Source: Candidatus Nomurabacteria bacterium (GTDB lineage Bacteria; Patescibacteriota; Saccharimonadia; JAGOAT01). Taken from it: a stretch of DNA of 64,000 bases. Made by a program: the position numbers and the translations under genes. The notes beneath the pieces were generated by a model. It had not been told where the DNA came from. It did no database searches and saw nothing but the letters and a program-made list of their open reading frames with translations. Of this stretch, positions 1-64,000 are shown in pieces. Numbering within the stretch: the first letter of the stretch is position 1; every line of letters starts with the position of its first letter. The stretch lies in NCBI GenBank assembly GCA_020639315.1, contig JACKGM010000001.1:18511-82510 (forward strand), given 5' to 3'.

Positions 1-466
1 AGCTGTACCCTAGATTACCAATCATGGTATTACGAAAGAAAGGCAATGCATAATAATAAGCCATACCTAATCCTGGCAAATCTTTTGTATACATATCACC
101 AAATGCCCAAACCGCAAAATTGGTCACCAAAAAGAATATCAATCCATTGATTAAAGCAAAGCTCGCTATACTGAGAATAGAACGATTATTTCTAAGGTAG
201 CTACTAGCAAGAGTAATCGCTAAAAGTGATCCATAGACTGACAGCATAATCTCTGCTTGATAAAATCCTAGCCAAAGGTCTCCGAGCAACATCCCTACTA
301 TTCCGACTACCCAAGCAAATCTTTTGCCCTGATAAATACTTGAAAGCATAATGATTGCGCCGACTGGTACCAGGTTGTAAGCGTGCGGTAATAATCTACT
401 TGCAACGATTATTGCTATCAAGATACTTCCTAGTAAAACCCGCCTTAAATCATACCGCTCAAACAT
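1..466 (-). CDS. Multi-pass membrane protein, C-terminus cut by window edge (ECF S-component/DUF6580-like is only a guess)
   Basis: Minus-strand frame is open from the ATG (rc of 464-466) to base 1. My translation MFERYDLRRVLLGSILIAIIVASRLLPHAYNLVPVGAIIMLSS... is a series of hydrophobic helices. It is absent from the ORF track because it runs off the window. Confidence 0.6.
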   Translation of the reverse strand, partial: MFERYDLRRVLLGSILIAIIVASRLLPHAYNLVPVGAIIMLSSIYQGKRFAWVVGIVGMLLGDLWLGFYQAEIMLSVYGSLLAITLASSYLRNNRSILSIASFALINGLIFFLVTNFAVWAFGDMYTKDLPGLGMAYYYALPFFRNTMIGNLGYS

Positions 467-590
467 TGCTTATTGCCTCCCTCAGCTTTGGTTATTTGGT
501 TATTTGGTTAATTGTCACTCAATTGTAACACATGTGGCATGCCCAAAACAAAACCAACCTTTTACCTCTTTCCCAAGACCTCAAAATTTT

Positions 591-650
591 CGGGGTCTGA
601 CCCCGAACTCGACATTGCTAACAGATATAAATCGTCGGGGTCTGACCCCG
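591..650 (+). repeat. Twin-palindrome module, type C (CGGGGTCTGACCCCG x2, 45-bp period, core AACAGATATAAA)
   Basis: Palindromes at 591-605 and 636-650. It lies in the divergent region upstream of the GalT-like gene. Confidence 0.9.
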
Positions 651-683
651 AAGTAGGGATTTTGGGGATGGGATGATAAAATA

Positions 684-1655
684 ATGCTTATGTCTAACTA
701 TTTGACGGACCTACCGAGTGACTTAGTCTACATTGACACGAACCCGGAGCTAAGACGAGGGTACTGGTTTGGTGAAGAGGTAGTAATTGCTCCCAAAAGA
801 GGCAAAAGACCCCACGAAGATAGCTCAAGTATCTCTGAACCCCAACTCAAACGCTCAGAAATCGGCCTTAAACTAATCGCTGAGCCAGCTATAGATCAGA
901 TTGAAGACATAGATGGCAACTGGCTGGTCAAGTCGATAGCCAACGGCTTCCCTACGATTACTGAAAATAACCCCAAGGCTAGAGGTCAGCAAGAGATTAT
1001 TATTGATACCCCAGAGATTGATAAAAACTTTGAAGATCTAGATATTGGACAATTGGTCAACCTGTTTAGCTTTTATCAGGCTCGATCCCGGGCCCTTAGC
1101 CGACTGCCTGACATTCGCTATGTCTCGATCTTTAAAAATCAAGGCATCCACGCTGGAGCTTCAATCGCTCACCCCCATACCCAGGTCTTTGCTCTCGAAT
1201 GGATACCAGAAAAAATCCAAAGACAACATCGTCAACTATCAAGAATAGACTCACCGAATCCGATCCAAGAGACGATAGAACAAGAACTTTCTAAGGCTAC
1301 AAGAATAGTCACACAGACTGAACGTTGGACTGTATTTTGTCCTTATGCAAGCATCAATCCGATGGAAGTCTGGCTAATCCCAGCCAGAGAAATTTTGGAA
1401 TTCTCCCACCTGGATCACCTTGAGATTACTCAACTCACTGGGTTGATTTCGCCTTTAGTCAAACGACTTGGAGACTCAGGAATAGACTTCAACCTGCTAA
1501 TCGAAAATGGGCTCATGAACCCTGATAGACTGATTATCAAGTTGATCCCCCGGGGACTAATCAACTCTGGAGGTTTTGAACTGGGTACCAATATTATTAT
1601 CAATCCTGTTTCCCCTGAATCAGCTACTAGCTGGTACAGACAAGGTTATTTGTGA
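684..1655 (+). CDS. Galactose-1-phosphate uridylyltransferase-like nucleotidyltransferase (HIT superfamily, GalT branch)
   Basis: 323-aa ORF with an HxHxQ motif (SIAHPHTQVFAL) and an N-terminal GEEVVIAPKRGKRP segment typical of GalT-type enzymes. TGATAAAAT at 674-682 suggests the functional start may be ATG 690. Confidence 0.6.
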   Translation: MLMSNYLTDLPSDLVYIDTNPELRRGYWFGEEVVIAPKRGKRPHEDSSSISEPQLKRSEIGLKLIAEPAIDQIEDIDGNWLVKSIANGFPTITENNPKARGQQEIIIDTPEIDKNFEDLDIGQLVNLFSFYQARSRALSRLPDIRYVSIFKNQGIHAGASIAHPHTQVFALEWIPEKIQRQHRQLSRIDSPNPIQETIEQELSKATRIVTQTERWTVFCPYASINPMEVWLIPAREILEFSHLDHLEITQLTGLISPLVKRLGDSGIDFNLLIENGLMNPDRLIIKLIPRGLINSGGFELGTNIIINPVSPESATSWYRQGYL

Positions 1656-1667
1656 TAAACTTACTTC

Positions 1668-2687
1668 ATGACCAAAGATAATTCACCTAGCTCTACAAAA
1701 CCCAGCAATAAATCCCCTTTGGGCCAAGATGATTACAAATTGCCAAAAATCACTCACCCCAACAAGGATGACCTGGAGCTTATGTTTAATCTAAACTTTA
1801 ATCACTTCCTGTCAAGATTTAACGAACATAATATTGATCAAGCTACTGTTGCCAAGCTGGTCACCAACCTCTACAAACAGTCCCGCAGAGACCAAGCCTA
1901 CAATGACTTGCGTAAACTATTAAAGAAAGCCAACCTAGATAAAAATGACTATAACTACTGGGCTGCAATTCGTGAATACCAATTACTTGATGATAATCTA
2001 ATCTACCTATATCAAGATCTCGATGGTCAAGCAGGATCCAAACTAGTCAATCGGATTGCTTGGCAGGCTGGCAAGACTGGTGTTAAGGAATTTGATGCCA
2101 AATCAACTTTTGAAAAGCTGGCTCAGGTCAACTTGGTGATTGAAACAATTACAGGGAATATGCTAGAGAGTGTCTATCAAGATTTTAAAGATAAAAAATC
2201 TAGCAATCAAAACAAAAAAGAATATGCCAGCTCAAGAGTATATATTTTAGAGCTTGCCTCAATCGCTCAAACTATCATCAACTGGCTAGTCAACCATGAC
2301 TATCAAATCATCGAGGATAACTCGGCCCAAAGACTAGCGGTCGCTTCATTGATTCTGGCAAACCAGCTCAATATCATTGTCAACCCAATGATGCCAAACT
2401 ACTATATTTATAATGACCTTCTGAATGCTCTAGAATATCCTACACCCGAAGAAGCGGACTTTAGATTGCAAGTACTGATGAAGGAATTAATCCAAAGCTC
2501 TCCTGCTATTGAGTTCCTACTTGCCAATTTGCCAACAGTACCAAAGCAGTGGCAAGAAATTATTGCAGAATATAGCAAAATCTTGGATTTAATTGACCCA
2601 AATAACCCCCCAGAGTTTCCCAAGCCTCAGCCCAAACAAAAGCCTGACGCTGATAAGAAAGTCAAGAAAAAATCAGATCAAAACTAG
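1668..2687 (+). CDS. Hypothetical protein
   Basis: 339-aa ORF starting 12 nt after the previous stop on the same strand. The C-terminus is Lys/Pro-rich (PEFPKPQPKQKPDADKKVKKK). No motif recognised. Confidence 0.6.
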   Translation: MTKDNSPSSTKPSNKSPLGQDDYKLPKITHPNKDDLELMFNLNFNHFLSRFNEHNIDQATVAKLVTNLYKQSRRDQAYNDLRKLLKKANLDKNDYNYWAAIREYQLLDDNLIYLYQDLDGQAGSKLVNRIAWQAGKTGVKEFDAKSTFEKLAQVNLVIETITGNMLESVYQDFKDKKSSNQNKKEYASSRVYILELASIAQTIINWLVNHDYQIIEDNSAQRLAVASLILANQLNIIVNPMMPNYYIYNDLLNALEYPTPEEADFRLQVLMKELIQSSPAIEFLLANLPTVPKQWQEIIAEYSKILDLIDPNNPPEFPKPQPKQKPDADKKVKKKSDQN

Positions 2688-2800
2688 TCCTAATACTGAG
2701 ATCAGATGCTGAATCTCCTATAATTTGCTCTAAAGGAAATTTGGTTTGGTGACGCTACGGGAAAACGATATTTTGGAAGATAACGAAAATATAGCACAAG

Positions 2801-3766
2801 CTAGCTAGAGATATCCCGAACCTCTTTACCGGCCTTGATATCATCAAAAATCCCAAAATAGATTTGATACTTATCTTCCAATTCAGCTAGCTGAGTATTA
2901 TGTTGATCGGCTAGAGCATTATACCTATCGACTTGATCATTATACCCAGCTACTCGACTATTGTACTCAGCAATCTGCCCCCCAGCCAGTAGTCGTTCTA
3001 ACTCGGCATTCTGAGTAGTAAGATCCTGATACCTAGCCTCAAGTAAAATACTGCTCTGGTCTAAATCACTAGCCAGGGTATTGATTTGATCTAAAATTGG
3101 TCGAAATATCCGATCAAACTGTCTAGAAGCATCGACAATTCCTTCCCTATTATCCAATATTTCTTGATAAGACTCTAGAATAACTGGATAAGCCTGATAT
3201 TGGGCGTCTTCTAGCTCTGATCCAGCAATCGCATACAATTCTCTATGCTGATCCTGCTCTGGCAGATCACTATAGCCAAGAAACCTTTGATCTCGATAAT
3301 CCGGATCCAGACTAGTCCAAAAATCATTCAACTCATTGTCAAGAGTCAGCTTTTCACTATCAGACTGCAATTGGTATTCGAAGTGTAATACCTCGTGTAC
3401 CAGCACAGCTAGCTGATAATCTTTGATTTCTGGCTCCTCAATATCAAGTAAATAAATCCTATACTGTGAGCCGTTGTCAGAAAAAAAACAGCCAAAGATT
3501 AACTCTGTCTCCCCTTCACTTCCTTCTGGGCATTTTTCCGTCAGAGTCTGGTAATCTACAATTTCAGGGTCTGATTGCAAAAATACTGACAGACCGTGAT
3601 GGCTAAGACCTGCTTTTTCTCCCAATTCAACAATCGATGCACTACCTTCATAGCTGTAGATGACAAACTGATCATATAGCCACTGTCTTCTTAAATATCC
3701 AAGAATAGCTAGCCCCATCAGGGTGATAATAAACAAATACTTTAAAGTTGTCGATAAGTACTTCAT
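2801..3766 (-). CDS. Membrane-anchored putative zinc metalloprotease-like protein
   Basis: 321-aa ORF with an N-terminal TM helix (LFIITLMGLAILGYL) and an HEXXH motif (VLVHEVLHFEY). The C-terminal third is Q/E/L-rich and coiled-coil-like. Confidence 0.5.
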   Translation of the reverse strand: MKYLSTTLKYLFIITLMGLAILGYLRRQWLYDQFVIYSYEGSASIVELGEKAGLSHHGLSVFLQSDPEIVDYQTLTEKCPEGSEGETELIFGCFFSDNGSQYRIYLLDIEEPEIKDYQLAVLVHEVLHFEYQLQSDSEKLTLDNELNDFWTSLDPDYRDQRFLGYSDLPEQDQHRELYAIAGSELEDAQYQAYPVILESYQEILDNREGIVDASRQFDRIFRPILDQINTLASDLDQSSILLEARYQDLTTQNAELERLLAGGQIAEYNSRVAGYNDQVDRYNALADQHNTQLAELEDKYQIYFGIFDDIKAGKEVRDISS

Positions 3767-3823
3767 GACTTCCTAATACTTAAGCCAATCTCCACTGATT
3801 TTCAACTCCAAAATAACCCAACA

Positions 3824-4354
3824 CTACCCTAGCCTTTCTGCCATCCAGTGCAACTCGTCTAGTGCTTGCCCTACTTCTTTTTGCTTGCTATCATCGATCG
3901 GTTCTCCAGTCTGCTCATCAAAAAATCCATAAGAATTACTAAAGTGAATATCAATTGACAACGCCACCATTCCCATCTGCCTGACAGCCGAAAGGATACT
4001 TTCTATTGCCCGAACGCCACCAAATCCTCCGACCGATACCCCAGCAAAAGCTACAGGTTTATGTAGATAATTTGACAACTCTGTATCTAGTAGCATTTTG
4101 AGACTACCTGCAAAACTGTGGTTATATTCTGGTAAGACCAAGAGGAAAGCATCTGCCCACTCAGTTAGCTTAGTATACCCAGGATTCTTATTATCAGGGT
4201 CATTGCCCTCGTGGGGACTAGGATAGTCTTCAGGACAAATTAGTTTGACCTTATATCTACCGTCTTTGCTAGCTAGTTTTTCAATATATTTGGCAGCGTA
4301 GATAGAGCGTCTTTTTTCTCTCACACTTCCTTCGATAATCAAAAGGTTTTTCAT
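3824..4354 (-). CDS. NAD(P)H-dependent FMN reductase family oxidoreductase
   Basis: Flavodoxin-like FMN_red pattern: MKNLLIIEGSVREKRRSIYAAKYI... and LVLPEYNHSFAGSLKMLLD. I place the start at MKNL (rc ATG 4352-4354), 1 nt after the glutaredoxin stop, rather than at the track start 4402. Confidence 0.75.
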   Translation of the reverse strand: MKNLLIIEGSVREKRRSIYAAKYIEKLASKDGRYKVKLICPEDYPSPHEGNDPDNKNPGYTKLTEWADAFLLVLPEYNHSFAGSLKMLLDTELSNYLHKPVAFAGVSVGGFGGVRAIESILSAVRQMGMVALSIDIHFSNSYGFFDEQTGEPIDDSKQKEVGQALDELHWMAERLG

Positions 4355-4355
4355 A

Positions 4356-4604
4356 TCACGATAATCCAAGAGCAATATCAAGCTTGGGCTTATCAAAGCC
4401 AAGGATACCGACTACAGAACCATCGTCTTGCTCTACCTTGATACATGGCACTCCCAGACTATTACAAGTCTTGATAGCCTCCTGTGCCTTTCCTGGATGA
4501 TCGTCGAGAAGTACTTCTTCGAAATCAACTTTTTTTGAGTTGAGATAGTCCTTTGCCAGATGGCAATAGGGACAGGTTTTGGTTGAATAAATTGTTACTT
4601 TCAC
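4356..4604 (-). CDS. Glutaredoxin/NrdH-like thiol-disulfide oxidoreductase
   Basis: 82 aa with a CPYC redox motif near the N-terminus (STKTCPYCHLAKDYL). Size is consistent with a thioredoxin fold. Confidence 0.8.
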   Translation of the reverse strand: MKVTIYSTKTCPYCHLAKDYLNSKKVDFEEVLLDDHPGKAQEAIKTCNSLGVPCIKVEQDDGSVVGILGFDKPKLDIALGLS

Positions 4605-4605
4605 T

Positions 4606-4911
4606 TTACTCCTTTCTACTAATTAAATTTTTATCCATACTGATGATTTGCGATATTTGTTGATATCCCTCAAAGCTCTGGCTGACCTGATAGCAGACTT
4701 TCTTACCTGCCCGAATATGCCTGATCAGGCCAGAGCTTTCCAAAATCCTTAGCTGCTGGGAAACAGCTGAGGTACTGACTCCTAGCTGGTTAGCCAGTTC
4801 ACTGACACAGATCCCAGGATGATTGTGCAGTAAACCATAGATTTGATAGCGAGACTGGTCACCTAGGGCCGAAAAAATAGTCTGGATTTCTAAGCTAATT
4901 GGTTTAGACAT
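4606..4911 (-). CDS. ArsR/SmtB family transcriptional regulator
   Basis: Winged-HTH signature ELANQLGVSTSAVSQQLRILESSGLIRHIRAGKKVCYQV. Start placed at MSKPISLE, because TATAAT (rc of 4918-4923) lies 6 nt upstream. Confidence 0.8.
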   Translation of the reverse strand: MSKPISLEIQTIFSALGDQSRYQIYGLLHNHPGICVSELANQLGVSTSAVSQQLRILESSGLIRHIRAGKKVCYQVSQSFEGYQQISQIISMDKNLISRKE

Positions 4912-4932
4912 ATTTTGATTATAAATCAAAAT
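4909..4932 (-). promoter_or_regulatory. arsR promoter with overlapping near-palindromic operator
   Basis: Minus strand reads TTTGATTTATAATCAAAAT-ATG. TATAAT lies 6 nt before the ATG and is embedded in the inverted repeat TTGAT-N5-ATCAA. Confidence 0.45.
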
Positions 4933-5080
4933 AACATTGAAGTAAATGCTTAAATCAAAAGGACAACCACTGGTTGTCTATTCCAGCAGAAGGTTTGTAT
5001 TTTCTGCCTAAGTGGTTGCCCATTTCAATTACAAACCACCTGGGGCAAAGCCCACATACTGGAATAGACTCTTCTAATGT

Positions 5081-5143
5081 AAAACTAGCTTTATAGACTC
5101 TAGAGTTGAATCGGAAGTCTGGTTTTGTTTTTAACTTACTATA
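5081..5143 (-). mobile_element. MITE family B, terminal fragment
   Basis: AAAACTAGCTTTATAGACTCTAGAGTTGAATCGGAAGTCTGGTTTTGTTTTTAACTTACTATA. It is preceded by an unrelated 94-bp foldback (4976-5069; GTCTATTCCAG...CTGGAATAGAC). Confidence 0.8.
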
Positions 5144-5167
5144 TAGGAATATTGGCTTAGAATTAAA

Positions 5168-7129
5168 CTAACTAGCAGCCATAGGTGTTTGATTGAGAGC
5201 AGCGGGCCTATCGTCCTCTCCCTTTAACTGCAGAGTACGTTTCCCAAACCCAGCTGGGTTGGCAAAGCTATGATTGAATGAGGGTGCATTCCTATGACGC
5301 CCTTTACCTTCTCTTCGAGTAACTGCCATACTTGTATATGCACCGCCATCACATATCTGTAAAATTCGACACATCTCCATAAAGGCATTTATTTGTTCAT
5401 CCGTTATTTGCTCTAAGCCATAAAATTTTTGTAGCGTCGAGATCGCTAACTCTCTCATTGCTTTTTCTGCATATTCATCAGCTCCTGCTACATTGATTTG
5501 AAATGCTAATTCTTCTCCATCTCCAATAACTGCAAGCAGTAGCTCCTTTAGCCCTGTATCTACTCCCAGCTTATCGAAGAAAGCATCTGCTTGGTTCACA
5601 TTATATTTTTTCTGTAGGTGCTTTTCATTACGAGCAGAAGCAGCAGGCTTTCCAAGGTCGTGAGCTAAAATTGCTAATCGTAATGGCTTGAGTAACTCAA
5701 CTGGTAATTTGTCCGCAAAGTTTTCATCAAAATTGCGCAAAACTGTTTCAGTATGTTCAGCAAGAGTGAATCCTTCCCAGTTGCCTGTCTCACTTCCGAA
5801 AATTTCACCATAACCCTCTAGCGTCCTTGCAGCCTCTACTAATCTTTCGGGTTTAACATGCAAATCATCGAGTAGACTTATAAGTAAGTGGTTTTCTCTC
5901 GGTTTTTCACCTAGTACGCCGATACTAATGGCCATATTGCCCAGTAGTCTCCATCTCTCTTTACGGCTAGCTTTCAGATCCTCTGTGGTAGTAGTTTTTT
6001 CTAAGTCAAAAAAGGTTACTATTGAAAACGATCGACCTAGAGTACCTGATTTAATATGCTGTCTAGCACCAACAATATGTGCTTCTCGTAGGAACCGCTG
6101 GATATATTCCATATTTATGGGTACTAACTGTTCCTGATCATTTATCTTAAGCTCGGCTGTGACTATACCATCTTGGTGCTCTAATAACTGATTAATGAAG
6201 TATATAGGATACCTACTAAGAAGAGAACGAGCGTTAACACTACCTGCTAGCTGTAATACAACCGATTCTTCTACATTCGCCATACTGGCTATCGAGGTGA
6301 TATCTTCGGCATTGAAGTAACCTTTTTGTGGTAGTTTTTGCATTGCAGTCGATATTGGCAGAGCCTTATCCCGATCTTCGAAATCAAGGGGTGACCCCTC
6401 AGCTACTGGTATGAGTAAGCTCTTCATTGCCTCCAAGTATTGTGTTTTTGCTTCTGGATCAAGCTTAGAAGGATTAAATGTAAAATCCATTACAGTGGCT
6501 TCAGTATCTGGGCTTGTAATCTGATGTAGTTCTACTTGGCTGCCAGGTACCACTTGCCTTAATAAATAATCTCTCTGCTCAGGGGATAACCGTTGCTCGA
6601 GATATTCGGCTTCACTATGCCTTCGGAGGTCACCAAACTCTAGTGGTATCAACTTACCATGTTGATCTAATAATCTATTATAATATTCAGTACTCACAAA
6701 CTCTGGATCTTGTTTAATTTTTTCCTGCAATCGTAGTTCACGTTCACGATTACTACGATCAAGCCACTCTTGCTTCTCTTCTGGTGTATAACTATCAACC
6801 TTATTTAAAAAATATTGATAATAAGCTCCGCCATCCTCTTGTCGTATACGGTGTTCAGCAAATTCTTTTGCTATATCACTATTTGCAGTATACAGTGCTG
6901 GTCGCTGATTTAGATTTAGGTTACCAGTATTATTCCCACCGTTGCTGAAATTAGGGTCAACCGTCCATTGATCTGGTTTATCCGTCTCGCCAACACGACC
7001 ATGGTATGTCTCAAGTTCGGATAGGGGTATAAGCACCCCTAGTTCCCTTAGCGTATGTAATGCACGAAATTTTTCGGCATCCTCCATACTGCGTGAATGC
7101 TCAGTTCTGGTTTGAAATTGTTCTGACAT
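5168..7129 (-). CDS. Large HD-domain protein with uncharacterised N-terminal two thirds
   Basis: About 653 aa from MSEQFQT. The C-terminal HD phosphohydrolase motifs are EHTETVLRNF...LAILAHDLGKPAA. The N-terminus contains YHGRVG...RPALYTANSDIAKEFAEHR, which recalls RES/ART-fold hallmarks (weak). Confidence 0.7.
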   Translation of the reverse strand: MSEQFQTRTEHSRSMEDAEKFRALHTLRELGVLIPLSELETYHGRVGETDKPDQWTVDPNFSNGGNNTGNLNLNQRPALYTANSDIAKEFAEHRIRQEDGGAYYQYFLNKVDSYTPEEKQEWLDRSNRERELRLQEKIKQDPEFVSTEYYNRLLDQHGKLIPLEFGDLRRHSEAEYLEQRLSPEQRDYLLRQVVPGSQVELHQITSPDTEATVMDFTFNPSKLDPEAKTQYLEAMKSLLIPVAEGSPLDFEDRDKALPISTAMQKLPQKGYFNAEDITSIASMANVEESVVLQLAGSVNARSLLSRYPIYFINQLLEHQDGIVTAELKINDQEQLVPINMEYIQRFLREAHIVGARQHIKSGTLGRSFSIVTFFDLEKTTTTEDLKASRKERWRLLGNMAISIGVLGEKPRENHLLISLLDDLHVKPERLVEAARTLEGYGEIFGSETGNWEGFTLAEHTETVLRNFDENFADKLPVELLKPLRLAILAHDLGKPAASARNEKHLQKKYNVNQADAFFDKLGVDTGLKELLLAVIGDGEELAFQINVAGADEYAEKAMRELAISTLQKFYGLEQITDEQINAFMEMCRILQICDGGAYTSMAVTRREGKGRHRNAPSFNHSFANPAGFGKRTLQLKGEDDRPAALNQTPMAAS

Positions 7130-7276
7130 ATTTTTATTTTTGAAATTATTTACAGATAAGCGTAACAAAGATTTTTAGACTTGTCAATCAAGTCAAATCC
7201 TCCAAAAGCGTGAAATATTATCGACAATTATTCATCCCTACTCTATTTTATCTTCAAGAATTCCACTCTTTCCTTT

Positions 7277-7360
7277 GTCACCAAACTAAATTTCCACTAT
7301 CTTCCTGGGTCACCAAATTAAAATCCTGCAAGGATTTATGGTAGATTCAGTATTTGAATT
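7277..7360 (+). repeat. Family-A hairpin repeat cluster (degenerate GTCACC variants)
   Basis: GTCACCAAACTAAATTTCCAC... and GTCACCAAATTAAAATCCTGCAAGGATTTATGGTAGATTCAGTATTTGAATT. Confidence 0.75.
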
Positions 7361-7412
7361 GAGGCCTTTGGGGGGGGTAACACTAATTACTCTGGGAAAA
7401 AAAATGCCAAAA

Positions 7413-7421
7413 TGGTAAAAT
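7413..7421 (+). promoter_or_regulatory. Extended -10 promoter (TGGTAAAAT) 6 nt before the pepN ATG; predicted leaderless mRNA
   Basis: Sequence TGGTAAAAT-CCTAAT-ATG. No purine-rich SD. Confidence 0.55.
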
Positions 7422-7427
7422 CCTAAT

Positions 7428-9989
7428 ATGACAAAATTATCAAAAATCCCTCGACTAAGCAAACTACTCAAAATAGATAATTACCAACTAGAGCTCAAGA
7501 TAGATAGACCAGATTTGAGCTACTCAGGCAAAGTAATAATTGACGCGATTAGCCTGAGAGAACAGCCCACTATCCAGCTTCACAGTAATGGATTAGAGAT
7601 AGAAGATGTAAGGCTATCTACAGATTATCTTGAGTTAAGATCAACTAGCTTCAATCTAACACCAAGTGAAGATCTGATCCAAGTCACTCATCCAGACAAA
7701 TCCTCAGTCTTTACCAAGCACCAAAATCTTACCCTTGAGATTAGTTTTCGACGCAAGATTTCTGACAGTCTCCATGGAATTTATCCTTGCAGATATAAGA
7801 CCGACCAAGGTCAACCCGACTGGCTACTAGCGACCCAAATGGAGAGTCATTATGCCAGAGAAGTTTTTGTCTGTCTTGATGAGCCAAATGCAAAGGCAAA
7901 ATTTGACCTCACCATTATCCATAGTCCAGATGATACCTGTCTGAGCAATACCCCAATGCTCGAATCTGAATTGATCGACCAAAACTGGCAAAAGACTAGA
8001 TTTGCTCAAACCCCACTAATGTCTACTTACCTACTGGCAATAGTAATTGGTCAGCTAGAATACTTAGAGACCACAGCTGAAAGTGGTGTAAAAATTCGTA
8101 CATATGCTTTGCCAGACAAAGTTAAACAGACTCAATTTGCTCTAAATATTGCGAAAAAAGTGCTTGACATCTATGAGAGATTTTTTGAAATACCTTACCC
8201 ACTGAGCAAGCTAGATATGGTGGCATTGCCAGAATTTGAGGCATGTGCCATGGAAAACTGGGGGCTGATTACCTACCGTGAAGTCTGTTTGATCTATGAT
8301 TCTAGCTCGACCAATGTTTTTATCGAACAATTTATTGTCGAAGTTATTGCTCATGAGATTGCCCATCAATGGTTTGGCAATCTTGTCACCATGGATTGGT
8401 GGGAGGATCTTTGGCTAAATGAAGGATTTGCTAGCTGGATGGCAATCTATGCTGCCGACCAAATTTACCCCGAATGGAATTATTTTGAGCAATTTGTCGG
8501 GCTAGAAAGACGGAGCGCAATCGAACTCGATAGCCTCAAAGACTCTCATCCAATTGAAGTCCAGATAGATCATCCCGAACAAATCAAAACTGCATTCGAC
8601 CAAATCAGCTACGGCAAAGGTGCAAGTATTATTCATATGCTAGTTCATTTTATTGGTCTAGAAACTTTTCGCAAAGGTATAGTACTATACCTAAATCAGT
8701 ATAGTTACAAAAATGCTACCACTAGCCAGCTATGGTCAGCCCTAGAGCAAGTATCCGGCCAACCAATTACAGACTTGATGCCAAATTGGACAGAACAATC
8801 AGGCTTTCCCCTGATATCGATTGAAATCAACCAAACTACAATGACCCTCAAACAAAACCAATTTTCCTATCAACCAAACAGCAATGACCAGACTTGGTCT
8901 ATCCCGCTCAATTTCTCAGACACATCTTATAACCAACTCCTGATTGGTAGACAAACTGAGATAGAGTTATTAAGCCCCTCGGAATTGCCCCCGACCATCA
9001 ACCCTAATCAAGTTGGCTATTATCTAGTAAAATCAGACTCAACCTATCAAGATAGTCTCAAATCCAGACTTCAGGATAATCAACTCAGCAATCTTGATAT
9101 CCAGGCGATAATTCTTGATCACCTAATCCTTAGTATTAGGGGGGATAATAGTATTATTGATATAGTACCTATCCTGGAAAATGTAGCTAATTCATCTACA
9201 AGTTTCCTGGTCTGGTCAGCAATATCTGAGGTGATTAGTGAACTCAGAATAAACTTTTACCCAGATAGATCCCAATTCGCCCCCCTATCAATCTGGGTTC
9301 AAAAATTGATCAAGTTGCCCCTCGACCAGCTAGCTTGGCAGCCCGTCCCCGAAGAGCCAAAAAACCTTGCCCAGCTAAGAACCTTACTGCTTGGACTGGC
9401 CCTTACGTACGATTATCAGCCGATAAAAGATTGGTTGAATCAACTACCTCTCCTAACCCATCCCGACTTAGACCGTCTTTCGCTAAAGGCAAAACTCAAG
9501 GCTCAGCCAGTCGAATTTCAAGCAGAGCTACTAAACATCTACACCCAGGAATCCAACCAACAAAAGACTTCCGACTACATTTCGGCTTTGTCCAGTCAGT
9601 CAGAATTAAATCAATTCGACCAACTCTGGCAATTTGTGATGTCTGACAGTGTGCGCAAACAGGACTTCCGTGCGTGGCTAACCAACCTCGGTAGCAACCT
9701 AAGCTTACAACCTGGCTACCTTGATAAAATGTTTTCTGACTACCCCCAAATCGTTACCAAGCTTGATGGCAAAGAGCCAATTGCCAGGATTTTTGATAGT
9801 ATTGCTAGGTTTTTTGCCAACCCCAAATCCTACAAATTATTCAAAAATTTTACCGACCAAGATAATCCTGCTATTCAAAGAAGCTATGACCAACTGATTG
9901 AGATGATTGAGCTAAGGTTGGAATTTCAAAAGCGTGAACGAGCCAGAGTGCTAGACTACTTAAATCAGCATGGACATCCCAATGAATAA
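7428..9989 (+). CDS. pepN: Aminopeptidase N (M1 family zinc metallopeptidase)
   Basis: 853 aa with a GAMEN-type motif (EACAMENWG) and the zinc site HEIAHQWFGNLVTMDWWEDLWLNEGFA. Confidence 0.92.
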   Translation: MTKLSKIPRLSKLLKIDNYQLELKIDRPDLSYSGKVIIDAISLREQPTIQLHSNGLEIEDVRLSTDYLELRSTSFNLTPSEDLIQVTHPDKSSVFTKHQNLTLEISFRRKISDSLHGIYPCRYKTDQGQPDWLLATQMESHYAREVFVCLDEPNAKAKFDLTIIHSPDDTCLSNTPMLESELIDQNWQKTRFAQTPLMSTYLLAIVIGQLEYLETTAESGVKIRTYALPDKVKQTQFALNIAKKVLDIYERFFEIPYPLSKLDMVALPEFEACAMENWGLITYREVCLIYDSSSTNVFIEQFIVEVIAHEIAHQWFGNLVTMDWWEDLWLNEGFASWMAIYAADQIYPEWNYFEQFVGLERRSAIELDSLKDSHPIEVQIDHPEQIKTAFDQISYGKGASIIHMLVHFIGLETFRKGIVLYLNQYSYKNATTSQLWSALEQVSGQPITDLMPNWTEQSGFPLISIEINQTTMTLKQNQFSYQPNSNDQTWSIPLNFSDTSYNQLLIGRQTEIELLSPSELPPTINPNQVGYYLVKSDSTYQDSLKSRLQDNQLSNLDIQAIILDHLILSIRGDNSIIDIVPILENVANSSTSFLVWSAISEVISELRINFYPDRSQFAPLSIWVQKLIKLPLDQLAWQPVPEEPKNLAQLRTLLLGLALTYDYQPIKDWLNQLPLLTHPDLDRLSLKAKLKAQPVEFQAELLNIYTQESNQQKTSDYISALSSQSELNQFDQLWQFVMSDSVRKQDFRAWLTNLGSNLSLQPGYLDKMFSDYPQIVTKLDGKEPIARIFDSIARFFANPKSYKLFKNFTDQDNPAIQRSYDQLIEMIELRLEFQKRERARVLDYLNQHGHPNE

Positions 9990-11292
9990 CTCCAATACCC
10001 CTTCCCTAGCTCGATCTACCCTCTTGGTGGTAATTTTAGCTTCTATTTTACCCTTTGGTCTTTTGATGGAAGGTACACTTGACTCAGGTCTTAGCTTTGC
10101 CGGATTAATGCTCAAGATCAGCTCAGTATCTGGGTTGATCGCCGGGGTATTATTGTTTTGGCAAATGCTGATTGGTAATCGGTTTTTTAGTATCCTAGTC
10201 ACAGATGACATCCTCTGGGTCAATCGAATTCATCGGCTAATCGGTAAGTATGGTGCAAGCTTTGCCTTAATCCATCCGATTGCAGTCACACTTGCTTATG
10301 GCAAGTCTCTAGCCTGGATAGTATTACCTGACCTGCCACTCAGCATAAATGATCCTTACCAACGGGCTTTGGCATTTGGTCGGATTGGACTTGCCCTGCT
10401 ACTAATTATCTGGTTATCAAGTGTCGCTCTTCGTTCGGCAATCAAATATCGTCCTTGGCTCTACTTGCACTATCTATCCTACCCAATGTTGGCCCTGATC
10501 CTGCTTCATGCCAAGGAGATCGGTAGCAGTATTGCGGTCTACCCAGTGCTTGAAGCAGCTTGGATCACTCTGATGATCTTATCGGTACTACTATTACTGG
10601 CTAGGATTTACCAGTCTACTAGTCTAGACAAAATACCTTATACAGTTGTTAAGACCCAAGCATCTGGAGATATTGTAGTATTGACATTAAAACCTCAAAA
10701 GCCTAACCGGCCTATCACCCCCAGCATTGGTCAGTATTGCTATATCCAATCTGGTAAATTTGCTAATTCCCATCCCTATAGTGTTCTCCATTATCAGGCA
10801 GATAATGGGCTACTTTATTTTGCCGTCAAGCAGATTGGCAAACAATCAGTAGCGCTTAATAACCTAAAGCTAGAATCCACACTCTATCTAGATGGTCCCT
10901 ATGGTAGCTTCCTGACCAGACTCGATAGCTCTATTCCCACCATTTCAATTGTCGGTTCAGTTGGAATCGCGCCATTGTTTGATCACGTTTTAAGCAACCC
11001 ATCTAACAATTATTTAATTTATTGCGGGATGCGCCAATCAGATTTGATTTTTGCCAATAAGCTTAAATCCAAACTTGGTAGTCACTACCAGCAAATTATT
11101 TCTGATGGGACTGATCCTTACAAAATTACCCCTGAGAAGATTGAGGATTTTTTAAGTAATCAAGGCTTAACAGTACCAGCAGTTCAGTTTTTGATTTGTG
11201 GTAGTCCAGGATTCAACCGTGGGATCAAGCAGATGGTTTGTCAGCTTGGCGCTAGTGAGGCTCAAATCCGAATCGAGGACTTCGGTCTATAA
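9970..11292 (+). CDS. NOX/ferric-reductase-like bis-haem transmembrane flavoprotein (FRD domain + FAD + NAD(P)H domains)
   Basis: 440 aa. Two TM His pairs show the NOX-type spacing (IHRLIGKYGASFALIH = 13 between; LHYLSYPMLALILLH = 12 between). It also has the FAD motif HPYSV, plus GPYG, GSVGIAPL and a C-terminal CGSPGF. Confidence 0.8.
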   Translation: MDIPMNNSNTPSLARSTLLVVILASILPFGLLMEGTLDSGLSFAGLMLKISSVSGLIAGVLLFWQMLIGNRFFSILVTDDILWVNRIHRLIGKYGASFALIHPIAVTLAYGKSLAWIVLPDLPLSINDPYQRALAFGRIGLALLLIIWLSSVALRSAIKYRPWLYLHYLSYPMLALILLHAKEIGSSIAVYPVLEAAWITLMILSVLLLLARIYQSTSLDKIPYTVVKTQASGDIVVLTLKPQKPNRPITPSIGQYCYIQSGKFANSHPYSVLHYQADNGLLYFAVKQIGKQSVALNNLKLESTLYLDGPYGSFLTRLDSSIPTISIVGSVGIAPLFDHVLSNPSNNYLIYCGMRQSDLIFANKLKSKLGSHYQQIISDGTDPYKITPEKIEDFLSNQGLTVPAVQFLICGSPGFNRGIKQMVCQLGASEAQIRIEDFGL

Positions 11293-11301
11293 GCACCCAC
11301 T

Positions 11302-11565
11302 GTCATCCTCCGAAACCCGCCCCTTGTCTTGTCATCCTCCGAAGCTCGGAGAGCTTACGGGGGATCTAGCATTTTGCATTTCCTATGACCAATTCAAATA
11401 CTGGATCTCCGGTATTACCCTTCGGGTAATCCGAAGATGACAGAGGAGAGAATTGTCATCCTCCGAAACCCGGAGGGTTTACGGGGGATCCAGTATTTCT
11501 GCATTGTGCGCCGTCATCCTCAAAGTCTAGCGACCTTCATCTGGAGCTAGACTTTGGGGATCCAG
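11302..11565. repeat. Family-A hairpin repeat cluster (5 units, both orientations) between convergent genes
   Basis: Units present: GTCATCCTCCGAAGCTCGGAGAGCTTACGGGGGATCTAG; rc GTCATCTTCGGATTACCCGAAGGGTAATACCGGAGATCCAGTATTTGAAT; GTCATCCTCCGAAACCCGGAGGGTTTACGGGGGATCCAGTATT; GTCATCCTCAAAGTCTAGC...GCTAGACTTTGGGGATCCAG. Confidence 0.92.
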
Positions 11566-11628
11566 AACTCAGAATGATGAATTGAGTTCATCCAGTTTCG
11601 TTTGCGTTTGTTATTTGTAACAGAGTTA

Positions 11629-12519
11629 CTAAAGCTCATCGAATAAACTATTTCTAGGATATCTAGTCTGATAATCTTGATCAATGACTAGATAATCCAA
11701 ATCAAATTTTTTAGATAATTCTAGTTGTTCTTTACCTGAGATCATGGTGAAAGTAGTAGCAAATATATCAGATTCCAATGCAGTTTTAGCAATCACCATA
11801 CTCGCTAGCTTGATTTCTCCATTATTGCCTAAGAGGTGATTATAGACCTCACCGGTCTTGAGCTTCCATTTGCGCTTGGCGGGAGACGAACAAGCAAGGG
11901 CCTGCCGGGACAATGCCACTTCTCCTAGAAAACTATTCTGCTTCCAAGGATCTTCCAGAGCAAGCTTAATCAAGTCACCCCCAAGATCTCCGACTAATAT
12001 ATCTCCCCCTCCATTGATCAGATATTGATTAATATGGTATTCTTCTTCCAAAATCCTAGCTAGCTTATCGATTAGATAGCCCTTGCCAAAACCCCCGAAG
12101 TCCAAGTGTCTGTCCCCGGCAAGCGTCACACCCGACCGATCAAGCCGCACAATCTGATCCAGCCTACTATCTAGATCCTTGGTAGGAGTCTTAGTAAGAC
12201 CATAACCCTGATCAATCAATCTGTGGACTTGACTAATATCAAAAATCCTAAAAGTCACTTGATAATATTGTAGTGCTATTTTCAACATCTCTTCCAATTC
12301 TAGATTTGGCTCTGTCCTTCGATTTTGATTGAGTTTGCTTAGGATTGAGTCTGGCTTAAATCTAGAATAATCGTCGTCAAACTGATCTATAGTATAAGTT
12401 ATTTGTTCTTTAAGGGATTGCCAGTCAGTGACTTGTTCAAAAATCTCCAGACGCCAAATAGTACCCAGTCCCCTATGGGTTAGTTGGTACCGAGTAGTAA
12501 GGTTAGTTTGCTCTGCCAA
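11629..12519 (-). CDS. apbE: FAD:protein FMN transferase (ApbE family)
   Basis: 296 aa with the ApbE hallmark DFGGFGKGYLIDKL and ...INGGGDILV. Confidence 0.85.
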   Translation of the reverse strand: MAEQTNLTTRYQLTHRGLGTIWRLEIFEQVTDWQSLKEQITYTIDQFDDDYSRFKPDSILSKLNQNRRTEPNLELEEMLKIALQYYQVTFRIFDISQVHRLIDQGYGLTKTPTKDLDSRLDQIVRLDRSGVTLAGDRHLDFGGFGKGYLIDKLARILEEEYHINQYLINGGGDILVGDLGGDLIKLALEDPWKQNSFLGEVALSRQALACSSPAKRKWKLKTGEVYNHLLGNNGEIKLASMVIAKTALESDIFATTFTMISGKEQLELSKKFDLDYLVIDQDYQTRYPRNSLFDEL

Positions 12520-12537
12520 ACTTACTCTCTAGGCTTC

Positions 12538-13077
12538 TTATTGAGCTTCTGTAGCTATATCCTGCAAAGCGAGACTGAAGGCATCAGTAGTCAGGCTAGC
12601 CCCGGCTACTCGACTCAGGCTAATCTGGTCTAGGCTCTTACCAACTACCTTACTAGAGATCTGAGATTCAAACCTCGATAGATACTGACTAGATTCATGA
12701 TCTGAAGCCTGATAAGTCAAATCCATGCTTTCTACTATGTCTTGACTCAGGGTTAACTCCAGTGCTAGGCTAGCCGTGCCTCCTGGTACTCTATATGTCT
12801 GACTAGATTGATAAGTACCGTCTTGATAGGTATTACTAGCCTGAGTATTACTACTGCTATCTGAGCTAGAGCTAGACGAGTCAGTGGTCGCAGACTCTGA
12901 CTGAGTGCTGGTGCCTGAATCAGTCTCATCACTACTCCGATCGATTGAGGTACTAACTGTCTGCTGACTACTACTTATACTATCATCCTGATCACTAATC
13001 AAGGTAATATATACGATTACAAACAAGCCTACACTAACTCCTGCTATTGCTAAGATCTTTACTAAACGATTGTTCAT
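12538..13077 (-). CDS. Membrane-anchored FMN-binding domain protein (predicted ApbE substrate)
   Basis: 179 aa with an N-terminal TM helix, a long Ser/Thr-rich linker and a C-terminal FMN_bind-like domain. The flavinylation-type motif is SRVAGASLTT. GGAG lies 6 nt upstream of the ATG. Confidence 0.7.
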   Translation of the reverse strand: MNNRLVKILAIAGVSVGLFVIVYITLISDQDDSISSSQQTVSTSIDRSSDETDSGTSTQSESATTDSSSSSSDSSSNTQASNTYQDGTYQSSQTYRVPGGTASLALELTLSQDIVESMDLTYQASDHESSQYLSRFESQISSKVVGKSLDQISLSRVAGASLTTDAFSLALQDIATEAQ

Positions 13078-13156
13078 ATTGTCTCCATTGTATTAATATC
13101 TATCCCCATCATTTAGATTTTAATCCAAGCTTAAGTAATTTGCAATCCGCGATACT

Positions 13157-13320
13157 TATAGCAAGTTAAAAACAAAACCAGACTTTTGACCCAACTATAG
13201 AGTCTATAAAGCTAGTTTTCTTACTCACCATATCTATGGATATGGCTCTTAAGAAGAACTAACTTTCTAGTTCTCTATAGTACAGCTCAAATTGTCCGGT
13301 TTTGTTTTGAGCTTGCTATA
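13157..13320 (+). mobile_element. MITE family B, full copy (164 bp foldback)
   Basis: Termini are TATAGCAAGTTAAAAACAAAACCAGAC...CCGGTTTTGTTTTGAGCTTGCTATA. The whole element is an imperfect palindrome centred on CCATATCTATGGATATGG. Confidence 0.9.
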
Positions 13321-13350
13321 CCCTGGGTGGAACCTGACTAATTTATAGTC

Positions 13351-14217
13351 CTAGACAGCCAGATCGAATTGGTATGGTTCACCATTGACGTCGACTATCT
13401 CACTATCTCCAATCTCACCTTCGCTCAGAACTGCCAATGTCGCCCTGAATAAGTCGATCAAAATACTCTTGGCAATTTTGAGTTGATCTTGGTTGTATCC
13501 TAGTCTTTCTCGATACAGATTGAGCACACTGCCGAGGTCCAAAACGAAGTGCGTATCATCACCCATCTCTGCTCTGTCAGCATATAGCTCGGGATTATCA
13601 ATAATCAGACCTTTGGTAGCAGTATGCTCCCCTTTTAGTGTCCTGAGCTTTACTCCACTATCGGCCTTGACAGTAAACCTTTCCACTAACTCACCTGGCT
13701 GATAACCTTCCAGGTCTATCTGAGTCAAATTAAACCCCTTGGTGTATCTACCTGCTTCTGGATTTGACTTGTAGTTAATTAGAATATCGTTTAATCTAGC
13801 TAAAAAACCACATCCTAGGTACTGACTCTCACCCTTGGTATCTTGGTGTAAACAAAAGTCCAAATCTTTAACGGTGCCCTGACTACTACTAAATCTATCT
13901 AGGAATTGTCCCACTATTTCCATAGGGCTACAAACCGCAAACACATATTCTTGACCATCTTTACCAGATCTGCCGACTGCCCGCCGGTCGTACAGATCAG
14001 AGTTGATCATATAGTCAACCAAGGCAAACCCAGCAAGCCCCCCAGGTACACTGGCTAGCACCCCCTCTAGCTCTTTCCTGCCGAGCCTCTCGTCTACACA
14101 GCCTATAGCCCGCTTTGCATCTGGCCCAACTTCTTTGATAAAACTAAGCCTTGGCTTTTCTAGTTCAGCAGGACTCACCCCCCCCTCAGGATAAACTTCT
14201 TCATTATTAATCATCAC
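13351..14217 (-). CDS. Hypothetical protein
   Basis: Long ORF (track 13351..14235 begins with TTG). GGGAG precedes the GTG/ATG at 14217/14214, so the start is uncertain. No family recognised. Confidence 0.6.
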   Translation of the reverse strand: MMINNEEVYPEGGVSPAELEKPRLSFIKEVGPDAKRAIGCVDERLGRKELEGVLASVPGGLAGFALVDYMINSDLYDRRAVGRSGKDGQEYVFAVCSPMEIVGQFLDRFSSSQGTVKDLDFCLHQDTKGESQYLGCGFLARLNDILINYKSNPEAGRYTKGFNLTQIDLEGYQPGELVERFTVKADSGVKLRTLKGEHTATKGLIIDNPELYADRAEMGDDTHFVLDLGSVLNLYRERLGYNQDQLKIAKSILIDLFRATLAVLSEGEIGDSEIVDVNGEPYQFDLAV

Positions 14218-14312
14218 TAAACTTTCTCCCTTCAAATATTATATTCCAACCAGATATTTTAGCAGATCTGTTTCAATATATCAATAAAAAATTTACCCCC
14301 AGTTACCCCCTT

Positions 14313-14475
14313 AGACTTGTTCCCCAATAAGGTTTTCGGACCCAAACCGCCTATTTTGGACTATAATAATCTTTTCACTTCATCACCTTAACTCTGTTAG
14401 GGCTCTTTACGAAAAGACTATTCTAGTCTCAAACTAGGCAATCTTGGTCTCAAAAATTATTGGGGAAACAAGTCT
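14313..14475. mobile_element. MITE family H (163 bp), single copy in window
   Basis: Perfect 18-bp TIR AGACTTGTTCCCCAATAA / TTATTGGGGAAACAAGTCT. Confidence 0.75.
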
Positions 14476-14557
14476 TTTGTCATCCGCCCTTTGACTGAAG
14501 GAAAAGTCGATAATCCAGATTTCTTGAACACATTGCGTTATTTACTTTTGTTTTATT

Positions 14558-14718
14558 AACCCTGTTGCCATATAACCTCACGGCTTCAAAACTGCCATTT
14601 TTGCTCCAGACTAGCAAAACACTTCGCAGCGTAACTCCTGTTATGCTTTGTCGTGTTTTGGTATTCTGGAATAAAAATCATCAGCTTTGAACTCGCAAGT
14701 TTATATGGCAACAGGGTT
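14558..14718 (+). mobile_element. MITE family F (161-bp core, ATT on both flanks)
   Basis: Perfect 18-bp TIR AACCCTGTTGCCATATAA / TTATATGGCAACAGGGTT. It is 159/161 identical to the copy at 35363-35523. Confidence 0.92.
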
Positions 14719-14756
14719 ATTGTTAGTTTTCTTGAGTATCTGAAGGCGTAAAAGTG

Positions 14757-14803
14757 CGAGATCCTGGATCCCCCGTAAGTTCTTCGAACTTGGGAGGATG
14801 ACA
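14757..14803 (-). repeat. Family-A unit
   Basis: The rc reads GTCATCCTCCCAAGTTCGAAGAACTTACGGGGGATCCAGGATCTCGC. Confidence 0.85.
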
Positions 14804-14806
14804 GGA

Positions 14807-14845
14807 GTTGGGTCAAAAGTCTGGTTTTGTTTTTAACTTGCTATA
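14807..14845 (-). mobile_element. MITE family B, terminal fragment
   Basis: GTTGGGTCAAAAGTCTGGTTTTGTTTTTAACTTGCTATA. Confidence 0.8.
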
Positions 14846-14866
14846 TATACTCATAATTTGTTACTT

Positions 14867-14926
14867 CGGGGTCAGACCCCGTCAATTTATATCTGTTAAG
14901 GATGCCAACTTCGGGGTCAGACCCCG
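14867..14926 (-). repeat. Twin-palindrome module, type C
   Basis: CGGGGTCAGACCCCG at 14867-14881 and 14912-14926 (45-bp period). The core TTTATATCTGTT lies between them. Confidence 0.9.
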
Positions 14927-14962
14927 AATAATAGATACCAAAAAAATGAGGGGTCGTGCTTA

Positions 14963-14971
14963 TGGTAAAAT
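14963..14971 (+). promoter_or_regulatory. Extended -10 (TGGTAAAAT) 7 nt before ATG 14979
   Basis: TGGTAAAAT-ATGAAAT-ATG. Confidence 0.5.
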
Positions 14972-14978
14972 ATGAAAT

Positions 14979-15296
14979 ATGGACAATTATAAGGATCTTC
15001 AAAGCAGGAAGAACGATAAAGATATTTGGTTTAAGCGTCGTCGATATGGATATGGATGGATACCAGTAACACGAGAGGGATGGATAGTAGTAGTCATATT
15101 CTTGGTCGCAGTTATTTCAGGAGCCTTCTTGATCGGGGATCAGCCCGACAACGAGCTAACCCCGGCCGTAGTCGCCTACCTTGCTACTGTAGCATTCGGT
15201 GCTATCATTTTGATCTGGATCTCTTACAAGAAAGGACCCAGACCAAAATGGCGCTGGGGCAAGAACCCTGATGATCACCCAGAAGAAGACTGGTAG
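14979..15296 (+). CDS. Small membrane protein
   Basis: 105 aa with two hydrophobic helices (WIVVVIFLVAVISGAFLI, VVAYLATVAFGAIILIWI). TGGTAAAAT at 14963-14971 lies 7 nt before the ATG. Confidence 0.6.
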   Translation: MDNYKDLQSRKNDKDIWFKRRRYGYGWIPVTREGWIVVVIFLVAVISGAFLIGDQPDNELTPAVVAYLATVAFGAIILIWISYKKGPRPKWRWGKNPDDHPEEDW

Positions 15297-15303
15297 AATC
15301 ATC

Positions 15304-15942
15304 ATGAGTACTACCAGCCAACCCAAATTTGCTATCTATGACTTGATCCTTGCTGTCTTTGCTGTCCTATTCTTGATCTCAAATCTATCTGCTACCAAAC
15401 TAGTATCATTTGGCCCAATTATTACTGATGGAGGAGCAGTCCTCTTCCCTCTTACCTATATCCTAGGGGATGTCTTGACTGAGGTCTATGGTTATAAATA
15501 TGCCAAAAAAGCGATCTGGGTAGGGTTCGGAGTAATGCTATTAGGGGTGGTAGCATTTACAATAGTCAGATACTTGCCAGCGGCTCCTGAATATACTGAT
15601 CAGCAAGCCTTTGAAACCATCCTAGGGTTTTTCCCTAGAATCGTCTTTGCTAGCCTTTCAGCCTTCCTGGTAGGATCTTTGCTCAACTCAATCAGCCTGC
15701 TCAAGATTAGATCGGCCACTGATGGCAAGGCTCTCTGGGCTAGACTAATTGGATCCACCTTGATCGGTGAATTCTTCGATACATTGATCTTTGGAGTTGT
15801 AGCATTCACTGGAATCCTTAGTAGCTATGACCTATTTAAGTTCATTCTGATCGGGTGGGCTTTCAAGACTGGTACAGAAATACTGCTTTTACCAGTGACA
15901 TATCGAGTAATTGATTGGGTCAAACGAGTTGAGATACAGTAG
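15304..15942 (+). CDS. yhhQ: Queuosine-precursor transporter (YhhQ/DUF165 family)
   Basis: Multi-TM protein with the family-typical VLFPLTYILGDVLTEVYGYKYAKK segment. Start placed at MSTTSQPKF (ATG 15304). Confidence 0.75.
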   Translation: MSTTSQPKFAIYDLILAVFAVLFLISNLSATKLVSFGPIITDGGAVLFPLTYILGDVLTEVYGYKYAKKAIWVGFGVMLLGVVAFTIVRYLPAAPEYTDQQAFETILGFFPRIVFASLSAFLVGSLLNSISLLKIRSATDGKALWARLIGSTLIGEFFDTLIFGVVAFTGILSSYDLFKFILIGWAFKTGTEILLLPVTYRVIDWVKRVEIQ

Positions 15943-16197
15943 ACTGTATTTGTCCAATCATAAAGTTGTAATCAACAAAAATAATTTTAAGTGCCCCTAT
16001 ATCCTTGTTATCAACACTGTCAACCTGACAGAATAAACATATAACAAGCTAAAAACAAAATCAGCATTCTAATCACTGCCAATGAGCAAATATTAATCGA
16101 CAGAGATATCTAACCGTATTAACAGATATTGTATTTGATACAGCTTTCAGAATTAATTTTATACAAGCGTTAAAGTAATGTATAATACGCAGTTAAT

Positions 16198-16806
16198 ATG
16201 ATAGATGAAAAATTTGTAATAATTGGTGCCTTGCTAAACATGATGGGTAGCGGGACTTATGTCTACAATACTCTTAGAGGTAAGACTAAGCCTAATCGTG
16301 TTACGTGGTTCTTATGGGCACTAGCCCCCTTGATAGCTGTTAGTGCTCAATGGTTAGAGGGTGTTACGTGGGCAGCACTTATGACATTCATGGTGGGTTT
16401 CGGACCCTTTATTATTCTCTTGTCATCCTTTGTTAACCGAAAAGCATACTGGAAAATTACTAAACTCGATATTATCTGTGGATCCATATCGATATCGGCA
16501 TTGATACTCTGGTTGGTCACAGGACAAGGTGTGGTTGCAATAATTTTTAGTATCTTGGCTGACTTGGTAGCTGGCATTCCAACTCTGATCAAAGCATTCA
16601 ATAAACCTGAGACTGAACATTATATTGTATTTAGAAATGGAGCTATTAGTGCAGGCATTACACTTTTGACCATCAAAGAATGGGGTTTTGTAAATTATGG
16701 GTTTGCGCTTTACATATTACTTATATGTTTGACTCTCTATATTTTTATAAGGTTTAAGGTAGGCAAGAAATATTTTAAAACTGACACTGCAAAGGAAGTT
16801 GCTTAA
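16198..16806 (+). CDS. Membrane protein, possibly PQ-loop-like internal duplication
   Basis: 202 aa with about 6-7 TM helices. Two similar loop motifs (YNTLRGKTKPN and IPTLIKAFNKPETE) weakly resemble PQ-loop repeats. Confidence 0.55.
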   Translation: MIDEKFVIIGALLNMMGSGTYVYNTLRGKTKPNRVTWFLWALAPLIAVSAQWLEGVTWAALMTFMVGFGPFIILLSSFVNRKAYWKITKLDIICGSISISALILWLVTGQGVVAIIFSILADLVAGIPTLIKAFNKPETEHYIVFRNGAISAGITLLTIKEWGFVNYGFALYILLICLTLYIFIRFKVGKKYFKTDTAKEVA

Positions 16807-16947
16807 TAGCCCACCGTCTAAGCCAACAACACCCCCTAATCCACCAATGTACAAAACATAATTTACTCTTATATGTTAACTACTTGAATAACCATGATTA
16901 TCTGAAGATCTTTTTAGGCTATTTGGATATAATTAATTGGTATATCT

Positions 16948-18272
<1,325 letters not shown>

Positions 18273-18289
18273 TTAGTTATCCTAACACA

Positions 18290-18657
18290 TAGGATTGAAT
18301 TCTGGTAATGCGAAATACTGGATCCCCCGTAATCCTCTATGAGGATTCGGAGGATGACAATACACCCCAGTCATCTTCCAAAATCCTGTAAGGATTTATG
18401 GGAGATCCATCTCCCCAGCGTCATCCTCGACTTTTCCGCCCTTCATTTGAAGGAAAAGTTGGGGATCCAGACTTCTAGATAATGGGTTAGGGTTTAGGTA
18501 ATACAGTTACTTTTTATGCTTATTGTTAGTTTTCTGGATACCCAGAGCAAGCTCTGAGTATGACGGATGCAAATGCAGAGATACTGGATCCCCCGTAAGT
18601 TCTCCGAACTTCGGAGGATGACAGAAGAGGAGTAGGTTTCGGAGGATGACAAGACAA
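18290..18657 (+). repeat. 368-bp direct repeat, copy 1 (itself a cluster of family-A hairpin units)
   Basis: I read it base for base as identical to 20559-20926 (offset 2269 bp), running from TAGGATTGAATTCTGGTAATGCG to GGAGGATGACAAGACAA. Confidence 0.93.
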
Positions 18658-18855
18658 TGACACTAACTTAATACTTTGTAAGTTCTATTCAATATACAAA
18701 TTAAGCATTAGTAGGATCCCAAAAGGTACTGACTTCTCCTTAAGCTAATAGCATTGGGATGACAACATATAGCCGCCTACAACAAAACCTGTTTGTTCTG
18801 GGTGATAGATTATCGATCTAGAGTTGTCGCTATTGTGACAAGTCATATCCGTAGA

Positions 18856-19021
18856 TATAGCAAGCTCAAACCAAAACTAGACAATTTGAGCTGTACTATA
18901 GAGAACTATAAAGGTAGTTCTTCTTAAGAGCCATATCCATATAGGTATGGTGAGTAAGAAAACTAGCTTGATAGACTCTAGAGTTGGGTCAAAAGTCTGG
19001 TTTTGTTTTTAACTTGCTATA
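18856..19021 (-). mobile_element. MITE family B, full copy (inverted relative to 13157-13320)
   Basis: TATAGCAAGCTCAAACCAAAACTAGAC...GGTTTTGTTTTTAACTTGCTATA, collinear with the other copies. Confidence 0.9.
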
Positions 19022-19108
19022 CGATGAGGAGCAATAGTGGCAGTTATAGACCATAAGATACAGTCAAAAGTACAGGTTTTGTTTTTCGGGGGCTATAGAA
19101 TTATCATG

Positions 19109-20347
19109 CTACAAACCTAACCCAGTCGCTACTCTTAATACCCGGCCAGCCAACCTAGCCACTACAGAACTATACCCTCCAACATTATCATAACCAATCT
19201 CTATACCTATTACTGTAGTCCCACTACCCAAATGGTCTACACTAATCCCCAGTATCACACTACTAGTGTCAGAACCGACTACATCTAGTTTGGTACTAGG
19301 CCGATAACCTTCGCTATTATAACCTTTGCCAAACTGGGAAACACCACTCAGCCTATCGTCATCACTCATTGCTTCCCTTAGTAATTTCTCGATGTCATTA
19401 GAACCAACCTTCCCTTTAATATCACAAATGATACTCAAATGCGCTATACTACCAGTCGCAACATCGGCCCTAGTAGATATTACTTGCCCGATATTACTTG
19501 CCAATACAGGGTACAGTATTGCCAACTCTTGACTTGCACCCGAACTACCAGATCTGAATGTTTGCCCAATTTCACTTACTCTATCACTATTAGTTTTGGC
19601 ATGGCTAAGGTTTAAACCAATAACCTTGATTGAGTCAACGCCAACCTTATCAGCCACTACCCCAAGTACAGGCGCTACCGCGTTGGTAGTACAAGAACTT
19701 GCTGAAAACATACCTTGATCAATAGCTTCTGCTATGTCAGATTCCCCATCCTTGGCCCCCGATACTATTAAGGGTGGTCTACTATCGCTATCACCCAATT
19801 TCCAAGGACAAGTAATCATTACGATGCCATCAGGATACATCTCATAAAAAGATTGATATACTTCCCTAACTCTTTCTGGAGTCTTGAACGCTCCTGTGGC
19901 ATCAACAACCATCTTACTACCTGAACCAAACCCAAACCCTGTTATTTGGTTTGGATCCCTGGTCATAGTAGCCGTTACTGGCTGACCATCAAATAATACT
20001 TCTTTTTTTTCTCCCAAAGTATAGCCTACTGGAAGCACCTGACCCATCGAAGCATAGACCGGGTGATACAATGTACCATGCTCAAACTTTCCCTGAGGAA
20101 ATCTTCCTGATACATTTGAAAAATTAGCCCCAAATAATCGTGCAACATCAATATCGCCAACCGTAGCCGTATTCGGATCATCTTTACCAAGTAATCCCCC
20201 TGAGAAGTTAGCTCCTACTACCGATAGACCTGCTTGTCTACCTCCTTGGTTGTTATTACTTGCGACTTTTGCAGCAACTGCAGATCCTATATCACCCAAA
20301 GCCCCGTTGATAAATATTCCAACCTCACTGCTATGCATAGCTTCCAA
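19109..20347 (-). CDS. Divergent, elongated glyceraldehyde-3-phosphate dehydrogenase family protein
   Basis: 412 aa. It has a Rossmann start GIFINGALGDIGSAVAAKV, an active-site-like SASSCTTNAVAPVLGVV (canonical S-C-T-T-N) and a downstream SHAKTNSD. It is about 75 aa longer than typical GAPDH. GGGGG lies before a TTG start at 20347; the alternative ATG is at 20338. Confidence 0.65.
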   Translation of the reverse strand: MEAMHSSEVGIFINGALGDIGSAVAAKVASNNNQGGRQAGLSVVGANFSGGLLGKDDPNTATVGDIDVARLFGANFSNVSGRFPQGKFEHGTLYHPVYASMGQVLPVGYTLGEKKEVLFDGQPVTATMTRDPNQITGFGFGSGSKMVVDATGAFKTPERVREVYQSFYEMYPDGIVMITCPWKLGDSDSRPPLIVSGAKDGESDIAEAIDQGMFSASSCTTNAVAPVLGVVADKVGVDSIKVIGLNLSHAKTNSDRVSEIGQTFRSGSSGASQELAILYPVLASNIGQVISTRADVATGSIAHLSIICDIKGKVGSNDIEKLLREAMSDDDRLSGVSQFGKGYNSEGYRPSTKLDVVGSDTSSVILGISVDHLGSGTTVIGIEIGYDNVGGYSSVVARLAGRVLRVATGLGL

Positions 20348-20440
20348 GAAACCCCCTTACTATATAACTTAATTGGTCTTTATATATTGACTATAACAGT
20401 CTTGAGAAAAATAGTCCACAGAACCAACCTTGCTACAAAA

Positions 20441-20530
20441 GCCATATCCAAAGATATGGTGAGGAAGAAAACTAGCTTTATAGACTCTAGAGTTGGGTCA
20501 AAAGTCTGATTTTGTTTTTAACTTGCTATA
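20441..20530 (-). mobile_element. MITE family B, right half only
   Basis: GCCATATCCAAAGATATGGTGAGGAAGAAAACTAGCTTTATAGACTCTAGAGTTGGGTCAAAAGTCTGATTTTGTTTTTAACTTGCTATA. Confidence 0.85.
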
Positions 20531-20558
20531 GCTTCATGACAACGGGGTTAGTAGATTC

Positions 20559-20926
20559 TAGGATTGAATTCTGGTAATGCGAAATACTGGATCCCCCGTA
20601 ATCCTCTATGAGGATTCGGAGGATGACAATACACCCCAGTCATCTTCCAAAATCCTGTAAGGATTTATGGGAGATCCATCTCCCCAGCGTCATCCTCGAC
20701 TTTTCCGCCCTTCATTTGAAGGAAAAGTTGGGGATCCAGACTTCTAGATAATGGGTTAGGGTTTAGGTAATACAGTTACTTTTTATGCTTATTGTTAGTT
20801 TTCTGGATACCCAGAGCAAGCTCTGAGTATGACGGATGCAAATGCAGAGATACTGGATCCCCCGTAAGTTCTCCGAACTTCGGAGGATGACAGAAGAGGA
20901 GTAGGTTTCGGAGGATGACAAGACAA
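20559..20926 (+). repeat. 368-bp direct repeat, copy 2
   Basis: Identical to 18290-18657. It is followed (20927-20996) by extra tandem family-A half units. Confidence 0.93.
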
Positions 20927-21016
20927 GGGGCGGGTTTCGGAGGATGATAGGAGAGAGATGGGTTTCGGAGAATGACAGAAAGGGAGTAGGGTTTCAAAAA
21001 CTAGACTTCAATCAAC

Positions 21017-21904
21017 TCAAGTAATCGATGCTTGATAAATGCCCTGGATAGTATCAGCCAATTTTTGGTTAAACTGCTCATCTGACTGATCAGCTGACAG
21101 ACCTTCGGCCAAGGCTCGACTAAAGCTAGCTATTAGACCTATGTTGCTACTAAGTCGCTGATTGGCAAGCTCCCGATCATACCCTCCAGAAAGTGCTACC
21201 ACTCGTACGACATTGGGATGACCCATCAAATCTTGGTACAAATTGTCACCCTCGGGTATGGTCAGCTTGAGCATTACCAACTGATCAGGCGTGAGCTTGC
21301 CCAACTCTTCAAGTAGTAATCCATGCAGGATCGACTCTATCTCTCCCTTGTCTTCGGCATTGATATCTACCTCTGGCTCAATGATTGGGACTAAATCAGC
21401 AGCACTAATCACCCGTGCTAGCTCAAACTGTTGCTCGACTACCTCTCTAATGCCTTCTGGGTTATTCTGCTTGATCACTGAACGCATCTTGGTACCAAAG
21501 ATATTTTTGGCGTTTGCTTCATCTAAGATTTGGTCAAGATTAACGATTGGCTTCATCAGCTGGACTCCATTTTCAAGCTCGGCCAGCCCCAAATCAATCT
21601 TGAGAAATGGGACAATATGTTTTCTCTCCCAAAGATAATCAGCAGTATCTATCCCCTCGATCTGGCTAATCATAGTTTGCCTAAAAAGGATTGCCCCCAA
21701 GATATAGTCATTAGAAAAAGCTGGACTAGTGATAATCCTGGTACGCATTTGGTGGACGAGATCATACATCTCGGCTTCAGTGCTATAGCTATCCTCGCTC
21801 ACCCCATATGACAAGAGAGCCTTGGGGGTAGAGCCACCACTTTGATCTAATGCAGCGATAAAGCCTTGGTTGTTTTTGATTTGATTGAGTTGTGTTTTAT
21901 TCAT
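21017..21904 (-). CDS. fba: Fructose-bisphosphate aldolase, class I
   Basis: [30 protein letters not shown]..., LMKP, IIEPEV and MLKLTIPE closely follow Gram-positive class I FBA. Start placed at MNKTQL (rc ATG 21902-21904), with TGTTATAAT 6 nt upstream. Confidence 0.88.
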
Positions 21905-21910
21905 GACTTT

Positions 21911-21928
21911 ATTATAACATGATAAAAT
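21911..21928. promoter_or_regulatory. Back-to-back divergent extended -10 boxes (fba on minus, 56-aa ORF on plus)
   Basis: Minus strand: TGTTATAAT (rc 21911-21919), then AAAGTC, then ATG 21904. Plus strand: TGATAAAAT (21920-21928), then GAGCAG, then ATG 21935. Confidence 0.5.
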
Positions 21929-21934
21929 GAGCAG

Positions 21935-22105
21935 ATGGAAAAAAATACCCCGCACGAAAGCGAAGTGTCACTCGAAACCGTACAGGGACAATTCAATAAA
22001 GATTTATGGGAGCAACCAGAGTGGAGACAAATCCTAGCAAACATTAGCGGTCGAAAGCTTTCTTCTCTAGGTCAAGATACCCCCCTCTTTCAATTGAGCC
22101 AATGA
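21935..22105 (+). CDS. Small hypothetical protein (56 aa, below track cut-off)
   Basis: My translation is [65 protein letters not shown] at 21920-21928 lies 6 nt before the ATG. The stop TGA overlaps the next ATG (ATGA at 22102-22105). Confidence 0.45.
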
Positions 22106-22467
22106 TTGATTTATCAACCTACCCAAGAATAACTTTATATATCCAGATCGAGGATGAGGTTAGTCGATCAATAGATGAGATTCCAATTGCTACATTTGAG
22201 GATCAATATTACGAACAGCATTATGAAAAAAATGCACCAGAACTAGATCAATTACTCTGGTCTCCTCTATATCTTCCTGAGGCTAGTAGCATGGAGCCAA
22301 CAAATGATTTGATAGAAATAACAGACGAATATGATCTAGACCCTCAGTTGCAACTTGAAACCATAATCAATATAATCAGCCGATATTACTGGTCAGCTAT
22401 CAAATGTTCTAACTTTAATCATGAGACTGGGATACTTGAGCCTTTGATTAGAAAAGTTGACCATTGA
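22102..22467 (+). CDS. Hypothetical acidic protein
   Basis: 121-aa ORF, translationally coupled on both sides. No motif recognised. Confidence 0.55.
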   Translation: MIDLSTYPRITLYIQIEDEVSRSIDEIPIATFEDQYYEQHYEKNAPELDQLLWSPLYLPEASSMEPTNDLIEITDEYDLDPQLQLETIINIISRYYWSAIKCSNFNHETGILEPLIRKVDH

Positions 22468-22468
22468 A

Positions 22469-22969
22469 ATGAACATCCTAGTCATCCTCGACAATATCCG
22501 TAGCTGTCACAATGTCGGAGCAATCTTGCGGACTGCAGATGGAGCTGGAATCACCCGAGTAATCTGCACTGGCTTTACCCCTTATCCAGAGATAGTCGAC
22601 GATACTCGTGACCCCAGAATAATTACTAAGAATTCTCACCGAATATCCAAGACTGCCCTAGGTGCAGAGAAAACAATAGACATAAGATATGATGAAGATA
22701 TTAATACTACGATTGACCACTTGAAGTCGGTAGGCTATACCCTGATATCCCTCGAAGAAACACCAGAAGCAGTCGACCTCTATTCTAGCCTCTCCGAACT
22801 AAAGTCTTATCCAAAAATTGCCCTAATAGTAGGCAATGAAGTGACTGGTGTTCAACAATCTGTACTCAATAGATCCGATCAGATAATCTGCCTACCCCAG
22901 ATGGGAGACAAAAACTCCCTCAATGTTTCAGTAGCGACTGGGATTGCCCTGTATAGCTTACGGTTTTAA
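22469..22969 (+). CDS. SpoU/TrmH family RNA 2'-O-methyltransferase
   Basis: NIRSCHNVGAILRTADGAGI, LIVGNEVTGV and SLNVSVATGIALY are SPOUT motifs. The ATG at 22469 directly follows the upstream stop; the track start 22457 is TTG. Confidence 0.82.
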   Translation: MNILVILDNIRSCHNVGAILRTADGAGITRVICTGFTPYPEIVDDTRDPRIITKNSHRISKTALGAEKTIDIRYDEDINTTIDHLKSVGYTLISLEETPEAVDLYSSLSELKSYPKIALIVGNEVTGVQQSVLNRSDQIICLPQMGDKNSLNVSVATGIALYSLRF

Positions 22970-23039
22970 GATTCTAAGAGTTGAGCAGAAGTCTTCTTTG
23001 CTAAATTCTGATCAAAAGTCATTAGTGTCTTAGCTTCAC

Positions 23040-23363
23040 TTAGTTCGGCTTGTGCTGTAAGCATACAATCTTCGAAAGATAGCCCAGAGAAAGTAATAAA
23101 ATACTCGATTGTAGTCTCAGCTTTGGATTAAGAGAAAGTTTGCCAAACAATTGTTTGATGGCTATCCTTGGCATTTGATAATACCTCTCCAGGACAAAAA
23201 CTGTTTCAGCAATTGCTAGGTCAGCAATATATACCTGGTGGCAACTATTTACCAGATTGATTGCAATCTCCTGCTGATACTTAACATCCCCTACTACCAA
23301 CCGGACCAGCACATTAGTATCTATGGCAACCTTCTTTAGTAGCTTGCCCTGTTTAACTCTGGC
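23040..23363 (-). CDS. vapC: PIN-domain toxin (VapC-like), short
   Basis: The VAIDTNVLVRLVVGD N-terminal acidic motif is typical of PIN domains. The gene overlaps the upstream antitoxin gene by 11 nt. From MARVKQG it is only about 107 aa, so it may be degenerate. Confidence 0.6.
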   Translation of the reverse strand, partial: ARVKQGKLLKKVAIDTNVLVRLVVGDVKYQQEIAINLVNSCHQVYIADLAIAETVFVLERYYQMPRIAIKQLFGKLSLNPKLRLQSSILLLSLGYLSKIVCLQHKPN

Positions 23364-23613
23364 CATTAGAAACTGGGCGATTTTTTTGATAATACTCAGC
23401 GGGGTCTTTGAGAGGTTTGACCTTAGCAATATTTGATTGAACAAACTGACTAATATCTTTGAAGCTTTCTGGCCGAGAAATTATAACCTTGCGACCAGAC
23501 TCATCAAAGTCTATAGTCAATCTATCCCCAAGCTTGTTTACCCCTAGCTGCTGGCGAAACTTAATGGGCATAGTGAATGTACCCTTGCTAGTCATTGTGA
23601 TAGTATCTACCAT
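23353..23613 (-). CDS. vapB: AbrB/SpoVT-type antitoxin (VapB/MazE-like)
   Basis: 86 aa with an N-terminal swapped-hairpin-type segment, TMTSKGTFTMPIKFRQQLGV. TATAAT (rc 23621-23626) lies 7 nt before the ATG. Confidence 0.65.
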   Translation of the reverse strand: MVDTITMTSKGTFTMPIKFRQQLGVNKLGDRLTIDFDESGRKVIISRPESFKDISQFVQSNIAKVKPLKDPAEYYQKNRPVSNGQS

Positions 23614-23666
23614 GGTAAGAATTATATAGCTAGTAAGAATTTATTGTAAAGTATGACTATGAGTGT

Positions 23667-24275
23667 CTAGATAGTAAGAAACCCCATCACTCGATCATAG
23701 GTGTCTTGATCTATCCTGCCCTGATCTCGAAGAATCTGGATTACTTCCTCGACTAGCATCATCCGATGCAAACTATAACCTTTGTCCTCAAGTAACTTAG
23801 TTGCACCTCGATTATAATCTAAAATTACAGCAAAATCTTCGACCACCAATCCCGAACTTTCAAAAGACACTAGAGATTCCAACTTTGAGCCCCCTGTAGT
23901 GACTAGATCATCCACGATCAATATCCTTTGACCAGTTTCAAATTCACCAATCAAATCCTTGCCCATCCCATAGTTCTTCGACTCTTTGCGGGCACAAATC
24001 CAAGGAATATTAGCCTCTAACGAGAAAGCCGATGCGACACCGATCGCACCATAGGGTATTGCCCCAATCTGATCAAAAACTAGCTCACTAGTAATAGTCT
24101 GATAGTGCCTAGCAATCTGCTTGGCAAACTCAGGATAAGATACAAAATTCCTTAAGTTACAATACATTGGAGACTTAATCCCCGAGTGGAGTGTAAAATC
24201 CCCAAACTTAATCATATTGTGATCAAACAAACCTAGTGCAATTTCTAGCTTATCGGTTTGGCCTAACTTACTCAT
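23667..24275 (-). CDS. pyrE: Orotate phosphoribosyltransferase
   Basis: 202 aa with the PRPP-binding motif RILIVDDLVTTGGSKLE. It sits in the pyr operon. Confidence 0.88.
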   Translation of the reverse strand: MSKLGQTDKLEIALGLFDHNMIKFGDFTLHSGIKSPMYCNLRNFVSYPEFAKQIARHYQTITSELVFDQIGAIPYGAIGVASAFSLEANIPWICARKESKNYGMGKDLIGEFETGQRILIVDDLVTTGGSKLESLVSFESSGLVVEDFAVILDYNRGATKLLEDKGYSLHRMMLVEEVIQILRDQGRIDQDTYDRVMGFLTI

Positions 24276-25012
24276 ACTACCTCCTCTAGTATTAATTCTA
24301 ATGCCTTTCTGATCCCCCCAATCTTAGCTGGTGGGCTAGTGATTGGTCGACCAATTACTAGATAATCTACCCCGAAGCTCAAGGCTTCGGTAGGGGTCAA
24401 GGATCTCACTTGATCATTGTGACTAGCCCAGTCTGGTCGAATACCCGGAGTAACCAATAATAATCCTTCAGTATCTTGGTTGGACCGAAGCATCTGAGCC
24501 TCTTTGGCCGAACAAACTACCCCATCCAAGCCTACTTTGGCAGCCAAACTGGCAAACTGTAATACTTTCTGATCCAGACTCCCGCCATAAATCTCTTGAG
24601 ATTCTCGGTCGGAAATTGATGTCAGGACTGTTACCCCTAGAATAATTGGCCTATTGGTAATATGATAATCAGCCAAAGACTGTTCTCTACCCTCTATAGA
24701 CGCCTGGATTGCAGCCTGGTTATTATCAATCATAATATTAAAAAACTCCGGCTGGTATCGAGTAATAGATCGAGCTGACTTCCCCACAGTATTCGGTATA
24801 TCTTTAAATTTGGTATCAGCAAAAAACCTAAGTCCTCGCTCCTTAACCAGTCTCGCCACCTTCTCCCAGCCGGCATAAGTTGCCAACTGATTGCCAACCT
24901 TGATCGTTACACCAGTACCATCTATCTGATCCAAAATTACTCTAGCTTGATCTAGCTCATCCACATCCAAAGCAACCATTATTTTGCTCTGGGGTTTAAT
25001 CTCAAACTTCAT
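24272..25012 (-). CDS. pyrF: Orotidine 5'-phosphate decarboxylase
   Basis: 246 aa with IMVALDV...DTKFKDIPNTV and VIGRPI motifs. It overlaps its neighbours by 4 nt. Confidence 0.88.
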   Translation of the reverse strand: MKFEIKPQSKIMVALDVDELDQARVILDQIDGTGVTIKVGNQLATYAGWEKVARLVKERGLRFFADTKFKDIPNTVGKSARSITRYQPEFFNIMIDNNQAAIQASIEGREQSLADYHITNRPIILGVTVLTSISDRESQEIYGGSLDQKVLQFASLAAKVGLDGVVCSAKEAQMLRSNQDTEGLLLVTPGIRPDWASHNDQVRSLTPTEALSFGVDYLVIGRPITSPPAKIGGIRKALELILEEVV

Positions 25013-25872
25013 TTTTGACAGAGTTCATTTATTGCCTGATGCCCATCACGGACTATTAAAGTAGCTGCCTGGACACTACTAGCCCCAGCTTCAAAATATT
25101 GATTTAGATCCTCGTAAGTTTCAATTCCACCTACCCCAATCACTGCCATCGTATCGGGCAGTAATTGTCTGAATTGAAATACCTGACCAAGGGCAAAGGG
25201 CATTACGGCCTTGCCACTCATGCCTGCCAACCCTGCCCCAATCACTGACTTGCCCTTATCCAATACAAGAGCATTAGGAATGGTGTTCATCGTCACGACC
25301 CCGACTAGCCGATCGTACTCTTGGTGCAACAAAGCAAGCTTATCAGCCACTATCTTCAATAAATTGGGGTCAGTATAGGGTGAAACTTTGACTGTTACCT
25401 TGACGCTACTAGTAACATCCAAGACTACTTTGACAATCTCTCCAACCAATTCAGGATCGAAGCTAACAATCTTGCCATGATCAGTATTCGGACAGCTTAG
25501 GTTGAGCTCCAGGTAATCCACTTTCATTTCATCGGCAAATTCAGCTAATGCACGGTACTCCTCTACGCTAAACCCAGCTACACTGATCATAAACTCTTTA
25601 CCTTTTTGATGTGCAAGTTCTAGCACTTCGGGGATAAATTGAGCATTGGCTTTAATGCCGGGATTGGGCAACCCAAACGAGTTGAGTCCAAATAATCCCC
25701 CATCATACCAGTTTGGGGCTGGATTAGGATCCCTTGGCTCTACAGTCATAGAACCCATCAAGACAATATCTACCTTGGTATCACAAAGAGCAAGCATATC
25801 TTCTCTGCTCTTTGCGACCGCACAAGCTGCATTCATTACCAATCGATCAAGCAACCGATTATTACTTGCCAT
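25009..25872 (-). CDS. pyrD: Dihydroorotate dehydrogenase, class 1
   Basis: 287 aa with the ELNLSCPN active-site loop and GVGGI...A. No pyrK-like partner is adjacent. Confidence 0.85.
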   Translation of the reverse strand: MASNNRLLDRLVMNAACAVAKSREDMLALCDTKVDIVLMGSMTVEPRDPNPAPNWYDGGLFGLNSFGLPNPGIKANAQFIPEVLELAHQKGKEFMISVAGFSVEEYRALAEFADEMKVDYLELNLSCPNTDHGKIVSFDPELVGEIVKVVLDVTSSVKVTVKVSPYTDPNLLKIVADKLALLHQEYDRLVGVVTMNTIPNALVLDKGKSVIGAGLAGMSGKAVMPFALGQVFQFRQLLPDTMAVIGVGGIETYEDLNQYFEAGASSVQAATLIVRDGHQAINELCQK

Positions 25873-26914
25873 AAATCACCTTTCCCTCGCCTGGATTAAT
25901 CAAAAATTCTCCCCCAGAATAAATCACTTGATTGGATTTTGTGACTTGACTAACCTTTCCTGGTACTACCATACCCGCAAAGGGACTCCACTGAGCCTTA
26001 CTAAAGAATTGGCTAGGGTCAAGCTCGTAGCTCTCCATCTTGATACTGATTAGATAATCTTCCGGCTCTAAGTTAAATATCTCTTTCGGTCTAGTATGGC
26101 ACTTATCTATTATTTGTTCGATGCTAATCTTACCCTGTTTGTACGCACTTAAGAGTAAGGGCAAAGTCGTCTCAAGCCCGGGCACACCAAATGCTCCTCC
26201 TACCTTATCCTCAAGTGTATGAGGAGCGTGATCAGACTCGACAATATCAATCTGGTCAAAATTCTCCCATAGATAATCTTGATCCCGTTCTGATTTGAGG
26301 CTAGGCAACATCTTAGCGTGATCACCAATCCTGCCTGTATCAAGTTCGCTTAAAAATAAATGATGAGGCGTAACGCCACAGGTCAGATTGTAACCTTGAC
26401 GCTTAGCCTTGATAATCTTTTCAAGCACTTCCTTGCTCGGCATATGACAGATATGGACTGGACGATTAAGACCTCTTAGCGACTCGAGTGCCAAGTCAAT
26501 AGTATCTTCCTCGCTATGGAGTAAGACGACCTTATCCTCCGGCCAAGCTTGATAAATCTTGCGCAGGTGTTCTATATCTAGCAAATACCCTCCAGTAGTC
26601 TTATTGAGGTATAGCTTAAGTCCGATCGCCAAATCACTGACCCCTGGGAATTGATCTAGATTGTCACCAAGAGAACCGAAGTGAAACCCAAGCTCAACCA
26701 AGGTTTTACCCTTGGCGATTGTGATTTTTTCTTCTAGCTTTTCTAGGCTAGTAATGGGCTGAGCATTGTTTGGCATATCGACGATGGTCGTGAACCCTCC
26801 AGCTAGGGCTGCCTTTGTGCCAGAGATAAAGTCTTCCTTAGTAGTCTGCCCAGGATCACGCAAGTGTACATGGACATCGATTAGGCCTGGTAGTAGTATT
26901 TTATCCTGGCTCAT
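25862..26914 (-). CDS. pyrC: Dihydroorotase
   Basis: Metal-binding LIDVHVHLRDPG, plus HLF and ESDHAPH motifs. Start placed at MSQDKILLPG (rc ATG 26912-26914), because the track N-terminal extension runs into a MITE fragment. Confidence 0.88.
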   Translation of the reverse strand: MSQDKILLPGLIDVHVHLRDPGQTTKEDFISGTKAALAGGFTTIVDMPNNAQPITSLEKLEEKITIAKGKTLVELGFHFGSLGDNLDQFPGVSDLAIGLKLYLNKTTGGYLLDIEHLRKIYQAWPEDKVVLLHSEEDTIDLALESLRGLNRPVHICHMPSKEVLEKIIKAKRQGYNLTCGVTPHHLFLSELDTGRIGDHAKMLPSLKSERDQDYLWENFDQIDIVESDHAPHTLEDKVGGAFGVPGLETTLPLLLSAYKQGKISIEQIIDKCHTRPKEIFNLEPEDYLISIKMESYELDPSQFFSKAQWSPFAGMVVPGKVSQVTKSNQVIYSGGEFLINPGEGKVIYGK

Positions 26915-26929
26915 TAATTTTAATTGTAT

Positions 26930-26970
26930 CATAGTTAAAAACAAAACCGGACAATGTGAGCTGTACTATA
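26930..26970 (-). mobile_element. MITE family B, terminal fragment abutting pyrC start
   Basis: CATAGTTAAAAACAAAACCGGACAATGTGAGCTGTACTATA matches the first 42 bp or so of the copies at 18856 and 36115. Confidence 0.75.
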
Positions 26971-27091
26971 ACCCCAGGGCTTACAAACCGCCCATGCTTG
27001 CAACTATTGGGATTTGGGGCTAATCTGAGATTATACTTACTTTAAATAACCTAGGCTTTAAGGCCTAAGATTCAAGGAATACTTAAAAATA

Positions 27092-28594
27092 ATGCTTACT
27101 CTAATACATAGCACTGCTCATATGGGGCTAGATAGCAAAGTGATCGATATCGAGACTCATGTCTCCAGTCGAGGACTTCCCAATATCATTGTAGTTGGAC
27201 TCGGAGATAAGGCAATCGAAGAAGCTAGAGAGCGGGTCAGTGCTGCGATTCGCAACTCGGGACTTCAGATACCTCAGAGCCGGATCACGATCAACCTTGC
27301 TCCAGCTGACTTACCCAAGACTGGTTCTAGTTTTGATTTGGCCTTAGCGATCGGGATTCTGTCTTCTAGTGAACAACTCTACTTGCCTAATAGTAAATCC
27401 CTTTTCATCGGAGAGCTATCACTCAATGGCAACTTACGCTCGACCAATTCGATTGTAGCCAGTACTCATCTGGCGCTAGAGCAAAACTTTGATGCGATCT
27501 ACCTTCCAGCCCCCAATGCCGAGCAAGCTTCGATTGTCCCCCAGATCAAAATCTATCCAGTCCAAAATCTTGCCCAACTAACCGATCACCTGACAGGTAA
27601 GACCCTGATAGAGCCGATCAAGACCAAACAACCAATTATCACTAGACCCAAGCCAAACCCTGATTTTGCTGAAATTTATGGTCAAGAAGCTGCCAAACGG
27701 GCGATGCTAATCGCCATCGCAGGGGGTCACAATATCTTACTGAGTGGGACACCAGGCGCTGGTAAGACCATGCTCGCTAAGGCTGCTAGAGGCATTTTAC
27801 CCCCGATGAATAAATCTGAAATGATGGAGGTCAATAAGATTCACTCTCTGACTAGAGACTTGACTAGCCTAATCACCGATCGACCTTTTCGCTCCCCTCA
27901 TCATACAGCTAGCAACATTTCTTTGATCGGTGGGGGCAAGATTCCTCGACCCGGTGAGGTCAGCCTCGCCCACAATGGTATCCTGTTTCTTGATGAGTTA
28001 CCAGAATTTCCCAAGACTGCTCTCGAAGTCTTGCGTCAGCCCCTAGAAGATGGGCATGTCAGTATTGCTAGAGCTCAGGCTAGCCTGAGCTTTCCAGCTG
28101 ATTTTATCCTGATCGCTACTCAAAATCCCTGTCCTTGTGGCTACTACGGAGACAATCTCAAAGAATGTATCTGCAATCTCGCCCAAATCCAACGGTACCA
28201 GAAGAAGATCTCTGGCCCACTTCTGGATAGAATTGATCTTTTGGTCAAAATTGATCGAGTCTCGATCGATCAGATGCATGGTAAGCAAGATGGAGAGAAT
28301 TCTGAGCGATTGCGTGACCAGATTATCAATGTTCGAAAAATCCAAGCTAGTCGTTATCGGGACTCACAAATCACCCTGAATAGCCAGCTGACCAATCGAA
28401 TGATTCAGCAATTCTGCCCCCTCGATCAATCCTGCCTTGATTTGACTTATCAAGCTCAATCTAGGCTAAAGTTGACTGGCAGGAGCTACCAGAGAGTGAT
28501 CCGAGTAGCCCGAACAATCGCTGATCTAGCAGGCTCGAGCAAGATCACTACCGATCATTTGCTCGAAGCTCTTAGCTACCGCCCGGCTTCCTGA
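27092..28594 (+). CDS. comM: YifB/ComM family Mg-chelatase-like AAA+ ATPase
   Basis: 500 aa with a Lon-like N-terminal domain, Walker A LSGTPGAGKTMLAK, GILFLDELPEF and a C-terminal ChlI-type region. Confidence 0.9.
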   Translation: MLTLIHSTAHMGLDSKVIDIETHVSSRGLPNIIVVGLGDKAIEEARERVSAAIRNSGLQIPQSRITINLAPADLPKTGSSFDLALAIGILSSSEQLYLPNSKSLFIGELSLNGNLRSTNSIVASTHLALEQNFDAIYLPAPNAEQASIVPQIKIYPVQNLAQLTDHLTGKTLIEPIKTKQPIITRPKPNPDFAEIYGQEAAKRAMLIAIAGGHNILLSGTPGAGKTMLAKAARGILPPMNKSEMMEVNKIHSLTRDLTSLITDRPFRSPHHTASNISLIGGGKIPRPGEVSLAHNGILFLDELPEFPKTALEVLRQPLEDGHVSIARAQASLSFPADFILIATQNPCPCGYYGDNLKECICNLAQIQRYQKKISGPLLDRIDLLVKIDRVSIDQMHGKQDGENSERLRDQIINVRKIQASRYRDSQITLNSQLTNRMIQQFCPLDQSCLDLTYQAQSRLKLTGRSYQRVIRVARTIADLAGSSKITTDHLLEALSYRPAS

Positions 28595-28620
28595 TAAGAT
28601 CTACTACATGGAGAGACTGT

Positions 28621-29048
28621 ATTTGTATCCGTCATACTCAGAGCTTGCTCTGGGTATCCAGAAAACTAACAACCAACATTAAAAGTAACTGGGTTAACTC
28701 AATACATTCAATCCATTATCTAGAGTTCTGGATCCCCAACTTTTCCTTCAAATCAAGGGCGGAAAAGTCGAGGATGACCCAAACTCCTGTCATCCTCCGA
28801 AACCCGTCCCTCTCTTGTCATCCTCCGAAACCCGCTCCTTGTCTTTGTTATCCTCCGAAGCTCGGAGAGCTTACGGGGGATCCAGTATTCCTGCATTGCC
28901 TTGAGATTCAATTCAAATACTGGATCTCCGGTATTTCTCTAAAGAGAAATCCGAATATGACACGAAGGGGGGCGGAAATTTGGGCTGTTGGCAGAGAAGG
29001 GATTGTCATCCTCCGAAACCCGGAGGGTTTACGGGGGACCTTGTATTG
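28621..29048. repeat. Family-A hairpin repeat cluster
   Basis: Begins GTCATACTCAGAGCTTGCTCTGGGTATCCAG and includes tandem half units and head-to-head doublets. It ends GTCATCCTCCGAAACCCGGAGGGTTTACGGGGGACC. Confidence 0.92.
28789..28935 (+). repeat. 147-bp direct repeat, copy 1 (family-A composite) left of the RelE/DinJ cassette
   Basis: 144/147 identical to 29750-29896. The differences are two G/A changes in CCGAAACCC versus CCAAAACCC, and GTTATCC versus GTCATCC. Confidence 0.9.
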
Positions 29049-29070
29049 CTACTTTATAAACATCTATCCC

Positions 29071-29331
29071 CTACCTGTAGAGCTGACTATGTGTGCCGAC
29101 AGCTACAAAGAGTACCTTACTTTCAGTTATGACTTGAAAATGTAGCCTTAAATCGCCTCCTGCACTTATAGAACGAAACCCTAACCACTCCCCTTTTAAC
29201 CCGTGATTACGAAGCGAGGGATTGGCTACGTCTTGTAAAAATAAAGCAACAGCAGCTCTAGCCTGTTGCTGTTTCTTGAGAGGTAGTTTCTCGAATTGTT
29301 TATTGAACACTTTAGTAAAATCAATGTCCAT
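29071..29331 (-). CDS. RelE/ParE superfamily toxin (YafQ-like)
   Basis: 86 aa. FNKQFEKLPLKKQQQ...LRNHGLKGEWLGFRSISAGGDLRLHF matches the RelE/ParE fold pattern. It lies 8 nt downstream of the antitoxin gene. Confidence 0.7.
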   Translation of the reverse strand: MDIDFTKVFNKQFEKLPLKKQQQARAAVALFLQDVANPSLRNHGLKGEWLGFRSISAGGDLRLHFQVITESKVLFVAVGTHSQLYR

Positions 29332-29338
29332 AATTTTG

Positions 29339-29620
29339 CTATTTCATTAAGCTATCCAGGTGGGCTAATGCCCCTTTTGCCCCCTTAGTATGTGTAATAT
29401 CACGGTCAGCTACATAATCGGCTTTAGCGTCCCTCATGATCTGTTCTAGGTAGGGAGTAGGCTCTAGGTTAGTACTCAAAACGACACGCCTATCTCGTAA
29501 AGTCTGTTTTACGACCATATTTACAAGAGCGGTACTAGACACACCTAACTCGGTAGCAAAAGTCTTTAGCTCCTGTTTGGTTTTCTCGTCAATCTTAATA
29601 CTTAACTGTACGCTACCCAT
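29339..29620 (-). CDS. RelB/DinJ-like ribbon-helix-helix antitoxin
   Basis: 93 aa. The N-terminal VQLSIKIDEKTKQELKTFATELGVSSTALVNMVVKQTL is an RHH-type segment like DinJ. Confidence 0.65.
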   Translation of the reverse strand: MGSVQLSIKIDEKTKQELKTFATELGVSSTALVNMVVKQTLRDRRVVLSTNLEPTPYLEQIMRDAKADYVADRDITHTKGAKGALAHLDSLMK

Positions 29621-29749
29621 AGTATAGTCATTGTATATCTATCGTATATGTATGTCAATACGATCGATATTGCTTTACAGCCCATAGTATATTCAATGGG
29701 GCCTGAAAGTATCTATCCTGATAACGACTTTAGTGAACGGTATTGTACC

Positions 29750-29896
29750 GTCATCCTCCAAAACCCGTCCCTCTCTTGTCATCCTCCAAAACCCGCTCCT
29801 TGTCTTTGTCATCCTCCGAAGCTCGGAGAGCTTACGGGGGATCCAGTATTCCTGCATTGCCTTGAGATTCAATTCAAATACTGGATCTCCGGTATT
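29750..29896 (+). repeat. 147-bp direct repeat, copy 2, right of the RelE/DinJ cassette
   Basis: See copy 1. The offset is 961 bp. Confidence 0.9.
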
Positions 29897-30103
29897 ACCC
29901 TTCGGGTAATCCGAAGATGACACGGGAAGGGATTGTCATCCTCCGAAACCCGGAGGGTTTACGGGGGATCCAGTATTCCTGCATTGCCTTGAGATTCAAT
30001 TCAAATACTGGATCTCCGGTATTACCCTTCGGGTAATCCGAAGATGACACGGGAAGGGATTGTCATCCTCCGAAGTTCGGAGAACTTACGGGGGACCTTG
30101 TAT
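29750..30103. repeat. Family-A hairpin repeat cluster with an internal ~100-bp tandem duplication
   Basis: The block ...CCAGTATTCCTGCATTGCCTTGAGATTCAATTCAAATACTGGATCTCCGGTATTACCCTTCGGGTAATCCGAAGATGACACGGGAAGGGATTGTCATCCTCCGAA... occurs twice in tandem. Confidence 0.92.
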
Positions 30104-30129
30104 CTCGTACTCCTACCAGGAGGCCACCC

Positions 30130-30456
30130 CTAAAGGGTAAAGAATTCAACCATCTGGCTACCCAGGCTGGTTTTTTCAAGCACTAGATAAGTCACCAGAT
30201 AAAACACCCCGACAATCGCTACCATGGTCAGCGACCGTTTGATCTCCCGATTGACATAATGTAGTCTCTGATCGATATAGACCTTGTCATGCTCGGCTTT
30301 GGCAGAAAGCTTCGGATTATCTTTGGGTTTGCTTATCTTAGCTGACTTCTTAGAAACCACTTCTTGGTCTGAGGCAGTCGCTTGATCGTTACTGACCTTT
30401 GAGGCTACAGGGCGAGCCTGAGACTTTTGCTTCTTCTTGATATGGGATTTTGGCAT
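30130..30456 (-). CDS. Small Lys-rich protein with C-terminal TM helix
   Basis: 108-aa ORF with a basic disordered N-terminus and the helix LTMVAIVGVFYLVTYLVL. TGCTACAAT (rc 30463-30471) lies 6 nt before the ATG. Confidence 0.55.
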   Translation of the reverse strand: MPKSHIKKKQKSQARPVASKVSNDQATASDQEVVSKKSAKISKPKDNPKLSAKAEHDKVYIDQRLHYVNREIKRSLTMVAIVGVFYLVTYLVLEKTSLGSQMVEFFTL

Positions 30457-30491
30457 AAGACTATTGTAGCATATGATATGATTAATAACAT

Positions 30492-30965
30492 ATGGAGAGG
30501 ATTGTTCTAACTATCGCTATACTGAGCTTGGCATTGTCAGCTTTCGCAATCAAGCAGCTTCATGACCTTAGAACAGTCTACAATAAGATTTTTGCCTACA
30601 ATAAGTCTGGTGGTGAAAAAACCGACCTAAGGCATCAGCTGGAACAGTACAGCTCTGAAGTCCAAAAGTGCCTAGATCAATTGGATCAATTGGCTGGGTA
30701 CACCGCCAAGCTCCACAAACAGATCCAAACCAGCTCCCAAAAGATTGGCCTGATTCGTTTCAATCCCTTTAAGGATACAGGTGGTGATCAAAGCTTTTGC
30801 CTGACTATTCTCGATGCCCACAATACAGGCTACTGCCTTTCTAGTATTCATACCCGTTCTGGCACCAGAGTCTATTGTAAAGAAATCCAAAAAGGTAAGA
30901 GCCTCCATCACCTTTCAGAAGAAGAACAAGCTTCTATCACGAAGGCAATCAGTGTAAAATATTAG
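30492..30965 (+). CDS. DUF4446 family protein
   Basis: 157 aa with an N-terminal TM helix, a coiled-coil segment and a C-terminal LIRFNPFKDTGGDQSFCLTILD...SIHTRSGTRVY pattern that I associate with DUF4446. Confidence 0.6.
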   Translation: MERIVLTIAILSLALSAFAIKQLHDLRTVYNKIFAYNKSGGEKTDLRHQLEQYSSEVQKCLDQLDQLAGYTAKLHKQIQTSSQKIGLIRFNPFKDTGGDQSFCLTILDAHNTGYCLSSIHTRSGTRVYCKEIQKGKSLHHLSEEEQASITKAISVKY

Positions 30966-30969
30966 CTGT

Positions 30970-31347
30970 ATGTTATTTCATAAAAAACTTAGACCCAGCA
31001 AGCAGAGTGAGCCAACAGCAGTATTATTCGAAACTCTACTGGGTGACAACCTAGATAGTGAAGGCACTATCACTAGTGACACTGACATCACAATCAGCTC
31101 GAAATTTCGAGGTCAGATTAAGACCTCAGCCAAGCTAACAATTGACCAAAATGCCGAAGTCGATGCCGAAGTCGAGGCTCAGGACCTAACTGTACTTGGC
31201 AAGCTCAATGGTAAAGCTGTAGTCAGCGGTCAGTCTGTACTTCACAATTCTGCCATCGCCAATGCCAATATCCGGACTGGTACCTTGAAGATTGAGACAG
31301 GTGCAGTCCTGATCGGCAAAATCTCTACTGCAGTAGTGGGTAAATAG
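30970..31347 (+). CDS. Bactofilin family cytoskeletal protein
   Basis: 125 aa of beta-helical repeat character (GQIKTSAKLTIDQNAEVDAEVEAQDLTVLGKLNGKAVV...GTLKIETGAVLIGKI). Confidence 0.7.
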   Translation: MLFHKKLRPSKQSEPTAVLFETLLGDNLDSEGTITSDTDITISSKFRGQIKTSAKLTIDQNAEVDAEVEAQDLTVLGKLNGKAVVSGQSVLHNSAIANANIRTGTLKIETGAVLIGKISTAVVGK

Positions 31348-31348
31348 G

Positions 31349-32167
31349 ATGTACGCTTTCTTAATCGATACCACAGTCAAAGTAGCCAAAAAGCAAGAAC
31401 TAATCAAAAAGATTCGTCAAGCTGCTGCCAAACAGTCCGTATTTGGTGCAAATTTCGCATTGGCCGATGAGACTCGGGCTGGTCAAGAGATTGCTTCCTT
31501 TATCAAACAAGTCAAGAAGGACTATCAGACTATTGTAGTAGTGGGAGATGACTGGACATTAGAAAGTGTGATCAATGAAATTCACTCCCAACAAGCCGAG
31601 ATTACTCTTGGATTTATCCCTCTGATCAAAACATCACATTATGCTGAATTGCTCAAGCTTGGCAATTGGAAACAAGCGATCAAGATTCTTCCCCAAAGAA
31701 GGACTATCAGTCTCAATCTCTGCTCGATCAACAATGAGCTTTTCTTGGACCAAGCAAAGCTCAGAGTGGTCAATACCTCATCTGACCTCTTGCCTCATCT
31801 AAAATTTCAGTTTGATGACAAACTGACGACCAAAGCCAGCACCGTCTGGGGCATCAGGGTAGTCAATAACAACCTTTGGAGAACCGAAACCCTAGACCAG
31901 TACCAAAGAAATCTCTTGATCGAAGGTTATGGAGGAGACCAGACCGGTAAAATCATGGGGACTAAGCTACTCAAGCGACTTAATACCCCCTTGAAACCTC
32001 AACTCAGTGACCAGCTGATCAATATTCACGCCGACAAGCTAGAGATTACGATTCGCAATGGGCATTTCCAGTATCAAGGTCAGGAACTTAGTGTCAACAA
32101 GATCCTGATTGGCGAGAGTTATCCAAAGCTCAATTTTATCGTGCCAAAAAAGACATTGCAGGGTTAG
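31349..32167 (+). CDS. Diacylglycerol/lipid kinase (DAGK_cat)-like protein, motif degenerate
   Basis: 272 aa. TIVVVGDDWTLESVINEI aligns to the GGDGT loop, but the motif is altered (GDDWT), so activity is uncertain. Confidence 0.4.
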   Translation: MYAFLIDTTVKVAKKQELIKKIRQAAAKQSVFGANFALADETRAGQEIASFIKQVKKDYQTIVVVGDDWTLESVINEIHSQQAEITLGFIPLIKTSHYAELLKLGNWKQAIKILPQRRTISLNLCSINNELFLDQAKLRVVNTSSDLLPHLKFQFDDKLTTKASTVWGIRVVNNNLWRTETLDQYQRNLLIEGYGGDQTGKIMGTKLLKRLNTPLKPQLSDQLINIHADKLEITIRNGHFQYQGQELSVNKILIGESYPKLNFIVPKKTLQG

Positions 32168-32204
32168 AGATTGTCCAAATTCCTCGATCCATCCTCTATG
32201 TCTT

Positions 32205-32372
32205 GTCATCCTCCGAAGTTCGGAGAACTTACGGGGGATCCAGCATTTCTGTATTACTGGGCAACTAATTCAAATACTGGATCTCCGGTATTACCCTCCG
32301 GGTAATCCGAAGATGACGAGGAGAGGGTTGTCATCCTCCGAAGTTCGGAGAACTTACGGGGGATCCAGTATT
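32205..32372. repeat. Family-A hairpin repeat cluster between convergent genes
   Basis: GTCATCCTCCGAAGTTCGGAGAACTTACGGGGGATCCAG occurs twice, flanking an inverted GGTATTACCCTCCGGGTAATCCGAAGATGAC unit. Confidence 0.92.
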
Positions 32373-32409
32373 CCTGTATTTAATCGGTATTCACTTCAAA
32401 TACCAAGCA

Positions 32410-34143
32410 CTACCCTATCTGATCAAACCCGACCAGCTCCACGCGATCTTGATCTCGATGCTTGAGCTCAACCTGATCACTAGCTAATGTCTTAGCACTA
32501 ATAACCAAGCGAATCGGATTACCAATCAAATCCGCATCGGCAAACTTCTCCCCTGCCCGAATATCAAGACGATCATCCCAGAGTACCTCAAGTCCTTGAC
32601 TAGTCATCGACTGGTATAATTCCTCCGCCTTGGTGTAAGCTGGCTCCTCTACACTCCTAGCTAACGAGATCAGATGATATCTGTATGGTGCTACCACTTC
32701 AGGCCAAATTATTCCCTTCTCATCATGATCAAGCTCGACTATTGTAGCAATAGTTCTACCTACCCCTATCCCGTAACATCCCATATAGTATGGCTTTCTA
32801 TCTCCATTCTGATCGGTATAATTGGCATTATCCATCAGTGATGAATAATGATACCCTAGCTGGAAAATATTCCCAACCTCTACACCTTTCTTGCCTTCAA
32901 GTGGTCCCCCTGAGACTGCAATATACCCTGGCTGAGCCAAGGCAATATCTGCGACCTTATCAGCTATAAAATCACGCTGATAATTGATGCCAAGATAGTC
33001 AAAATTATCCTGATTGGAGCCGCTGGCAGCATTGACCATCTTGACGACCGAATCATCGATTACTACTGTCAAATCTTCATCCTCTGGCAAGTTATCTCTA
33101 ATATCGACTGGAGAAATAAAGCCTGGGTAGCTACCTAATCGCTCGATTACTTCTTGGTCGGTCAATGGTTCGATCTGGCTGACATCTACCTGATGCGCGA
33201 GCTTTACTTCATTGACATCCAAATCTGCCCTGATGCAAGCCAAGACTAGTCGATTCTTGCCGGTCTTGTAGGCAACATTTTTGATATGATTGATTAGACT
33301 CAATTGATGGAATTCTACTCCATCTGCCATAGTCTTACCTCGCTTGGCTTCTACCAATTTAAGCTGTTGAGGCTCACTACCTGAACTGATCTTCTCTGGC
33401 TTTGGTCCACTATAATCATAGCTTTTATCAAAAACTGCTACATCCTGATGAGCCTGATAAGAGCCAGATTGATCGACTAGATAGTCACTTTCTCCTGCCT
33501 CGGTGTCAACAATATACTCGTGACAATACTCACCCCCGATATAGCCATTGTCAGACTCTACGCGGTGAGCATCGAGACCCAGTCTAGTGAAGATCGCCTG
33601 ATAAGCATCAGACATAGATTGATACTCTTTGGCAAAATCAGCCTCAGAACTATGAAAAGAATAAGCGTCCTTCATAATAAACTCCCGGACCCGCAGCAAC
33701 CCTCCCCTAGCCCTCAATTCATCTCGAAACTTCATCGAAAATTGGTAGAGATTGAGTGGCAAATCTCGATAGCTAATGTTAAATTTCCTGATCAGATCGA
33801 CTACCATTTCTTCAGCCGTACCCCCCAAGACAAATCTTGCTCCTCTCCTATCTTCGACCTGCATCAGCTCGAAGCCCGCTGCCTGATCTCGATTGGTCTC
33901 CTGCCAGAGATCCAGCGAGTGCAAGACTGGGGTGATAATTTCTTGAGCACCCCTCTTGTCCATTTCTGAGCGGATTACTTCGATCAATTTGTGCTGCACC
34001 CTGATCCCAAGTGGCAGTAAATAATACCTTCCAGCACTAGACTCCCTGATAAACCCTGCTTGAGTCAGGAGCCTGTGTGAATCGACTTTGTAATCCAGCC
34101 CAACTTCCTTACTGGGTTTGGCAAAAAGCTTTGAAAATTTCAT
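32410..34143 (-). CDS. proS: Proline--tRNA ligase
   Basis: 577 aa with class II aaRS motifs (FRDELRARGGLLRVREFIMKDAYSF; GCYGIGVGR) and an internal editing-domain-sized insertion. Confidence 0.92.
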   Translation of the reverse strand: MKFSKLFAKPSKEVGLDYKVDSHRLLTQAGFIRESSAGRYYLLPLGIRVQHKLIEVIRSEMDKRGAQEIITPVLHSLDLWQETNRDQAAGFELMQVEDRRGARFVLGGTAEEMVVDLIRKFNISYRDLPLNLYQFSMKFRDELRARGGLLRVREFIMKDAYSFHSSEADFAKEYQSMSDAYQAIFTRLGLDAHRVESDNGYIGGEYCHEYIVDTEAGESDYLVDQSGSYQAHQDVAVFDKSYDYSGPKPEKISSGSEPQQLKLVEAKRGKTMADGVEFHQLSLINHIKNVAYKTGKNRLVLACIRADLDVNEVKLAHQVDVSQIEPLTDQEVIERLGSYPGFISPVDIRDNLPEDEDLTVVIDDSVVKMVNAASGSNQDNFDYLGINYQRDFIADKVADIALAQPGYIAVSGGPLEGKKGVEVGNIFQLGYHYSSLMDNANYTDQNGDRKPYYMGCYGIGVGRTIATIVELDHDEKGIIWPEVVAPYRYHLISLARSVEEPAYTKAEELYQSMTSQGLEVLWDDRLDIRAGEKFADADLIGNPIRLVISAKTLASDQVELKHRDQDRVELVGFDQIG

Positions 34144-34149
34144 AGCCTA

Positions 34150-34158
34150 ATTGTATCA
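34150..34158 (-). promoter_or_regulatory. Extended -10 (TGATACAAT) 6 nt before the proS ATG
   Basis: Minus strand reads TGATACAAT-TAGGCT-ATG. Confidence 0.55.
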
Positions 34159-34211
34159 CCTTTCTCCACAGTAAGACATTCCCCTAAAAGTGACCCCCAT
34201 TTTTGCCATTT

Positions 34212-34270
34212 CAAGGGCACCCCTTGAGCATTTATATCTGTAAAAAAATTATTTTCAAGGGCACCCCTTG
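34212..34270 (-). repeat. Twin-palindrome module, type D (CAAGGGCACCCCTTG x2)
   Basis: Palindromes at 34212-34226 and 34256-34270 (44-bp period), with core TTTATATCTGT. It lies between divergent proS and infC. Confidence 0.9.
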
Positions 34271-34360
34271 AAAATAGCAAAAGCCCTAGAAGGTTGGATT
34301 TGTGTATTTTTAAGAAATATGATAAGTTAGGTAATGAATAAATGATGAAGATTATCAAGT

Positions 34361-34897
34361 TTGAATAACAAAGCGTCACAACCTAGGCGTAACTTCGTGC
34401 GGATCAACCAGCAGATCCGTGCTGATCAAGTGCGAGTATTGTCTGAAGATAAAGAGATGCTGGGGGTAATGAGTGTATCCGAAGCTCTTAATAGAGCCAA
34501 AGAGTCTGAACTAGACTTGGTAGAGATATCTCCAAATGCCAAACCTCCTGTGGTACGCATCGTCGACTGGGGTAAATACCGCTATGAAAAAGAAAAACAA
34601 GCCAAGCAAAATCAGAAAAATCAAAAGCAACAGGAGCTCAAACAAATCCGCTTGAGTCTCAAGATTAGTCCTCACGATCTAGATATCAAGATCGGCCAAG
34701 CCAAAAAGTTTTTGACCAAAGGTCACAAAGTCAAGCTAACCGTCAGGCTCAAAGGGCGCGAGATGCATCATAGCTACCTTGGTAAAGAGGTATTGGAGAA
34801 ATCTCTGGAAATCCTTGCTGACTCTGCCAAAGCCGATAGCACCGTCCGTAAATCAGGTCGGGAGTTCTCGATCACGGTCTCACCTGTCAAGAAGTAG
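34361..34897 (+). CDS. infC: Translation initiation factor IF-3
   Basis: 178 aa with RINQQIRADQVRVLSEDKEMLGVMS and KPPVVRIVDWGKYRYE. The only in-frame start after the upstream stop (34346-34348) is TTG 34361, consistent with the atypical starts known for infC. Confidence 0.9.
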   Translation: MNNKASQPRRNFVRINQQIRADQVRVLSEDKEMLGVMSVSEALNRAKESELDLVEISPNAKPPVVRIVDWGKYRYEKEKQAKQNQKNQKQQELKQIRLSLKISPHDLDIKIGQAKKFLTKGHKVKLTVRLKGREMHHSYLGKEVLEKSLEILADSAKADSTVRKSGREFSITVSPVKK

Positions 34898-34901
34898 TCT
34901 T

Positions 34902-35126
34902 CTACCAGATATTTGGGTCACGATTTAGTAAAGCTTTCCAGAAATCGAATATTCTTTTCGCTCTACCCCTCATACCTTCAGCATTCTTGCCTAACCTACT
35001 AAACAGATGTGTCTTAATGCTGTCGATAAGGGCTGTCGCCCTAGATGAACCCACATTAAGATCTAACCCTGATTCTCCACGATAATCATCTTTAAAGATG
35101 CCTAAATTGGGCTTAATATCCCTCAT
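34902..35126 (-). CDS. Hypothetical small protein
   Basis: 74-aa ORF starting 2 nt after the upstream ORF stop. No motif recognised. Confidence 0.4.
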   Translation of the reverse strand: MRDIKPNLGIFKDDYRGESGLDLNVGSSRATALIDSIKTHLFSRLGKNAEGMRGRAKRIFDFWKALLNRDPNIW

Positions 35127-35128
35127 TT

Positions 35129-36072
35129 CTAACTCACCTCCTGCCCTAGTGCTGCTCGTATTACAAACCTTGTGACCCCTGTATTACCTAGATCTAATGG
35201 GGCTACATAGCCCCTGGGTACCCTATAATCTTCCCTCGTATCGACAATCTGCCGCCTTACCCTATCTGGCACTTTCTCAACCTCTGATTTCCTATTACGA
35301 TAGTTCACTACTCTAGAGAGACCAACTGCCCCTAAGAAGGCACCTAGCCCGGCAAATCTATTAACCCTGTTGCCATATAACCTCACGGCTTCAAAACTGC
35401 CATTTTTGCCCCAGACTAGCAAAACACTTCGCAGCGTAACTCCTGTTATGCTTTGTCGTGTTTTGGTATTCTGGAATAAAAATCATCAGCTTTGACCTCG
35501 CAAGTTTATATGGCAACAGGGTTATTGCTCGAAATATCATTAACCCCCAGCCCAGCCATTCCACTAGTAGGAATATCTACAAACCAGTCCCTCAGCCTTT
35601 GGCGATTTTGATATTTTCTTATAGTCTCTGGATATTTTTTGGATTCAGCATAAAACTTCAATCCGTTGATTAGGGCTTGCATCAAGCGCTGATTGTATCT
35701 TATAGTGAACTCTTCCCACTCTAATTTCTCCTCAGAATCTAGGTCGGGCAATAGCTTTAAGTAGATTTGACCTAAAGAGACCAATAACCTTGCATTATCA
35801 CCATCTTGCTCTGGTTGAATAAACTGCCAACTATCACCTTCATCGTCTACTGACAGGCCAGTAAAGACAATCTCTAGTTCTGATAAATCTGGCTTATCCT
35901 CAATATTGGGCAGCCCAAAAGCATCATAATACCCTCTCAAGTATTGAAGGAGATCCTTTTGCCATTCTTCCTCAACTAAACCCTCACCAAATAGCATATG
36001 AAGTGCTGGACTATCCTCAATGGTAATCTTAGGTAGTTTTCTCTCGTAACTATTGTTTGTTTCAGGGGTCAT
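35129..36072 (-). pseudogene. Orphan gene split by a 161-bp MITE (track ORFs 35506..36072 and 35129..35422)
   Basis: The MITE core 35363-35523 sits between the two ORFs. It supplies the stop of the upstream part and the first 20 codons of the downstream part. Removing 161, 164 or 167 bp joins them in frame (...GVNDISS-N-RFAGLGAFLG...), giving about 259 aa. Confidence 0.7.
35363..35523 (+). mobile_element. MITE family F inserted in a coding region
   Basis: Same TIRs, flanked by ATT (35360-35362 and 35524-35526). It separates two same-strand ORFs that become one on excision. Confidence 0.92.
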
Positions 36073-36114
36073 ATTCCCACAGCCTCTCCTTTATTAATAA
36101 CCACTAATCTAACA

Positions 36115-36278
36115 TATAGCAAGCTCAAAACAAAACCGGACAATTTGAGCTGTACTATAGAGAACTAGAAAGGTAGTTATTCTTAAGAGCCATATTCATA
36201 GATATGGTGAGTAAGAAAACTAGCTTTATAGACTCTAGAGTTGGGTCAAAAGTCTGGTTTTGTTTTTAACTTACTATA
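36115..36278 (-). mobile_element. MITE family B, full copy
   Basis: TATAGCAAGCTCAAAACAAAACCGGACAATTTGAGCTG...GGTCAAAAGTCTGGTTTTGTTTTTAACTTACTATA. Confidence 0.9.
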
Positions 36279-36330
36279 AATACGAACAAACTGCAAGCAT
36301 AAGCCTAATTAACCCCAGACCAATAACTAT

Positions 36331-37299
36331 CTAACCATCACTTTTTGTCAGCCTAGGATGACCCACCCTAAGGCAAATCACTACACCTCCTAAATCAGCC
36401 TGACCTATTGGATCACCTTCTTCACTGTCATCCTTATGCTCTTCCTTATACTTTAGAGAAATAGGCATTACGGCTACTCGACTCTCCCTACCCTCTCTAC
36501 CCATCATCCACTCCACTAGCCTCGATAATCTGCGTTTCCTCTCTATCTCTATCTTGATACGGGCACTATCGACTACGCCCTCGATTAACGCCTTATTCAA
36601 CCAACCATCAAAATTTAAGGCATCTTGCTCAGAAATATAACCAGAATTAGCCATGATATATTTTTCACAGATACCAAAAAACTGCGTTCTATTATTTCCC
36701 TCAAGTCCTGCCGCATCTGCAGTCGCCTCTGCTTGACTCATGCCCCCTGATACATACTCATTATAATCTAGATTCTTAGAAGCTGCATGCTGATCAGTGA
36801 ATTCAAACCACTGGTCTAGCTTTTCTTTCTGCCCGATATCCAGCTTACTCACTAGTGATGTATACTCTAGCCTGATTGTTTCTAGTGACAGTTCAAGCTT
36901 ACTATCAGCCAATGCATTTTGATAAACCTTCGGTAAAGATATGACTAGGATTGACCTATCCTCCAACTGCTGTTTAGCCATACCTAGCCCACCCAGTCTC
37001 TCAATAAGTTCAGCACTTTGATCAGAATGACCCCGCCTATCACAGGGGTGTATTTCTGCTATGCTACCCCCGCTCAACTCCCCACTATCAAAAAACACGA
37101 TCAACTGATCTAGCCCCAAAATACCCTTTTTGGATTCAGCGTCTATAGCCTCATTAACGAATCTCCAAAAAGCCTCTTCCAATCGATCAAAGTCAATAAC
37201 TCGCCCCAAGGCTTGATTGCTACTATCTATACAGATAGCCACTTCAGACGTTGGTCTTTTCTCGCCAGTACCAGTATTTGCCCCTTCCCCATTTACCAT
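36331..37299 (-). CDS. Hypothetical protein
   Basis: About 322 aa from MVNGEG (rc ATG 37297-37299), preceded by GAGGGAG 5 nt upstream. The track start 37317 is TTG. No motif recognised. Confidence 0.6.
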   Translation of the reverse strand: MVNGEGANTGTGEKRPTSEVAICIDSSNQALGRVIDFDRLEEAFWRFVNEAIDAESKKGILGLDQLIVFFDSGELSGGSIAEIHPCDRRGHSDQSAELIERLGGLGMAKQQLEDRSILVISLPKVYQNALADSKLELSLETIRLEYTSLVSKLDIGQKEKLDQWFEFTDQHAASKNLDYNEYVSGGMSQAEATADAAGLEGNNRTQFFGICEKYIMANSGYISEQDALNFDGWLNKALIEGVVDSARIKIEIERKRRLSRLVEWMMGREGRESRVAVMPISLKYKEEHKDDSEEGDPIGQADLGGVVICLRVGHPRLTKSDG

Positions 37300-37400
37300 G
37301 CTACTCCCTCTTGCCAATTATTAATAGCTGTATTTAACCTCTAATATACCATGTAATTCAATGTTTTGCAAGCATCAGGCTTACCTCAACCTAGCTTAAG

Positions 37401-37429
37401 TTGCTATTTATCCAAATATAAGATATAAT
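37401..37429 (+). promoter_or_regulatory. Sigma70-type promoter of rpmI-rplT (TTGCTA-17-TATAAT), -10 ends 7 nt before the ATG
   Basis: TTGCTA at 37401-37406, a 17-nt spacer, TATAAT at 37424-37429, then CACCATT and ATG 37437. No SD. Confidence 0.6.
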
Positions 37430-37436
37430 CACCATT

Positions 37437-37631
37437 ATGCCAAAATTGAAGACTAGCAAAACCGCCAAGAAGCGAATCAAGGTCACCTCGAGTGGACTTT
37501 TGATGCGTCGCAGAGCTACTCGCGCTCACAAATTGTCAATCAAATCAGGTGCTAGAAAGCGGGAATTTACCAAAGAGTTTGTGTTAAACAATACCGAAAC
37601 CAAGAAAATCAAGAAATTAATCGGAGTCTAA
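37437..37631 (+). CDS. rpmI: 50S ribosomal protein L35
   Basis: 64 aa: MPKLKTSKTAKKRIKVTSSGLLMRRRATRAHKL. Confidence 0.95.
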   Translation: MPKLKTSKTAKKRIKVTSSGLLMRRRATRAHKLSIKSGARKREFTKEFVLNNTETKKIKKLIGV

Positions 37632-37632
37632 T

Positions 37633-37977
37633 ATGAGAGTCAAGAGAGGTACCACTGCTCGCAAGCGACACAAGAAGATGATTAAAGCCGTTAAAGGCTA
37701 TAGCCATATCCGTAGATCAAGCTATCGCAAAGCCAAAGAAGCCTGGATCAAGGCTCAAACCTACGCCTACCGTGACCGTAGAAACCGCAAGCGAGATTTT
37801 CGTGGTCTCTGGATCACTAGGATTAATGCGGCTGCCAGACAAAATGGTCTTAGCTATTCACAACTAATCAACCTGCTTGCTAAAAGTAATATCAAGCTAG
37901 ATCGTAAGATCCTTTCCGAAGTAGCATTCAACCACCCAGAAAGCTTCAAGGCGATTGTTGATACTGTCAAAAAATAG
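37633..37977 (+). CDS. rplT: 50S ribosomal protein L20
   Basis: 114 aa: MRVKRGTTARKRHKKMIKAVKGY...YAYRDRRNRKRDFRGLWITRINAAAR. Confidence 0.95.
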   Translation: MRVKRGTTARKRHKKMIKAVKGYSHIRRSSYRKAKEAWIKAQTYAYRDRRNRKRDFRGLWITRINAAARQNGLSYSQLINLLAKSNIKLDRKILSEVAFNHPESFKAIVDTVKK

Positions 37978-37989
37978 TCTTATCATCGC

Positions 37990-38384
37990 GTCACCAAACC
38001 AAAACCCCGCAGGGATTTATGGGAGACCCACCTCCTCTGTCATCTTCGGATTACTCTTTAGAGTAATACCGGAGATCCAGTATTTGAGTTAGCCACAGGC
38101 AATATGGAATGCTGGATCCCCCGTAAGTTCTCCAAACTTCGGAGGATGACAATACAATACACAATGCCGAATACTGGATCCCCCGTAAACCCTCTGGGTT
38201 TCGGAGGATGACAAGACAATGCCATTAACTTAAGAAAAAGCCAGTATCTTTTGACATCCTATTAAAGCTTGATTTGTACATTGAATAAAACTTGCAAAAG
38301 CTTAAGTTAATGGCATTGAGATGACAGGAGAAGGACGGGTTTCGGAGGATGACAATCCTCTCCTCCGTCATCTCCGGTATTTGA
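37990..38384. repeat. Family-A hairpin repeat cluster downstream of rplT
   Basis: Includes GTCACCAAACCAAAACCCCGCAGGGATTTATGGGAGACCC, GTCATCTTCGGATTACTCTTTAGAGTAATACCGGAGATCCAGTATTTGAG and several inverted units. Confidence 0.9.
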
Positions 38385-38388
38385 ATTA

Positions 38389-39054
38389 CTAACCAAAAAT
38401 CAACTGGATAAAGTCCTGACTAGCTTGTTCTAGCTGGCCTTCTCTATTGATAACAAAATCAAACCAACCCTGACCCTGATTCTTCCTCGCCCATTCAAGC
38501 TCAGTCTTTGTAGTGCCCAGCCTAGTAGCTAGCTTACCCCTATCTATCTCATCTCCACTCTCCTGCCAACGCCTGAGAATTCTACGCTCAAGTATCTGAA
38601 GATTACTGTCCAGATCATTTAATGGTGCAGGAGCAATGAATATTACTTTCAAATCAAGCTCCCTTCTAATAATCTCGATGCCTTGATATTCTATCTCGAG
38701 TAGTACCTTCCTGCCCGCCTCAAGCGGTCTTAGGATTGATAAAATCGGTGTACCATAGTAATTGCCATGTGCCATGGCATATTCCAGGAATTCACCCTGA
38801 TCAATCTTTTGCTCAAACTCAGCTTTGCTCAAGTGGCAATACGCTTTGTATGGTCTGATGTCACCAATCTCGGCCACTTGATCTCGTTGCTCTCTAGCTC
38901 TAGAAGTAGCACTGACTGGAATCACCAATTTTTGATCACCCTCTAGCCTGGAATTGACCATCTGTTCCAGCGCATTCTTCCCAGCTCCCGACGGGCTGAC
39001 GATCGCATACAGATTACCTTGACTCAACTCTCTTAGGTGATCTATGTCTGACAT
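38389..39054 (-). CDS. gmk: Guanylate kinase
   Basis: P-loop IVSPSGAGKNAL and FLEYAMAHGNYYGT. Start placed at MSDIDHL (rc ATG 39052-39054), because the track extension runs into a MITE terminus. Confidence 0.8.
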   Translation of the reverse strand: MSDIDHLRELSQGNLYAIVSPSGAGKNALEQMVNSRLEGDQKLVIPVSATSRAREQRDQVAEIGDIRPYKAYCHLSKAEFEQKIDQGEFLEYAMAHGNYYGTPILSILRPLEAGRKVLLEIEYQGIEIIRRELDLKVIFIAPAPLNDLDSNLQILERRILRRWQESGDEIDRGKLATRLGTTKTELEWARKNQGQGWFDFVINREGQLEQASQDFIQLIFG

Positions 39055-39060
39055 AGAGAG

Positions 39061-39066
39061 ATTATA
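39061..39066 (-). promoter_or_regulatory. -10 box TATAAT formed at a MITE-B terminus, 6 nt before the gmk ATG
   Basis: Minus strand reads ...GTATGCTATAAT-CTCTCT-ATG. TATA (39063-39066) is the MITE end and AT (39061-39062) is flank. Confidence 0.5.
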
Positions 39067-39226
39067 GCATACCCAAAACAAAACCGGACAATTTGGGATT
39101 ACTAATAAAGAGCTAGAAAGTTAGTTCTTTATATGAACCTTACTTATAAGTAAGGTGAATAGAAAAACTAGATTTGTAGACTTTAGTAGTGGGTCAAAAG
39201 GCTGGTTTTGTTTTGAGTATGCTATA
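39063..39226 (-). mobile_element. MITE family B, subfamily 2, full copy
   Basis: TATAGCATACCCAAAACAAAACCGGACAATTTGGG...GGGTCAAAAGGCTGGTTTTGTTTTGAGTATGCTATA. Its left terminus abuts the gmk start. Confidence 0.9.
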
Positions 39227-39258
39227 TATCATAGGATTTGTGACTATACTGAGCATTT

Positions 39259-39363
39259 CCAGGGGATCTCTGATCCAATTTGCTAAGGAAATTTGAAAGA
39301 TGACAGAAGGAGGGTGCATTGTCATCCTCCGAAACCCAGAGGGTTTACGGGGGATCCAGTATT
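39259..39363. repeat. Family-A head-to-tail pair
   Basis: An inverted unit ...GATCCAATTTGCTAAGGAAATTTGAAAGATGAC, then GTCATCCTCCGAAACCCAGAGGGTTTACGGGGGATCCAGTATT. Confidence 0.88.
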
Positions 39364-39374
39364 TAAAACTAATC

Positions 39375-40829
39375 CTAATTCAGCCCAAACTTAAAACCAA
39401 GCAGTTGGTCAGTATCAAGATCGGTAGTATACACTACCGACCGATCAGGCTGGCTGAAGTAGGCTGGATCATCAGCATTGGTGACCAGCCCCTCCAAGGA
39501 AAACTTATCTGGGGGAAAAATCTGAATAGTATATTGGCTAGACTTCTGTCCGACCGACCTTTGCAGTAAAAATTCAAAATCAAAGTCCTTGGTCAGATCC
39601 AGCTTGGTAGGCAAAATATACCTAAACTTCGCTTTGCTAGTACTAAGGACTTTGGTATCGAGCTTAAACTGGTAGATATCTCGCTCTGCTTCTCGATGTG
39701 AAGTAATCTCATCTGGTGAGATACTACTTGCTACCAGCTTACTACCTCGCGGAATTGCGATCTCAGAATAGTTGATATTGTCACTAATCAGCCAGGTATC
39801 AAATCCGTGGACGGGATCTGTATAAAGACCGGCTCTATCAGAAGTATGCTCCCTTTCAATCAACAAGTCTACCGTCACTTGACCAGTCTGATCGATCCTA
39901 ATCTGCTGCTTAATCTCTTGACCAAGATAATACGCTGACTTATTGGCCGCATAAGTCAGTTCACTGACTGCAAGATAATTATCAAAACCAGGCTCAAGCT
40001 CTCCTGTCATGTTGAGATTCTGAAAGGCTTGATTGATCTTAGGGTTGGTTGAATATCCTACTAATTGTTTACTAGCAATCTGACTTGTCACGATATTCTG
40101 AGCTAATTGAGAGATTGTACTAATATTTAGATCAAGTATTCTTGTAATGATTGCATTTGACAATACTCCTAATATCGTCTTCGGATCATCCCCCTCAGCC
40201 TTATCCTGACCAGACTCGACTTCTAGCTGGACTACAGTCCGAAAATTATCGGCGCTAACTTCTAAGCCATATTGATCTAGGTATATTGGACCAGTAACCC
40301 TTAAGATATCTATTAGAACGTCTGGTGTAATTTGCAAAACAGTATCAAACTCTTGTCCGGTATTTACCTCCATTGCCTCCAGAGCAAGCTTTGCGCTATC
40401 AGGCCAATTCATATATAGTCCTGAGTTTCGCAAAAAACCCTTGCCAGTAAAATTGCCCGGGCCAATCTCACTAGAGATATCAATCACCGGATAAACAGCC
40501 TCGTTATTGATCCAGTCGTAGTAATATACACTACGTATATCCTCCACCTGCATCTGGCCTTCTCCGTTTTCAATAATACCTACTGTCCCAATAAATCCTC
40601 CCCCAAATCTCTGCTCAGCATTATTGGCGAATAAGATAAGTACCCTTTTACTATTGGTCTTGATATTTGAAAGCAAGCTAGCAAATTGCTGGGTATCGGA
40701 CTGACCAAAAAATAGTGGCAAGTGATAGATCGCACTGCCAGTCAGTACTAGCCCAACATAGGCGATAAACACTATCCCAGATATAAAAAAAGACCTAAAG
40801 CTTATTAACCCTTTTGATACTCTAAACAT
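39375..40829 (-). CDS. DUF4012-like membrane-anchored envelope protein
   Basis: 484 aa with an N-terminal TM helix and the segment LILFANNAEQRFGGGFIGTVGIIENGEG, which I associate with DUF4012. It sits downstream of glycosyltransferase genes. Confidence 0.55.
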   Translation of the reverse strand: MFRVSKGLISFRSFFISGIVFIAYVGLVLTGSAIYHLPLFFGQSDTQQFASLLSNIKTNSKRVLILFANNAEQRFGGGFIGTVGIIENGEGQMQVEDIRSVYYYDWINNEAVYPVIDISSEIGPGNFTGKGFLRNSGLYMNWPDSAKLALEAMEVNTGQEFDTVLQITPDVLIDILRVTGPIYLDQYGLEVSADNFRTVVQLEVESGQDKAEGDDPKTILGVLSNAIITRILDLNISTISQLAQNIVTSQIASKQLVGYSTNPKINQAFQNLNMTGELEPGFDNYLAVSELTYAANKSAYYLGQEIKQQIRIDQTGQVTVDLLIEREHTSDRAGLYTDPVHGFDTWLISDNINYSEIAIPRGSKLVASSISPDEITSHREAERDIYQFKLDTKVLSTSKAKFRYILPTKLDLTKDFDFEFLLQRSVGQKSSQYTIQIFPPDKFSLEGLVTNADDPAYFSQPDRSVVYTTDLDTDQLLGFKFGLN

Positions 40830-41947
40830 TTGTCCTCGGTGTATTGCCTAACCTCAGCAATAAATCTTTGCTCAGAAAAAGACTGAGCATGCTTAATAAT
40901 CTTCTCTACATTAAAATTGATCTTGGGAAATTCAAGAATAGCGCTGACGACTGACTCAACTGACTGAGTATCAAAGAATATCCCAGTCTTGGCGGGGACA
41001 ATCGTTTCGGTCGCACCACCTTGGCGGTAAGCAATCACTGGCAATCCTAGTGCCATTGCTTCCAATGGCACTATCCCAAAGTCCTCTTCGCCAGGAAAGA
41101 TCAAAGCCTTGGCCTTACTAGCCAAATAACTAACCTCTGAATCAGAAGCCTCCCTTAAAAATCTGATCTGCGTACTACCCTGAGCAAGCTCTACTAGTCT
41201 CGAGTATTCGGGACCATTACCGACCACTAGTAAGTTCTGGTTGGTGATCAGGCAAGCCCGCAATGCTAAATCAATTCTTTTATAAGGTACTAAGCGGGAA
41301 AAGCAGATAAAATAATTCTTGAAGTTGCTTAAGCTAGAGACAGGACTCTTAGCTTTTAATCGCTCTAGATCTACAGGTGGATAAATCACCTTGCTATCAC
41401 GGTGATAATACTGCTTGATCCTAGATCTGGTATTGCGTGAATTGGCGATCAAATAATCTGGTCTTTGACCCGCCTGGTAATCCCAACTCTGGCTAGATTT
41501 GAGGAGCAACTGATTGGCTTTTCCTGCAATTAACCCCAACCCTCCGATACCTGGACTTTGACTATACTGCTGACTATGACTCCAGTAATAACGGGTAGGA
41601 GTATGAATATATGAGATATGAACAGTCTCTGTCGGCACTATTATACCTTTGGCTTCTGCACTACTGTCGGATAATACCAAATCGTAATCCTTAAAATCAA
41701 AGCTCTCAAAAGCAAACCTCCTGAGGATCGGGTACAGTTGGTGCCTAGATTTTGCTAACGGCCAGCTATTGATAAAACTCGTGATCACATTTTTGTCAGC
41801 TAGCTCTGGAAATAGCTTAGGGTTATAGGCACTAGTATAGATATCGGCATCTGGATAAGCCTTAGACAGACTGACTAAAACCCTTTCAGCCCCACCCCGG
41901 CTAGTCAACCAATCATGGACCAAGGCTACCCTGATCTTAGACCCCAT
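40805..41947 (-). CDS. Glycosyltransferase family 4
   Basis: KIRVALVHDWLTSRGGAERV N-terminus and a C-terminal EEDFGIVPLEAMALGLPVIAYRQGGATETI (GT4 E-x7-E region). Confidence 0.85.
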   Translation of the reverse strand: MGSKIRVALVHDWLTSRGGAERVLVSLSKAYPDADIYTSAYNPKLFPELADKNVITSFINSWPLAKSRHQLYPILRRFAFESFDFKDYDLVLSDSSAEAKGIIVPTETVHISYIHTPTRYYWSHSQQYSQSPGIGGLGLIAGKANQLLLKSSQSWDYQAGQRPDYLIANSRNTRSRIKQYYHRDSKVIYPPVDLERLKAKSPVSSLSNFKNYFICFSRLVPYKRIDLALRACLITNQNLLVVGNGPEYSRLVELAQGSTQIRFLREASDSEVSYLASKAKALIFPGEEDFGIVPLEAMALGLPVIAYRQGGATETIVPAKTGIFFDTQSVESVVSAILEFPKINFNVEKIIKHAQSFSEQRFIAEVRQYTEDKCLEYQKG

Positions 41948-43379
41948 CTCCACCCCGTATCATGATTAGAACTGTCCTAATAATAATCTTAATATCCAGC
42001 CAAGGTGACCAGTGTTCGGCATAATATATTTCTAACCTCAGTCGATCCTGATAATCTAGCTGATTTCTGCCTGAGACTTGCCAAAGACCAGTCAGGCCTG
42101 GCTTGATCATCAATACCTTGTCTTTGCTCTGTTTGTGAGCATTGAGTTCGTCTGGCAAATGAGGCCTGGGACCAACCACACTAAGTTGCCCTAGTACTAC
42201 ATTGACAAACTGGGGCCACTCATCGACCCCCAGTCTTCTAAACAATGCAGTTGCTGGGTTGATCCTAGGGTCAGGATTGAGCTTATGATCTCTTTTGTAG
42301 ACCGGTATCAGATCTGCCCTACCCATTCTGGTCAATGTCTGGACTGGATCCGAATTTGGGTAACCCTTACCATCAGAATACCTATATAGCATTGTACGAA
42401 ATTTATAGACTCCAATCTCCTTACCCCCCCTACCAAGCCTCTTGGTCTGATAGATTACTCCACCCTTGGGATCAGATAGCTTGATAACAATTGCCATCAG
42501 TATCATGACCGGAAATCCCAACACCAAAGCACCCAAGCCAAAGACTGTATCAAACACCCTTTTGCCAATCAATTGAAATCCGGTCAACGGAGTGGGGTCG
42601 ATCTGGCTGATGATTTGACCGCCAAAATATTGATTGGTAATTCTACCTTGATAAAGGTTTTGAGTAGTTGGTAGGTATTGATAAATCTTACTAGCCTGGT
42701 GAACGATCTCTACTAGCTCCCACTGTATACTCTTACTGATCGATCCCCCTATCTCAATGATCAAATCTATCTGATCATCCCTGACACCCTGAAGCACTTG
42801 ATCGACTATCTCTTCTCGATCAAGCTGATCGACAATCAGTAGCTTGACCTCTACAATCTGCTGATCCTGCTGAATAGATTGCCTGAGACTCTCAAGATGC
42901 TTGGGCTGCTTGCTACTAGCAATAATCATTGCTCTTCTTAACCCATAACGTTTGAGATAGAGTAGTTGACGCAATTGGCCGACAAAGTATCTCCCGATAA
43001 AAAGTAGCAATACTGCAAATACCCAGGCTAGTACTGGCACTAACTTTGAAGGAAATAGAGGCTCAACTGTGAAATAATCTATCAGGATAGTTAGAACAAT
43101 ACTAGATAGACTAGCTAGTAACAAGCGGCCAAACTGATGTCTGCGACCTCGGGCTGGAGTAGTATATAGTCCAGTAGCAAAGAAGATAATTATCCAGAGC
43201 GGAATCACTGGCAAGATCAGCTTCAAATACTCTTGACCACTGATCGCGAAGGCAAATGGCTTGTCTGAGTAATCTCCTCTGACTAGATAGGCCAAAACAA
43301 ACCCCCCAAGCATTGCTAGGAAATCTACCCCGACTTGAAGCAGGTTGACTAGTTGCTCGCTTCTTTTTTGCATAGTCAT
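41937..43379 (-). CDS. Polyprenyl glycosylphosphotransferase (WbaP/EpsL-type priming sugar transferase)
   Basis: TM-rich N-terminal half and a C-terminal bacterial sugar transferase domain (VFDTVFGL...IYQTKRLGRGGKEIGVYKFRTM...GPRPHLP...KPGLTGLWQVSGRN). Start placed at MTMQKRSEQ (43379, or 43373). The track N-terminal 77 aa are translated repeats. Confidence 0.85.
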   Translation of the reverse strand: MTMQKRSEQLVNLLQVGVDFLAMLGGFVLAYLVRGDYSDKPFAFAISGQEYLKLILPVIPLWIIIFFATGLYTTPARGRRHQFGRLLLASLSSIVLTILIDYFTVEPLFPSKLVPVLAWVFAVLLLFIGRYFVGQLRQLLYLKRYGLRRAMIIASSKQPKHLESLRQSIQQDQQIVEVKLLIVDQLDREEIVDQVLQGVRDDQIDLIIEIGGSISKSIQWELVEIVHQASKIYQYLPTTQNLYQGRITNQYFGGQIISQIDPTPLTGFQLIGKRVFDTVFGLGALVLGFPVMILMAIVIKLSDPKGGVIYQTKRLGRGGKEIGVYKFRTMLYRYSDGKGYPNSDPVQTLTRMGRADLIPVYKRDHKLNPDPRINPATALFRRLGVDEWPQFVNVVLGQLSVVGPRPHLPDELNAHKQSKDKVLMIKPGLTGLWQVSGRNQLDYQDRLRLEIYYAEHWSPWLDIKIIIRTVLIMIRGGDGV

Positions 43380-43400
43380 ATTATAGCATTCCCCCGATGT

Positions 43401-43460
43401 CGCGAACTGTTCGCGGTTTTTGCCACTTTGCCAGATTAGAAATGTCGCGAACTGTTCGCG
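43401..43460 (-). repeat. Twin-palindrome module, type E (CGCGAACTGTTCGCG x2)
   Basis: Palindromes at 43401-43415 and 43446-43460 (45-bp period). The spacer is GTTTTTGCCACTTTGCCAGATTAGAAATGT. It lies 13 nt from the -10 of the sugar transferase gene. Confidence 0.9.
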
Positions 43461-43543
43461 GTTTTTGCGCCAGTGCTTAGTGTTTCTTATAAACTCGATA
43501 AGTGCCGTATCTTGCCCCATACTCTTCATGAGTTTTGCAACTT

Positions 43544-43603
43544 CGGGGTCAGACCCCGTTATTTTATATCTGTTGGGAAGGTCAGTTTCGGGGTCAGACC
43601 CCG
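43544..43603 (-). repeat. Twin-palindrome module, type C
   Basis: CGGGGTCAGACCCCG at 43544-43558 and 43589-43603 (45-bp period), with core TTTATATCTGTT. It lies upstream of the sugar transferase operon. Confidence 0.9.
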
Positions 43604-43665
43604 ACAACACAAAAACAAAGAGGGACGGTTATGGGGTGGTGAGGTTATAAGGGAGTAGGTCTATT

Positions 43666-44934
43666 CTACCAAGACAAGGTAGCGAAATAATCCTCACGAG
43701 TCTGGGGCCGACGAATCATTTTAATTTCTCCATCTGGCTCCAAAAGATACTCCCCAGCACGCAATTTACCATTGTAATTAAATCCCATTGCGTGAGAGTG
43801 AGCACCAGCATCCCTAATCACTACTATATCTCCAGCTTCCATCTCTGGCAAAGGTCGATATTTGGCATCCTTGCCAGTAAAGAAATCATTATTTTCACAG
43901 AGACTTCCGACCACTGCTTGATCAACTATTCGGCGACCTTCGGGATTCAAAACTTCAATCCCGTGATAAGCATCATACATGCCTGGACGCATCAAATCAG
44001 CCATCGTGGCATCCACCCCGACAAACCTTCTACCTTCATACCCCAGCTTGACACTTCGAACCTGGGTCACTAGATAACCGTGAGGCCCAGTAATATGCCG
44101 ACCGTTTTCTGTCATAATTCTGAGAGGTGGTAAGCCTTTATCTAGAATCATTTCTCTATATACAGATTCTAGTCCGCTAGAAAGCGCTTTGTAATCAATC
44201 GGTTTCTGATCTGGATGATATGCCACGCCCAACCCTCCTCCTAGATTGACAAACTTTATCCCAATCCCTGCTTGTGCCAGCTCAGCTACCTTGGAAAAAA
44301 GGATTCTAGCAGTATCTATATGTTGAGCAACATCAAGCTCATTGGAAACCAACATAGTATGGATACCAAAATGTTTAGCTCCGTATTTAGAAGCCAGCTG
44401 ATAAGCTTCGATTAAATCATGCTCTGGCAAACCAAATTTGGAGTCTTCAGGCCTACCAATAATACTATTATGACCAGCCTTTCTACTTGAGCCTGGATTG
44501 TAACGAAAAGATATTGTCTCAGGAAACTCACTTCCTAATGCGGATCTAAGTACCTCAATCTGATTAATATCATCGAGATTGATAATGGCCCCTTGCCTAT
44601 AGGCCTCCCGGTATTCTTCAGGATCTACATTATTGGCAGTAAACATTACTGCCTCACCTGTCATATCTGCCATCCTAGCTAGCTCTAGCTCTGGACCGGA
44701 GCTAGCATCTGCTCCCATCCCTTCCTCTCTTAATATATCTAAAATATGAGGGTTGGGATTAGCTTTGACTGCAAAATAGTTCTGGTAATCGAACCCTGTA
44801 TTTGACAGCGCCATAGACAAGCTACCGGCAGTCTGCTTGATACCTACTTGATCATACAAATAATATGGTGTCGGGAAATCATTAGCCTTGATTGCCCTTA
44901 GGATCCTGGGTGGTAATTGAATCTGACTACTCAT
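43666..44934 (-). CDS. lysA: Diaminopimelate decarboxylase-like PLP enzyme (Orn/DAP/Arg decarboxylase family)
   Basis: 422 aa with YFAVKANPNPHILDILREEGMGADASSGPELELA, NLGGGLGV and GSLCENNDFF. Confidence 0.75.
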   Translation of the reverse strand: MSSQIQLPPRILRAIKANDFPTPYYLYDQVGIKQTAGSLSMALSNTGFDYQNYFAVKANPNPHILDILREEGMGADASSGPELELARMADMTGEAVMFTANNVDPEEYREAYRQGAIINLDDINQIEVLRSALGSEFPETISFRYNPGSSRKAGHNSIIGRPEDSKFGLPEHDLIEAYQLASKYGAKHFGIHTMLVSNELDVAQHIDTARILFSKVAELAQAGIGIKFVNLGGGLGVAYHPDQKPIDYKALSSGLESVYREMILDKGLPPLRIMTENGRHITGPHGYLVTQVRSVKLGYEGRRFVGVDATMADLMRPGMYDAYHGIEVLNPEGRRIVDQAVVGSLCENNDFFTGKDAKYRPLPEMEAGDIVVIRDAGAHSHAMGFNYNGKLRAGEYLLEPDGEIKMIRRPQTREDYFATLSW

Positions 44935-45029
44935 ATCGTATGTTATAATTTTACCATGAGTATTACTCCTCTAAACCAGCAATCCTCTGCGAGTCTAGTG
45001 GGAGCAAAAGCGGACAATCTTTGGCTACT

Positions 45030-45193
45030 TATAGCAAGTTAAAAACAAAACCAGACTTTTGACCCAACTCTAGAGTCTATAAAGCTAGTTTTCTTCTTCA
45101 CCATATCTATGGATATGGCTCTTAAGAAGAACTAACTTTCTAGTTCTCTATAGTACAGCTCAAATTATCCGGTTTTGTTTTGAGCTTGCTATA
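45030..45193 (+). mobile_element. MITE family B, full copy
   Basis: Near-identical to 13157-13320 over its full length. Confidence 0.9.
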
Positions 45194-45279
45194 CTACCCT
45201 AGGGTACAAGACACCCAAATTTTGTTTTAAAGAGTCTATACAAATAACCTTGAGCCAGCTGAAGTAATCAGACTATTAC

Positions 45280-45711
45280 CTATAAATGATTTTTGAAGTA
45301 TTCTTGCAACATCCTAACTTCTGACTCTAATATATCAATATCTACAGAGTTACTAGGATCCAGCCATAGATAATGGTCATGCTCATCGCTCAATATTACT
45401 TGCGTGGACTCAGCTTTGCATAAAAAATAGATGCCCACTATTTGATTTCTTATACCTTTGATAACTGGTCTCCATTCCCGAACAAAAATTGGTTTAATAA
45501 TCTCAACATTAAGCCCAGTCTCCTCCTTGACTTCCCGATATAAGCCATCTTCAACTTGCTCGCCAATCTCCAGGCGTCCACCTGGAATAGAGTACTTACC
45601 TATATTCGTACCTTCGGTGTAAGTACTAGCTTCCCTCAGTAATAAATACTGACCATCGTCATTAATAATCAATGCCTTAGTGGCGATTCTTTGTAAATCA
45701 ACGGTACTCAT
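45280..45711 (-). CDS. NUDIX hydrolase
   Basis: Nudix box GGRLEIGEQVEDGLYREVKEETGL. Confidence 0.85.
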   Translation of the reverse strand: MSTVDLQRIATKALIINDDGQYLLLREASTYTEGTNIGKYSIPGGRLEIGEQVEDGLYREVKEETGLNVEIIKPIFVREWRPVIKGIRNQIVGIYFLCKAESTQVILSDEHDHYLWLDPSNSVDIDILESEVRMLQEYFKNHL

Positions 45712-45736
45712 GATTAATCTATCTTACCACAATAAA

Positions 45737-45898
45737 CTCGACTTACACAAAATCCTTAAGTCTCCAGGATCGCCTCCGAAGTCCAGAACTACTTTTTTAC
45801 GCTGTCACCGATGCATCAGCATCGCTTCCATCAGACAAAATAACTTCTGAGTCTTTGGAAGGCAATCATGGGGTATCCGAGGTTTTGCGTAAGTCGAG
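45737..45898. mobile_element. Foldback element family G (162 bp), single copy in window
   Basis: TIR is CTCGACTTACACAAAATCC / GGTTTTGCGTAAGTCGAG (16 of 18 match). The arms stay partly complementary inward (TCCAGGATCGCCTCCGAAGTCCAGAA versus TTCTGAGTCTTTGGAAGGCAATCATGGGG). Confidence 0.7.
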
Positions 45899-45945
45899 TA
45901 TTTACTAGACTTATTCCTTGAGTAGGATTAACTTCACTAACCTAT

Positions 45946-46746
45946 TCAAGCCACGCTCTTGCGATAACCTGCCGGTTTTTGCCTATTTTGACTTCGGCTC
46001 TTGATTACTGGCTTTGGGCTGGTTTTGATGCCTGCAGGCTTGTCGCTACTGGACGATTGAGATCTGCTGGATTGATTAGATTTTGACTGCTGTTTGGGTC
46101 TAGTAGATTGGTTGTCAGGGTTAGCTACAGTCTGGGCTGGCTGGTTAGCGATCGGAGTCCAACCATCTGGTTTATTGGCTGTTTTCTTAGATTGGGTTCG
46201 ATTGTTGTCACTTGACCGCGTTGCCCGAGAAGCCTGAGGCCTGCTATCACTTCGCCTATTGTACGGCTTATACTCAATCTGCCTTCTTAGATCACTGACA
46301 AAGCTGATTTCAACTGTAGCATTCTTGAGCAGAGCTGAATAATTCCTCTGACTAGGAACCAATAGGTGAGCTAGCTTATTACGCTTGCCCAAATATTCGA
46401 CCAAGCAATAGAAGTCCCCGTCACCTGTGACTAGAACTGCTTGGTCATAATTATCAATATCTGTCATTGCCTGAAGTACCATCTCAGCATCAGTATTGCC
46501 CTTGATATCCCCCGCTTGATTTTCAAGAGTTGGCTTAAACATCAAAATAAATCCTGCCTCTTGCAATCCCTTATAAAGATCTGAATTGCTATCAACAAAA
46601 CCAATAAACATATAGGCTTTGGTAACCTGGTAGGTATCTTCCAAATATTTGCGAAACTTACGATAATCCAGCTTCCAGCCATGGCTGCGAATCGCCATAT
46701 TTAAGTTTTGACTATCAACAAAAGCGTAATTGTATACTTGACTCAT
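45946..46746 (-). CDS. NYN/LabA-like domain protein with disordered basic C-terminus
   Basis: N-terminal YAFVDSQNLNMAI...AVLVTGDGDFYCLVEYL. The C-terminal 100 aa or so are S/Q/K/R-rich. Confidence 0.7.
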   Translation of the reverse strand: MSQVYNYAFVDSQNLNMAIRSHGWKLDYRKFRKYLEDTYQVTKAYMFIGFVDSNSDLYKGLQEAGFILMFKPTLENQAGDIKGNTDAEMVLQAMTDIDNYDQAVLVTGDGDFYCLVEYLGKRNKLAHLLVPSQRNYSALLKNATVEISFVSDLRRQIEYKPYNRRSDSRPQASRATRSSDNNRTQSKKTANKPDGWTPIANQPAQTVANPDNQSTRPKQQSKSNQSSRSQSSSSDKPAGIKTSPKPVIKSRSQNRQKPAGYRKSVA

Positions 46747-46754
46747 CTGATAGT

Positions 46755-46763
46755 ATTATACCA
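46755..46763 (-). promoter_or_regulatory. Extended -10 (TGGTATAAT) 8 nt before the ATG of the NYN-domain gene
   Basis: Minus strand reads TGGTATAAT-ACTATCAG-ATG. Confidence 0.5.
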
Positions 46764-46831
46764 TGCTCAAAGAAGCCTGCTTGTAGAGTTAGGATAATAC
46801 CCTAACTTACACCAAAAGGAGATACGAACTA

Positions 46832-47530
46832 TCAGATAATCATCCAAAACCTACCCTCAGGCTCACCCCTCATCTGTGATCTACGGTGAGAAAACTGATC
46901 AACATTACTAAAAGTATCATAGCTATAGTCGATCAACTGACCACTACCAATACCAAGTGTCGATAATTGGTCTAATATATTTGCCTTGACATCATAGCAA
47001 AGCTGACCATCCGATCGTCTAGTCAGATACTCGGGGTTCATCCCTGGTTGTTCTTGATCAAACAAGTAGCTTTCTTTAGATATACCAGGACCCAACACGA
47101 ACTTTAGATCTACTAATTCAAATCCTCGGCTAGATAAATCCTCAGTGACTTGCCTAAGTAAGCCCAACTCTGTACCAAATCTCCCTAGATGTAAAATACC
47201 CTTTACTCCTTCAGCCCAAAAAGCCAACCCAAAACAGTCGGCTATTGGTAAAACTAAACTTATATTATCAGAGTTCGTGACTAGTCCGTCACAAGTTACA
47301 GGATCCAGACCGGCAACTCCCCTACCTCCATCATCGCGATCAACCCAAATATACCGATCCTTTTGCTCACAAAAAATTACAACCACCTCCTCAGGCACTA
47401 AAGCTAATCGATCAAGCAATTTTGCTCGATTAGCCTCAACCTGACTAGACTTACCAAACCGATAATCCAGATTGCCATCACCTTGATCTGTTATAACAAT
47501 CCGCTGGCTACCCTGCTGATAGGTAATCAT
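46832..47530 (-). CDS. pgeF: YfiH/PgeF (DUF152) family protein
   Basis: 232 aa with PIADCFGLAF, GILHLGRFG and FSHRRS motifs resembling the DUF152 Cys/His site. Confidence 0.6.
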   Translation of the reverse strand: MITYQQGSQRIVITDQGDGNLDYRFGKSSQVEANRAKLLDRLALVPEEVVVIFCEQKDRYIWVDRDDGGRGVAGLDPVTCDGLVTNSDNISLVLPIADCFGLAFWAEGVKGILHLGRFGTELGLLRQVTEDLSSRGFELVDLKFVLGPGISKESYLFDQEQPGMNPEYLTRRSDGQLCYDVKANILDQLSTLGIGSGQLIDYSYDTFSNVDQFSHRRSQMRGEPEGRFWMII

Positions 47531-47946
47531 AACAACTCAGCATCAAGGCACTGATTGACCATTGCATCAGCCGATTTATTCTTGTCCCGCAAGACATGCT
47601 CAAACTTCACCCTAAGCCCCTTGTCACTTATCTCTCTGAGGATTTTGGCCACCAGTGGCTTGATATCTGGATGCTTGACCTTCCAATTGCCACTCAGTTG
47701 CTCAACTACTAGCTTGCTATCCATATAAAAGTAATAGCTCTCAGCCGGATACCTATCGAGATTTTCTAGTGCCAAGATCACTGCATCATATTCAGCCTGA
47801 TTGTTGGTAGTATGCCCGAGAAATCGACTATACTCTCCGAGTACCGTACCGTCTGGCAAACTGAATACAATACCTGAAGCAGCAGGTCCTGGATTACCCC
47901 TAGATCCGCCATCGCCATTGATCACTACTAGCTTGTGCTTATTCAT
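47527..47946 (-). CDS. rnhA: Ribonuclease HI
   Basis: VINGDGGSRGNPGPAASG...TNNQAEYDAVILALE...DSKLVVEQL...NKSADAMVNQ (DEDD residues). Start placed at MNKHKL; the track start is TTG. Confidence 0.85.
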   Translation of the reverse strand: MNKHKLVVINGDGGSRGNPGPAASGIVFSLPDGTVLGEYSRFLGHTTNNQAEYDAVILALENLDRYPAESYYFYMDSKLVVEQLSGNWKVKHPDIKPLVAKILREISDKGLRVKFEHVLRDKNKSADAMVNQCLDAELL

Positions 47947-47957
47947 CTCATATAGTC

Positions 47958-47963
47958 TATAAT
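47958..47963 (+). promoter_or_regulatory. -10 box TATAAT 6 nt before ATG 47970
   Basis: TATAAT-ACAACT-ATG. Confidence 0.45.
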
Positions 47964-47969
47964 ACAACT

Positions 47970-48566
47970 ATGAGCGAACGCAACTGGGGTAATGGTAATT
48001 TGCCTAAACGCCCAAACCTACACCTAGTACCAGATTTGGTATACGAACAAACCCCTCAAGGTGTTGATGCTATATTCTTGAAGCTATTGCTAAGACCAAC
48101 TAATACTGAAGCTGTTACAGAAATACTCGATAACTTAGTTTTACGAAAGAAGGAAAACGAAAAAGCACCAATAGTAATCTCGGCTCCCCCCAAAGAACCC
48201 GGTGATGATGTTTTTGACCAAGCTGCTAGACAGTATTTCCCAGATGAGAAACTACTTGGCAACGTACTTAATTCCGAATCCGAAGAAAAAGAGACTATAC
48301 TTGTATGCTACCTTGCAATCAATTATCATCCTAAACCCGACTCATCAGGGGAGCCCACATCCTATCCACTTAAAATTCATGTGGGAAACCATTTCTTTAT
48401 ACCAAAAACTAAAAGGTCGTACTATCTGTTCTGTCCACCTGGACTATATACACCTATAAGCCCTGTTCTTAGCCCGCCAAACCCCTTTAATACCAGAGCT
48501 ATAATTTATAACCCCCGACTAAGGCATCCTAGCCATCTACCTCCGACACCTCCTAGAGCTAGCTAG
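47970..48566 (+). CDS. Hypothetical protein with Pro-rich C-terminus
   Basis: 198-aa ORF. TATAAT at 47958-47963 lies 6 nt before the ATG. No motif recognised. Confidence 0.55.
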   Translation: MSERNWGNGNLPKRPNLHLVPDLVYEQTPQGVDAIFLKLLLRPTNTEAVTEILDNLVLRKKENEKAPIVISAPPKEPGDDVFDQAARQYFPDEKLLGNVLNSESEEKETILVCYLAINYHPKPDSSGEPTSYPLKIHVGNHFFIPKTKRSYYLFCPPGLYTPISPVLSPPNPFNTRAIIYNPRLRHPSHLPPTPPRAS

Positions 48567-48849
48567 ATTTACGTCTGGGCATTGTGTCAAGCAAGTCTAA
48601 TATTATTTTTGTAACAGCTCTCATAGATCTATCTGTAGGCTCTCCTATGCCTTTCTCTATATCTGAATCGTAACTACTAGGACTGAAATACTTATCATTA
48701 GTCACCAACAGTATTCCTCCTTTTGGGGTAAGGGCGTCAAGCCTCCATGAATAAATTGTTCCACTAGAAAATCCACACATCACATAATGCAGATCCAGAT
48801 CGATATTACTCATATCTGAGCCTAAATCCACCACTATACTATAACTCAT
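48559..48849 (-). CDS. Hypothetical protein
   Basis: 96-aa ORF, convergent with the previous gene and overlapping its 3' end by 8 nt. Confidence 0.4.
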   Translation of the reverse strand: MSYSIVVDLGSDMSNIDLDLHYVMCGFSSGTIYSWRLDALTPKGGILLVTNDKYFSPSSYDSDIEKGIGEPTDRSMRAVTKIILDLLDTMPRRKSS

Positions 48850-49252
48850 TACTACTACTCCATCTGGAGTCTCATGCAGTAAAGAATAAGCTGTAGCCCG
48901 TCATATCTTTTAACATTACTATTCAAATTAAGTTGCCAAAGTGCCAAATCAAACCCCAGTCTCGTTTCTTCTGTGGGAGGCTAGATCACCAACGTTGAAG
49001 TCCTCTGGGAATACTAGCTCACTATTCATATCCATACTGATATTGTAACACCTTGGCAAGAAATAAAATATTAGATACATAAACGGGATACTCGCCACTC
49101 GTTGCTTACATCAAATCACTATCGAATTGAATACAAGTCTTGAATATCCCGTATTTACAATTCGATATTGGCTAGTGCGCCGATATTAATGTGATGTAAG
49201 CAAATTAATCCTAGCATAGTGCTTACGCTTCTAGCAACCATTTCACCCATTT

Positions 49253-49311
49253 CAAGGGCACCCCTTGCAGTTTTCTATCTGTAAGAGATGCTTTTTCAAG
49301 GGCACCCCTTG
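49253..49311 (-). repeat. Twin-palindrome module, type D
   Basis: Palindromes at 49253-49267 and 49297-49311 (44-bp period), with core TTTCTATCTGT. Confidence 0.9.
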
Positions 49312-49403
49312 CATTATAATTCTCACTTCTCCCCAGTCATTACCTATACCCACCCTACTAGCCCTGGCAGCATTGGACCGAGATCACAGATATTCTAAAA
49401 TAT

Positions 49404-49535
49404 ATTACTGGATCCCCCGTAAACTCCTTCGGAGTTTCGGAGGATGACAGGAGAGGGGCGAGTTTTGAATATGATAGGAGTTGGGTCACCAAACCAAAAT
49501 CCCACAAAGATTTATGGGATATCCAGTATTTGAAT
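49404..49535. repeat. Family-A hairpin repeat cluster
   Basis: rc GTCATCCTCCGAAACTCCGAAGGAGTTTACGGGGGATCCAGTAAT, and GTCACCAAACCAAAATCCCACAAAGATTTATGGGATATCCAGTATTTGAATT. Confidence 0.9.
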
Positions 49536-49543
49536 TAGGATTG

Positions 49544-50362
49544 CTATTTACTCAAATAAATAAAGGGCATACTACCATCTGTGCTGATCCTATCTCCCCC
49601 ACTATTGATAGTATGATATGCATCTGTAAAATGCGTGATTATCTCTATATCTTTGACCTGTCCATTATCTTCCAAATTCTGGATGATATAATCTCTCTCT
49701 TCGTCAATATTCTCAGCAATCTTGTGGTTGAGCTGAACTGTCAGCCAGGTGATCCCAACGCTCCTATCATAGGTCGCTGCACCCACCCAATCTGCTTTAT
49801 GTCCTCCAGGCATCCGCCAACCATCTGGCGTTTTCCAGAGTCTAAGATGATGCCTACTCCTAGGATTGGCATCCACTTCTTTCTGAAATACAAGATCTGG
49901 TTTCTTACCAAATAAATAGCTATCACTAACTGGGGCTGTCGGATAACTCCGCTTGAGCAAACCAGCATACAAGATCTTGGCATAGCTTAGCAAATTTTTT
50001 TGATCTGCCTGATGCCAACCACTTATCCTGAATGCATTTAAGACTTGCTCTTGTTCCCCAAACAAAACTAGATTGATCGGGTCCGAAAGTAATCCATCAG
50101 CTGTGCGTGTTCTACCAATATAATAATCTGGTAGATAAATCTTGGTCAAAATTCGATGAATCCTTGGTAGTGTGATATAAGCAGTGATCAACCAAAGTAG
50201 CAAGAAGGGCAAAATCGGGTTCCAGTCGTCCACCAGATCATCGATCAAACTTCGATAGACCAAGTAGCCCAAAATAACCAACCCGATAAAATACAGCACC
50301 CTCTGCCCTATGAGGATAGTGTTGATAGTCAAACCCTTGACTCGCCCTAGTTTTCCAAACAT
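49544..50362 (-). CDS. Membrane protein with LssY_C-like C-terminal domain
   Basis: 272 aa with two N-terminal TM helices and PRSRHHLRLWKTPDGW...WVGAATYD, which resembles the LssY C-terminal family (from memory). TAAAAT (rc 50370-50375) lies 7 nt before the ATG. Confidence 0.5.
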   Translation of the reverse strand: MFGKLGRVKGLTINTILIGQRVLYFIGLVILGYLVYRSLIDDLVDDWNPILPFLLLWLITAYITLPRIHRILTKIYLPDYYIGRTRTADGLLSDPINLVLFGEQEQVLNAFRISGWHQADQKNLLSYAKILYAGLLKRSYPTAPVSDSYLFGKKPDLVFQKEVDANPRSRHHLRLWKTPDGWRMPGGHKADWVGAATYDRSVGITWLTVQLNHKIAENIDEERDYIIQNLEDNGQVKDIEIITHFTDAYHTINSGGDRISTDGSMPFIYLSK

Positions 50363-50424
50363 CCCTTGTATTTTATGCTCAAAAAGTCACCTTTTCAAGG
50401 AGGGAGGGCTAGGTTGGCTAGTCC

Positions 50425-50750
50425 GTAGTTTCCCCTGGAACCTTGGGAGATGACAATAACCTCTGCTGTCATTTTCCAAAATCCCGCCCCTATTCTCGTT
50501 ATCTTCCAAATTTCCTTTAGGAAATTATGGGAGCTCCACCCTCCTCCTGTCATCTTCGGATTACCCCTTGGGGTAATACCGGAGATCCAGTATTTGAATT
50601 AGACCCATAATAATGCAAAATACTGGATCCCCCGCAAGTTCTCCGAACTTCGGAGGATAACAATGCTCCCTCTGTCATCTTCCAAATTTCCGTAGGAAGT
50701 TATGGGGCACTTTCCTATTACTATTTAAGAGATCCAGTATTTGAATTTGG
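50425..50750. repeat. Family-A hairpin repeat cluster in a divergent intergenic region
   Basis: Includes GTCATCTTCGGATTACCCCTTGGGGTAATACCGGAGATCCAGTATTTGAATT, rc GTTATCCTCCGAAGTTCGGAGAACTTGCGGGGGATCCAGTATT, and GTCATCTTCCAAATTTCCGTAGGAAGTTATGGGG. Confidence 0.9.
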
Positions 50751-50813
50751 CATTAGGGCAATGCAAGAACGGCAGACTAAGTGGGAACAAATCCTATGGT
50801 AAGATCGAGGTGA

Positions 50814-52136
50814 TTGGTGTACGCTATGGGTATGAAAATACTTAAAAAACTTGGCTTGATATTAACTTTCATAATCTACCTTATACCGACGGCCGTCTAT
50901 GGTACATCTGAGCCTGTCTTCACCCAGCCAGCAATCGCACCAGATTCAGCCAATGTCAAATCTATTGATCGACTACCTAGCAATCAAGCTCAAGACTACA
51001 ATCTATACCTAAGAAGCGATGGAAAGATCGAGACCAAAGCAAGAATAGTGTTTGACAACACACTTAATCAAGAGCAAAACTCAATCCAATTCACCCTGGA
51101 CAGGGAGATTGAGATAACCTCAGCTTACCAACAAGTCATTAGCATAGATTGCCCAGAAGAAGAGCTGGACTACTGTCCTAGCTACCCCGAATATACTACA
51201 GACTACTATTATAATCCTTATCTTAAAAGTGAATTTTTTGAGATAACTCCCAGTATAGATGGCCAAACACTCACTTTAACCTTCCAAAAGCCAGTAGTCA
51301 GCTCAAGCCAATCAGCAATCTATTTGGTTTATGATTATCCCCAACCTACTAGCAAAGATTCATTTGGTAGATACCAGCTAGACTGGGTTAACCTTCAAAC
51401 CGAGCAAAAAATTGATAGTATTAACCTTAGTATTACTACAGACAACAAAGTTCATCTAAGCAACCTGGATCAACGCTATCAATATATCAATAATGATTCC
51501 TATTATCCCGAAGCTACACCAGCTAGTGGGGATGCTGGTTATCAAAGATCTAGCCTGGATACTACAATAGTAGGCCTCAACTATCCAAGCCAATCTAGCT
51601 ACCAACTATCCTTTGCCAACCTATCACATAATGAAACTGTGACTGTCCATGCAGATTTTAGTGCTAGCTGGTGGAGGATAAATCTAAATCAGATCCTCTG
51701 GTCACTAGGGCTAATTATTATTGTGATTGCTTGTTTATCTATCCTAGTTAGAAAACTAACCAAAGATAAGAATACTGCCAAGTCCCCGGAGCTAGTCTCA
51801 ATCCTAGCAGGGATTACAGCAGGGATATTGACTCCAGCAATAATCTCGCTATTGCTCTGGATCGTCAAACAGATTGGCTATAACCGTGGTTTTAGTAATA
51901 ACCCCGACATCTTCTACCCCTTGGTATTTCTTTTGCTACTAATCATTGGCTTTATCCTGATCGCTTCCAGCCTGCTTTTGATCCCTTTTCTGATTTGGAA
52001 ACACTTTAGTTGGCGAGGGTTAATCATTACCGTAGTGACGACTTCAATCGTCTTGATTATCGGACTAACCTTGCTACTAATCGTATCTGGTACTAGCCAG
52101 ATCGACCAGCCGGTGATTGAGCCGATGATGTATTAA
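50814..52136 (+). CDS. Hypothetical envelope protein (signal peptide, large exodomain, C-terminal multi-TM region)
   Basis: 440-aa ORF with a TTG start at 50814; ATG alternatives are at 50826/50832 (MKILKKLGLILTFIIYL). There are four or more C-terminal TM helices. Confidence 0.6.
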   Translation: MVYAMGMKILKKLGLILTFIIYLIPTAVYGTSEPVFTQPAIAPDSANVKSIDRLPSNQAQDYNLYLRSDGKIETKARIVFDNTLNQEQNSIQFTLDREIEITSAYQQVISIDCPEEELDYCPSYPEYTTDYYYNPYLKSEFFEITPSIDGQTLTLTFQKPVVSSSQSAIYLVYDYPQPTSKDSFGRYQLDWVNLQTEQKIDSINLSITTDNKVHLSNLDQRYQYINNDSYYPEATPASGDAGYQRSSLDTTIVGLNYPSQSSYQLSFANLSHNETVTVHADFSASWWRINLNQILWSLGLIIIVIACLSILVRKLTKDKNTAKSPELVSILAGITAGILTPAIISLLLWIVKQIGYNRGFSNNPDIFYPLVFLLLLIIGFILIASSLLLIPFLIWKHFSWRGLIITVVTTSIVLIIGLTLLLIVSGTSQIDQPVIEPMMY

Positions 52137-52150
52137 TGGGGCTATATTAG

Positions 52151-52367
52151 ACTGGATCCCCCGTAAGTTCCCCGAACCTCGGAGGATGACAGAAGTCGAG
52201 TCACCAGCCCAAATTTCCACCCTACTTTCGTGTCATCTTCCAAATTTCCATAGGAAATTATGGGATCCAATATTTGAGTTGAATCCCGAGGAATGCAAAA
52301 TACTGGATCCCCAGTAAACCCTCTGGGTTTCGGAGGATGACAAGAGAGGGGCGGGTTTCGGAGAGTA
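52151..52367. repeat. Family-A hairpin repeat cluster between convergent genes
   Basis: Includes GTCATCTTCCAAATTTCCATAGGAAATTATGGGATCCAATATTTGAG and two inverted GGATCC...GGAGGATGAC units. Confidence 0.9.
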
Positions 52368-52382
52368 ATTAAAAAATCAGAT

Positions 52383-52787
52383 CTAAGCAACTAGATCGTA
52401 GCTATCTGGATTATTAGAATCCTCAACCCTAGCTCTCCCCACCCCCAGAAGCCTGGCTACGAGCTCAGCGCGTACCTTAAAACGACCCCATTGTTCCTGA
52501 GTAAGCCCTTCTGGTATACCCACAGAATCTCCAAACATAGTTCTTAATACCTCAATGGTAAAGGGCCTACCATCCCCACCCTGAGAAGGTATTTCGACAG
52601 GTTGGCTACTTCCAGCTTTTCTTTCAGAGTTGTTGAATAATCTTCCTACGGTGGCTACAGAAAATCTATTACCCTTGAGTTTTTTTAATGGTTCCCCACT
52701 GTAAGGCAAGCCCCCTGGATTATAAGGGTCACGATTATATGATTCATTAGGTAGTTCTGGGCTGTGGTAATTATTCATTCCATCCAT
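52383..52787 (-). CDS. Hypothetical protein
   Basis: 134-aa ORF. No motif recognised. Confidence 0.5.
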   Translation of the reverse strand: MDGMNNYHSPELPNESYNRDPYNPGGLPYSGEPLKKLKGNRFSVATVGRLFNNSERKAGSSQPVEIPSQGGDGRPFTIEVLRTMFGDSVGIPEGLTQEQWGRFKVRAELVARLLGVGRARVEDSNNPDSYDLVA

Positions 52788-53236
52788 TTGGGGTTTTCTA
52801 CTTATAAAAATAATGAAGAAGTTCTCACCAGAATACCCCTACCAGTGAGAACAGTTTTGTTTGAACACTTTGTCTTGATAATATATATATCATAAATGTC
52901 ACAATATGTCAAACATAATGTCAATAGATAGGCTTTCTACCTCCTGCCGTCAGCCCTATTTGTCAATTCTATAATAATGCGTACTAAGCAGTGTATAAAA
53001 AGGTTCCCACATCCTCATAGCTTTTTTGTGGGTCAGAGTGTTAAGCTTGACCAAGCTATAGCAACTGCAATCACAAATATAGCAAGTTAAAAACAAAATC
53101 AGACATTTCTATCGATCGCAATTCCTGACTAGATTCCAGATTGTAACCCGCTCATGCTTGCATTTCAAATCATTTTTGCTAAGATGTAATCAATCCCCTC
53201 TATCTTTTATCAAAGTGAGGACAGCAGCAAAAACCT

Positions 53237-53542
53237 TTACTCCATTTTGTTATCTATGATTTGCTGCTTGTCCTCATCTTTGAGATTAATGCAACCTTCA
53301 CTCATCAATCTCTGTCGCTTAGTATTTGACCCACCCAGACGATTATACTGGCCCACCTGACCATTGGATCGAATTACTCGATGACAAGGCACATCTGGGT
53401 CAAAGTTTGCCTTCATAATACTACCGACTGACCGATAAGCTCTCGGGCTACCAGCCAATCTAGCCACTTCTTGATAGCTCAAAGTCTCTCCCGAAGGAAT
53501 CGATTTAACTACTGCCAATACCTTTGACTTAAATTTGGACAT
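53237..53542 (-). CDS. ogt: Methylated-DNA--protein-cysteine methyltransferase (DNA-binding/active-site domain only)
   Basis: SYQEVARLAGSPRAYRSVGSIMKAN...VPCHRVIRSNGQVGQY (PCHRV active site). Start placed at MSKFKSK. Confidence 0.85.
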   Translation of the reverse strand: MSKFKSKVLAVVKSIPSGETLSYQEVARLAGSPRAYRSVGSIMKANFDPDVPCHRVIRSNGQVGQYNRLGGSNTKRQRLMSEGCINLKDEDKQQIIDNKME

Positions 53543-54149
53543 ATAAACCATGCTGATTAATGTATCTAAGTACCCTAGGATCCAAATTATTCCTCCCAAA
53601 CTCCTCCAGATCTGCTCTGATCCTGGTAGAAGATACTTCTGGTATCCCTATCTCTGCTAGATTATACCGGATAGTACCTTGCTTGACACTATACTTGGTA
53701 TAACAATTATCGAGAAATTGCCTGACCTGATCTGCCCCATGACCACTACCCTCTCTAATAAAAACCTCAAACCTGATTAGCTCAATCAAATTCTGCCAAC
53801 TAGGCCAACTAGTCAGGCTGGCAAAGCTATCTGAACCAAGACAAAATACTAGATCGCTCTCACGGTATCCTCCAGCCCTCAGCTCTCTAACCGTATCAAT
53901 CGTATCAGTTGGGCCGACTCGATCTATCTCCATACTCGAAATCACCAATCTATCTGATAATCCAGACGTAGCAATTCCAATCATCGCCAGCCGATGCTCA
54001 CTATTACTGGCCATACGCCCTTTGTGCAAAGGTAAACCAGTCGGCATGACGATCACCCGATCGTAATCCTGACCCAATAAATAGTGGATGATTTTTTGAT
54101 GCCCGATATGAATTGGGTCAAAACTACCACCATAAATCGCTACTTTCAT
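53529..54149 (-). CDS. nadD: Nicotinate-nucleotide adenylyltransferase
   Basis: MKVAIYGGSFDPIHIGHQKII (the (H/T)xGH motif) and C-terminal SSTRIR. Start at rc ATG 54147-54149. Confidence 0.88.
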   Translation of the reverse strand: MKVAIYGGSFDPIHIGHQKIIHYLLGQDYDRVIVMPTGLPLHKGRMASNSEHRLAMIGIATSGLSDRLVISSMEIDRVGPTDTIDTVRELRAGGYRESDLVFCLGSDSFASLTSWPSWQNLIELIRFEVFIREGSGHGADQVRQFLDNCYTKYSVKQGTIRYNLAEIGIPEVSSTRIRADLEEFGRNNLDPRVLRYINQHGLYVQI

Positions 54150-54156
54150 AGATCCT

Positions 54157-55995
54157 CTATTCCACCGTGACTGATTTGGCCAAATTGCGTGGCTGATCGA
54201 CATCCCTACCCAAATCTACAGCTACATAGTAAGCGATTAGCTGAGAAACAACATTAAAAATTAGTCCCTGAGTCCAGTCACTGACTCGTTTGACCCTAAT
54301 CACATCGATTGTGCCCCGTGCTAAATCTTGCTCCTCACTATCGGTAACGACTAGGATATTACTAGTCCTGGCCTTGACTTCGGCTAGATTGGACTTCGCC
54401 TTGTCGTACAAAAAATTATTAGACAAAAAGAACACTACCAGCAAATCATCACCCAGTAAGGCATTTGCCCCGTGCTTCATCTCTCCGGCGGGATAAGCTT
54501 CCGCCTGAATATAGCTTACCTCTTTGAGCTTATGCGAACCTTCAATCGCGATTGGGTAGAGACTATCACGACCGAGATACATCATATGTCCAAACTTAGC
54601 AATCTTACTAGCAAGAAGTTTGATCTCTTGATCCAGACTTAGTACTCCCTCAATATCATTAGCCAGACTACCCAAGGCCTGAATCACCTCCATCGAACGC
54701 TCGATCGAGAGCTGACGATATCTACCTATCTCCAGACCTAGTAAAAGTGTAGCAATCGACATCGAGCTAAAGGCTTTGGTCGAAGCTACCGATATCTCAG
54801 GTCCCGCATGGAGATAAATCCCCCCGTCAACTTCTCTAGCAATTGTTGACCCAGCAGTATTAATAATACCCAGTGTCAACATACCCCTACGCTTCATTTC
54901 ACGCAGTGAAGCTAAGCTATCAGCAGTCTCCCCAGACTGGGAATAGACTACTCCAAGCGTATTTTTACTAGTAGCTGGGTCACGATAGCGAAACTCTGAG
55001 GCCATTTCGACATCTACTGGTATATTGAGCATTTTCTCAAGCAAATATTTACCGAGCAAACCTGCATAGTAGGCAGTCCCACAGGCTACTATCAAAATCC
55101 TATCTATTTTCCTAAAATAATCATCTGGAAGATTCAACCCCCCAAGGTGCGAGCTGAAGTTTTGTTTGTCTATTCTACCCCTCAAGACATTGATTACAGC
55201 TTCGGGTTGCTCCATGATCTCTTTGATCAAAAAGTGATCATAGCCAGATTTCTGGATCTGACCAGGATCAAGCTCGATAGTCTCTGGAGTGACATCACGA
55301 AGATTGTGATCAAAATCATATACCTGATAGCTACCAGCCCCTAATACTGCATACTCTTTGTCCTCGAGATAAATTATTCGATCGGTATAGCTAATAATCG
55401 CCATTGGATCACTTGCGATATAAGTGGCATGATCTGACAAGCCTATTAGCAGTGGACTGGCTTGTCTAGCTACAATCAGCTGATCGGGTTGATCTTCGGC
55501 AATAATTGCTAGCCCATAAGCCCCCTTGAGTCTAGTAAGTGCTTGCCTGACCGCCCCTACGAAATCAAGATCGGATTGCTGGTAATAATAATTGATCAAT
55601 TGTGCCACTACTTCACTATCGGTCTCAGAGCTAAACTCACAGCCGAGCTCAATCAATTCTTGTTTGAGCTCTTGATAGTTTTCAATAATCCCATTGTGAA
55701 CTATTGAGATCTTACCTACCGTATGCGGGTGAGCATTGATTTCACTAGGATCACCATGAGTAGCCCAACGAGTATGCCCAATCCCAAGCTTGGTCGATTC
55801 CAAACTCTGACCGAGCTTATCCTCTAGGCTAGCGATCTTACCCTTTGAACGAACAGTCTTGATCTGATTACCCGCCATAAATGCTATCCCGGCTGAGTCA
55901 TACCCTCGATACTCCATCCGCTTGAGTCCTAAGACTAGTGCCTCGATATTGTTTGGGCTAGACTTACTAGCTATTAGTCCAATAATTCCACACAT
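54157..55995 (-). CDS. glmS: Glutamine--fructose-6-phosphate aminotransferase
   Basis: MCGIIGLIA N-terminal nucleophile, two SIS domains and a C-terminal ...RNLAKSVTVE. GGGGA lies 5 nt upstream of the ATG. Confidence 0.93.
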   Translation of the reverse strand: MCGIIGLIASKSSPNNIEALVLGLKRMEYRGYDSAGIAFMAGNQIKTVRSKGKIASLEDKLGQSLESTKLGIGHTRWATHGDPSEINAHPHTVGKISIVHNGIIENYQELKQELIELGCEFSSETDSEVVAQLINYYYQQSDLDFVGAVRQALTRLKGAYGLAIIAEDQPDQLIVARQASPLLIGLSDHATYIASDPMAIISYTDRIIYLEDKEYAVLGAGSYQVYDFDHNLRDVTPETIELDPGQIQKSGYDHFLIKEIMEQPEAVINVLRGRIDKQNFSSHLGGLNLPDDYFRKIDRILIVACGTAYYAGLLGKYLLEKMLNIPVDVEMASEFRYRDPATSKNTLGVVYSQSGETADSLASLREMKRRGMLTLGIINTAGSTIAREVDGGIYLHAGPEISVASTKAFSSMSIATLLLGLEIGRYRQLSIERSMEVIQALGSLANDIEGVLSLDQEIKLLASKIAKFGHMMYLGRDSLYPIAIEGSHKLKEVSYIQAEAYPAGEMKHGANALLGDDLLVVFFLSNNFLYDKAKSNLAEVKARTSNILVVTDSEEQDLARGTIDVIRVKRVSDWTQGLIFNVVSQLIAYYVAVDLGRDVDQPRNLAKSVTVE

Positions 55996-56101
55996 ACTTT
56001 CCCCTAGTGTTAATGTCTTATGAGTTTTTATTATATCGCACACTGCTAATATATCCCAATAAACCTGGCCCAGCAACAAACTTGCCCTCTAGCCAAACTG
56101 T

Positions 56102-56161
56102 GGCGAACTGTTCGCGGTTTTTGCCACTTTACCAGATTGGAGATGTCGCGAACTGTTCGCG
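56102..56161 (-). repeat. Twin-palindrome module, type E
   Basis: GGCGAACTGTTCGCG at 56102-56116 and CGCGAACTGTTCGCG at 56147-56161 (45-bp period). The spacer is GTTTTTGCCACTTTACCAGATTGGAGATGT. It lies upstream of glmS. Confidence 0.9.
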
Positions 56162-56171
56162 ACAATACGTC

Positions 56172-57299
56172 TCAAATCACCAAGTCCTTAGGGGACTTGG
56201 CTAAATTGATTGAACCCTGCTCAGTCACTACTAAGGTATCCTCGATCCTTACTCCCCCGACTACCCCCAGAGTATTGGCCTTGGGATCGGTATAGTATAG
56301 TCCCGGCTCAATCGTAATCACTTGATTTTGCCACAGCACTTCACCCGGAGTAGGGTTTGGCTGCTCGTGGATATCTAGACCAACTCCATGACCTAAGCCA
56401 TGGAAATAACCTTGCTGATGACCGTCTTGACCCAACTTCGTTTCAAAGCCCTGCTTGACAAACTTTTTCCTAATCGCTTGGTCGATCTCATAGTAGCTTG
56501 CCCGTTGCTTGACCTTTTTTATTGCCTTGGTCTGGGCTTGGTAGACAGCATCATAAAGGGCCAGCTGGCCATCTGTAGCCTGCCCCCTGATCACTGTCCT
56601 ACTCATATCAGTATAGTATAAGCTCTCAATCGACCTCGGGAAGATATCAAACACGATAAATTGATTGGCTAAGATTGGCCCACTACCTTGACAGTGAGGG
56701 TCAGCGGTATCTAAACCTGATGATAGTATCATACCCTCTGGGTTATCATAGCCGAGCCTAGCTAGCTCGACTCGCAAAAGCTGTTTGACCATTTCACTGG
56801 TAACAATCTGATCCCCTCGATAAAGGTATTGGCCACGAATCTTAGCCTGACTAAGGAAATCGATCGCTTGGGCGTATACCAGATCGACCGCTACTTGTGC
56901 CTGACGAATATAGGCAATGTCTTGATCTGACTTAACCTCCCTCTGATCGAGGAAGCTATCATAAATTTTATCCAAAATAAGATCAGGAAACTCTTGTCTC
57001 AAATGCATATAGTATTGCAGATCGATTGACCCGTCTAGCCAGAGCTTGCCAATCTTATACTCCTTGAGGTACCCGATAATAGAACCAATCAGCCCAGATT
57101 GAGCTCCCTTATAAAAATCTACCACTAAATCTGCCTTGGAAGTAGCTTTCGCTATATCATACTCTAGAGGACTGATAAAAAGAACTTTTTTATCATCGTG
57201 AATCAACAACCCAAATGGGTCAGGTGAATCGAACCCTGATAAATAATAGAGGTTTGAATCCTGCCTAGATCGACCGATATAGAGATTTGCACTCTTCAT
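56172..57299 (-). CDS. Xaa-Pro aminopeptidase / M24 family peptidase
   Basis: 375 aa with M24 metal ligands in FDIFP...DMSRT...HGLGHGVGLDIHE...TIEPG...GGVRIEDT. Confidence 0.85.
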   Translation of the reverse strand: MKSANLYIGRSRQDSNLYYLSGFDSPDPFGLLIHDDKKVLFISPLEYDIAKATSKADLVVDFYKGAQSGLIGSIIGYLKEYKIGKLWLDGSIDLQYYMHLRQEFPDLILDKIYDSFLDQREVKSDQDIAYIRQAQVAVDLVYAQAIDFLSQAKIRGQYLYRGDQIVTSEMVKQLLRVELARLGYDNPEGMILSSGLDTADPHCQGSGPILANQFIVFDIFPRSIESLYYTDMSRTVIRGQATDGQLALYDAVYQAQTKAIKKVKQRASYYEIDQAIRKKFVKQGFETKLGQDGHQQGYFHGLGHGVGLDIHEQPNPTPGEVLWQNQVITIEPGLYYTDPKANTLGVVGGVRIEDTLVVTEQGSINLAKSPKDLVI

Positions 57300-57313
57300 A
57301 CTATATAACTATA

Positions 57314-57346
57314 CAACAAAAAACCGCCTAGTTGAGAGGCGGTTTC
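57314..57346 (-). terminator. Rho-independent terminator downstream of padR
   Basis: Minus strand reads AAACCGCCTCTCAACTAGGCGGTTTTTTGTTG, i.e. a stem AAACCGCCT/AGGCGGTTT followed by a T-run. Confidence 0.75.
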
Positions 57347-57396
57347 TAATTTAGTGGCTAGCATCTCTGGGCTAGCTAAAAGTATTGTAGAGCACG

Positions 57397-57774
57397 TTAG
57401 TTGAAGTTGATGGTTTTGTTAGTTTTGTTAGTTGAGCGCTTGAGATTTTTTGAAAGTAGCTGAACAGCTTGGTTCATCTCTTCCCAATTACTCTCAATAA
57501 AAGCGAGATATTGTCTGCCCTGTCTGGTCATCTCGTAATACTTACGGGGTGGACCAGCGCTTGACTCCTGCCACTTATGGGCAACAGCCTTGATCTTAAG
57601 AAGTCGTTTCAGGAGTGGATATAGCGTCCCTTCCGAAACTGTAATTCCTACAGACTCTAGCTTGTCAATGATCTCGTTTGCGTAGCTTTCCTTGGCTCCG
57701 ATCACTTGGAGGACACAGAGCTCAAGAGTACCTTTACGCATCTGTGCAAGATTACTTTGTATACTATCTTGCAT
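57397..57774 (-). CDS. PadR family transcriptional regulator
   Basis: MRKGTLELCVLQVIGAKESYANEIIDKL...SEGTLYPLLKRL...PPRKYYEMTRQG. Start likely MQDSIQS (57774), given TTGACG-18-TATGAT upstream. Confidence 0.85.
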   Translation of the reverse strand: MQDSIQSNLAQMRKGTLELCVLQVIGAKESYANEIIDKLESVGITVSEGTLYPLLKRLLKIKAVAHKWQESSAGPPRKYYEMTRQGRQYLAFIESNWEEMNQAVQLLSKNLKRSTNKTNKTINFN

Positions 57775-57945
57775 CACAAGTACAATCATATACCGAGCTA
57801 CCTTGTATCGTCAAGTACTTAGCATAAGTTTTATAGCAAAACTTGTGGATAACTTCTACCGTGTCGCAGAATAACTGTTCGGTATAGCCCCCTTCCCTTG
57901 TTCGGTACCGAACACTCTCCCTCCAAAAAATCACAAGCACTTCTG

Positions 57946-58005
57946 CAAGGGGTGCCCTTGAAAATCACTATGTCAACAGATATAAAATTGCAAGGGGTGC
58001 CCTTG
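57946..58005 (+). repeat. Twin-palindrome module, type D
   Basis: CAAGGGGTGCCCTTG at 57946-57960 and 57991-58005 (45-bp period), with core AACAGATATAAA. It lies between divergent padR and rsmI. Confidence 0.9.
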
Positions 58006-58008
58006 AAA

Positions 58009-58017
58009 TGGTAAAAT
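58009..58017 (+). promoter_or_regulatory. Extended -10 (TGGTAAAAT) 7 nt before the rsmI ATG, immediately after the second type-D palindrome
   Basis: CCCTTGAAA-TGGTAAAAT-TGGGGGT-ATG. Confidence 0.5.
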
Positions 58018-58024
58018 TGGGGGT

Positions 58025-58726
58025 ATGTTAGTTGTGATTCCGACCCCTCTAGGCAACCTAGAGGATATTAGTATTCGTCAGCTTAAAGCGATCTATCAAT
58101 CAGACTTGCTATTGGCTGAGGATACTAGGGTGGCAAAAAACTTAATCACAAAGCTAGCTAGGTATGCTACTCCTCTCGGGGTTGAGCTCAGCCAGCACCA
58201 AGAGGTTGTCTCATACTTTGAAGGCAATGAAAAAAGGAGGCTCAACCAGACACTGGAAGCACTGACGGATAATAAAATTGTTGGTCTGATCAGTGAGGCT
58301 GGTAGCCCAGCGATTAATGATCCTGGTCAAATCCTGATTCGTGAGGTAATTAGTAAAGAAATGGAAATAGATATCTTGCCAGGCCCAAGTGCAGTCACTA
58401 CATCACTCCTTTATCACCCCTATAAATTTAAGCAGTTTATGTTTATTGGTTTCTTACCCAAGGGTCAGGACCGGATCAAAAGAACACTAGATAAGCTAGC
58501 CGAGGTATCTGCTATTTTTAGGTACACAAACTTCGTCGCCTTTGAGTCACCCCATAGGGTTGCCAAAACGCTAGCGGCAATCCAGTCGACTGGACAATGG
58601 GATCTGACTCTTGCCAGAGAGCTCAGCAAACTTCACCAAGAAATCCTCCAATCAAATGCCGACCAGTCTATTCCTGATATCCAGTACAGGGGCGAGATTT
58701 GTCTGGTGCTCAGCCCTAGACACTAA
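58025..58726 (+). CDS. rsmI: 16S rRNA (cytidine1402-2'-O)-methyltransferase
   Basis: LVVIPTPLGNLEDISIRQLKAIYQSDLLLAEDTR and SEAGSPAINDPG. Confidence 0.88.
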   Translation: MLVVIPTPLGNLEDISIRQLKAIYQSDLLLAEDTRVAKNLITKLARYATPLGVELSQHQEVVSYFEGNEKRRLNQTLEALTDNKIVGLISEAGSPAINDPGQILIREVISKEMEIDILPGPSAVTTSLLYHPYKFKQFMFIGFLPKGQDRIKRTLDKLAEVSAIFRYTNFVAFESPHRVAKTLAAIQSTGQWDLTLARELSKLHQEILQSNADQSIPDIQYRGEICLVLSPRH

Positions 58727-59787
58727 TTAACAATCTGGGTGGGTTTTTTGATTGACTTCTTTACTCCATAATCAAAGGGTTTAATCTCAAGTCGATAATT
58801 CAATTCACTATAGGTGGTAGTAGCTTCAAAGGAGTTATTTTCGTTACTTGTATCATTGGTATCAATCGCCGAAACTGGAAGTTGGGAATCTCCCTCAAAT
58901 GCTACATCTGTCATATTCAAATCTAGTAATATATTATTAATCTTATGGTCATGGTCAACATAAACTACAGCTGCTGTATCCGGACTAAGCTTCATTGATT
59001 CAAAACTAAGTTTACTAAGATAGTTATCCTCGAAGCAATTGTCAATATCCCTAGATAGATTGACTAGATCGTTGCGTAATTTTGTCTCAAATTCATCACC
59101 AGAAATTGTAACTTTATACCTATCCAGTGACTCGCCATCAATAGTAACCGTACCTTGATTTGCCACACTGATTTGACTAGCCAAATCATCGAGGAATATC
59201 TGAAAGGTAAATTCTTTGACCATATTTCCATACTCGAGCAGTGAGCAATTGTAATCGTCTATATATGGATAGATATCACTTGCCTGATTACCATCAAGTG
59301 ATATCCACGAATCATCATCTGTATCCTGAGTAAAAATACTATTGCCAGCACCATCTTGGGCATAATTTATAAAATCTGCATTGGTTCTCAGGTAATACTT
59401 ATCACTGTAACGCAAAAGGTCAAGGTCAGCATAGCGTGAACTAACATTCATACTAAAGTCTGAGTTTGGATCAGAGTAAATGGTCGAATCAAATTCCAAT
59501 GGTTCTTGGCCAACAATATTGTCACCAATTGTCTGCTTGATATCTAGACTAAAAGGTTGATCAGCCCCAGGAAAAAGCTTCAAAGGATCGCTACTCTGAT
59601 CAAAAAGCATAACCCCACTGTCAAACAATATGCCACCCAGACTTCTGGTATATGTTTCTTCTGCCGACTTATTAGCAATCACACTCCCTGAGACCAGCCC
59701 AAGACCCACCAAGAATACTGCTAGCACGACAAACATCAAGCGCTTATTATTACTAACAATATGATTGAATCTACCCATTTTACACAA
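58723..59787 (-). CDS. Hypothetical secreted/membrane-anchored protein
   Basis: 354-aa ORF with an N-terminal TM/signal segment (LMFVVLAVFLVGLGLVSGSVIA). The protein is Asp/Asn/Ser-rich. No motif recognised. Confidence 0.6.
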   Translation of the reverse strand: MCKMGRFNHIVSNNKRLMFVVLAVFLVGLGLVSGSVIANKSAEETYTRSLGGILFDSGVMLFDQSSDPLKLFPGADQPFSLDIKQTIGDNIVGQEPLEFDSTIYSDPNSDFSMNVSSRYADLDLLRYSDKYYLRTNADFINYAQDGAGNSIFTQDTDDDSWISLDGNQASDIYPYIDDYNCSLLEYGNMVKEFTFQIFLDDLASQISVANQGTVTIDGESLDRYKVTISGDEFETKLRNDLVNLSRDIDNCFEDNYLSKLSFESMKLSPDTAAVVYVDHDHKINNILLDLNMTDVAFEGDSQLPVSAIDTNDTSNENNSFEATTTYSELNYRLEIKPFDYGVKKSIKKPTQIVN

Positions 59788-59820
59788 GCTCCTAATTTAC
59801 TTTTATTATATGCATAAATG

Positions 59821-61113
59821 TTACAGTTTAGTGAAAACAGTGCCAAGATCCTTATGGCTATCCACTACTGTCAAAATACTATTGGCGGGTTGAATATAAC
59901 GCTTGGCGGTAGCTAAAATACTGTCAATATCAAAATCCCGATAAATATTGATTACTTGGTCAGGACTCTGGAATTCCCTACCATAGACAAAATCATCTCG
60001 ATAAAATCTAGCTAAATCCTCTGGCAATTGAAAGCTTCTCTGCAAACTACCCAGTATAAACCCTTTAGCCCTGGCAAATTCATATTTATTGATATCCCCA
60101 TTGAGTAGCCTGTCTAGCTCTAAAATCATCAGCTGATAAAGATCTGGTAACTTTACAGCAATCGTCTCATCTGACAAAGTAAAGCTGGCATAATCCAAAG
60201 TCTGGCTATAACTACTAGAAGGACCGTAGCTAAGACCTGCACTCCTCGCTTTTTCAAATAGCCTCGAGGCAAATCCTCCATTGTAAATAATATTGAAAAA
60301 ATTCATTGGATAACGATCATCCAGACTATAATCTCGCAACAGATAATCCAATTCAAAATTGGCCTGTTGCTGACGGACTGATTTCAGATGATTAACTATT
60401 GCCTGATCTTGGCTACTACCATAGGCCTGCTCCAAGCTCAAAAGTGATCCTCCAGTCAGTCCAGCATTTTCAAAAGCTTTGCCAATCTGATCAATTTTGC
60501 TATCAAGGTCCACCACAGACAAATCCCCAGCCAAAATAATCATTGTATTAGCCGAAGTATGAGTCTTGTGGTAATACGCCAAAATATCCTCTCTAGATAT
60601 TTGCCTCATCTGACCAACTCTAGTCTTAAGCTCGGGCCACTTAAAAGGGCTAGACAACTGCAGATTGAGATATCCAGCTCGATAATTATCATCCTCCAGA
60701 TATCGCGACAATTCATTGTCTATCACTTCCTTCTCATTGTCGATATCAATCTGCCTAAACAATGGCTGGCAGTACTGTGCCAAAGCTAGATCAATAATAT
60801 CTTCAGTCTCACTACAGACTCCATCATAATAATATTTGATTAGATTGGTAGAAGTTGTAGCGTTTTGGTAAACCCCTCGCTTCTCAATCTCAAACATATA
60901 CTTTTCTTTCTCTGGGTACTGCTGGTTGCCATCAAATGCCAAATGTTCCAATAGATGGGGTAGCTCGAATTGATCAGACTTAGCGATCCGATACCCTCCT
61001 CGATTGATAACTTCTAGCTTGAAGGTTACAGCCCCCTTGACATCGATCAAGAGTAGCCTCAGACCATTATTAAGTTCCCTGACTTCAATCTTGTGTTTGA
61101 CTACCATTATCAT
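59821..61113 (-). CDS. M16 (pitrilysin/insulinase) family peptidase
   Basis: 430 aa with an inverted zinc motif HxxEH (LPHLLEHLAFDG). Confidence 0.7.
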   Translation of the reverse strand: MIMVVKHKIEVRELNNGLRLLLIDVKGAVTFKLEVINRGGYRIAKSDQFELPHLLEHLAFDGNQQYPEKEKYMFEIEKRGVYQNATTSTNLIKYYYDGVCSETEDIIDLALAQYCQPLFRQIDIDNEKEVIDNELSRYLEDDNYRAGYLNLQLSSPFKWPELKTRVGQMRQISREDILAYYHKTHTSANTMIILAGDLSVVDLDSKIDQIGKAFENAGLTGGSLLSLEQAYGSSQDQAIVNHLKSVRQQQANFELDYLLRDYSLDDRYPMNFFNIIYNGGFASRLFEKARSAGLSYGPSSSYSQTLDYASFTLSDETIAVKLPDLYQLMILELDRLLNGDINKYEFARAKGFILGSLQRSFQLPEDLARFYRDDFVYGREFQSPDQVINIYRDFDIDSILATAKRYIQPANSILTVVDSHKDLGTVFTKL

Positions 61114-62140
61114 TAATAATTATAGCACGGAATGCTTCCCAGACAGAATCTTCTCCTCTAGTCTTGAGGTAATACCACCACTCACCACCCCAAAGGTAAG
61201 CTTCCTTGATCCCAGTCTTTCCCAGATAACGCAATCTACTTCCCACTTCGTCCGAATCGATATATCCCAACTGCTGCTCAATCGTCATTTCAGATATTGG
61301 CTTATCGCCCCAGGGCTCAAGCTGAAACTCATGGACAAAGACCTCCCGCCTATCTACCAGTCCGACTAGCCCCGCCCTAATCGTATGCCAATAGCTTGGC
61401 AAAATAAACTGCCAACTATTGGTCCTACCAAACAAATCAAAATGTGCCTGAAAGTAAATCGAGAAACCGACCTGATCACCAATTGGTTTTCTAATCGGTA
61501 TCCCACTCTGATTGCTGACATTGATTCTGACTGGATGCTCCGGATCAATTGATTTGACTAAGTCATACTCAGCTTGGAGTCTAGTATTGCTCCGATCATA
61601 ATCACAATCCCCAAAGTGCTTATTACTATATTCGTTTTCCAGCTGGTAGGCACTAAGGGCAGGGTTATTTTGGTAACGCTCAACTACCCTAGAGATAAAC
61701 TGATCTAGTTTCTGATCCCTCTGATCGTAATCTAGACTACTGACCCAATCTGGTTGATGACATTCTGGCCAACGGGGTTGCCTGAGGCCGATTGCAAGAT
61801 CAATCTTAGCTCCAAATTTCTCGGCTTGTTCAAACTGCCAATCCAAATCAGCAAAATCATACTGATCCGGACTCTTTTCGATCAAGTCCCAATAGCTCAT
61901 CAATCGCAAATCTCGAAACCCCAAATCTTCTAATAATGCCAAATAGTTCTCTTGCCAATCTAAACCAAAGCCCTGACTTGCCTTGATCGAGAAACTGACC
62001 CCTAGTCGCCTGGCTTGATCCTTGCTCTGAGTTAAGTAGTACCTATCCACTAGTATCCCTACTGTTACCAGTAGTAAAATGACCGTGAATAATCCACCTA
62101 TATAATATAGACTACTTGATGGTGGTTTAAAATTTACCAT
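61085..62140 (-). CDS. Membrane-anchored clan GH-A-like glycoside hydrolase
   Basis: 351 aa with an N-terminal TM helix and a TIM-barrel-like pattern. A candidate acid/base is YQLENEYS; the family is unassigned. Confidence 0.45.
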   Translation of the reverse strand: MVNFKPPSSSLYYIGGLFTVILLLVTVGILVDRYYLTQSKDQARRLGVSFSIKASQGFGLDWQENYLALLEDLGFRDLRLMSYWDLIEKSPDQYDFADLDWQFEQAEKFGAKIDLAIGLRQPRWPECHQPDWVSSLDYDQRDQKLDQFISRVVERYQNNPALSAYQLENEYSNKHFGDCDYDRSNTRLQAEYDLVKSIDPEHPVRINVSNQSGIPIRKPIGDQVGFSIYFQAHFDLFGRTNSWQFILPSYWHTIRAGLVGLVDRREVFVHEFQLEPWGDKPISEMTIEQQLGYIDSDEVGSRLRYLGKTGIKEAYLWGGEWWYYLKTRGEDSVWEAFRAIIINDNGSQTQD

Positions 62141-62218
62141 TTATCATTTAGTAGCAACTGCCTGGATAAATATAGGGCTTTTGGGGGTTCCCAAAAAGTG
62201 CAAAATACTTAAATGCGA

Positions 62219-62291
62219 GATATTAGATCCCCCGTAATCCCCTATGAGGATTTGGAGGATGACAAAAGAGAGGCGGGTTCCGAAGGACGAC
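62219..62291 (-). repeat. Family-A unit plus half unit
   Basis: The rc reads GTCATCCTCCAAATCCTCATAGGGGATTACGGGGGATCTAATATCTCGC. Confidence 0.85.
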
Positions 62292-62315
62292 AATGTGAAG
62301 GCGGTAGATACATCA

Positions 62316-63368
62316 CTAATCACCAGCTTTAGCCTGGTGATGTCTTTTGAGATATTGACTGATTGACTCCTGAATCACACCTGCCACTGGCAAAGCCAAA
62401 AAGGCTCCCATCGGACCAGCAATCGAATTGCCAATAATAGCTGAGATGAAAGCTATCATCGGGTGCAATTCCATAGTCTTGGCAGTAATCTTGGGAGAAA
62501 TATAATAATTTTCCAATTGTTGATAAAGGATGATATAAACCACCACCACAATCATTGTGACTGGATTACCAGAAACTACCGCTACGATGATTGGCAAAAT
62601 TGCTGCTAGGTAAGTACCAATACTAGGAATAAACTGTGAGATAAACCCAAGCCAAATCGCCAAAGGTAAGGCAAAGTCTAGCCCCACCAGTATGAAGACA
62701 ACTAGCGCACAAATAGCCGAGATACTTCCGAGCAAAATTCGTGAATAAAAATATCCACCAGTCTTATCGATTGCAATTTCCCAGATTTCCAACAAAGTCT
62801 TCCGTCTTGCAGATGGCAAAAACTTTAAGATAAACCTTCTGAGCTTTGGAGCCTCAGCTGTCAAATAAAAGGTAAACATATATATAGTCAGAAATTGAAA
62901 AATTGAACTCAACATTTGCGACACCAGATCTACTGCACTAGTAGTAATACTCCCCGCATAACTTCGTAGATTGATATTCAGCCCCTCTGCTTCGGTCACT
63001 AGCTGATTAAGATCTAAATTATAGTCAAAGTGTTTATCCAAAAAATCCTGAATCGTAACAATAGTGTCTGGTAATTTATCAATTATACTACGCGCCTGGC
63101 TAATCAAGATTGGAATTACACCGATCACGATCACCATTATTAATCCTATACCCAGTGTCATACCAGCAAAAGTAGCCAATCCTCGCTTCCAGCCTTTATT
63201 TTCCAAGTAATTGACTAAGGGTTCTAGGGCTAGAGAAAAGATTGCCGAAATCACCAGCCAACTAATCAACCCTAGGTTGCGACCCAAAACCCACCAGAGG
63301 ATTAGCATTACTCCAGTAATAAAATAAAAGTTTACAATATACTTACGAAATAAACCTATGCTAATCAT
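62316..63368 (-). CDS. AI-2E family transporter (PerM/UPF0118)
   Basis: Multi-TM protein with a C-terminal ISPKITAKTMELHPMIAFISAIIGNSIAGPMGAFLALPVAGVI. Start placed at MISIGLF (63368), because TGATACAAT (rc 63377-63385) lies 8 nt upstream. Confidence 0.8.
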   Translation of the reverse strand: MISIGLFRKYIVNFYFITGVMLILWWVLGRNLGLISWLVISAIFSLALEPLVNYLENKGWKRGLATFAGMTLGIGLIMVIVIGVIPILISQARSIIDKLPDTIVTIQDFLDKHFDYNLDLNQLVTEAEGLNINLRSYAGSITTSAVDLVSQMLSSIFQFLTIYMFTFYLTAEAPKLRRFILKFLPSARRKTLLEIWEIAIDKTGGYFYSRILLGSISAICALVVFILVGLDFALPLAIWLGFISQFIPSIGTYLAAILPIIVAVVSGNPVTMIVVVVYIILYQQLENYYISPKITAKTMELHPMIAFISAIIGNSIAGPMGAFLALPVAGVIQESISQYLKRHHQAKAGD

Positions 63369-63622
63369 TTGATTAAATTGTATCATACATTGCAAGTTAA
63401 AAACTAATTGACCTAATATTTTGTACATTTCATACAGCTTGGGTTTGGCAGCAAGCTAGTTGTCCTCTTATCTACCAATCCTTGCTCGGTACTACCTACA
63501 GGTAAAAATTAACAACTCTAGTATTTAATGAATAAGTATTTTACTCTTATCAAAAATGCTGACTCTAGTCTGGGTGGTCAATTTACCAGCTTGATAGCTA
63601 CTACCCTACTACCCTATCAACT

Positions 63623-63786
63623 TATAGCATACCCAAAACAAAACCAGATAATTTGGGACTACTAATAAAGAGCTAGAAAGTTAGTTCTTTTTTGTGAACC
63701 TTACTTATAGTAAGGTGAATAGAAAAACTAGATTTGTAGACTTTAGTAGTGGGTCAAAAGGCTGGTTTTGTTTTGAGTATGCTATA
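63623..63786 (-). mobile_element. MITE family B, subfamily 2, full copy
   Basis: Near-identical to 39063-39226, with a handful of substitutions and a 1-nt indel in the centre. Confidence 0.9.
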
Positions 63787-64000
63787 CTACTATTATAACA
63801 TTTGGCTTAGGATTTTTATCAAAAAAGCAAACAATTTTGGCTAGATAATAAACTAAGTGACCAACAATCTGCCTAACTTTTGGCAAAAATAATAATGCCG
63901 TTGCTTGTAAAACAGCTCACAAAAGTATGATCGTAAATCGTCCAAATAAACACAACCAAAAACTTTCGACCAATTGGGGAATTCTTGGGGATCCAGAACT

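Follow-up and report, generated by a model that had tools for sequence, protein, structure and literature searches.

The spacer at positions 11302 to 11565 of the 64-kb stretch of DNA analysed here in full (hereafter the window) is built from short oriented hairpins, and raises the question of which repeat family these belong to and which enzyme might act on them. The host is a Candidatus Saccharibacteria (CPR) bacterium. An initial annotation, made from the DNA letters alone, had described a REP/REPIN-like hairpin family with an as yet unlocated transposase of the RAYT type as its possible partner, a proposal that is examined below along with others.

Abundance and distribution of the repeat units

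The repeat family is real and lies where the annotation had placed it: the pattern GTCATCYTC-N18-42-GGRGATCC matched 28 times in the 64-kb window versus 0.00 times expected (100 shuffles), and a covariance model of the kind that the annotation had called for, built on 26 distinct units, recovered 42 full units (cut-off E<0.02), of which 22 lie on the + strand and the remaining 20 on the - strand. Scores were ∼70 bits on the unit strand versus ∼12 bits on the complement. Besides the full units, the window contains at least 11 half-units, which the annotation had overlooked. Together the repeats take up ∼5% of the window and fall into 13-14 clusters (Table 1); the list of clusters drawn up earlier was accurate in general, save that 7277-7360 holds merely a decayed copy (12 bits, E=0.57). 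This density is very high, and notable, for a reduced genome.

Table 1. Repeat units and clusters, in window coordinates. Capital letters denote unit classes, followed by the strand.
Position	Strand	Feature	Details
7277..7360	+	decayed copies	GTCACCAAA...GGATTTATGGTAGATTCAGTATT; outer 5' arm lost; 12.2 bits, E 0.57
11302..11330	+	half-unit	tag + 5' arm GTCATCCTCCGAAACCCG, then pyrimidine-rich leader CCCCTTGTCTT into next unit
11330..11369	+	full unit, class A	TGTC / ATCCTCCG-AAGCTC-GGA-GAGCTT-A-CGGGGGAT / CTAG; T·G pair 5, bulged A; 69.8 bits
11401..11442	-	full unit, class B	TGTC / ATCTTCGG-ATTACCC-GAA-GGGTAAT-A-CCGGAGAT / CCAG; 64.4 bits
11454..11493	+	full unit, class A	inner stem AAACCC/GGGTTT; 72 bits
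11512..11565	+	full unit, class E	CGTC / ATCCTC-AAAGTCTAGC...GCTAGACTTT-GGGGAT / CCAG; 28.9 bits
14757..14806	-	single class A unit	adjoins half copy of 165-nt palindromic element; 64.4 bits
18290..18657	mixed	cluster of 5 full units (F-, C+, D+, H-, A-) and one half-unit	copy 1 of 368-bp perfect direct repeat
20559..21006	.	368-bp repeat copy 2 (20559-20926), then three half-units	half-units at 28-29-nt period
28621..29050	mixed	cluster H+, D-, two half-units, A+, B'-, A+	tail of the last A+ unit degenerate
29749..30107	mixed	two half-units, then A+ B- A+ B- A+	127-nt period; BIME-like alternation
32201..32375	mixed	cluster A+ B- A+	between convergent gene ends (DAGK-like gene, ProRS)
37987..38384	mixed	decayed unit, then B+ A- A-, half-unit, fragments	half-unit at 38320-38355 (-)
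39261..39366		decayed unit (-) and class A unit (+)	class A unit at 39317-39366
49401..49536		class G unit (-) and decayed C'-type unit (+)	
50425..50750		units 50494-50544 (+), 50545-50597 (+, B), 50616-50665 (-, A), 50670-50717 (+), fragments	divergent spacer
52145..52371	mixed	cluster A-, C-like +, A-, half-unit	between convergent gene ends
62216..62293	-	F-like unit and one degenerate half-unit	

All 42 full units are intergenic. They occupy 13 of the 62 spacers (6 of 41 tandem and 2 of 10 divergent), with 5 of the 11 convergent spacers carrying units versus 8 of the 51 others. Several clusters stand around or between recognizable genes: the two 368-bp repeat copies bracket a GAPDH-like gene (19109-20347), the clusters at 28621..29050 and 29749..30107 bracket a YafQ/RelB toxin-antitoxin pair (29071-29620), and the cluster at 37987..38384 lies between the convergent ends of the L20 gene and a guanylate-kinase-like gene. 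The GAPDH-like ORF was considered as a mobilizing enzyme owing to its identical flanking clusters, and was dismissed on account of its GAPDH-type active-site motif SSCTTN and the lack of any nuclease or transposase signal in it.

Comparison with a related genome points to recent gain. The syntenic relative L002 (77% protein identity) is wholly devoid of units over 21 kb, and its ferric-reductase and ApbE genes overlap, whereas in the window a 336-bp spacer full of units separates the two. Short-read contigs of the host's own species (L001, L077-L081) break at the repeats, and a metagenome scan returned two short contigs only.

Unit anatomy and covariation

Each unit consists, on one strand only, of an unpaired (C/T)GTC at the 5' side, a hairpin with the base ATC(C/T)TC...G(G/A)GGAT, and CCAG at the 3' side. 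In the alignment of the 26 distinct units (A1), 98.7% of the stem cells are paired versus 83.2% after shuffling and 26-58% in slid registers, and 9 of the 15 stem pairs have changed on both sides. The inner-stem pairs that the annotation had listed and the co-variation it had seen in the outer stem are thus correct, and its view that structure has been kept through compensatory change is supported. Its claim that one outer pair is always T opposite G also stands: stem pair 5 is T·G in 26/26 units of A1 and in 36/36 of all parseable units. The GTCATC described as a 5' flank is indeed conserved; it is, however, no flank but the unpaired GTC tag plus the first three stem bases, and since ATC pairs with GAT, the stem is 3 bp longer than had been described.

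In most units the stem comprises 8 outer and 5-7 inner pairs, with a bulged A between the two sets. The bulged A, taken earlier to be conserved throughout, is so in the 36-41-nt classes (25/26 in A1), and is absent from three other classes, namely the 30-nt class and the 48-52-nt classes. Classes D and E form 15-16 pairs without interruption (the class E unit at 11512..11565 has 16, lacks the bulge and keeps T·G), while class H measures 30 nt with 11 bp. In A1, the invariant columns comprise the G and T of the tag, the ATC of the stem base, both members of the T·G wobble, and the C that immediately follows the palindrome. The upper stems fall into at least 8 subfamilies with completely different sequences, across which tag, stem base, T·G and post-palindrome C do not vary, and this suggests continuing constraint on protein-contact positions.

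Folding with DNA parameters gave -10.4, -9.8, -5.3 and -10.2 kcal/mol for the top strand versus -8.8, -8.3, -4.3 and -7.6 kcal/mol for the complement, a modest gap of 1-2.6 kcal/mol. The asymmetry of the units (T·G, bulge and oriented flanks) indicates recognition of one single strand. Akin to these hairpins, IS200/IS605 ends and integron attC sites are imperfect hairpins whose mismatches and extrahelical bases identify the recognized strand and whose variable upper stem sits on a conserved base, but they have another consensus and other enzymes (Y1 transposase and tyrosine recombinase, respectively); no sign of transposon ends or of cassette recombination was seen at the units in the window.

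Neighbouring units form 11 tail-facing, 11 tag-facing and 7 same-orientation pairs, the tail-facing ones being heterodimers of two subfamilies. In the 11302..11565 spacer, for instance, the class B unit at 11401..11442 (-) is the tail-facing heterodimer partner of the class A unit at 11330..11369 (+), and the class A unit at 11454..11493 is tag-facing to the same class B unit across a 13-nt spacer. Three doublets folded as ssDNA at -29.1, -24.1 and -23.6 kcal/mol (z -6.8, -4.8 and -5.7, respectively), with the outer arms and tails pairing between units and the inner hairpins remaining separate, so that the inverted doublets can indeed adopt the REPIN-like architecture that the annotation had proposed.

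Family membership and the predicted partner enzyme

The units are members of a known family, not a new class: they are CGTC-tagged REPs, that is, NTS or Ssn-related motifs (SRMs). What is new is a long-stem, T·G wobble-paired and mostly bulged variant, a mild one, in a CPR bacterium. The CGTC-tagged REP superfamily (Di Nocera 2013, PMC3733652), which includes dRS3 of Neisseria and RPE-4 and RPE-6 of Rickettsia, is defined by the tag CGTC (variants TGTC and CCTC), first stem pairs A-T and T-A, and the tail CCA (PMC3733652). In the window, TGTC or CGTC precedes 35 of the 42 units (TGTC 28, CGTC 7, other 7), pair 1 is A-T in 42/42 and pair 2 T-A in 40/42, and a CCA tail follows 34 (CCAG 31/42, CCAT 2/42, CCAA 1/42). 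Both sets of repeats are intergenic, favour convergent and unidirectional gene ends, form inverted dimers, often heterodimers, with conserved spacers, and lack a linked transposase; in the window, too, most units are in inverted dimers without a flanking transposase. They differ in that the published CGTC REPs have stems of 8-9 bp and loops of 4-5 nt, rarely cluster, and have been described in Proteobacteria, Chlorobi, Bacteroidetes, Spirochaetes and Thermotogae (PMC3733652), whereas the units here have long bulged stems (class H, at 11 bp, alone comes close), lie nearly all in mosaic clusters, and belong to Patescibacteria.

The published SRM pattern, HGTCWYN(0-2)YYVSBRHN(0-5)WNVSBRGN(0-2)RNCYNB (PMC11893778), matches none of the units as it stands; when its loop term alone was widened to N(0-30), it gave 25 matches, all at units, which shows that the flank and stem-base terms hold here and only the length term does not. 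SRMs have three conserved nucleotides upstream of the palindrome and a C after it, in a single orientation, and so do the units of A1, with the strand preference in model score given above. For SsnA, the Neisseria nuclease, those 3 nt are critical for cutting and the C for binding (PMC11893778), so that the positions critical there are the positions conserved here. NTS reads CGTCATTCCCGCGMAVGCGGGAATCYRG, with (C/T)GTC directly 5' of an AT...AT palindrome followed by C-Y-R-G, and forms a likewise oriented hairpin; class H here (CGTCATACTC...) resembles the variant NTSvar (CGTCATACTCGGG...CCCGAGTATC). SRM/NTS copies are likewise intergenic, number in the hundreds, cluster, bracket genes and are enriched in symbionts. 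The differences again concern length and pairing: a unit of ∼28 nt with a stem of 8-9 bp there, 36-52 nt with 13-16 bp and usually a bulged A here; at pair 5, C-G in NTS and T-A in NTSvar, always T·G here. The host here is a CPR bacterium, a group absent from the main text of PMC11893778.

SsnA is a ∼94-aa GIY-YIG nuclease that binds its motif in ssDNA, on a single strand, and cleaves just upstream of it (Chenal 2025, PMC11893778); it acts on ssDNA only and on one strand only, does not bind RNA, and restricts incoming transforming ssDNA in Neisseria (PMC11893778). Its gene (ssn, a single-domain GIY-YIG gene of the cd10448 type) is typically flanked by motifs (PMC11893778). Ssn-type GIY-YIG ORFs were found beside units in L006 (on both sides), L050, L039 and L046, which are loci fetched for the motif alone. 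Conversely, when Ssn-type genes were fetched regardless of repeats, 3 of 3 were flanked by units on both sides (Saccharibacteria P0146/L084, L097 and L099), and the Phycisphaerae protein of L006 shares 64% identity with P0146. Beyond the GIY-YIG family, ORF clustering over motif-bearing loci yielded housekeeping genes only. The 64-kb window itself holds no GIY-YIG or ssn gene (hmmsearch --max, E up to 10; tblastn), and no GIY-YIG match among those listed could be tied to the host organism. Since the window encodes neither ssn nor RAYT nor a transposase, we infer the partner enzyme, a cognate Ssn presumably encoded elsewhere in the host genome.

The partner suggested by the annotation fared less well. 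It had filed the units under REP/REPIN; they are a REP-like hairpin family, but their placement among RAYT-type REPs or REPINs is not supported, as they carry a (C/T)GTC tag, an AT...AT base and a CCA(G) tail, and no GTAG. That a RAYT (an IS200/IS605-type Y1 HUH transposase), its gene lying outside the window, mobilizes them in trans as REP/REPIN elements is, in our judgement, very improbable, even if they share much with GTAG REPs, REPINs and BIMEs (Nunvar 2010; Bertels and Rainey 2011, PMC3116915): short tagged ssDNA hairpins, inverted doublets able to form one long hairpin (here with the z-scores of -6.8 to -4.8 given above), mosaic clusters in which two unit types alternate as in BIMEs, expansion within a genome, and, here by prediction, a single-copy partner gene flanked by repeats. 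A Y1_Tnp gene does occur in another Saccharibacteria genome (L084 18779-19417). Against a RAYT, the AT...AT base and CCA tail are the signature of the CGTC class, for which no RAYT association was seen across many RAYT-carrying genomes (PMC3733652); no HUH/Y1 protein was found in the window (tblastn best E 0.12; Pfam); and the units in L006, L050, L084, L097 and L099 are flanked by Ssn-type genes, not RAYTs. GTAG REPs have an HUH Y1 transposase as their partner; for the motif class of the present units, the partner shown by experiment is a small GIY-YIG ssDNA nuclease, Ssn (PMC11893778). The annotation was right that no transposase lies in the window, as Pfam scans of ∼55 ORFs and the HUH/Y1 and GIY-YIG searches found none.

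The annotation had left open whether selection acts on a hairpin of single-stranded DNA or of RNA. One-strand recognition is upheld, and the RNA option is weakened. Enrichment at 3' gene ends, seen in the convergent spacers, is what would be expected if the units acted mainly as RNA, as 3'-UTR hairpins that terminate transcription or shield mRNAs from exonucleases, with T·G read as G·U; classical REPs have documented functions of this kind (cited in PMC3733652), and as RNA the hairpins are stable (-16 to -28 kcal/mol). Yet the units show no orientation bias, being almost evenly divided between the strands although most genes of the window are on the - strand, and by our reading of the spacer table the first unit after a stop codon is sense in 7 cases and antisense in 4. 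No T-run follows the hairpins, and Rfam gave no match at gathering score over the window and only chance-level miRNA matches in E-value mode. For the conserved unpaired GTC and C flanks no function in terminators is known, yet they are the very determinants of Ssn contact and cutting on ssDNA, and SsnA, as noted, leaves RNA unbound. We therefore regard a function mainly in RNA as improbable, while a side effect of the units on transcripts is possible.

Several other leads were discarded. A likeness to cyanobacterial small dispersed repeats or a Nezha-type MITE, raised by GC content and repeat style, was dropped because the neighbouring proteins are those of Candidatus Saccharibacteria. The resemblance of the short units to the type I-E CRISPR repeat (CCCCGCGCCAGCGGGGAT) was judged a coincidence of GC-rich tetraloop hairpins, there being no spacers and no cas genes. 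An apparent conservation of T·G across phyla was forced by the search pattern, other units in those genomes being Watson-Crick at this pair. Matches in Roseobacter (L013, L034, L042, L047, L049, L075) represent one conserved syntenic locus, not repeats, and the CPR GIY-YIG subgroup of Doudnabacteria L010 is not SRM-associated and lies among tRNA-Lys-like sequences. A literature search with the raw unit sequence strings returned primers and unrelated matches only.

Proposed mode of action, half-units and implications

Taken together, these comparisons make it probable that the units are SRMs (NTS-like, CGTC-tagged REPs), oriented hairpins that act in single-stranded DNA as the target of an Ssn-family GIY-YIG nuclease. 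A small single-domain enzyme of this family, encoded elsewhere in the genome, would bind the hairpin and introduce a nick into the single strand, within the pyrimidine-rich leader and a few nt 5' of the tag. T·G and the bulged A would keep the hairpin good on the recognized strand, while the complement, with an A·C mismatch and a bulged T, would be poorer, and unit polarity would come from this poorer complement. As non-autonomous DNA, the family would have expanded into spacers free of genes, chiefly those at 3' gene ends, and split into subfamilies as the upper stem drifted through compensatory changes with the protein-contact positions kept. Nicking might drive the copying, or modulate recombination around the bracketed genes. 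The nuclease presumably tolerates or requires the long stem, T·G and bulge. SsnA is inactive when the palindrome sequence is altered with the hairpin kept (PMC11893778), and that one enzyme reads many upper stems is therefore an assumption of this model.

Whole multi-unit blocks have been copied, as in the 368-bp perfect repeat and in blocks of 117 and 152 nt at 95-97% identity, and several decayed unit copies are present in the window. Both observations would suit orphan relics, SRM-derived repeats that have lost their nuclease and now owe their spread solely to recombination, segmental duplication and gene conversion among clusters, with no sequence-specific enzyme at work, as would the lack of an ssn gene in the window and the 19% of SRM-rich genomes without a detectable ssnA homolog (PMC11893778). 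We consider this unlikely in view of the invariance of tag, stem base, T·G and post-palindrome C over the subfamilies, the identical copies at unlinked loci (4, 3 and 3 for the commonest unit sequences) and the density of units in a reduced genome.

The half-units may bear on how the repeats spread. Each consists of the tag, the 5' arm and an 11-12-nt pyrimidine-rich leader, recurs at a period of 28-29 nt, is truncated in the hairpin loop, and always lies upstream of a full unit; half-units also adjoin units in six other phyla-level groups. Speculatively, and with low confidence, we suggest that half-unit arrays may be footprints of copying, in which Ssn would nick in the leader and synthesis would then stall or switch template at the extruded hairpin, and that the SRM family may have become, in this Saccharibacteria lineage, a derived, self-expanding one with an obligatory T·G and the bulged A as polarity marks. 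If true, these arrays would be the first handle on the multiplication of CGTC REPs and SRMs, and SRM clusters around accessory cassettes such as the GAPDH-like gene and YafQ/RelB might mark ssDNA-based gene exchange in a bacterium dependent on DNA uptake.

With the assignment to SRMs, an unexplained repeat is placed in a family that was characterized biochemically in 2025, and the Ssn-related motifs are extended to a bacterium of the candidate phyla radiation. Because the published SRM pattern misses long-stem variants, surveys of the family undercount. The label ‘REP-like’ gives way to a testable prediction, namely a ∼90-105-aa GIY-YIG ssDNA nuclease in the host genome that nicks just upstream of each unit. 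The natural variants, with at least 8 upper stems, an invariant T·G and a bulge that is present or absent, provide a ready mutational series for how Ssn reads its target, and bear on the proposal that Ssn enzymes could serve as tools for ssDNA.

An oriented hairpin maintained by compensatory change

The hairpin repeat family proposed in the initial annotation is real, as the pattern GTCATCYTC-N18-42-GGRGATCC matches 28 times in the window, where 100 dinucleotide-preserving shuffles predict 0.00 matches. With filters off, a covariance model of alignment A1 (26 distinct units) recovered 42 full units at E<0.02, 22 on the plus and 20 on the minus strand and all 42 intergenic, and also picked up a few decayed copies. 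Unit polarity is clear (∼70 bits on the unit strand vs only ∼12 bits on the opposite strand of the same loci), and there is no replication-strand bias, GC skew being negative throughout the window while the strands share the units almost equally. Together the clusters cover ∼3.4 kb (about 5% of the window); they do lie between convergent gene ends as had been noted (5 of 11 such spacers occupied), but also in tandem (6/41) and divergent (2/10) spacers (13/62 in total).

Each unit reads (C/T)GTC, a hairpin with AT at its start and AT at its end, CCAG and often then TATT. GTCATC is thus conserved in sequence but is not a flank: it comprises the unpaired GTC and the first three stem bases, since ATC pairs with GAT. 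The stems stay complementary, with 98.7% of A1 cells in standard pairs vs 83.2% in shuffled columns and 26–58% in slid registers; the covariation score was 0.443 vs 0.152, and none of 500 shuffles scored as high. Both-sided change occurs in 9 of 15 pairs, a figure that counts sequences rather than independent events because the copies are paralogues grouped in subfamilies. Numbered from the stem-base A-T, the covarying pairs are 3 (C-G/A-T), 4 (C-G/T-A), 7 (C-G/G-C), 8 (G-C/A-T) and every inner pair. The hairpin has therefore been kept between subfamilies, while the frequency of repair is not given by these counts. T·G occupies pair 5, as had been claimed, in all A1 units (26/26) and in all parseable units (36/36); within the window it is invariant across eight or more subfamilies. 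The bulged A is conserved after the eighth pair in the 36–41-nt classes (25/26 in A1), but not in the 48–52-nt classes or the 30-nt class (GTCATACTCAGAGCTTGCTCTGGGTATCCA, three copies). Under DNA energy parameters, folding of the unit strand is favoured over that of its complement by 1.0–2.6 kcal/mol. Tag, stem base and the C after the palindrome are constant. A sub-lineage starting GTCACCAAA(C/T)C in place of GTCATCTTCC has lost the 5' outer arm and kept the inner hairpin and 3' half; its members have either decayed or recombined.

Mosaic clusters and their expansion in one lineage

The clusters are mosaics of alternating orientation, in which neighbouring units face each other by their tails in 11 pairs and by their tags in another 11, and point the same way in 7; in the cluster at 11302-11565, for example, a half-unit is joined by four full units that run + - + +. 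Tail-facing pairs join a unit of subfamily A (ATCCTCCG...) to one of subfamily B (ATCTTCGG...) across a conserved spacer, and this A/B heterodimer recurs every 127 nt at 29749-30107; tag-facing junctions leave a gap of 3–5 nt in model coordinates. As single strands, three tail-facing doublets adopt a long fold (-29.1, -24.1 and -23.6 kcal/mol; z -6.8 to -4.8) in which outer arms and tails pair across units and the inner hairpins remain separate. At least 11 half-units, in arrays of up to four with a period of 28–29 nt, lie ahead of full units in the same orientation. Each consists of tag and 5' arm, is broken one base into the loop and continues into an 11–12-nt pyrimidine-rich leader; six or more occur on L082, a metagenome contig of the same repeat family. 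The half-units break off at the point at which a polymerase would be stalled by a hairpin, as ssDNA-based copying might produce.

The ferric-reductase-like protein adjoining 11302-11565 matches, at 100% identity, a partial protein of the Candidatus Saccharibacteria MAG GCA_020428505.1, whose contig stops exactly at the repeat cluster; short-read contigs of the same species break at the repeats. In a second, syntenic Saccharibacteria MAG (L002, 77% protein identity), 21 kb are free of units and the ferric-reductase and ApbE genes overlap where the window has a 336-bp unit-filled spacer, so that the family is a lineage-specific gain, expanded intergenically in one lineage. Near-identical units (GTCATCCTCGGGCGAGTCCGCGAAGACCCGGGGATCCAGTAT vs ...GTCCTCGAAG...) occur in L010, L015, L023 and L024 (Doudnabacteria JAHFJI01) and in L016 and L020 (Saccharibacteria CAZCTL01), MAGs assigned to different CPR classes, which suggests that the repeat system was transferred horizontally or that mis-binning occurred.

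Family assignment and a predicted partner nuclease

The anatomy of the units is exactly that of the CGTC-tagged REP superfamily (Di Nocera et al. 2013, PMC3733652), which is defined by a CGTC/TGTC tag with tails that fit CCA, has no linked transposase and includes Neisseria dRS3 and Rickettsia RPE-4/-6. Both NTS (CGTCATTCCCGCGMAVGCGGGAATCYRG), the Neisseria version, and the related Ssn-related motifs (SRMs) flank ssnA and co-occur with it; this gene encodes a 94-aa single-domain GIY-YIG nuclease (Chenal et al. 2025, PMC11893778). SsnA binds the motif as ssDNA only and on one strand only, cuts a few nucleotides upstream, does not accept RNA or dsDNA and, with NTS, restricts incoming transforming ssDNA in N. 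meningitidis; the three bases before the palindrome are most critical for cutting and the C after it for binding (PMC11893778). The invariant A1 columns are these very positions. The published SRM pattern has no match in the window; widening its loop term alone from N(0-5) to N(0-30) yields 25, all at window units.

A flank-pattern scan of one genome per species returned at least 72 loci vs an estimated ∼14 by chance, from Azospirillaceae, Rickettsiales, several CPR groups, Caldisericota, Neisseriaceae, Sulfurovum and others, all of the form GTCATCCTC-hairpin-GGGGATCCAG. The Roseobacter-group matches L013, L034, L042, L047, L049 and L075 (Pseudophaeobacter, Phaeobacter, Algirhabdus) were rejected as repeats, being one syntenic conserved locus; there, GTCATCCTCGCTGATG...GGAGATCCAGAATGG stands directly before a start codon as a single-copy conserved leader or regulatory region. 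Cross-phylum conservation of T·G was likewise rejected, as the search pattern itself imposes it. Across the superfamily the pair is not a constant: other genomes contain T·G-type units as well as Watson-Crick types (ATTCC..., ATCCC...).

Independently of PMC11893778, ORF clustering of motif-bearing loci singled out small GIY-YIG proteins beside units in L006 (flanked on both sides), L050, L039 and L046, the last three adjoined by T·G-type units. A profile search identified P0146, a 104-aa GIY-YIG protein of Candidatus Saccharibacteria (locus L084), which shares 64% identity with the Phycisphaerae protein of L006; its gene sits between efp and tlyA and is bordered by TGTCATGCCGGGCTTGACCCGGCATCCAG and, at the opposite end, by TGTCATTCCGGGCTTGACCCGGAATCCAG in inverted orientation. 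Two more GIY-YIG homologs, picked regardless of repeats, have canonical units on both sides. One separate CPR subgroup (Doudnabacteria, Moranbacteria, others) lacks SRM association; these 85–98-aa proteins lie between tRNA genes, with tRNA-like flanks (anticodon loop CTCTTAAGC; in the upstream copy a GC hairpin takes the place of the central part), and look like a homing-endonuclease-type element targeting tRNA-Lys genes. The L084 genome also encodes an IS1595-type DDE transposase and a 212-aa Y1_Tnp (RAYT/IS200-like; 18779-19417), so both kinds of ssDNA enzyme exist in this phylum.

Pfam scans of ∼55 ORFs agree with the initial annotation that the window holds no transposase; neither GIY-YIG, Y1/HUH, efp nor tlyA genes were found in these 64 kb. 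The annotation's filing of the repeats under RAYT/REPIN finds no support, as the anatomy is that of CGTC-tagged REP/SRM and it is Ssn-type GIY-YIG genes that lie beside such units in L006, L050 and L084.

Bracketed genes and a proposed mechanism

In an arrangement akin to NTS-gene-NTS in Neisseria, several genes of accessory appearance lie between SRM clusters: a GAPDH-like gene, a YafQ/RelB pair, and genes for an LssY_C protein and for an unknown protein of 440 aa. The divergent GAPDH-like gene (19109-20347; motif SSCTTN, no Pfam hit) shares its 1.9-kb segment with two copies of a 165-nt palindrome. It is absent from L002, where TGT directly adjoins aldolase, and the segment therefore looks like a recent cassette insertion or duplication by way of a repeat cluster. 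The toxin-antitoxin cassette lies exactly between clusters 28621-29050 and 29749-30107.

The palindrome (ends TATAGCAAG...CTTGCTATA) is near-perfect and represents a second, MITE-like family of at least seven copies, two of them 98% identical; it folds into a single long hairpin (-39.8 kcal/mol, z -8.5), and no transposase accompanies it in the window. Its ends (TTGCTATA) point towards the adjacent genes and may contain promoter-like signals. A 146-aa RNase H/RVT_3-type protein (47527-47967, minus strand) is probably an ordinary RNase HI without relation to the repeats.

Coordinates of repeats and associated genes (window positions, or positions in the named locus)
Feature	Position	Strand	Remarks
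368-bp perfect direct repeat	18290-18657; 20559-20926		five hairpin units and a half-unit each; bracket 18658-20558
YafQ/ParE-type toxin (86 aa) and RelB-like antitoxin (93 aa)	29071-29620	-	two-gene cassette
∼165-nt palindrome, copies	13153-13321; 18856-19022; 20367-20533; 36115-36281; 39063-39229; 45026-45194; 63623-63789		
∼165-nt palindrome, half copies	5081-5143; 14812-14845		
GTCACCAAA(C/T)C-type units	2710-2753 (-); 7305-7357; 37987-38041; 49481-49536; 52201-52230		
Separate CPR GIY-YIG genes	L010 6942-7202; L090 3001-3267; L093 3001-3297; L095 3001-3270		

Ssn binds and cuts ssDNA at motifs of this kind (PMC11893778), and the earlier inference of an ssDNA hairpin was right. A cognate Ssn that accepts a long, bulged, wobble-paired stem would be encoded in this genome; T·G and bulge may favour the hairpin on the recognised strand, and nicking in the leader may be linked to copying. 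The long bulged stem, invariant T·G, dense mosaics and CPR host are variant features within the known SRM/CGTC-REP kind. The window units could serve as a natural series of substrates for Ssn enzymes, and they are evidence that long-stem families are missed by current SRM surveys.

Follow-up and report, generated by a model that had tools for sequence, protein, structure and literature searches.

Perfect 368-bp direct repeats around a GAPDH-like gene in a repeat-rich spacer of a Saccharibacteria genome

Small, streamlined genomes that contain few repeats are the usual picture of Saccharibacteria and the rest of the CPR bacteria. At fine scale the opposite is seen in the locus described here, which lies in a 64-kb stretch of DNA from a Saccharibacteria (CPR) bacterium (the whole stretch is called the window): its spacers are full of several families of small repeats. 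Here we describe the nest of non-coding elements, 2.7 kb in total, that separates the genes for class I fructose-bisphosphate aldolase (FBA) and queuine tRNA-ribosyltransferase (tgt), and in which a near-orphan gene for a GAPDH-fold protein (gapL) sits inside a bracket of perfect direct repeats (Table 1). The repeat is referred to as A, its two copies as R1 and R2, and the segment between them as B; A and B together form a 2269-bp unit with gapL as its sole ORF. The content between the repeats is as the earlier note described it, namely a full MITE-B, the GAPDH-family gene and a partial MITE-B. Nothing relevant was found in the literature on Saccharibacteria MITEs or on the assembly accessions.

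Table 1. Coordinates of genes and repeat elements at the locus (positions in the window)
Feature	Position	Strand	Description
Repeat debris at the gap-like position of the sister species	14236..14857		Diverged A core and MITE-B end
tgt	17067..18272	-	Queuine tRNA-ribosyltransferase, left neighbour; Pfam TGT 2.8e-126
R1	18290..18657		First copy of the 368-bp mosaic repeat A; exact match to R2
Hairpin units in R1	18320-18359, 18369-18408, 18419-18468, 18586-18623	+, -, -, +	Family-A units
D element	18655..18756		102-bp MITE-like element; CAATG...CATTG terminal inverted repeats; homologue at 38217-38318
MITE-B, full copy	18856..19021		Downstream of gapL; 27-nt terminal inverted repeats
gapL (P0001, MCB9834432.1)	19109..20338	-	409-aa GAPDH-fold protein, highly divergent
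MITE-B, right arm only	20437..20530		Same orientation as the full copy's right arm (direct)
Spacer	20531..20558		28 nt, MITE-B arm to R2 (left context of R2)
R2	20559..20926		Second copy of A; exact match to R1
28-nt tandem array	20879..20995		4.1 copies of TTCGGAGGATGACA and a purine-rich spacer (TRF)
FBA	21017..21904	-	Class I fructose-bisphosphate aldolase, right neighbour; NCBIfam PRK05377, 466 bits

Direct comparison and a repeat search of the window confirmed that R1 and R2 are identical at 368 of 368 positions, in the same orientation and at an offset of 2269, as had been claimed. On both sides the identity ends abruptly, with ...CCTAACACA to the left of R1 against ...GTAGATTC to the left of R2, and with TGACACTAAC to the right of R1 against GGGGCGGG to the right of R2. 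In a self-BLAST this is the longest repeat pair and the sole long perfect one in the window, which upholds the exceptional standing given to it earlier; the next-longest pairs reach 262 nt at 82%, 211 nt at 91% and 171 nt at 92% identity, and the top MITE pairs 97-99% over 169 nt. The locus is thus a direct-repeat-flanked unit in the plain sense, long near-identical direct repeats bracketing a unique segment. The left edge of R1 lies 17 nt upstream of the tgt start codon and R2 sits 220 nt upstream of the gapL ATG, and, tgt and gapL both being encoded on the minus strand, A now stands upstream of each of them in the same orientation. On its other side R2 passes unbroken into the remainder of the 28-nt tandem array, followed by the FBA stop codon. 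No target-site duplication surrounds the whole A-B-A structure, the outer flanks being ...CCTAACACA and GGGGCGGG....

Repeat A is a mosaic of hairpin units, a MITE-like element of approximately 200 bp and the start of the 28-nt tandem array, and it folds much better than shuffled sequences (z = -4.6). The description of A as a composite of family-A hairpin units therefore holds for the hairpins (four clear units, one degenerate unit and half-units) and falls short for the rest of the repeat, which is made of the other two components. Family-A units number about 35 in 64 kb, on both strands, and have conserved flanks and variable but complementary inner stems; as imperfect palindromes in intergenic clusters of alternating orientation they are REP/BIME-like. 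The ~200-bp element consists of a central stretch of ~160 nt with the inverted units flanking it, and diverged copies of it are found at 28617-28779 and 14470-14804. The final 48 nt of A are the beginning of the tandem array, which extends beyond R2 only, so the right edge of R2 (20926) lies inside the array; a unit, a spacer and a unit follow one another in the same way at 11300-11343, 28787-28859 and 52326-52363. At the other copy, the last 3 nt of R1 (CAA, 18655-18657) are part of the terminal inverted repeat of the D element, which leaves 365 nt, with 3 nt of microhomology, as the effective length of the duplicated block. To the right A continues either into D or into the sequence beyond R2 (ext), and both continuations recur at other nests, which marks the right boundary as a module boundary reached through homology. 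On the left, A starts in the middle of a family-A inter-unit spacer, lacking the inverted partner unit that is found at five other nests.

It could be proposed that A is itself a 368-bp non-autonomous transposable element, copied by a transposase encoded elsewhere in the genome, and that the gene between the copies is incidental. Indeed, A is hairpin-rich, both of its ends are sharp, and its units resemble hairpin ends of the REP/BIME or IS200/IS605 type, which insert without target duplications; moreover, MITE copies in the window are up to 97-99% identical, implying that mobile elements have been recently active. The ends of A, however, do not look like element termini, as one falls mid-spacer without its partner unit and the other inside a tandem array, and the mosaic is present in just two copies in 64 kb, other nests sharing sub-blocks of it at no more than 94% identity. 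Target-site duplications are missing, and no transposase, of the RAYT type (HUH Y1) or any other, was found among the 36 window ORFs scanned. We regard this reading as quite improbable. A single MITE was rejected as an identity for A, its ends being truncated and non-terminal, and Rfam returned no match at the gathering threshold or at E <= 1. No tRNA is present as an integration target.

The remaining elements of the nest give some idea of its layering. On either side of D stands one copy of an imperfect direct repeat of 11 nt, GGATGACAAGA (18644-18654) and GGATGACAACA (18757-18767), whose single mismatch marks D as older than the perfect A pair. Its homologue has an identical left junction and the flanks GGATGACAAGA and AGATGACAGGA, and the right-hand junction of R1 falls in a family-A unit that already carries the older D insertion. 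MITE-B is a typical MITE, short (164-166 bp), non-coding and dispersed, with terminal inverted repeats (TATAGCAAG...CTTGCTATA, that is TATAGC...GCTATA) and about six full copies plus fragments in the window. The copy next to gapL is 92-94% identical to those at 13157-13320, 36115-36278 and 45030-45193. Together with the isolated right arm on the other side of the gene it forms an inner pair of direct repeats, 18943-19021 and 20452-20530, of 79 nt at 95% identity. For the spacer between that arm and R2 no homologue was found in the window.

The ORF of gapL spans 19109-20347, and the ATG at 20338 gives the protein of 409 aa that is on record; an exact look-up of the 412-aa product with a TTG start found no record. 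Similarity to known GAPDHs is low at the sequence level: gapL scores 62 bits against NCBIfam GAPDH-I (TIGR01534), below the cut-off of 367, has no Pfam match (Gp_dh_N/Gp_dh_C) even at E = 10, and its best GAPDH match in PDB has E = 8e-11. Nevertheless, an alignment of 26 sequences shows that the SCTTN cysteine (S215/C216), His246 and the NAD-binding Rossmann motif GxGxxG (G15-I17-G18) are retained, and the YDN motif of type I GAPDH is also present. The AF2 model (pLDDT 78, pTM 0.83) finds its best Foldseek match over the whole chain in 1npt_O (E = 2.5e-25, TM 0.83 normalised to the target). As judged from this model, gapL has a true GAPDH fold with catalytic Cys and His retained, in agreement with the assignment made from the sequence earlier. 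It differs from type I GAPDHs in its identity to solved structures (~20%), in a score far under the family cut-offs, in a disordered insert of ~55 residues at positions 48-103, and in its distribution, which is confined to two sister species, the next-best relatives being domains within giant proteins. Only one relative below 1e-30 was found among 1.84e9 representatives; gapL is almost an orphan, and fast-evolving.

One rival reading takes R2, or the perfect match between the copies, as an artefact of assembly or polishing. Short-read graphs merge A into one node, and short-read polishing of a long-read assembly renders repeat copies identical. Against this, A has two distinct left and two distinct right flanks, each seen at 100% identity in independent assemblies. 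Logan unitigs of two runs, and likewise GCA_020428505.1, contain the junctions of A with tgt and with ext (for A|ext, contig L089 of the latter and unitigs L090 and L091), and those of A with B, on either side, are present in two metagenome contigs, L004 and L005, the former with a copy of A identical to that of the window. Exact 30-mer repeats of the window account for all the unitig ends, and tgt, gapL and FBA are annotated consecutively in the source genome. The window comes from a contig of 445 kb, which implies long-read support, since short-read contigs of the genome break at each repeat nest. With all four junctions of A recovered in independent short-read assemblies, an assembly duplication is unlikely, and we consider the artefact as a whole very improbable. 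Same-species contigs break in A, and one of them (L002, JAGQMQ010000071.1, from a MAG) departs from the window exactly at the left edge of A, into 98 nt of unmatched sequence. Neither the window nor any of the loci fetched contains a match to this head; its 19-aa query is too short for a search, and an X-padded query shares no words with 5.8e9 proteins. A "gene X" in the head is probably not a real gene. The recombination model favoured below does not account for the head.

Comparison with a sister-species genome (L102), whose tgt is 89% identical to that of the window at the amino acid level, places the nest in context. There FBA and tgt are adjacent, with a spacer of about 190 bp, and in BLAST the homology to the window ends at 18287 and resumes at 21005. 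On this comparison all of 18288-21004 is lineage-specific, as the earlier note held for the bracketed segment; the sister spacer has no counterpart of it and A is absent from it. Gene order differs between the two species at the repeat nests. The only gap-like homologue of the sister species (P0002, 36% identity to gapL) is located on the opposite side of the tgt block, past Vut_1 and a 97-aa gene and adjoining the orthologue of o294, about 2.5 kb from tgt. From this position gapL would have been relocated by about 5 kb, an internal move proposed from the comparison of two genomes. Either the window or the sister species could be derived, as no further genome carries the gene. In 80 GTDB species loci, which are distant (tgt <= 70% identity), neither gapL nor FBA is next to tgt, and no other genome with the same arrangement was found in the collections searched. 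Acquisition of the segment, one of the options raised before, is not supported if taken to mean foreign DNA, and horizontal acquisition was rejected: its base composition is host-like and a fast-evolving orthologue lies close to tgt in the sister species.

At the position in the window that corresponds to that of the sister's gap-like gene there is repeat debris. It includes a diverged direct copy of the A core (14470-14804), inside which another MITE is nested (14554-14722). Next to it is a MITE-B end of 41 nt (14805-14845) that matches 18981-19021 at 100%. Three direct A-like copies, namely this one, R1 and R2, thus bound the tgt block and gapL. At the old site the A-like copy reaches an identity of no more than 78-92%, so the move, if it went through A, was not recent. 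Beyond the 41-nt MITE-B end, the non-coding parts of B have nothing in common with the flanks of P0002 or with the old site.

The sister species also has a perfect repeat, of 73 bp, made of two GAGGTCTAACCTC hairpins and unrelated to A; it is found in a second strain as well, and its copies precede tgt by 47 nt and the gap-like gene by 58 nt. This parallel, together with the position and orientation of A upstream of both genes in the window, is what favours the view that the A copies are older and have been kept identical as a promoter or operator co-regulating tgt and gapL, by concerted evolution under selection. However, a promoter and terminator scan gave results at chance level, no Rfam match was obtained, and R2 is 220 nt away from gapL with a MITE arm in between. 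In the sister species the parallel may be a coincidence in repeat-rich spacers, and copy 2 of the 73-bp repeat could instead serve the divergent 97-aa/Vut_1 operon. Co-regulation as the cause of the identity is therefore, in our opinion, improbable.

The arrangement is best explained, as the earlier note had suggested among other options, by recombination between repeat clusters: homologous recombination among dispersed repeats probably moved gapL, after which A was duplicated or homogenised. According to this model, the FBA-tgt spacer has expanded into the 2.7-kb nest by gaining family-A units, the ~200-bp element, the 28-nt array, D and MITE-B. gapL would have come from beyond the tgt block when dispersed repeats recombined through their homology, a step suggested by the nested pairs of direct repeats, the diverged third A-like copy and the MITE-B stub at the old site. 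The last event would be the duplication or gene conversion that rendered the two 368-bp mosaics identical, its right end presumably anchored in the pre-existing family-A unit beside the older D insertion and its left end, next to the leader of tgt, joined without homology or through microhomology. The left truncation point is common to R1 and R2 and lies within a family-A inter-unit spacer, which requires that the junction was illegitimate or that an older duplication became homogenised afterwards, two histories that look the same. A "very recent duplication", one of the options named previously, is inseparable from continuing gene conversion. No enzyme encoded by an element would be involved in any of these steps, and a Pfam scan of 36 ORFs of the window detected no transposase, integrase or recombinase. 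As it stands, the locus is a clean example of a well-known outcome of recombination and not a new mechanism.

Several known systems produce similar structures. Tandem duplications mediated by REP/BIME or IS elements in Salmonella and E. coli, and the type II AUD of Streptomyces, are repeat-mediated amplifiable units. The gapL segment resembles them in being bracketed by long direct repeats built from dispersed non-coding repeats, and in that host homologous recombination is sufficient, with loop-out, deletion and tandem amplification predicted. It differs in that the repeat is a 368-bp mosaic of small elements instead of a single REP, IS or rrn, in that amplification of the gapL unit is a prediction, and in its host, a CPR bacterium with a reduced genome. 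In MITE-flanked integrons and integron mobilization units of Enterobacter and Acinetobacter, two identical single MITEs with terminal inverted repeats enclose the cargo and a target-site duplication lies outside. Non-autonomous repeats are also found on either side of the cargo gene here, but they are truncated mosaics in direct orientation without target-site duplication, and A-B-A shows neither the complete flanking elements nor the outer duplication of a composite or pseudo-compound transposon. In Campbell-type single-crossover integration the insert becomes flanked by a direct duplication of the shared homology, and both the A pair and the full MITE-B plus one arm around gapL are the products expected of it. 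The difference is that a single-A empty site has not been seen: tgt-A-FBA was not found in relatives, and the sister spacer is without A.

By RecA-type recombination, a direct-repeat-flanked unit of 2269 bp could be looped out, deleted or amplified in tandem, and there is one observation that bears on this prediction. The contigs L004 (MEGAHIT k141; 2410 nt with a terminal overlap of 141 nt) and L005 (2285 nt with an overlap of 19 nt), which probably represent a single low-coverage metagenome sample assembled with two assemblers, are both circular permutations of exactly one unit. Their circular closure is a suggestive, not a decisive, sign of excision or amplification, and the looping out or amplification foreseen earlier gains that much from them, one sample being the probable source of both. 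At least in some populations the unit may exist as a free circle or as a tandem array, (A-B)n-A. It would resemble an IS26-type translocatable unit without an enzyme of its own, integrating and excising by homologous recombination at A, and the assembled A-B-A would be merely the single-copy integrated state. The path from the end of B through A to the start of B, as found in the two contigs, is not contained in the assembled A-B-A. In the same sample the flanking chromosome is present as contigs of ~2.4 kb with breaks inside tgt, and neither FBA nor the 121-aa gene was recovered whole; such fragmentation would fit if the unit had a greater depth than the DNA around it. Three sites in B distinguish L005 from L004, implying two unit variants in the sample, and the different sites of gapL in the two species would also agree with a mobile unit.

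On the other hand, a single set of reads almost certainly underlies the two assemblies, given the near-identical extents of L098 and L099, and they count as one observation. Even with no circle present, a de Bruijn graph loop will close when low coverage or tip clipping removes both flank edges, and a circle would contain no unique junction. A free circle could not maintain itself, as the unit lacks genes for replication and recombination, and a tiny plasmid was rejected for want of a replication gene. Nothing similar turned up in other collections: the whole unit had no match among plasmids and phages, IMG/VR gave no match, and JGI metagenomes matched neither a 27-mer from A nor P0001. In IS26 the translocatable-unit reaction is catalysed by a transposase that the element itself encodes. 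The likeness to such units and to pseudo-compound transposons lies in the structure, as a circle of repeat and cargo integrating at another copy gives repeat-cargo-repeat, with no target duplication around the whole. A, in contrast, encodes nothing, no transposase was found in the window, and what speaks for a circle is one loop in an assembly graph. In sum we hold a circular or tandem state to be unlikely, if still worth considering.

Taken further, the FBA-tgt spacer and its neighbours may form a recombination hot spot, whose nests act as portable homology that shuttles single-gene cassettes such as gapL independently of transposases, gapL being a 2269-bp circular or tandem-amplifying cassette and the content at one breakpoint specific to the strain. 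As a joint claim this is speculative and more doubtful still. Such a cassette might supply shared upstream control to tgt and the GAPDH-like gene, at which the 73-bp repeat of the sister species hints. If the unit truly excises or amplifies, it would offer a simple, enzyme-independent way for fast-evolving genes to be altered in dosage and position. Such a unit would also call for caution in MAG assembly of such lineages, because short-read contigs break at every nest.

The two copies of the 368-bp mosaic repeat A, R1 and R2, are identical at 368 of 368 positions at an offset of 2269 bp, as the earlier note had stated, and the match breaks off sharply at either end. When the window was compared with itself by all-against-all BLAST, no repeat was longer than this pair and no other long one was perfect. 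The other clusters (nests) of family-A hairpin units are indeed diverged from each other, the next nest pairs being 262 nt at 82%, 211 nt at 91% and 171 nt at 92% identity, while the top single MITE pairs reach 97-99% over approximately 169 nt. The segment between the copies (B) also has the contents described, a full MITE-B, one gap-like ORF (gapL) and a lone MITE-B arm, and the direct repeats are nested: inside the A pair, two MITE-B right arms in the same orientation (79 nt, 95%) also bracket gapL, the sole ORF of the 2269-bp A plus B unit. No transposase, integrase or replication protein was found among the 36 window ORFs scanned, which are of ordinary chromosomal kinds (peptidase M1, ApbE, pyr genes, ProRS, IF3, GlmS and others).

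Features of the gapL locus and related elements in the window
Feature	Position	Strand	Remarks
A, copy R1	18290-18657
A, copy R2	20559-20926
tgt, left neighbour	17067-18272	minus	Pfam TGT, 2.8e-126
FBA, class I fructose-bisphosphate aldolase, right neighbour	21017-21904	minus	PRK05377, 466 bits
MITE-B, full	18856-19021		27-nt terminal inverted repeats
gapL ORF	19109-20347	minus	409 aa counted from ATG at 20338
MITE-B, single arm	20437-20530
D, MITE-like element after R1	18655-18756		CAATG...CATTG terminal inverted repeats
D homologue	38217-38318		left junction same as at 18655
Diverged copy of A's ~200-bp middle element	28617-28779		88%
Diverged copy of A's ~200-bp middle element	14470-14804		78-92%, MITE nested within
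The 14470-14804 copy, as diverged A-core copy at P0002-equivalent site	within 14236-14857		direct orientation with R1, R2
41-nt MITE-B end at P0002-equivalent site	within 14236-14857		100% identical to 18981-19021
~75% orthologue of sister's hairpin element	14858-14925		beside repeats of P0002-equivalent site

It is highly improbable that the second copy of A is an assembly artefact, as independent short-read data contain all four junctions of A at 100% identity. The tgt-bearing Logan unitigs (SRR12358676, SRR28385526) end exactly 30 nt inside R1, the k = 31 break expected where A gains a second left context. The junction between A and the sequence right of R2 is crossed by FBA-side unitigs and by the same-species MAG GCA_020428505.1, all stopping at 20918 because of an exact 41-nt match with 11303-11343, and both junctions between A and B are present in metagenome contigs L004 and L005. 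Tgt, the gap-like protein and FBA are consecutive proteins (MCB9834431, MCB9834432, MCB9834433; locus tags H6792_; exact-sequence match) on a 445,775-bp MAG contig; since short-read contigs of the organism (2-8 kb) break at every nest, this contig suggests long-read support. Polishing may have hidden a few differences between R1 and R2. The tgt contig of GCA_020428505.1, JAGQMQ010000071.1, is 99.97% identical to the window as far as 18288-18291, the left edge of A, and then continues with 98 nt (its positions 1-98) that matched nowhere else; a short ORF in them had no word in common with any protein in a set of 5.8 billion. The strain may have a variant exactly at that edge, or else the 98 nt are a contig-end artefact.

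The earlier note considered A a composite of family-A units. Such units are present, and A also contains a ~200-bp element (positions ~131-334) bounded by inverted family-A units and, as its final 48 nt, the beginning of a 28-nt tandem array (20879-20995, 4.1 copies). Past R2 the array reaches to 21 nt from the stop codon of FBA; its R1 counterpart is truncated. A regular-expression scan gave ~35 family-A units in 64 kb (e.g., at 11330-11563, 28730-29041, 29807-30098, 38038-38213, 52154-52342), with conserved flanks GGATCCCCCG ... CGGAGGATGACA and inner stems that are variable yet complementary. At least six distinct stems occur, among them AAGTTC/GAACTT, AAGCTC/GAGCTT, AAACCC/GGGTTT, AATCCTC/GAGGATT and TATTACCC/GGGTAAT, and the units are frequently inverted pairs with ~30 nt between. 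They have no match in Rfam and are REP/BIME-like, which is unusual in a CPR genome. Another palindromic MITE family (~165-169 bp) has two copies, 98.8% identical, at 14554-14722, nested in the A-like element 14470-14804, and at 35359-35527.

At five other nests the counterpart of the first ~30 nt of A has an inverted partner unit ahead (...CCGGAGATCCAGTAT); R1 and R2 both lack it and start at the same nucleotide, within the inter-unit spacer. An imperfect 11-nt direct repeat flanks D at both of its loci (GGATGACAAGA / GGATGACAACA at R1, GGATGACAAGA / AGATGACAGGA at 38.2 kb), and its mismatch suggests that the insertion of D predates the perfect A pair. The continuation of A to the right of R2 is seen again at 11300-11343 (97.7% over 44 nt across the junction). 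Both types of continuation thus recur at other nests and are "natural" neighbours of a family-A unit.

A search of 1.84 billion cluster representatives gave a single relative of the gapL protein below E = 1e-30, P0002 (373 aa, 36-38% identity) of the sister species GCA_017983775.1. The housekeeping proteins of this species share 76-90% identity with those of the window (tgt 89%, Vut_1 90%, FBA 84%). The gene order in the sister locus, L102, is FBA, tgt, Vut_1, 97-aa gene, P0002, 273-aa gene; FBA and tgt are adjacent, ~190 bp apart, and the unit is missing between them. Nucleotide homology ends at 18287 and restarts at 21005, so the entire 2.7 kb separating tgt from FBA is lineage-specific. The window counterpart of the P0002 site, 14236-14857, contains repeats only, and the tgt block together with gapL is bounded by three direct A-like copies. 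The neighbours of P0002 are fast-evolving as well (identity is 40% between the 273-aa protein and window ORF o294, and 52% between the 97-aa protein and o105), and therefore gapL, which has a host-like base composition, looks like a quickly diverging orthologue with a changed position rather than a foreign gene. The comparison is that of the window with L102, and either position may be the derived one.

L102 carries a perfect 73-bp direct repeat of its own (7552-7624 and 9870-9942, offset 2318), made up of two GAGGTCTAACCTC hairpins; one copy precedes tgt by 47 nt and the other precedes the gap-like gene by 58 nt. In a second sister strain (L106) the unitig breaks at both copies, and in the window the ~75% orthologue of this element occurs only at the old gap-like site. 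Thus in both species tgt and the gap-like gene are each preceded by a perfect repeat copy, the repeats of the two species being unrelated in sequence. Further window-specific segments are 5070-7412, 15925-17081 and 23032-27090, with a 666-aa ORF that has no match in Pfam, a 202-aa ORF lying between Vut_1 and tgt, and a pyrC/pyrD/pyrF cluster; a sortase/glycosyltransferase block of the sister is missing from the window. MITE-B or family-A fragments are found at or near several breakpoints (5081-5143, 7320-7349, 16040-16064).

We consider it somewhat probable that gapL was relocated through repeats, followed by duplication or conversion of A. The gene would have moved by homologous recombination between repeats, and circles integrating by single crossover at shared repeats could give the full-plus-arm MITE-B and repeat-insert-repeat patterns. 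The last event may have been a duplication or gene conversion, its right end anchored in a pre-existing family-A unit and its left end a non-homologous or microhomology junction next to the tgt leader. Of the origins proposed in the earlier note, recombination between repeat clusters is retained. A foreign source of the segment is disfavoured by the host-like composition and the orthologue in the sister. Perfect identity fits the very recent duplication proposed, and equally an older one held identical by gene conversion. The locus is a real, tidy case of repeat-mediated genome restructuring, a kind of event already known, in an unusual setting: a Saccharibacteria genome dense in MITEs and hairpins, with a near-orphan GAPDH-like gene as cargo.

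The A-B-A arrangement could also loop out or amplify, as had been predicted. L004 (ERZ27309329, MEGAHIT k141; 2410 nt) has a terminal overlap of 141 nt, giving a 2269-bp cycle, and matches the window at 100% identity. L005 (ERZ28655102; 2285 nt) overlaps by 19 nt and departs from L004 at three places in B: at the MITE-B centre there is a 2-nt deletion as well as a substitution, and upstream of gapL a C5-to-C4 change. Both follow the path B-end to A to B-start, which does not exist in the assembled A-B-A. In these assemblies the chromosome is fragmented into ~2.4-2.5 kb contigs ending within tgt (L098, 15291-17803; L099, 15396-17796), and complete FBA and a 121-aa gene were not recovered, which fits a depth of the unit above that of its flanks. 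Real extra-chromosomal or tandem copies, compatible with repeat-mediated relocation, are unlikely: the near-identical extents of L098 and L099 indicate one read set from one sample, a graph loop self-closes without any circle when both flank edges are lost, and a free circle with gapL as its only ORF would be unable to replicate.

The gapL protein has no match in Pfam, and as an equivalog of gap it was rejected (62 bits against an NCBIfam GAPDH-I cut-off of 367). Its top PDB GAPDH match has E = 8e-11 (residues 117-403), and G15/I17/G18 (INGALGDIG motif), S215-C216 (SCTTN), H246, R290 and D384-N385 are conserved in an alignment with 25 remote relatives. In the AlphaFold model (pLDDT 78, pTM 0.83; residues 48-103 disordered) GAPDH structures match the whole chain (E = 2.5e-25, TM 0.83 normalised to target). 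Of the 412-aa GAPDH-family gene proposed earlier, the fold therefore stands, at the length of 409 aa; gapL is a dehydrogenase of the GAPDH fold and probably catalytically competent. After P0002 its closest relatives are GAPDH-like domains in giant proteins (P0003, 2089 aa; P0004, 4828 aa; P0008, 2750 aa; P0016, 1455 aa) at E = 1e-16 to 1e-7, and ordinary GAPDHs score lower.

Among 185,579 species genomes, Saccharibacteria provide all of the nearest tgt loci (identity ≤70%). The record is labelled "Candidatus Nomurabacteria bacterium", whereas all close relatives of tgt, FBA and neighbouring genes belong to Saccharibacteria; the label is probably wrong. Vut_1 (15271-15942; YhhQ-type queuosine-precursor transporter family) adjoins tgt in this window, as it does in several other Saccharibacteria, a queuosine-salvage pair kept together amid rearranged surroundings.

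Follow-up and report, generated by a model that had tools for sequence, protein, structure and literature searches.

In E. coli and B. subtilis, infC, rpmI and rplT form one operon, and two types of L20-dependent control have been described for it. The L20 operator of E. coli has been found only in Gammaproteobacteria, and in Bacillus control is exerted by a transcription attenuator that lies upstream of infC, not at rpmI (PMC3616713, PMC1865079). The locus presented here lies in a window of 64,000 nt from a bacterium that carries the NCBI label 'Ca. Nomurabacteria' and belongs to a deep-branching Saccharibacteria-like genus. As in the two model organisms, the three genes stand in the canonical order, all on the plus strand: infC (34361-34897, IF3; Pfam IF3_N E 2e-30, IF3_C E 2e-25), rpmI (37437-37631, L35; Pfam Ribosomal_L35p E 1e-15) and rplT (37633-37977, L20; Pfam Ribosomal_L20 E 8e-42). 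The longest infC frame opens at TTG 34361, and the public gene call starts at GTG 34397 (166 aa, P0004). The rplT gene begins 1 nt past the rpmI stop and is preceded by GGAG; the two are probably coupled. However, unlike in E. coli and B. subtilis, the infC stop codon (34897) and the rpmI start codon (37437) are 2,539 bp apart (34898-37436), and the gap is filled with three genes of the minus strand, so that co-transcription of infC with rpmI is not possible. The coordinates of the gap, the genes and the ORFs given in a preliminary description of this DNA all held on recheck. Short-read contigs (L001, L005-L007, L092 and L093) matched the window at 100% identity across 32345-35502 and 36243-38318; as these contigs are independent, the gene arrangement is not an assembly artefact.

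The preliminary description had argued that the sequence in front of rpmI leaves no room for an L20-binding operator. The premise of this argument is wrong, since the known operators are not expected at this rpmI (PMC3616713, PMC1865079). Because the E. coli type is confined to Gammaproteobacteria and the Bacillus type lies upstream of infC, the absence of an L20 operator here is to be expected and was not caused by the insertion. Relatives in which only 11-14 nt separate infC from rpmI have no room for an operator either. An Rfam scan of 33800-38600 revealed no ribosomal-protein leader, including the L20 leader, at E<=1, a negative result that is limited for the long-range pseudoknot site of E. 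coli, for which no alignment is given in PMC3616713. The segment 37300-37445 folded no better than shuffled sequence (z +1.06), with no stable intergenic structure.

The boundary between infC and rpmI had also been called normally inviolate, a claim that did not survive a survey of 74 informative genomes. Thirty of the 74 lacked a tight infC-rpmI-rplT cluster; in 22, the 3 kb or more that follow infC contained no L20 gene, and another 8 carried 0.55-1.4 kb of inserted sequence. Six of these eight are Thermoleophilia (L047, L048, L057, L064, L065 and L068), and in six species representatives of Thermoleophilia/Solirubrobacterales an opposite-strand gene occupies a gap of 1.2-1.4 kb between infC and rpmI. 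In L047, the one genome in which the identity of the inserted gene was examined, it is wecB, encoding UDP-GlcNAc 2-epimerase (Pfam E 1e-101). The arrangement infC-[wecB]-rpmI-rplT resembles that of the window in that an opposite-strand insert lies exactly between infC and rpmI. However, the insert in L047 is a single well-known enzyme gene, whereas that in the window consists of three orphan genes restricted to one genus-level clade. Closer to the host, rpmI follows infC after 11-98 nt at each of the 19 informative loci that carry the label Saccharibacteria or Saccharimonadales. The two genes are likewise contiguous in L009, whose IF3 is the nearest one from outside the clade (54% identical), and in most other phyla. 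The suggestion that the cluster was ancestrally contiguous and received an insertion is therefore supported.

The three inserted genes, referred to here as ORFs A, B and C, are all on the minus strand. ORF A (37299 to 36331; annotated H6792_00275) encodes a soluble, acidic protein of 322 aa (pI 4.85) with an acidic, low-complexity tail, and its ATG is preceded by GAGGGAG. ORF B (36072 to 35129) codes for 259 aa once an inserted element, MITE-A, is removed, and its product is acidic as well. ORF C (35126 to 34902) starts 2 nt after the ORF B stop and ends 4 nt from the stop codon of infC, with which it is convergent. It encodes a small (74 aa), basic protein (pI 10.1) of no known family, with a conserved motif, DFxKALLxRDPNxW, at the C-terminus. 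A, B and C have neither a signal peptide nor a membrane segment, and there are no paralogues of these ORFs elsewhere in the window.

All three ORFs are genuine protein-coding genes. A codon model, trained on 44 other ORFs of the window, gave A, both halves of B, and C scores of 0.17-0.33 bits per codon when read in frame (host genes, 0.24 +/- 0.08), and all five other frames were negative. Their G+C content is 0.40-0.44 and their GC3 0.38-0.39, compared with a host GC3 of 0.41 +/- 0.05; a deviation of the insert from its flanks in composition or codon usage was looked for, and all values fell within the host range. Comparison with a sister-strain contig (L002) gave a dN/dS of 0.18 for the whole of ORF B (p 5e-7) and 0.52 for the C-terminal third of ORF A, and was uninformative for ORF C; the value for B and the frame-specific codon usage speak against the earlier reservation that dN/dS might reveal no coding signal. 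The indels that separate A and C from their L002 counterparts are multiples of 3; those in A, of 12 nt and 3 nt, are in frame relative to both L002 and a further contig, L091, and fall in the low-complexity tail. None of the contigs carried a broken frame of A or C. Within the last 26 codons of C, the differences from the homologue in a more distant relative (L003/L004) are distributed 6/6/17 by codon position. The tight tandem arrangement proposed in the preliminary description is also real, and the tight linkage of B and C is kept in that relative. Contig L091 equals the window over 36700-37880, but carries a divergent allele over 36335-36690, indicating either that the strains are mosaic or that the contig is chimeric, which complicates the reading of dN/dS.

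The orphan status that had been claimed for the three proteins was confirmed, in that no homologue, family or fold was detected by sequence and structure searches. Family scans of A, B, C and the B-like protein of L003 gave no match in Pfam, PHROG, PADLOC or NCBIfam. For A, B and C, PADLOC returned no defence protein even at E<=1, and the PHROG search gave nothing below E 0.1, with one weak match to a baseplate protein at E 0.17. A known anti-phage defence or toxin-antitoxin system was rejected for lack of a PADLOC, Pfam or NCBIfam match. In a word-indexed search of 5.8 billion proteins, A and B matched only themselves and one sister-strain allele (ORF A matched itself only). A full HMMER search with A against 1.84 billion representatives returned A and one further protein, P0124 (E 8e-5), which was rejected as a relative because it is an eight-fold Big_7 repeat protein whose score was summed over six 42-residue copies. 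No relatives were obtained from two scans of JGI metagenomes with B or from scans of IMG/VR viral sequences with A, B and C, and searches of PDB sequences gave nothing below E 0.05. The AlphaFold models of ORF A (pLDDT 49) and ORF B (pLDDT 32) were too poor for use, and a Foldseek comparison of the former, low-confidence model with the PDB found no match at E<=0.001. Orphan genes restricted to single lineages are common in the candidate phyla radiation (Patescibacteria), and with these A, B and C have in common the lack of a family, the lack of a fold and a narrow distribution. They differ from them in that it was possible to measure whether they code and how fast they evolve, and in their position inside a conserved translation cluster, which is unusual for the phylum (found in none of the 19 other informative Saccharibacteria loci). 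Three protein families with a measured coding signal but no homologue are thereby added.

Bacterial MITEs are exemplified by the Correia elements of Neisseria and RUP of Streptococcus. Two elements of this kind had been reported in the gap, one of them splitting ORF B, and both are confirmed by their repeats in the window and by empty sites in the sister strain. MITE-A (35363-35526), which measures 164 nt with its target-site duplication, is 99% identical to 14554-14722 and has 38-nt inverted arms, with the terminal inverted repeats AACCCTGTTGCCATATAA / TTATATGGCAACAGGGTT and AAT flanks. MITE-B (36117-36278, a 162-nt insert within the spacer between A and B) has 27-nt inverted termini, TATAGCAAGC... 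/ ...ACTTACTATA, and a TA(T) duplication; copies 95-96% identical to it occur at 13153-13320 and 45026-45193, with more diverged ones elsewhere. Like Correia and RUP, both are short (about 160 nt), contain no ORF, have inverted termini and short target duplications, and are present in several copies in the window; an empty site was found for each. No parent insertion sequence or transposase was identified for them in the window, and their assignment to a family, by the 3-nt AAT and TA(T) duplications, is tentative. A literature search on MITEs in Saccharibacteria and on the synteny of infC-rpmI-rplT gave nothing useful.

MITE-A divides ORF B into a 5' fragment of codons 1-182 (35527-36072), which runs on to a stop codon inside the element at 35506, and a severed 3' fragment of codons 183-259 (35129-35362). 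The element thus supplies the premature stop of the 188-aa product annotated as H6792_00270. Its removal in silico restored the frame of 259 aa, and a protein of a related strain (P0002) encodes exactly the predicted junction, ...DISSNRFAGLGAF.... In L002 both MITEs are absent and the sites are precisely empty, which restores the B frame and leaves a spacer of 96 nt between A and B. These empty sites, and the 99% identity between MITE-A and another copy, show that both MITEs inserted recently and secondarily, in the window strain only. ORF B of L002 has itself a TGG->TGA change at about codon 37, so that B was broken independently in two strains.

The comparative evidence consists of a few short metagenomic contigs of 1.2-1.8 kb; no match came from an initial genome scan with IF3 peptides, and an exact look-up of the L35 sequence returned no record. 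The most informative contigs, L003/L004, come from a relative with 89% identical IF3 and 94% identical ProRS, at which distance synonymous sites are saturated. In this relative, genes similar to C and B run towards infC, at a distance of 5 nt from its stop codon, and are tightly linked with an overlap of 8 nt; the contigs end inside the B-like gene, and thus before any A-like gene or rpmI. The B homologue of L003 is 27-28% identical to B and has the motif VSLGQIY in common with it, and the C homologue, of 66 aa, shows 52% identity to C in the last 25 aa. Between the window and L003/L004, B has a dN of 0.92 and C one of 0.65 compared with 0.057 for IF3, and protein identity is 27-34% for B/C compared with 89% for IF3. 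At the protein level, the rate of change of B and C is therefore about 11-16 times that of IF3, and this alone could explain the orphan status. The site at which MITE-A cuts B is close to the natural end of the L003 homologue. The L003 gene appears to lack the C-terminal ~75 residues of B, and hence the truncated 188-aa product may keep the conserved core. An arrangement ancestral to the whole lineage had been named as the alternative to an insertion. One half of it stands, as relatives within the genus-level clade share the genes at this position, where the arrangement is thus ancestral, and the other does not, as more distant relatives are without them. Taken with the host-like composition, this pattern points to an old, genus-level insertion that has since come to match its host.

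We therefore consider it fairly probable that an old, lineage-restricted three-gene cassette was inserted into an ancestrally contiguous infC-rpmI-rplT cluster. The A-B-C cassette would have entered between infC and rpmI in the deep-branching Saccharibacteria-like genus, its composition and codon usage would have come to match those of the host, and the two MITEs would have inserted into it after its arrival. We infer that the cassette is a dispensable accessory cytoplasmic module that is partly decaying, since B is broken by a MITE in one strain and by TGG->TGA in the other. The earlier view of one functional module is weakened accordingly, with B disrupted in both sampled strains and both MITEs being recent passengers. 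As a guess, and a rather doubtful one, the role of the cassette may be of the conflict type or strain-specific, for example in the interaction with phage or host, because it changes fast, varies among strains and tolerates disruption. The locus is a clean, datable example of a conserved translation operon split in a reduced genome. The split is genuine but is an ordinary kind of genome change, and current understanding is not overturned, since many other bacteria also have a split cluster and orphan genes are frequent in the group.

The disruption of B in both strains, which may already have left the cassette non-functional, together with the dN/dS of 0.52 in the C-terminal third of A, the indels in its acidic tail and the lack of any homologue or confident fold, could also be read as the signs of a dead cassette, with A, B and C as remnants of once-functional genes awaiting deletion and the operon split as the only living consequence. 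We regard this as unlikely. B was under purifying selection over most of the strain divergence (dN/dS 0.18), the A and C frames have remained open in all contigs, and the motif of C has been kept through synonymous changes at a saturated synonymous distance. Furthermore, the insertion point of MITE-A in B is near the natural end of the L003 homologue, and reduced Saccharibacteria genomes would be expected to delete dead DNA.

A tie to translation, with the products acting as ribosome-associated factors or as regulators of IF3, L35 or L20 and the position being selected, would fit the retention of the infC-adjacent arrangement in a relative at saturated synonymous divergence, the 137-nt divergent spacer that A and rpmI have in common, the basic character of C and the lack of a terminator between the convergent infC and C, whose transcripts could overlap. 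However, the kept position is equally expected from simple inheritance, none of the proteins resembles ribosomal, RNA-binding or translation factor families, an identity of 27-34% against 89% for IF3 is atypical of translation machinery, and B tolerates disruption; we find this explanation very unlikely. A recent acquisition of a mobile or phage-derived island by horizontal transfer, which the opposite-strand orphan genes inside a conserved operon, the MITEs and the weak baseplate match might suggest, is highly improbable and largely refuted: composition and codon usage are indistinguishable from those of the host, Pfam gave no integrase or transposase, there are no direct or inverted repeats at the ends of the insert and no tRNA in 30000-42000, there is no IMG/VR relative and no PHROG match below E 0.1, B-like and C-like genes are present in a relative with saturated synonymous sites, and the MITEs arrived after the island. 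The idea that the three ORFs are no more than random frames of a non-coding spacer, as the lack of homologues and the low-confidence models might imply, is almost certainly wrong and already refuted by host-like codon usage in a single frame, the dN/dS of B, the in-frame indels and the third-position bias.

If a cassette was inserted as we propose, infC would be transcribed alone, reading into the 3' end of ORF C; no terminator was recognisable at the infC/ORF C junction, where folds were no more stable than those of shuffled sequence. Judging from the sequence, rpmI-rplT would be transcribed from a promoter in the 137-nt spacer shared with the divergent ORF A. The promoter that had been assigned to rpmI (TTGCTA-17-TATAAT, 37401-37429, plus strand) is a plausible consensus match, though such matches occur in the region at the rate of chance (8 found, 8.3 expected from shuffled sequence in a consensus scan). 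The same scan gave a promoter-like site for ORF A (TTGCAA-17-TATATT, 37343-37371, minus strand), with TG before the -10 hexamer and 43 nt upstream of the ATG. TATAAT ends at 37429, 7 nt before the ATG of rpmI, with CACCATT in between. Leaderless mRNAs have been described in Actinobacteria and Deinococcus-Thermus, in which the -10 element likewise lies 5-9 nt from the start codon and there is no Shine-Dalgarno sequence. As the -10 box of rpmI lies within the ~6-8 nt upstream of the start that is expected of leaderless genes, and no Shine-Dalgarno sequence is present, its mRNA, predicted here from sequence features, is probably leaderless. A minimal promoter that yields a leaderless mRNA has probably rescued the downstream ribosomal genes.

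In E. coli, IF3 disfavours leaderless mRNAs. It is quite unlikely, in our estimate, that A, B and C constitute a previously unknown fast-evolving module (for example a conflict or host-interaction system, or translation factors) whose placement, convergent on infC with no terminator between them and divergent from a leaderless rpmI-rplT, was selected and couples its expression to that of IF3, L35 and L20; if this were true, a leaderless rpmI-rplT uncoupled from infC could make a new regulatory link. Under the preferred reading of an old cassette insertion, leaderless initiation, if frequent in the lineage, would lower the cost of operon breakage and make the splitting of an operon cheap. Such a frequency is suggested by the window itself, where a -10 hexamer is found 5-9 nt before the start codon in 11 of the 53 long ORFs, compared with 3.4% of internal starts.

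The infC (34361-34897), rpmI (37437-37631) and rplT (37633-37977) genes, all on the plus strand, were confirmed by Pfam, and the split of this cluster, as reported in the preliminary description, was upheld. The 2,539-bp interval between infC and rpmI holds three minus-strand ORFs, referred to together as the cassette: A (37299 to 36331, 322 aa), the MITE-interrupted B (36072 to 35129, 259 aa without the MITE) and C (35126 to 34902, 74 aa). Shine-Dalgarno-like sequences are present at all three; B and C are separated by 2 nt, and the stop codons of C and infC lie 4 nt apart. Independent contigs built from short reads of several samples match the window at 100% identity over 32345-35502 and 36243-38318, which rules out an assembly artefact. 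Where infC starts is ambiguous: its longest ORF opens with TTG 34361 (178 aa), the start in public gene calls is GTG 34397 (166 aa), neither codon is preceded by an evident Shine-Dalgarno sequence, and the Pfam IF3_N match starts at residue 15.

Judged from their sequences, A, B and C are real genes. A codon model was trained on 44 long ORFs elsewhere in the window. Under this model, the own-frame scores of A, the two halves of B, and C were 0.17-0.33 bits per codon (host genes, 0.24 ± 0.08), and all scores in the five alternative frames were clearly negative. The G+C and GC3 values are in line with the host, and the comparison of the island with its flanks, suggested earlier as a check, revealed no deviation in composition or codon usage. 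In alignments with the sister-strain contig L002, dN/dS was 0.18 for B (21.5 synonymous and 14.5 non-synonymous differences, p 5e-7) and 0.52 for the C-terminal third of A; C had too few changes for a dN/dS judgement. All indels are in frame (12 nt and 3 nt in A, 3 nt in C). Compared with the C-like gene of a more distant relative (short contigs L003/L004), the last 26 codons of C differ 6/6/17 times by codon position, the pattern left by selection acting at the protein level.

The source is a metagenome-assembled genome (445,775-bp contig; locus tags H6792_00270 and H6792_00275) labelled 'Candidatus Nomurabacteria bacterium' by NCBI. Its IF3, L35 and L20 are nearest to Saccharibacteria/Saccharimonadales, at just 52%, 56% and 64% identity, respectively, and no closer species representative turned up in the GTDB-based collection, which places the host as a deep-branching member of the Saccharibacteria or a neighbour to them. 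In L003/L004, where IF3 is 89% and ProRS 94% identical to the window and synonymous sites are saturated, two genes convergent on infC lie 5 nt beyond its stop and overlap each other by 8 nt. One encodes a 66-aa protein sharing the C-terminal motif DFxKALLxRDPNxW with C; the product of the other is 27-28% identical to B, with VSLGQIY common to both. In the next relatives, IF3 identity drops to 54% or less and the cluster is canonical (L009, the closest IF3 relative outside the clade). Synteny among relatives thus gave a two-part answer, with B/C-like genes beside infC within the genus-level clade and no cassette further out, which argues that the cassette was inserted in the stem of that clade and inherited since. 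In a survey of 80 species-representative genomes (74 informative), every one of the 19 informative loci with a Saccharibacteria or Saccharimonadales label has rpmI 11-98 nt past infC, bearing out insertion into an ancestrally contiguous cluster. Searches around and for the cassette found no flanking repeats, integrase, tRNA or paralogues, so the insertion route has left no remaining trace.

The feature is, in our judgement, a genuine insertion of three orphan genes that evolve fast; it is old and restricted to one lineage. The preliminary interpretation stands as to the insertion, but its view of the site as normally inviolate and its argument from the L20 operator do not hold. The cluster is tight in 44 of the 74 informative genomes; the L20 gene is absent within 3 kb or more in 22, mostly Alphaproteobacteria and Planctomycetes, two have a gap of 0.55-0.6 kb, and six Thermoleophilia/Solirubrobacterales (L047, L048, L057, L064, L065 and L068) have an infC-rpmI gap of 1.2-1.4 kb. 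In L047, the one genome of these examined, the gap gene (5757-6875, minus strand) encodes a UDP-GlcNAc 2-epimerase (Pfam Epimerase_2, E 1e-101), an opposite-strand gene as in the window and an independent split of the cluster. The locus is a new instance of already known kinds of events. As to the claim that no room is left for an L20 operator, it carries no weight, because the E. coli operator has been found in Gammaproteobacteria alone and that of Bacillus, an attenuator, sits upstream of infC (PMC3616713, PMC1865079).

The reported lack of recognisable motifs in A, B and C held up: searches for families, solved-structure relatives and folds returned nothing, nor did JGI metagenomes and IMG/VR contain a relative. 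The sole extra HMMER match, the Big_7 repeat protein P0124, was rejected as a repeat-protein artefact. Between the window and the L003 lineage, dN reaches 0.92 in B and 0.65 in C (IF3, 0.057; ProRS, 0.041), making B and C 11-16 times faster than IF3. Divergence this fast would put any homologues outside the genus beyond detection, so 'orphan' need not mean newly invented. None of the three proteins has a signal peptide or membrane segment; C is basic, the other two acidic. Our best guess, held with low confidence, is that the cassette has an accessory function, in conflict or host interaction.

MITE-A (35363-35526, 164 nt, 38-nt inverted arms) interrupts B and is 99% identical to 14554-14722; MITE-B (36117-36278, 162 nt) lies in the A-B spacer and has 95-96% identical copies at 13153-13320 and 45026-45193. 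Both are precisely absent from L002 (ENA ERZ27309317; 90-97% nucleotide identity), whose B protein has ...DISSNRFAGLGAF... at the junction, the very sequence predicted for B once the MITE is removed. The two elements are recent additions to an older cassette. In what may be a sign of decay or of a dispensable cassette, B appears to be broken differently in each of the two sampled strains: independently of the MITE, L002 carries an apparent TGG->TGA change at codon ~37 (L002 ~553-555, window ~35962-35964), and the public gene call P0002 restarts at a TTG further on. MITE-A cuts B near the end point of the L003 homologue, so the truncated 188-aa product may keep the conserved core. Another contig, L091 (1-1707, aligned to 36335-38048), shows mosaic divergence: it is identical to the window across 36700-37880 (the first 600 nt of A, the spacer and rpmI), differs at two positions further on in rplT, and diverges by ~9.5% over 36335-36690, where it carries an L002-type allele. 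Either the strains have recombined or this metagenome contig is chimeric. L002 itself, public ENA contig k141_547344, terminates in Illumina adapter sequence (GATCGGAAGAGCACACGTCTGAACTCCAGT; 1414-1448).

The rpmI-rplT pair has probably acquired its own promoter for a leaderless mRNA. The TTGCTA-17-TATAAT site described earlier was found at 37401-37429 (+), ending 7 nt 5' of the rpmI ATG with no Shine-Dalgarno sequence in between, but it is a consensus match, and promoter-like matches occur at chance rate in the region. We defined leaderless geometry as a -10-like hexamer (5/6 or more matches to TATAAT) whose end lies 5-9 nt upstream of the first start codon. It is seen at 11 of the 53 window ORFs of at least 120 aa, compared with 3.4% of internal in-frame starts (p 1.6e-6); examples are 7428, 45946-46746 (-), 47970 and 56172-57299 (-). 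About half of the ORFs have no Shine-Dalgarno-like sequence. The leaderless mode thus seems common in the window, and this enrichment makes it the most likely mode for rpmI-rplT. On the other strand, a promoter-like site at 37371-37343 could serve A. The 137-nt spacer lacks stable structure, no ribosomal-protein leader was detected at the locus, and no terminator was found between the convergent infC and C.

Several repeats were also recorded. MITE-B (36115-36279) gave Rfam matches far under threshold (27-30 bits against gathering scores of 94-119) to the plant MITE-derived microRNA precursor families MIR1435 and MIR7996, a resemblance merely of long hairpin shape. In the divergent proS-infC spacer (34197-34270), two identical short palindromes (CAAGGGCACCCCTTG) surround a conserved TTTATATCTGT core; the same architecture, with palindrome sequences varying from family to family, recurs at 49238-49311, 14857-14927/43534-43604 and 43398-43460/56099-56161, and these sites are terminator-like on both strands by consensus scan. 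REP-like hairpin repeats (GGATCCCCCGTAAG...CGGAGGATGACA) form dense intergenic arrays, often tandem with ~125-nt spacing, at 38037-38225 (3' of rplT) and at over 25 further sites, among them 11322-11505, 28838-30112, 32196-32380 and 50584-50672. Finally, an exact 300-nt duplicate (18290-18589 = 20559-20858) lies 2,269 nt apart, and the surrounding repeat families recur with identical spacing; a segment of ~2.3 kb was probably duplicated in tandem not long ago.
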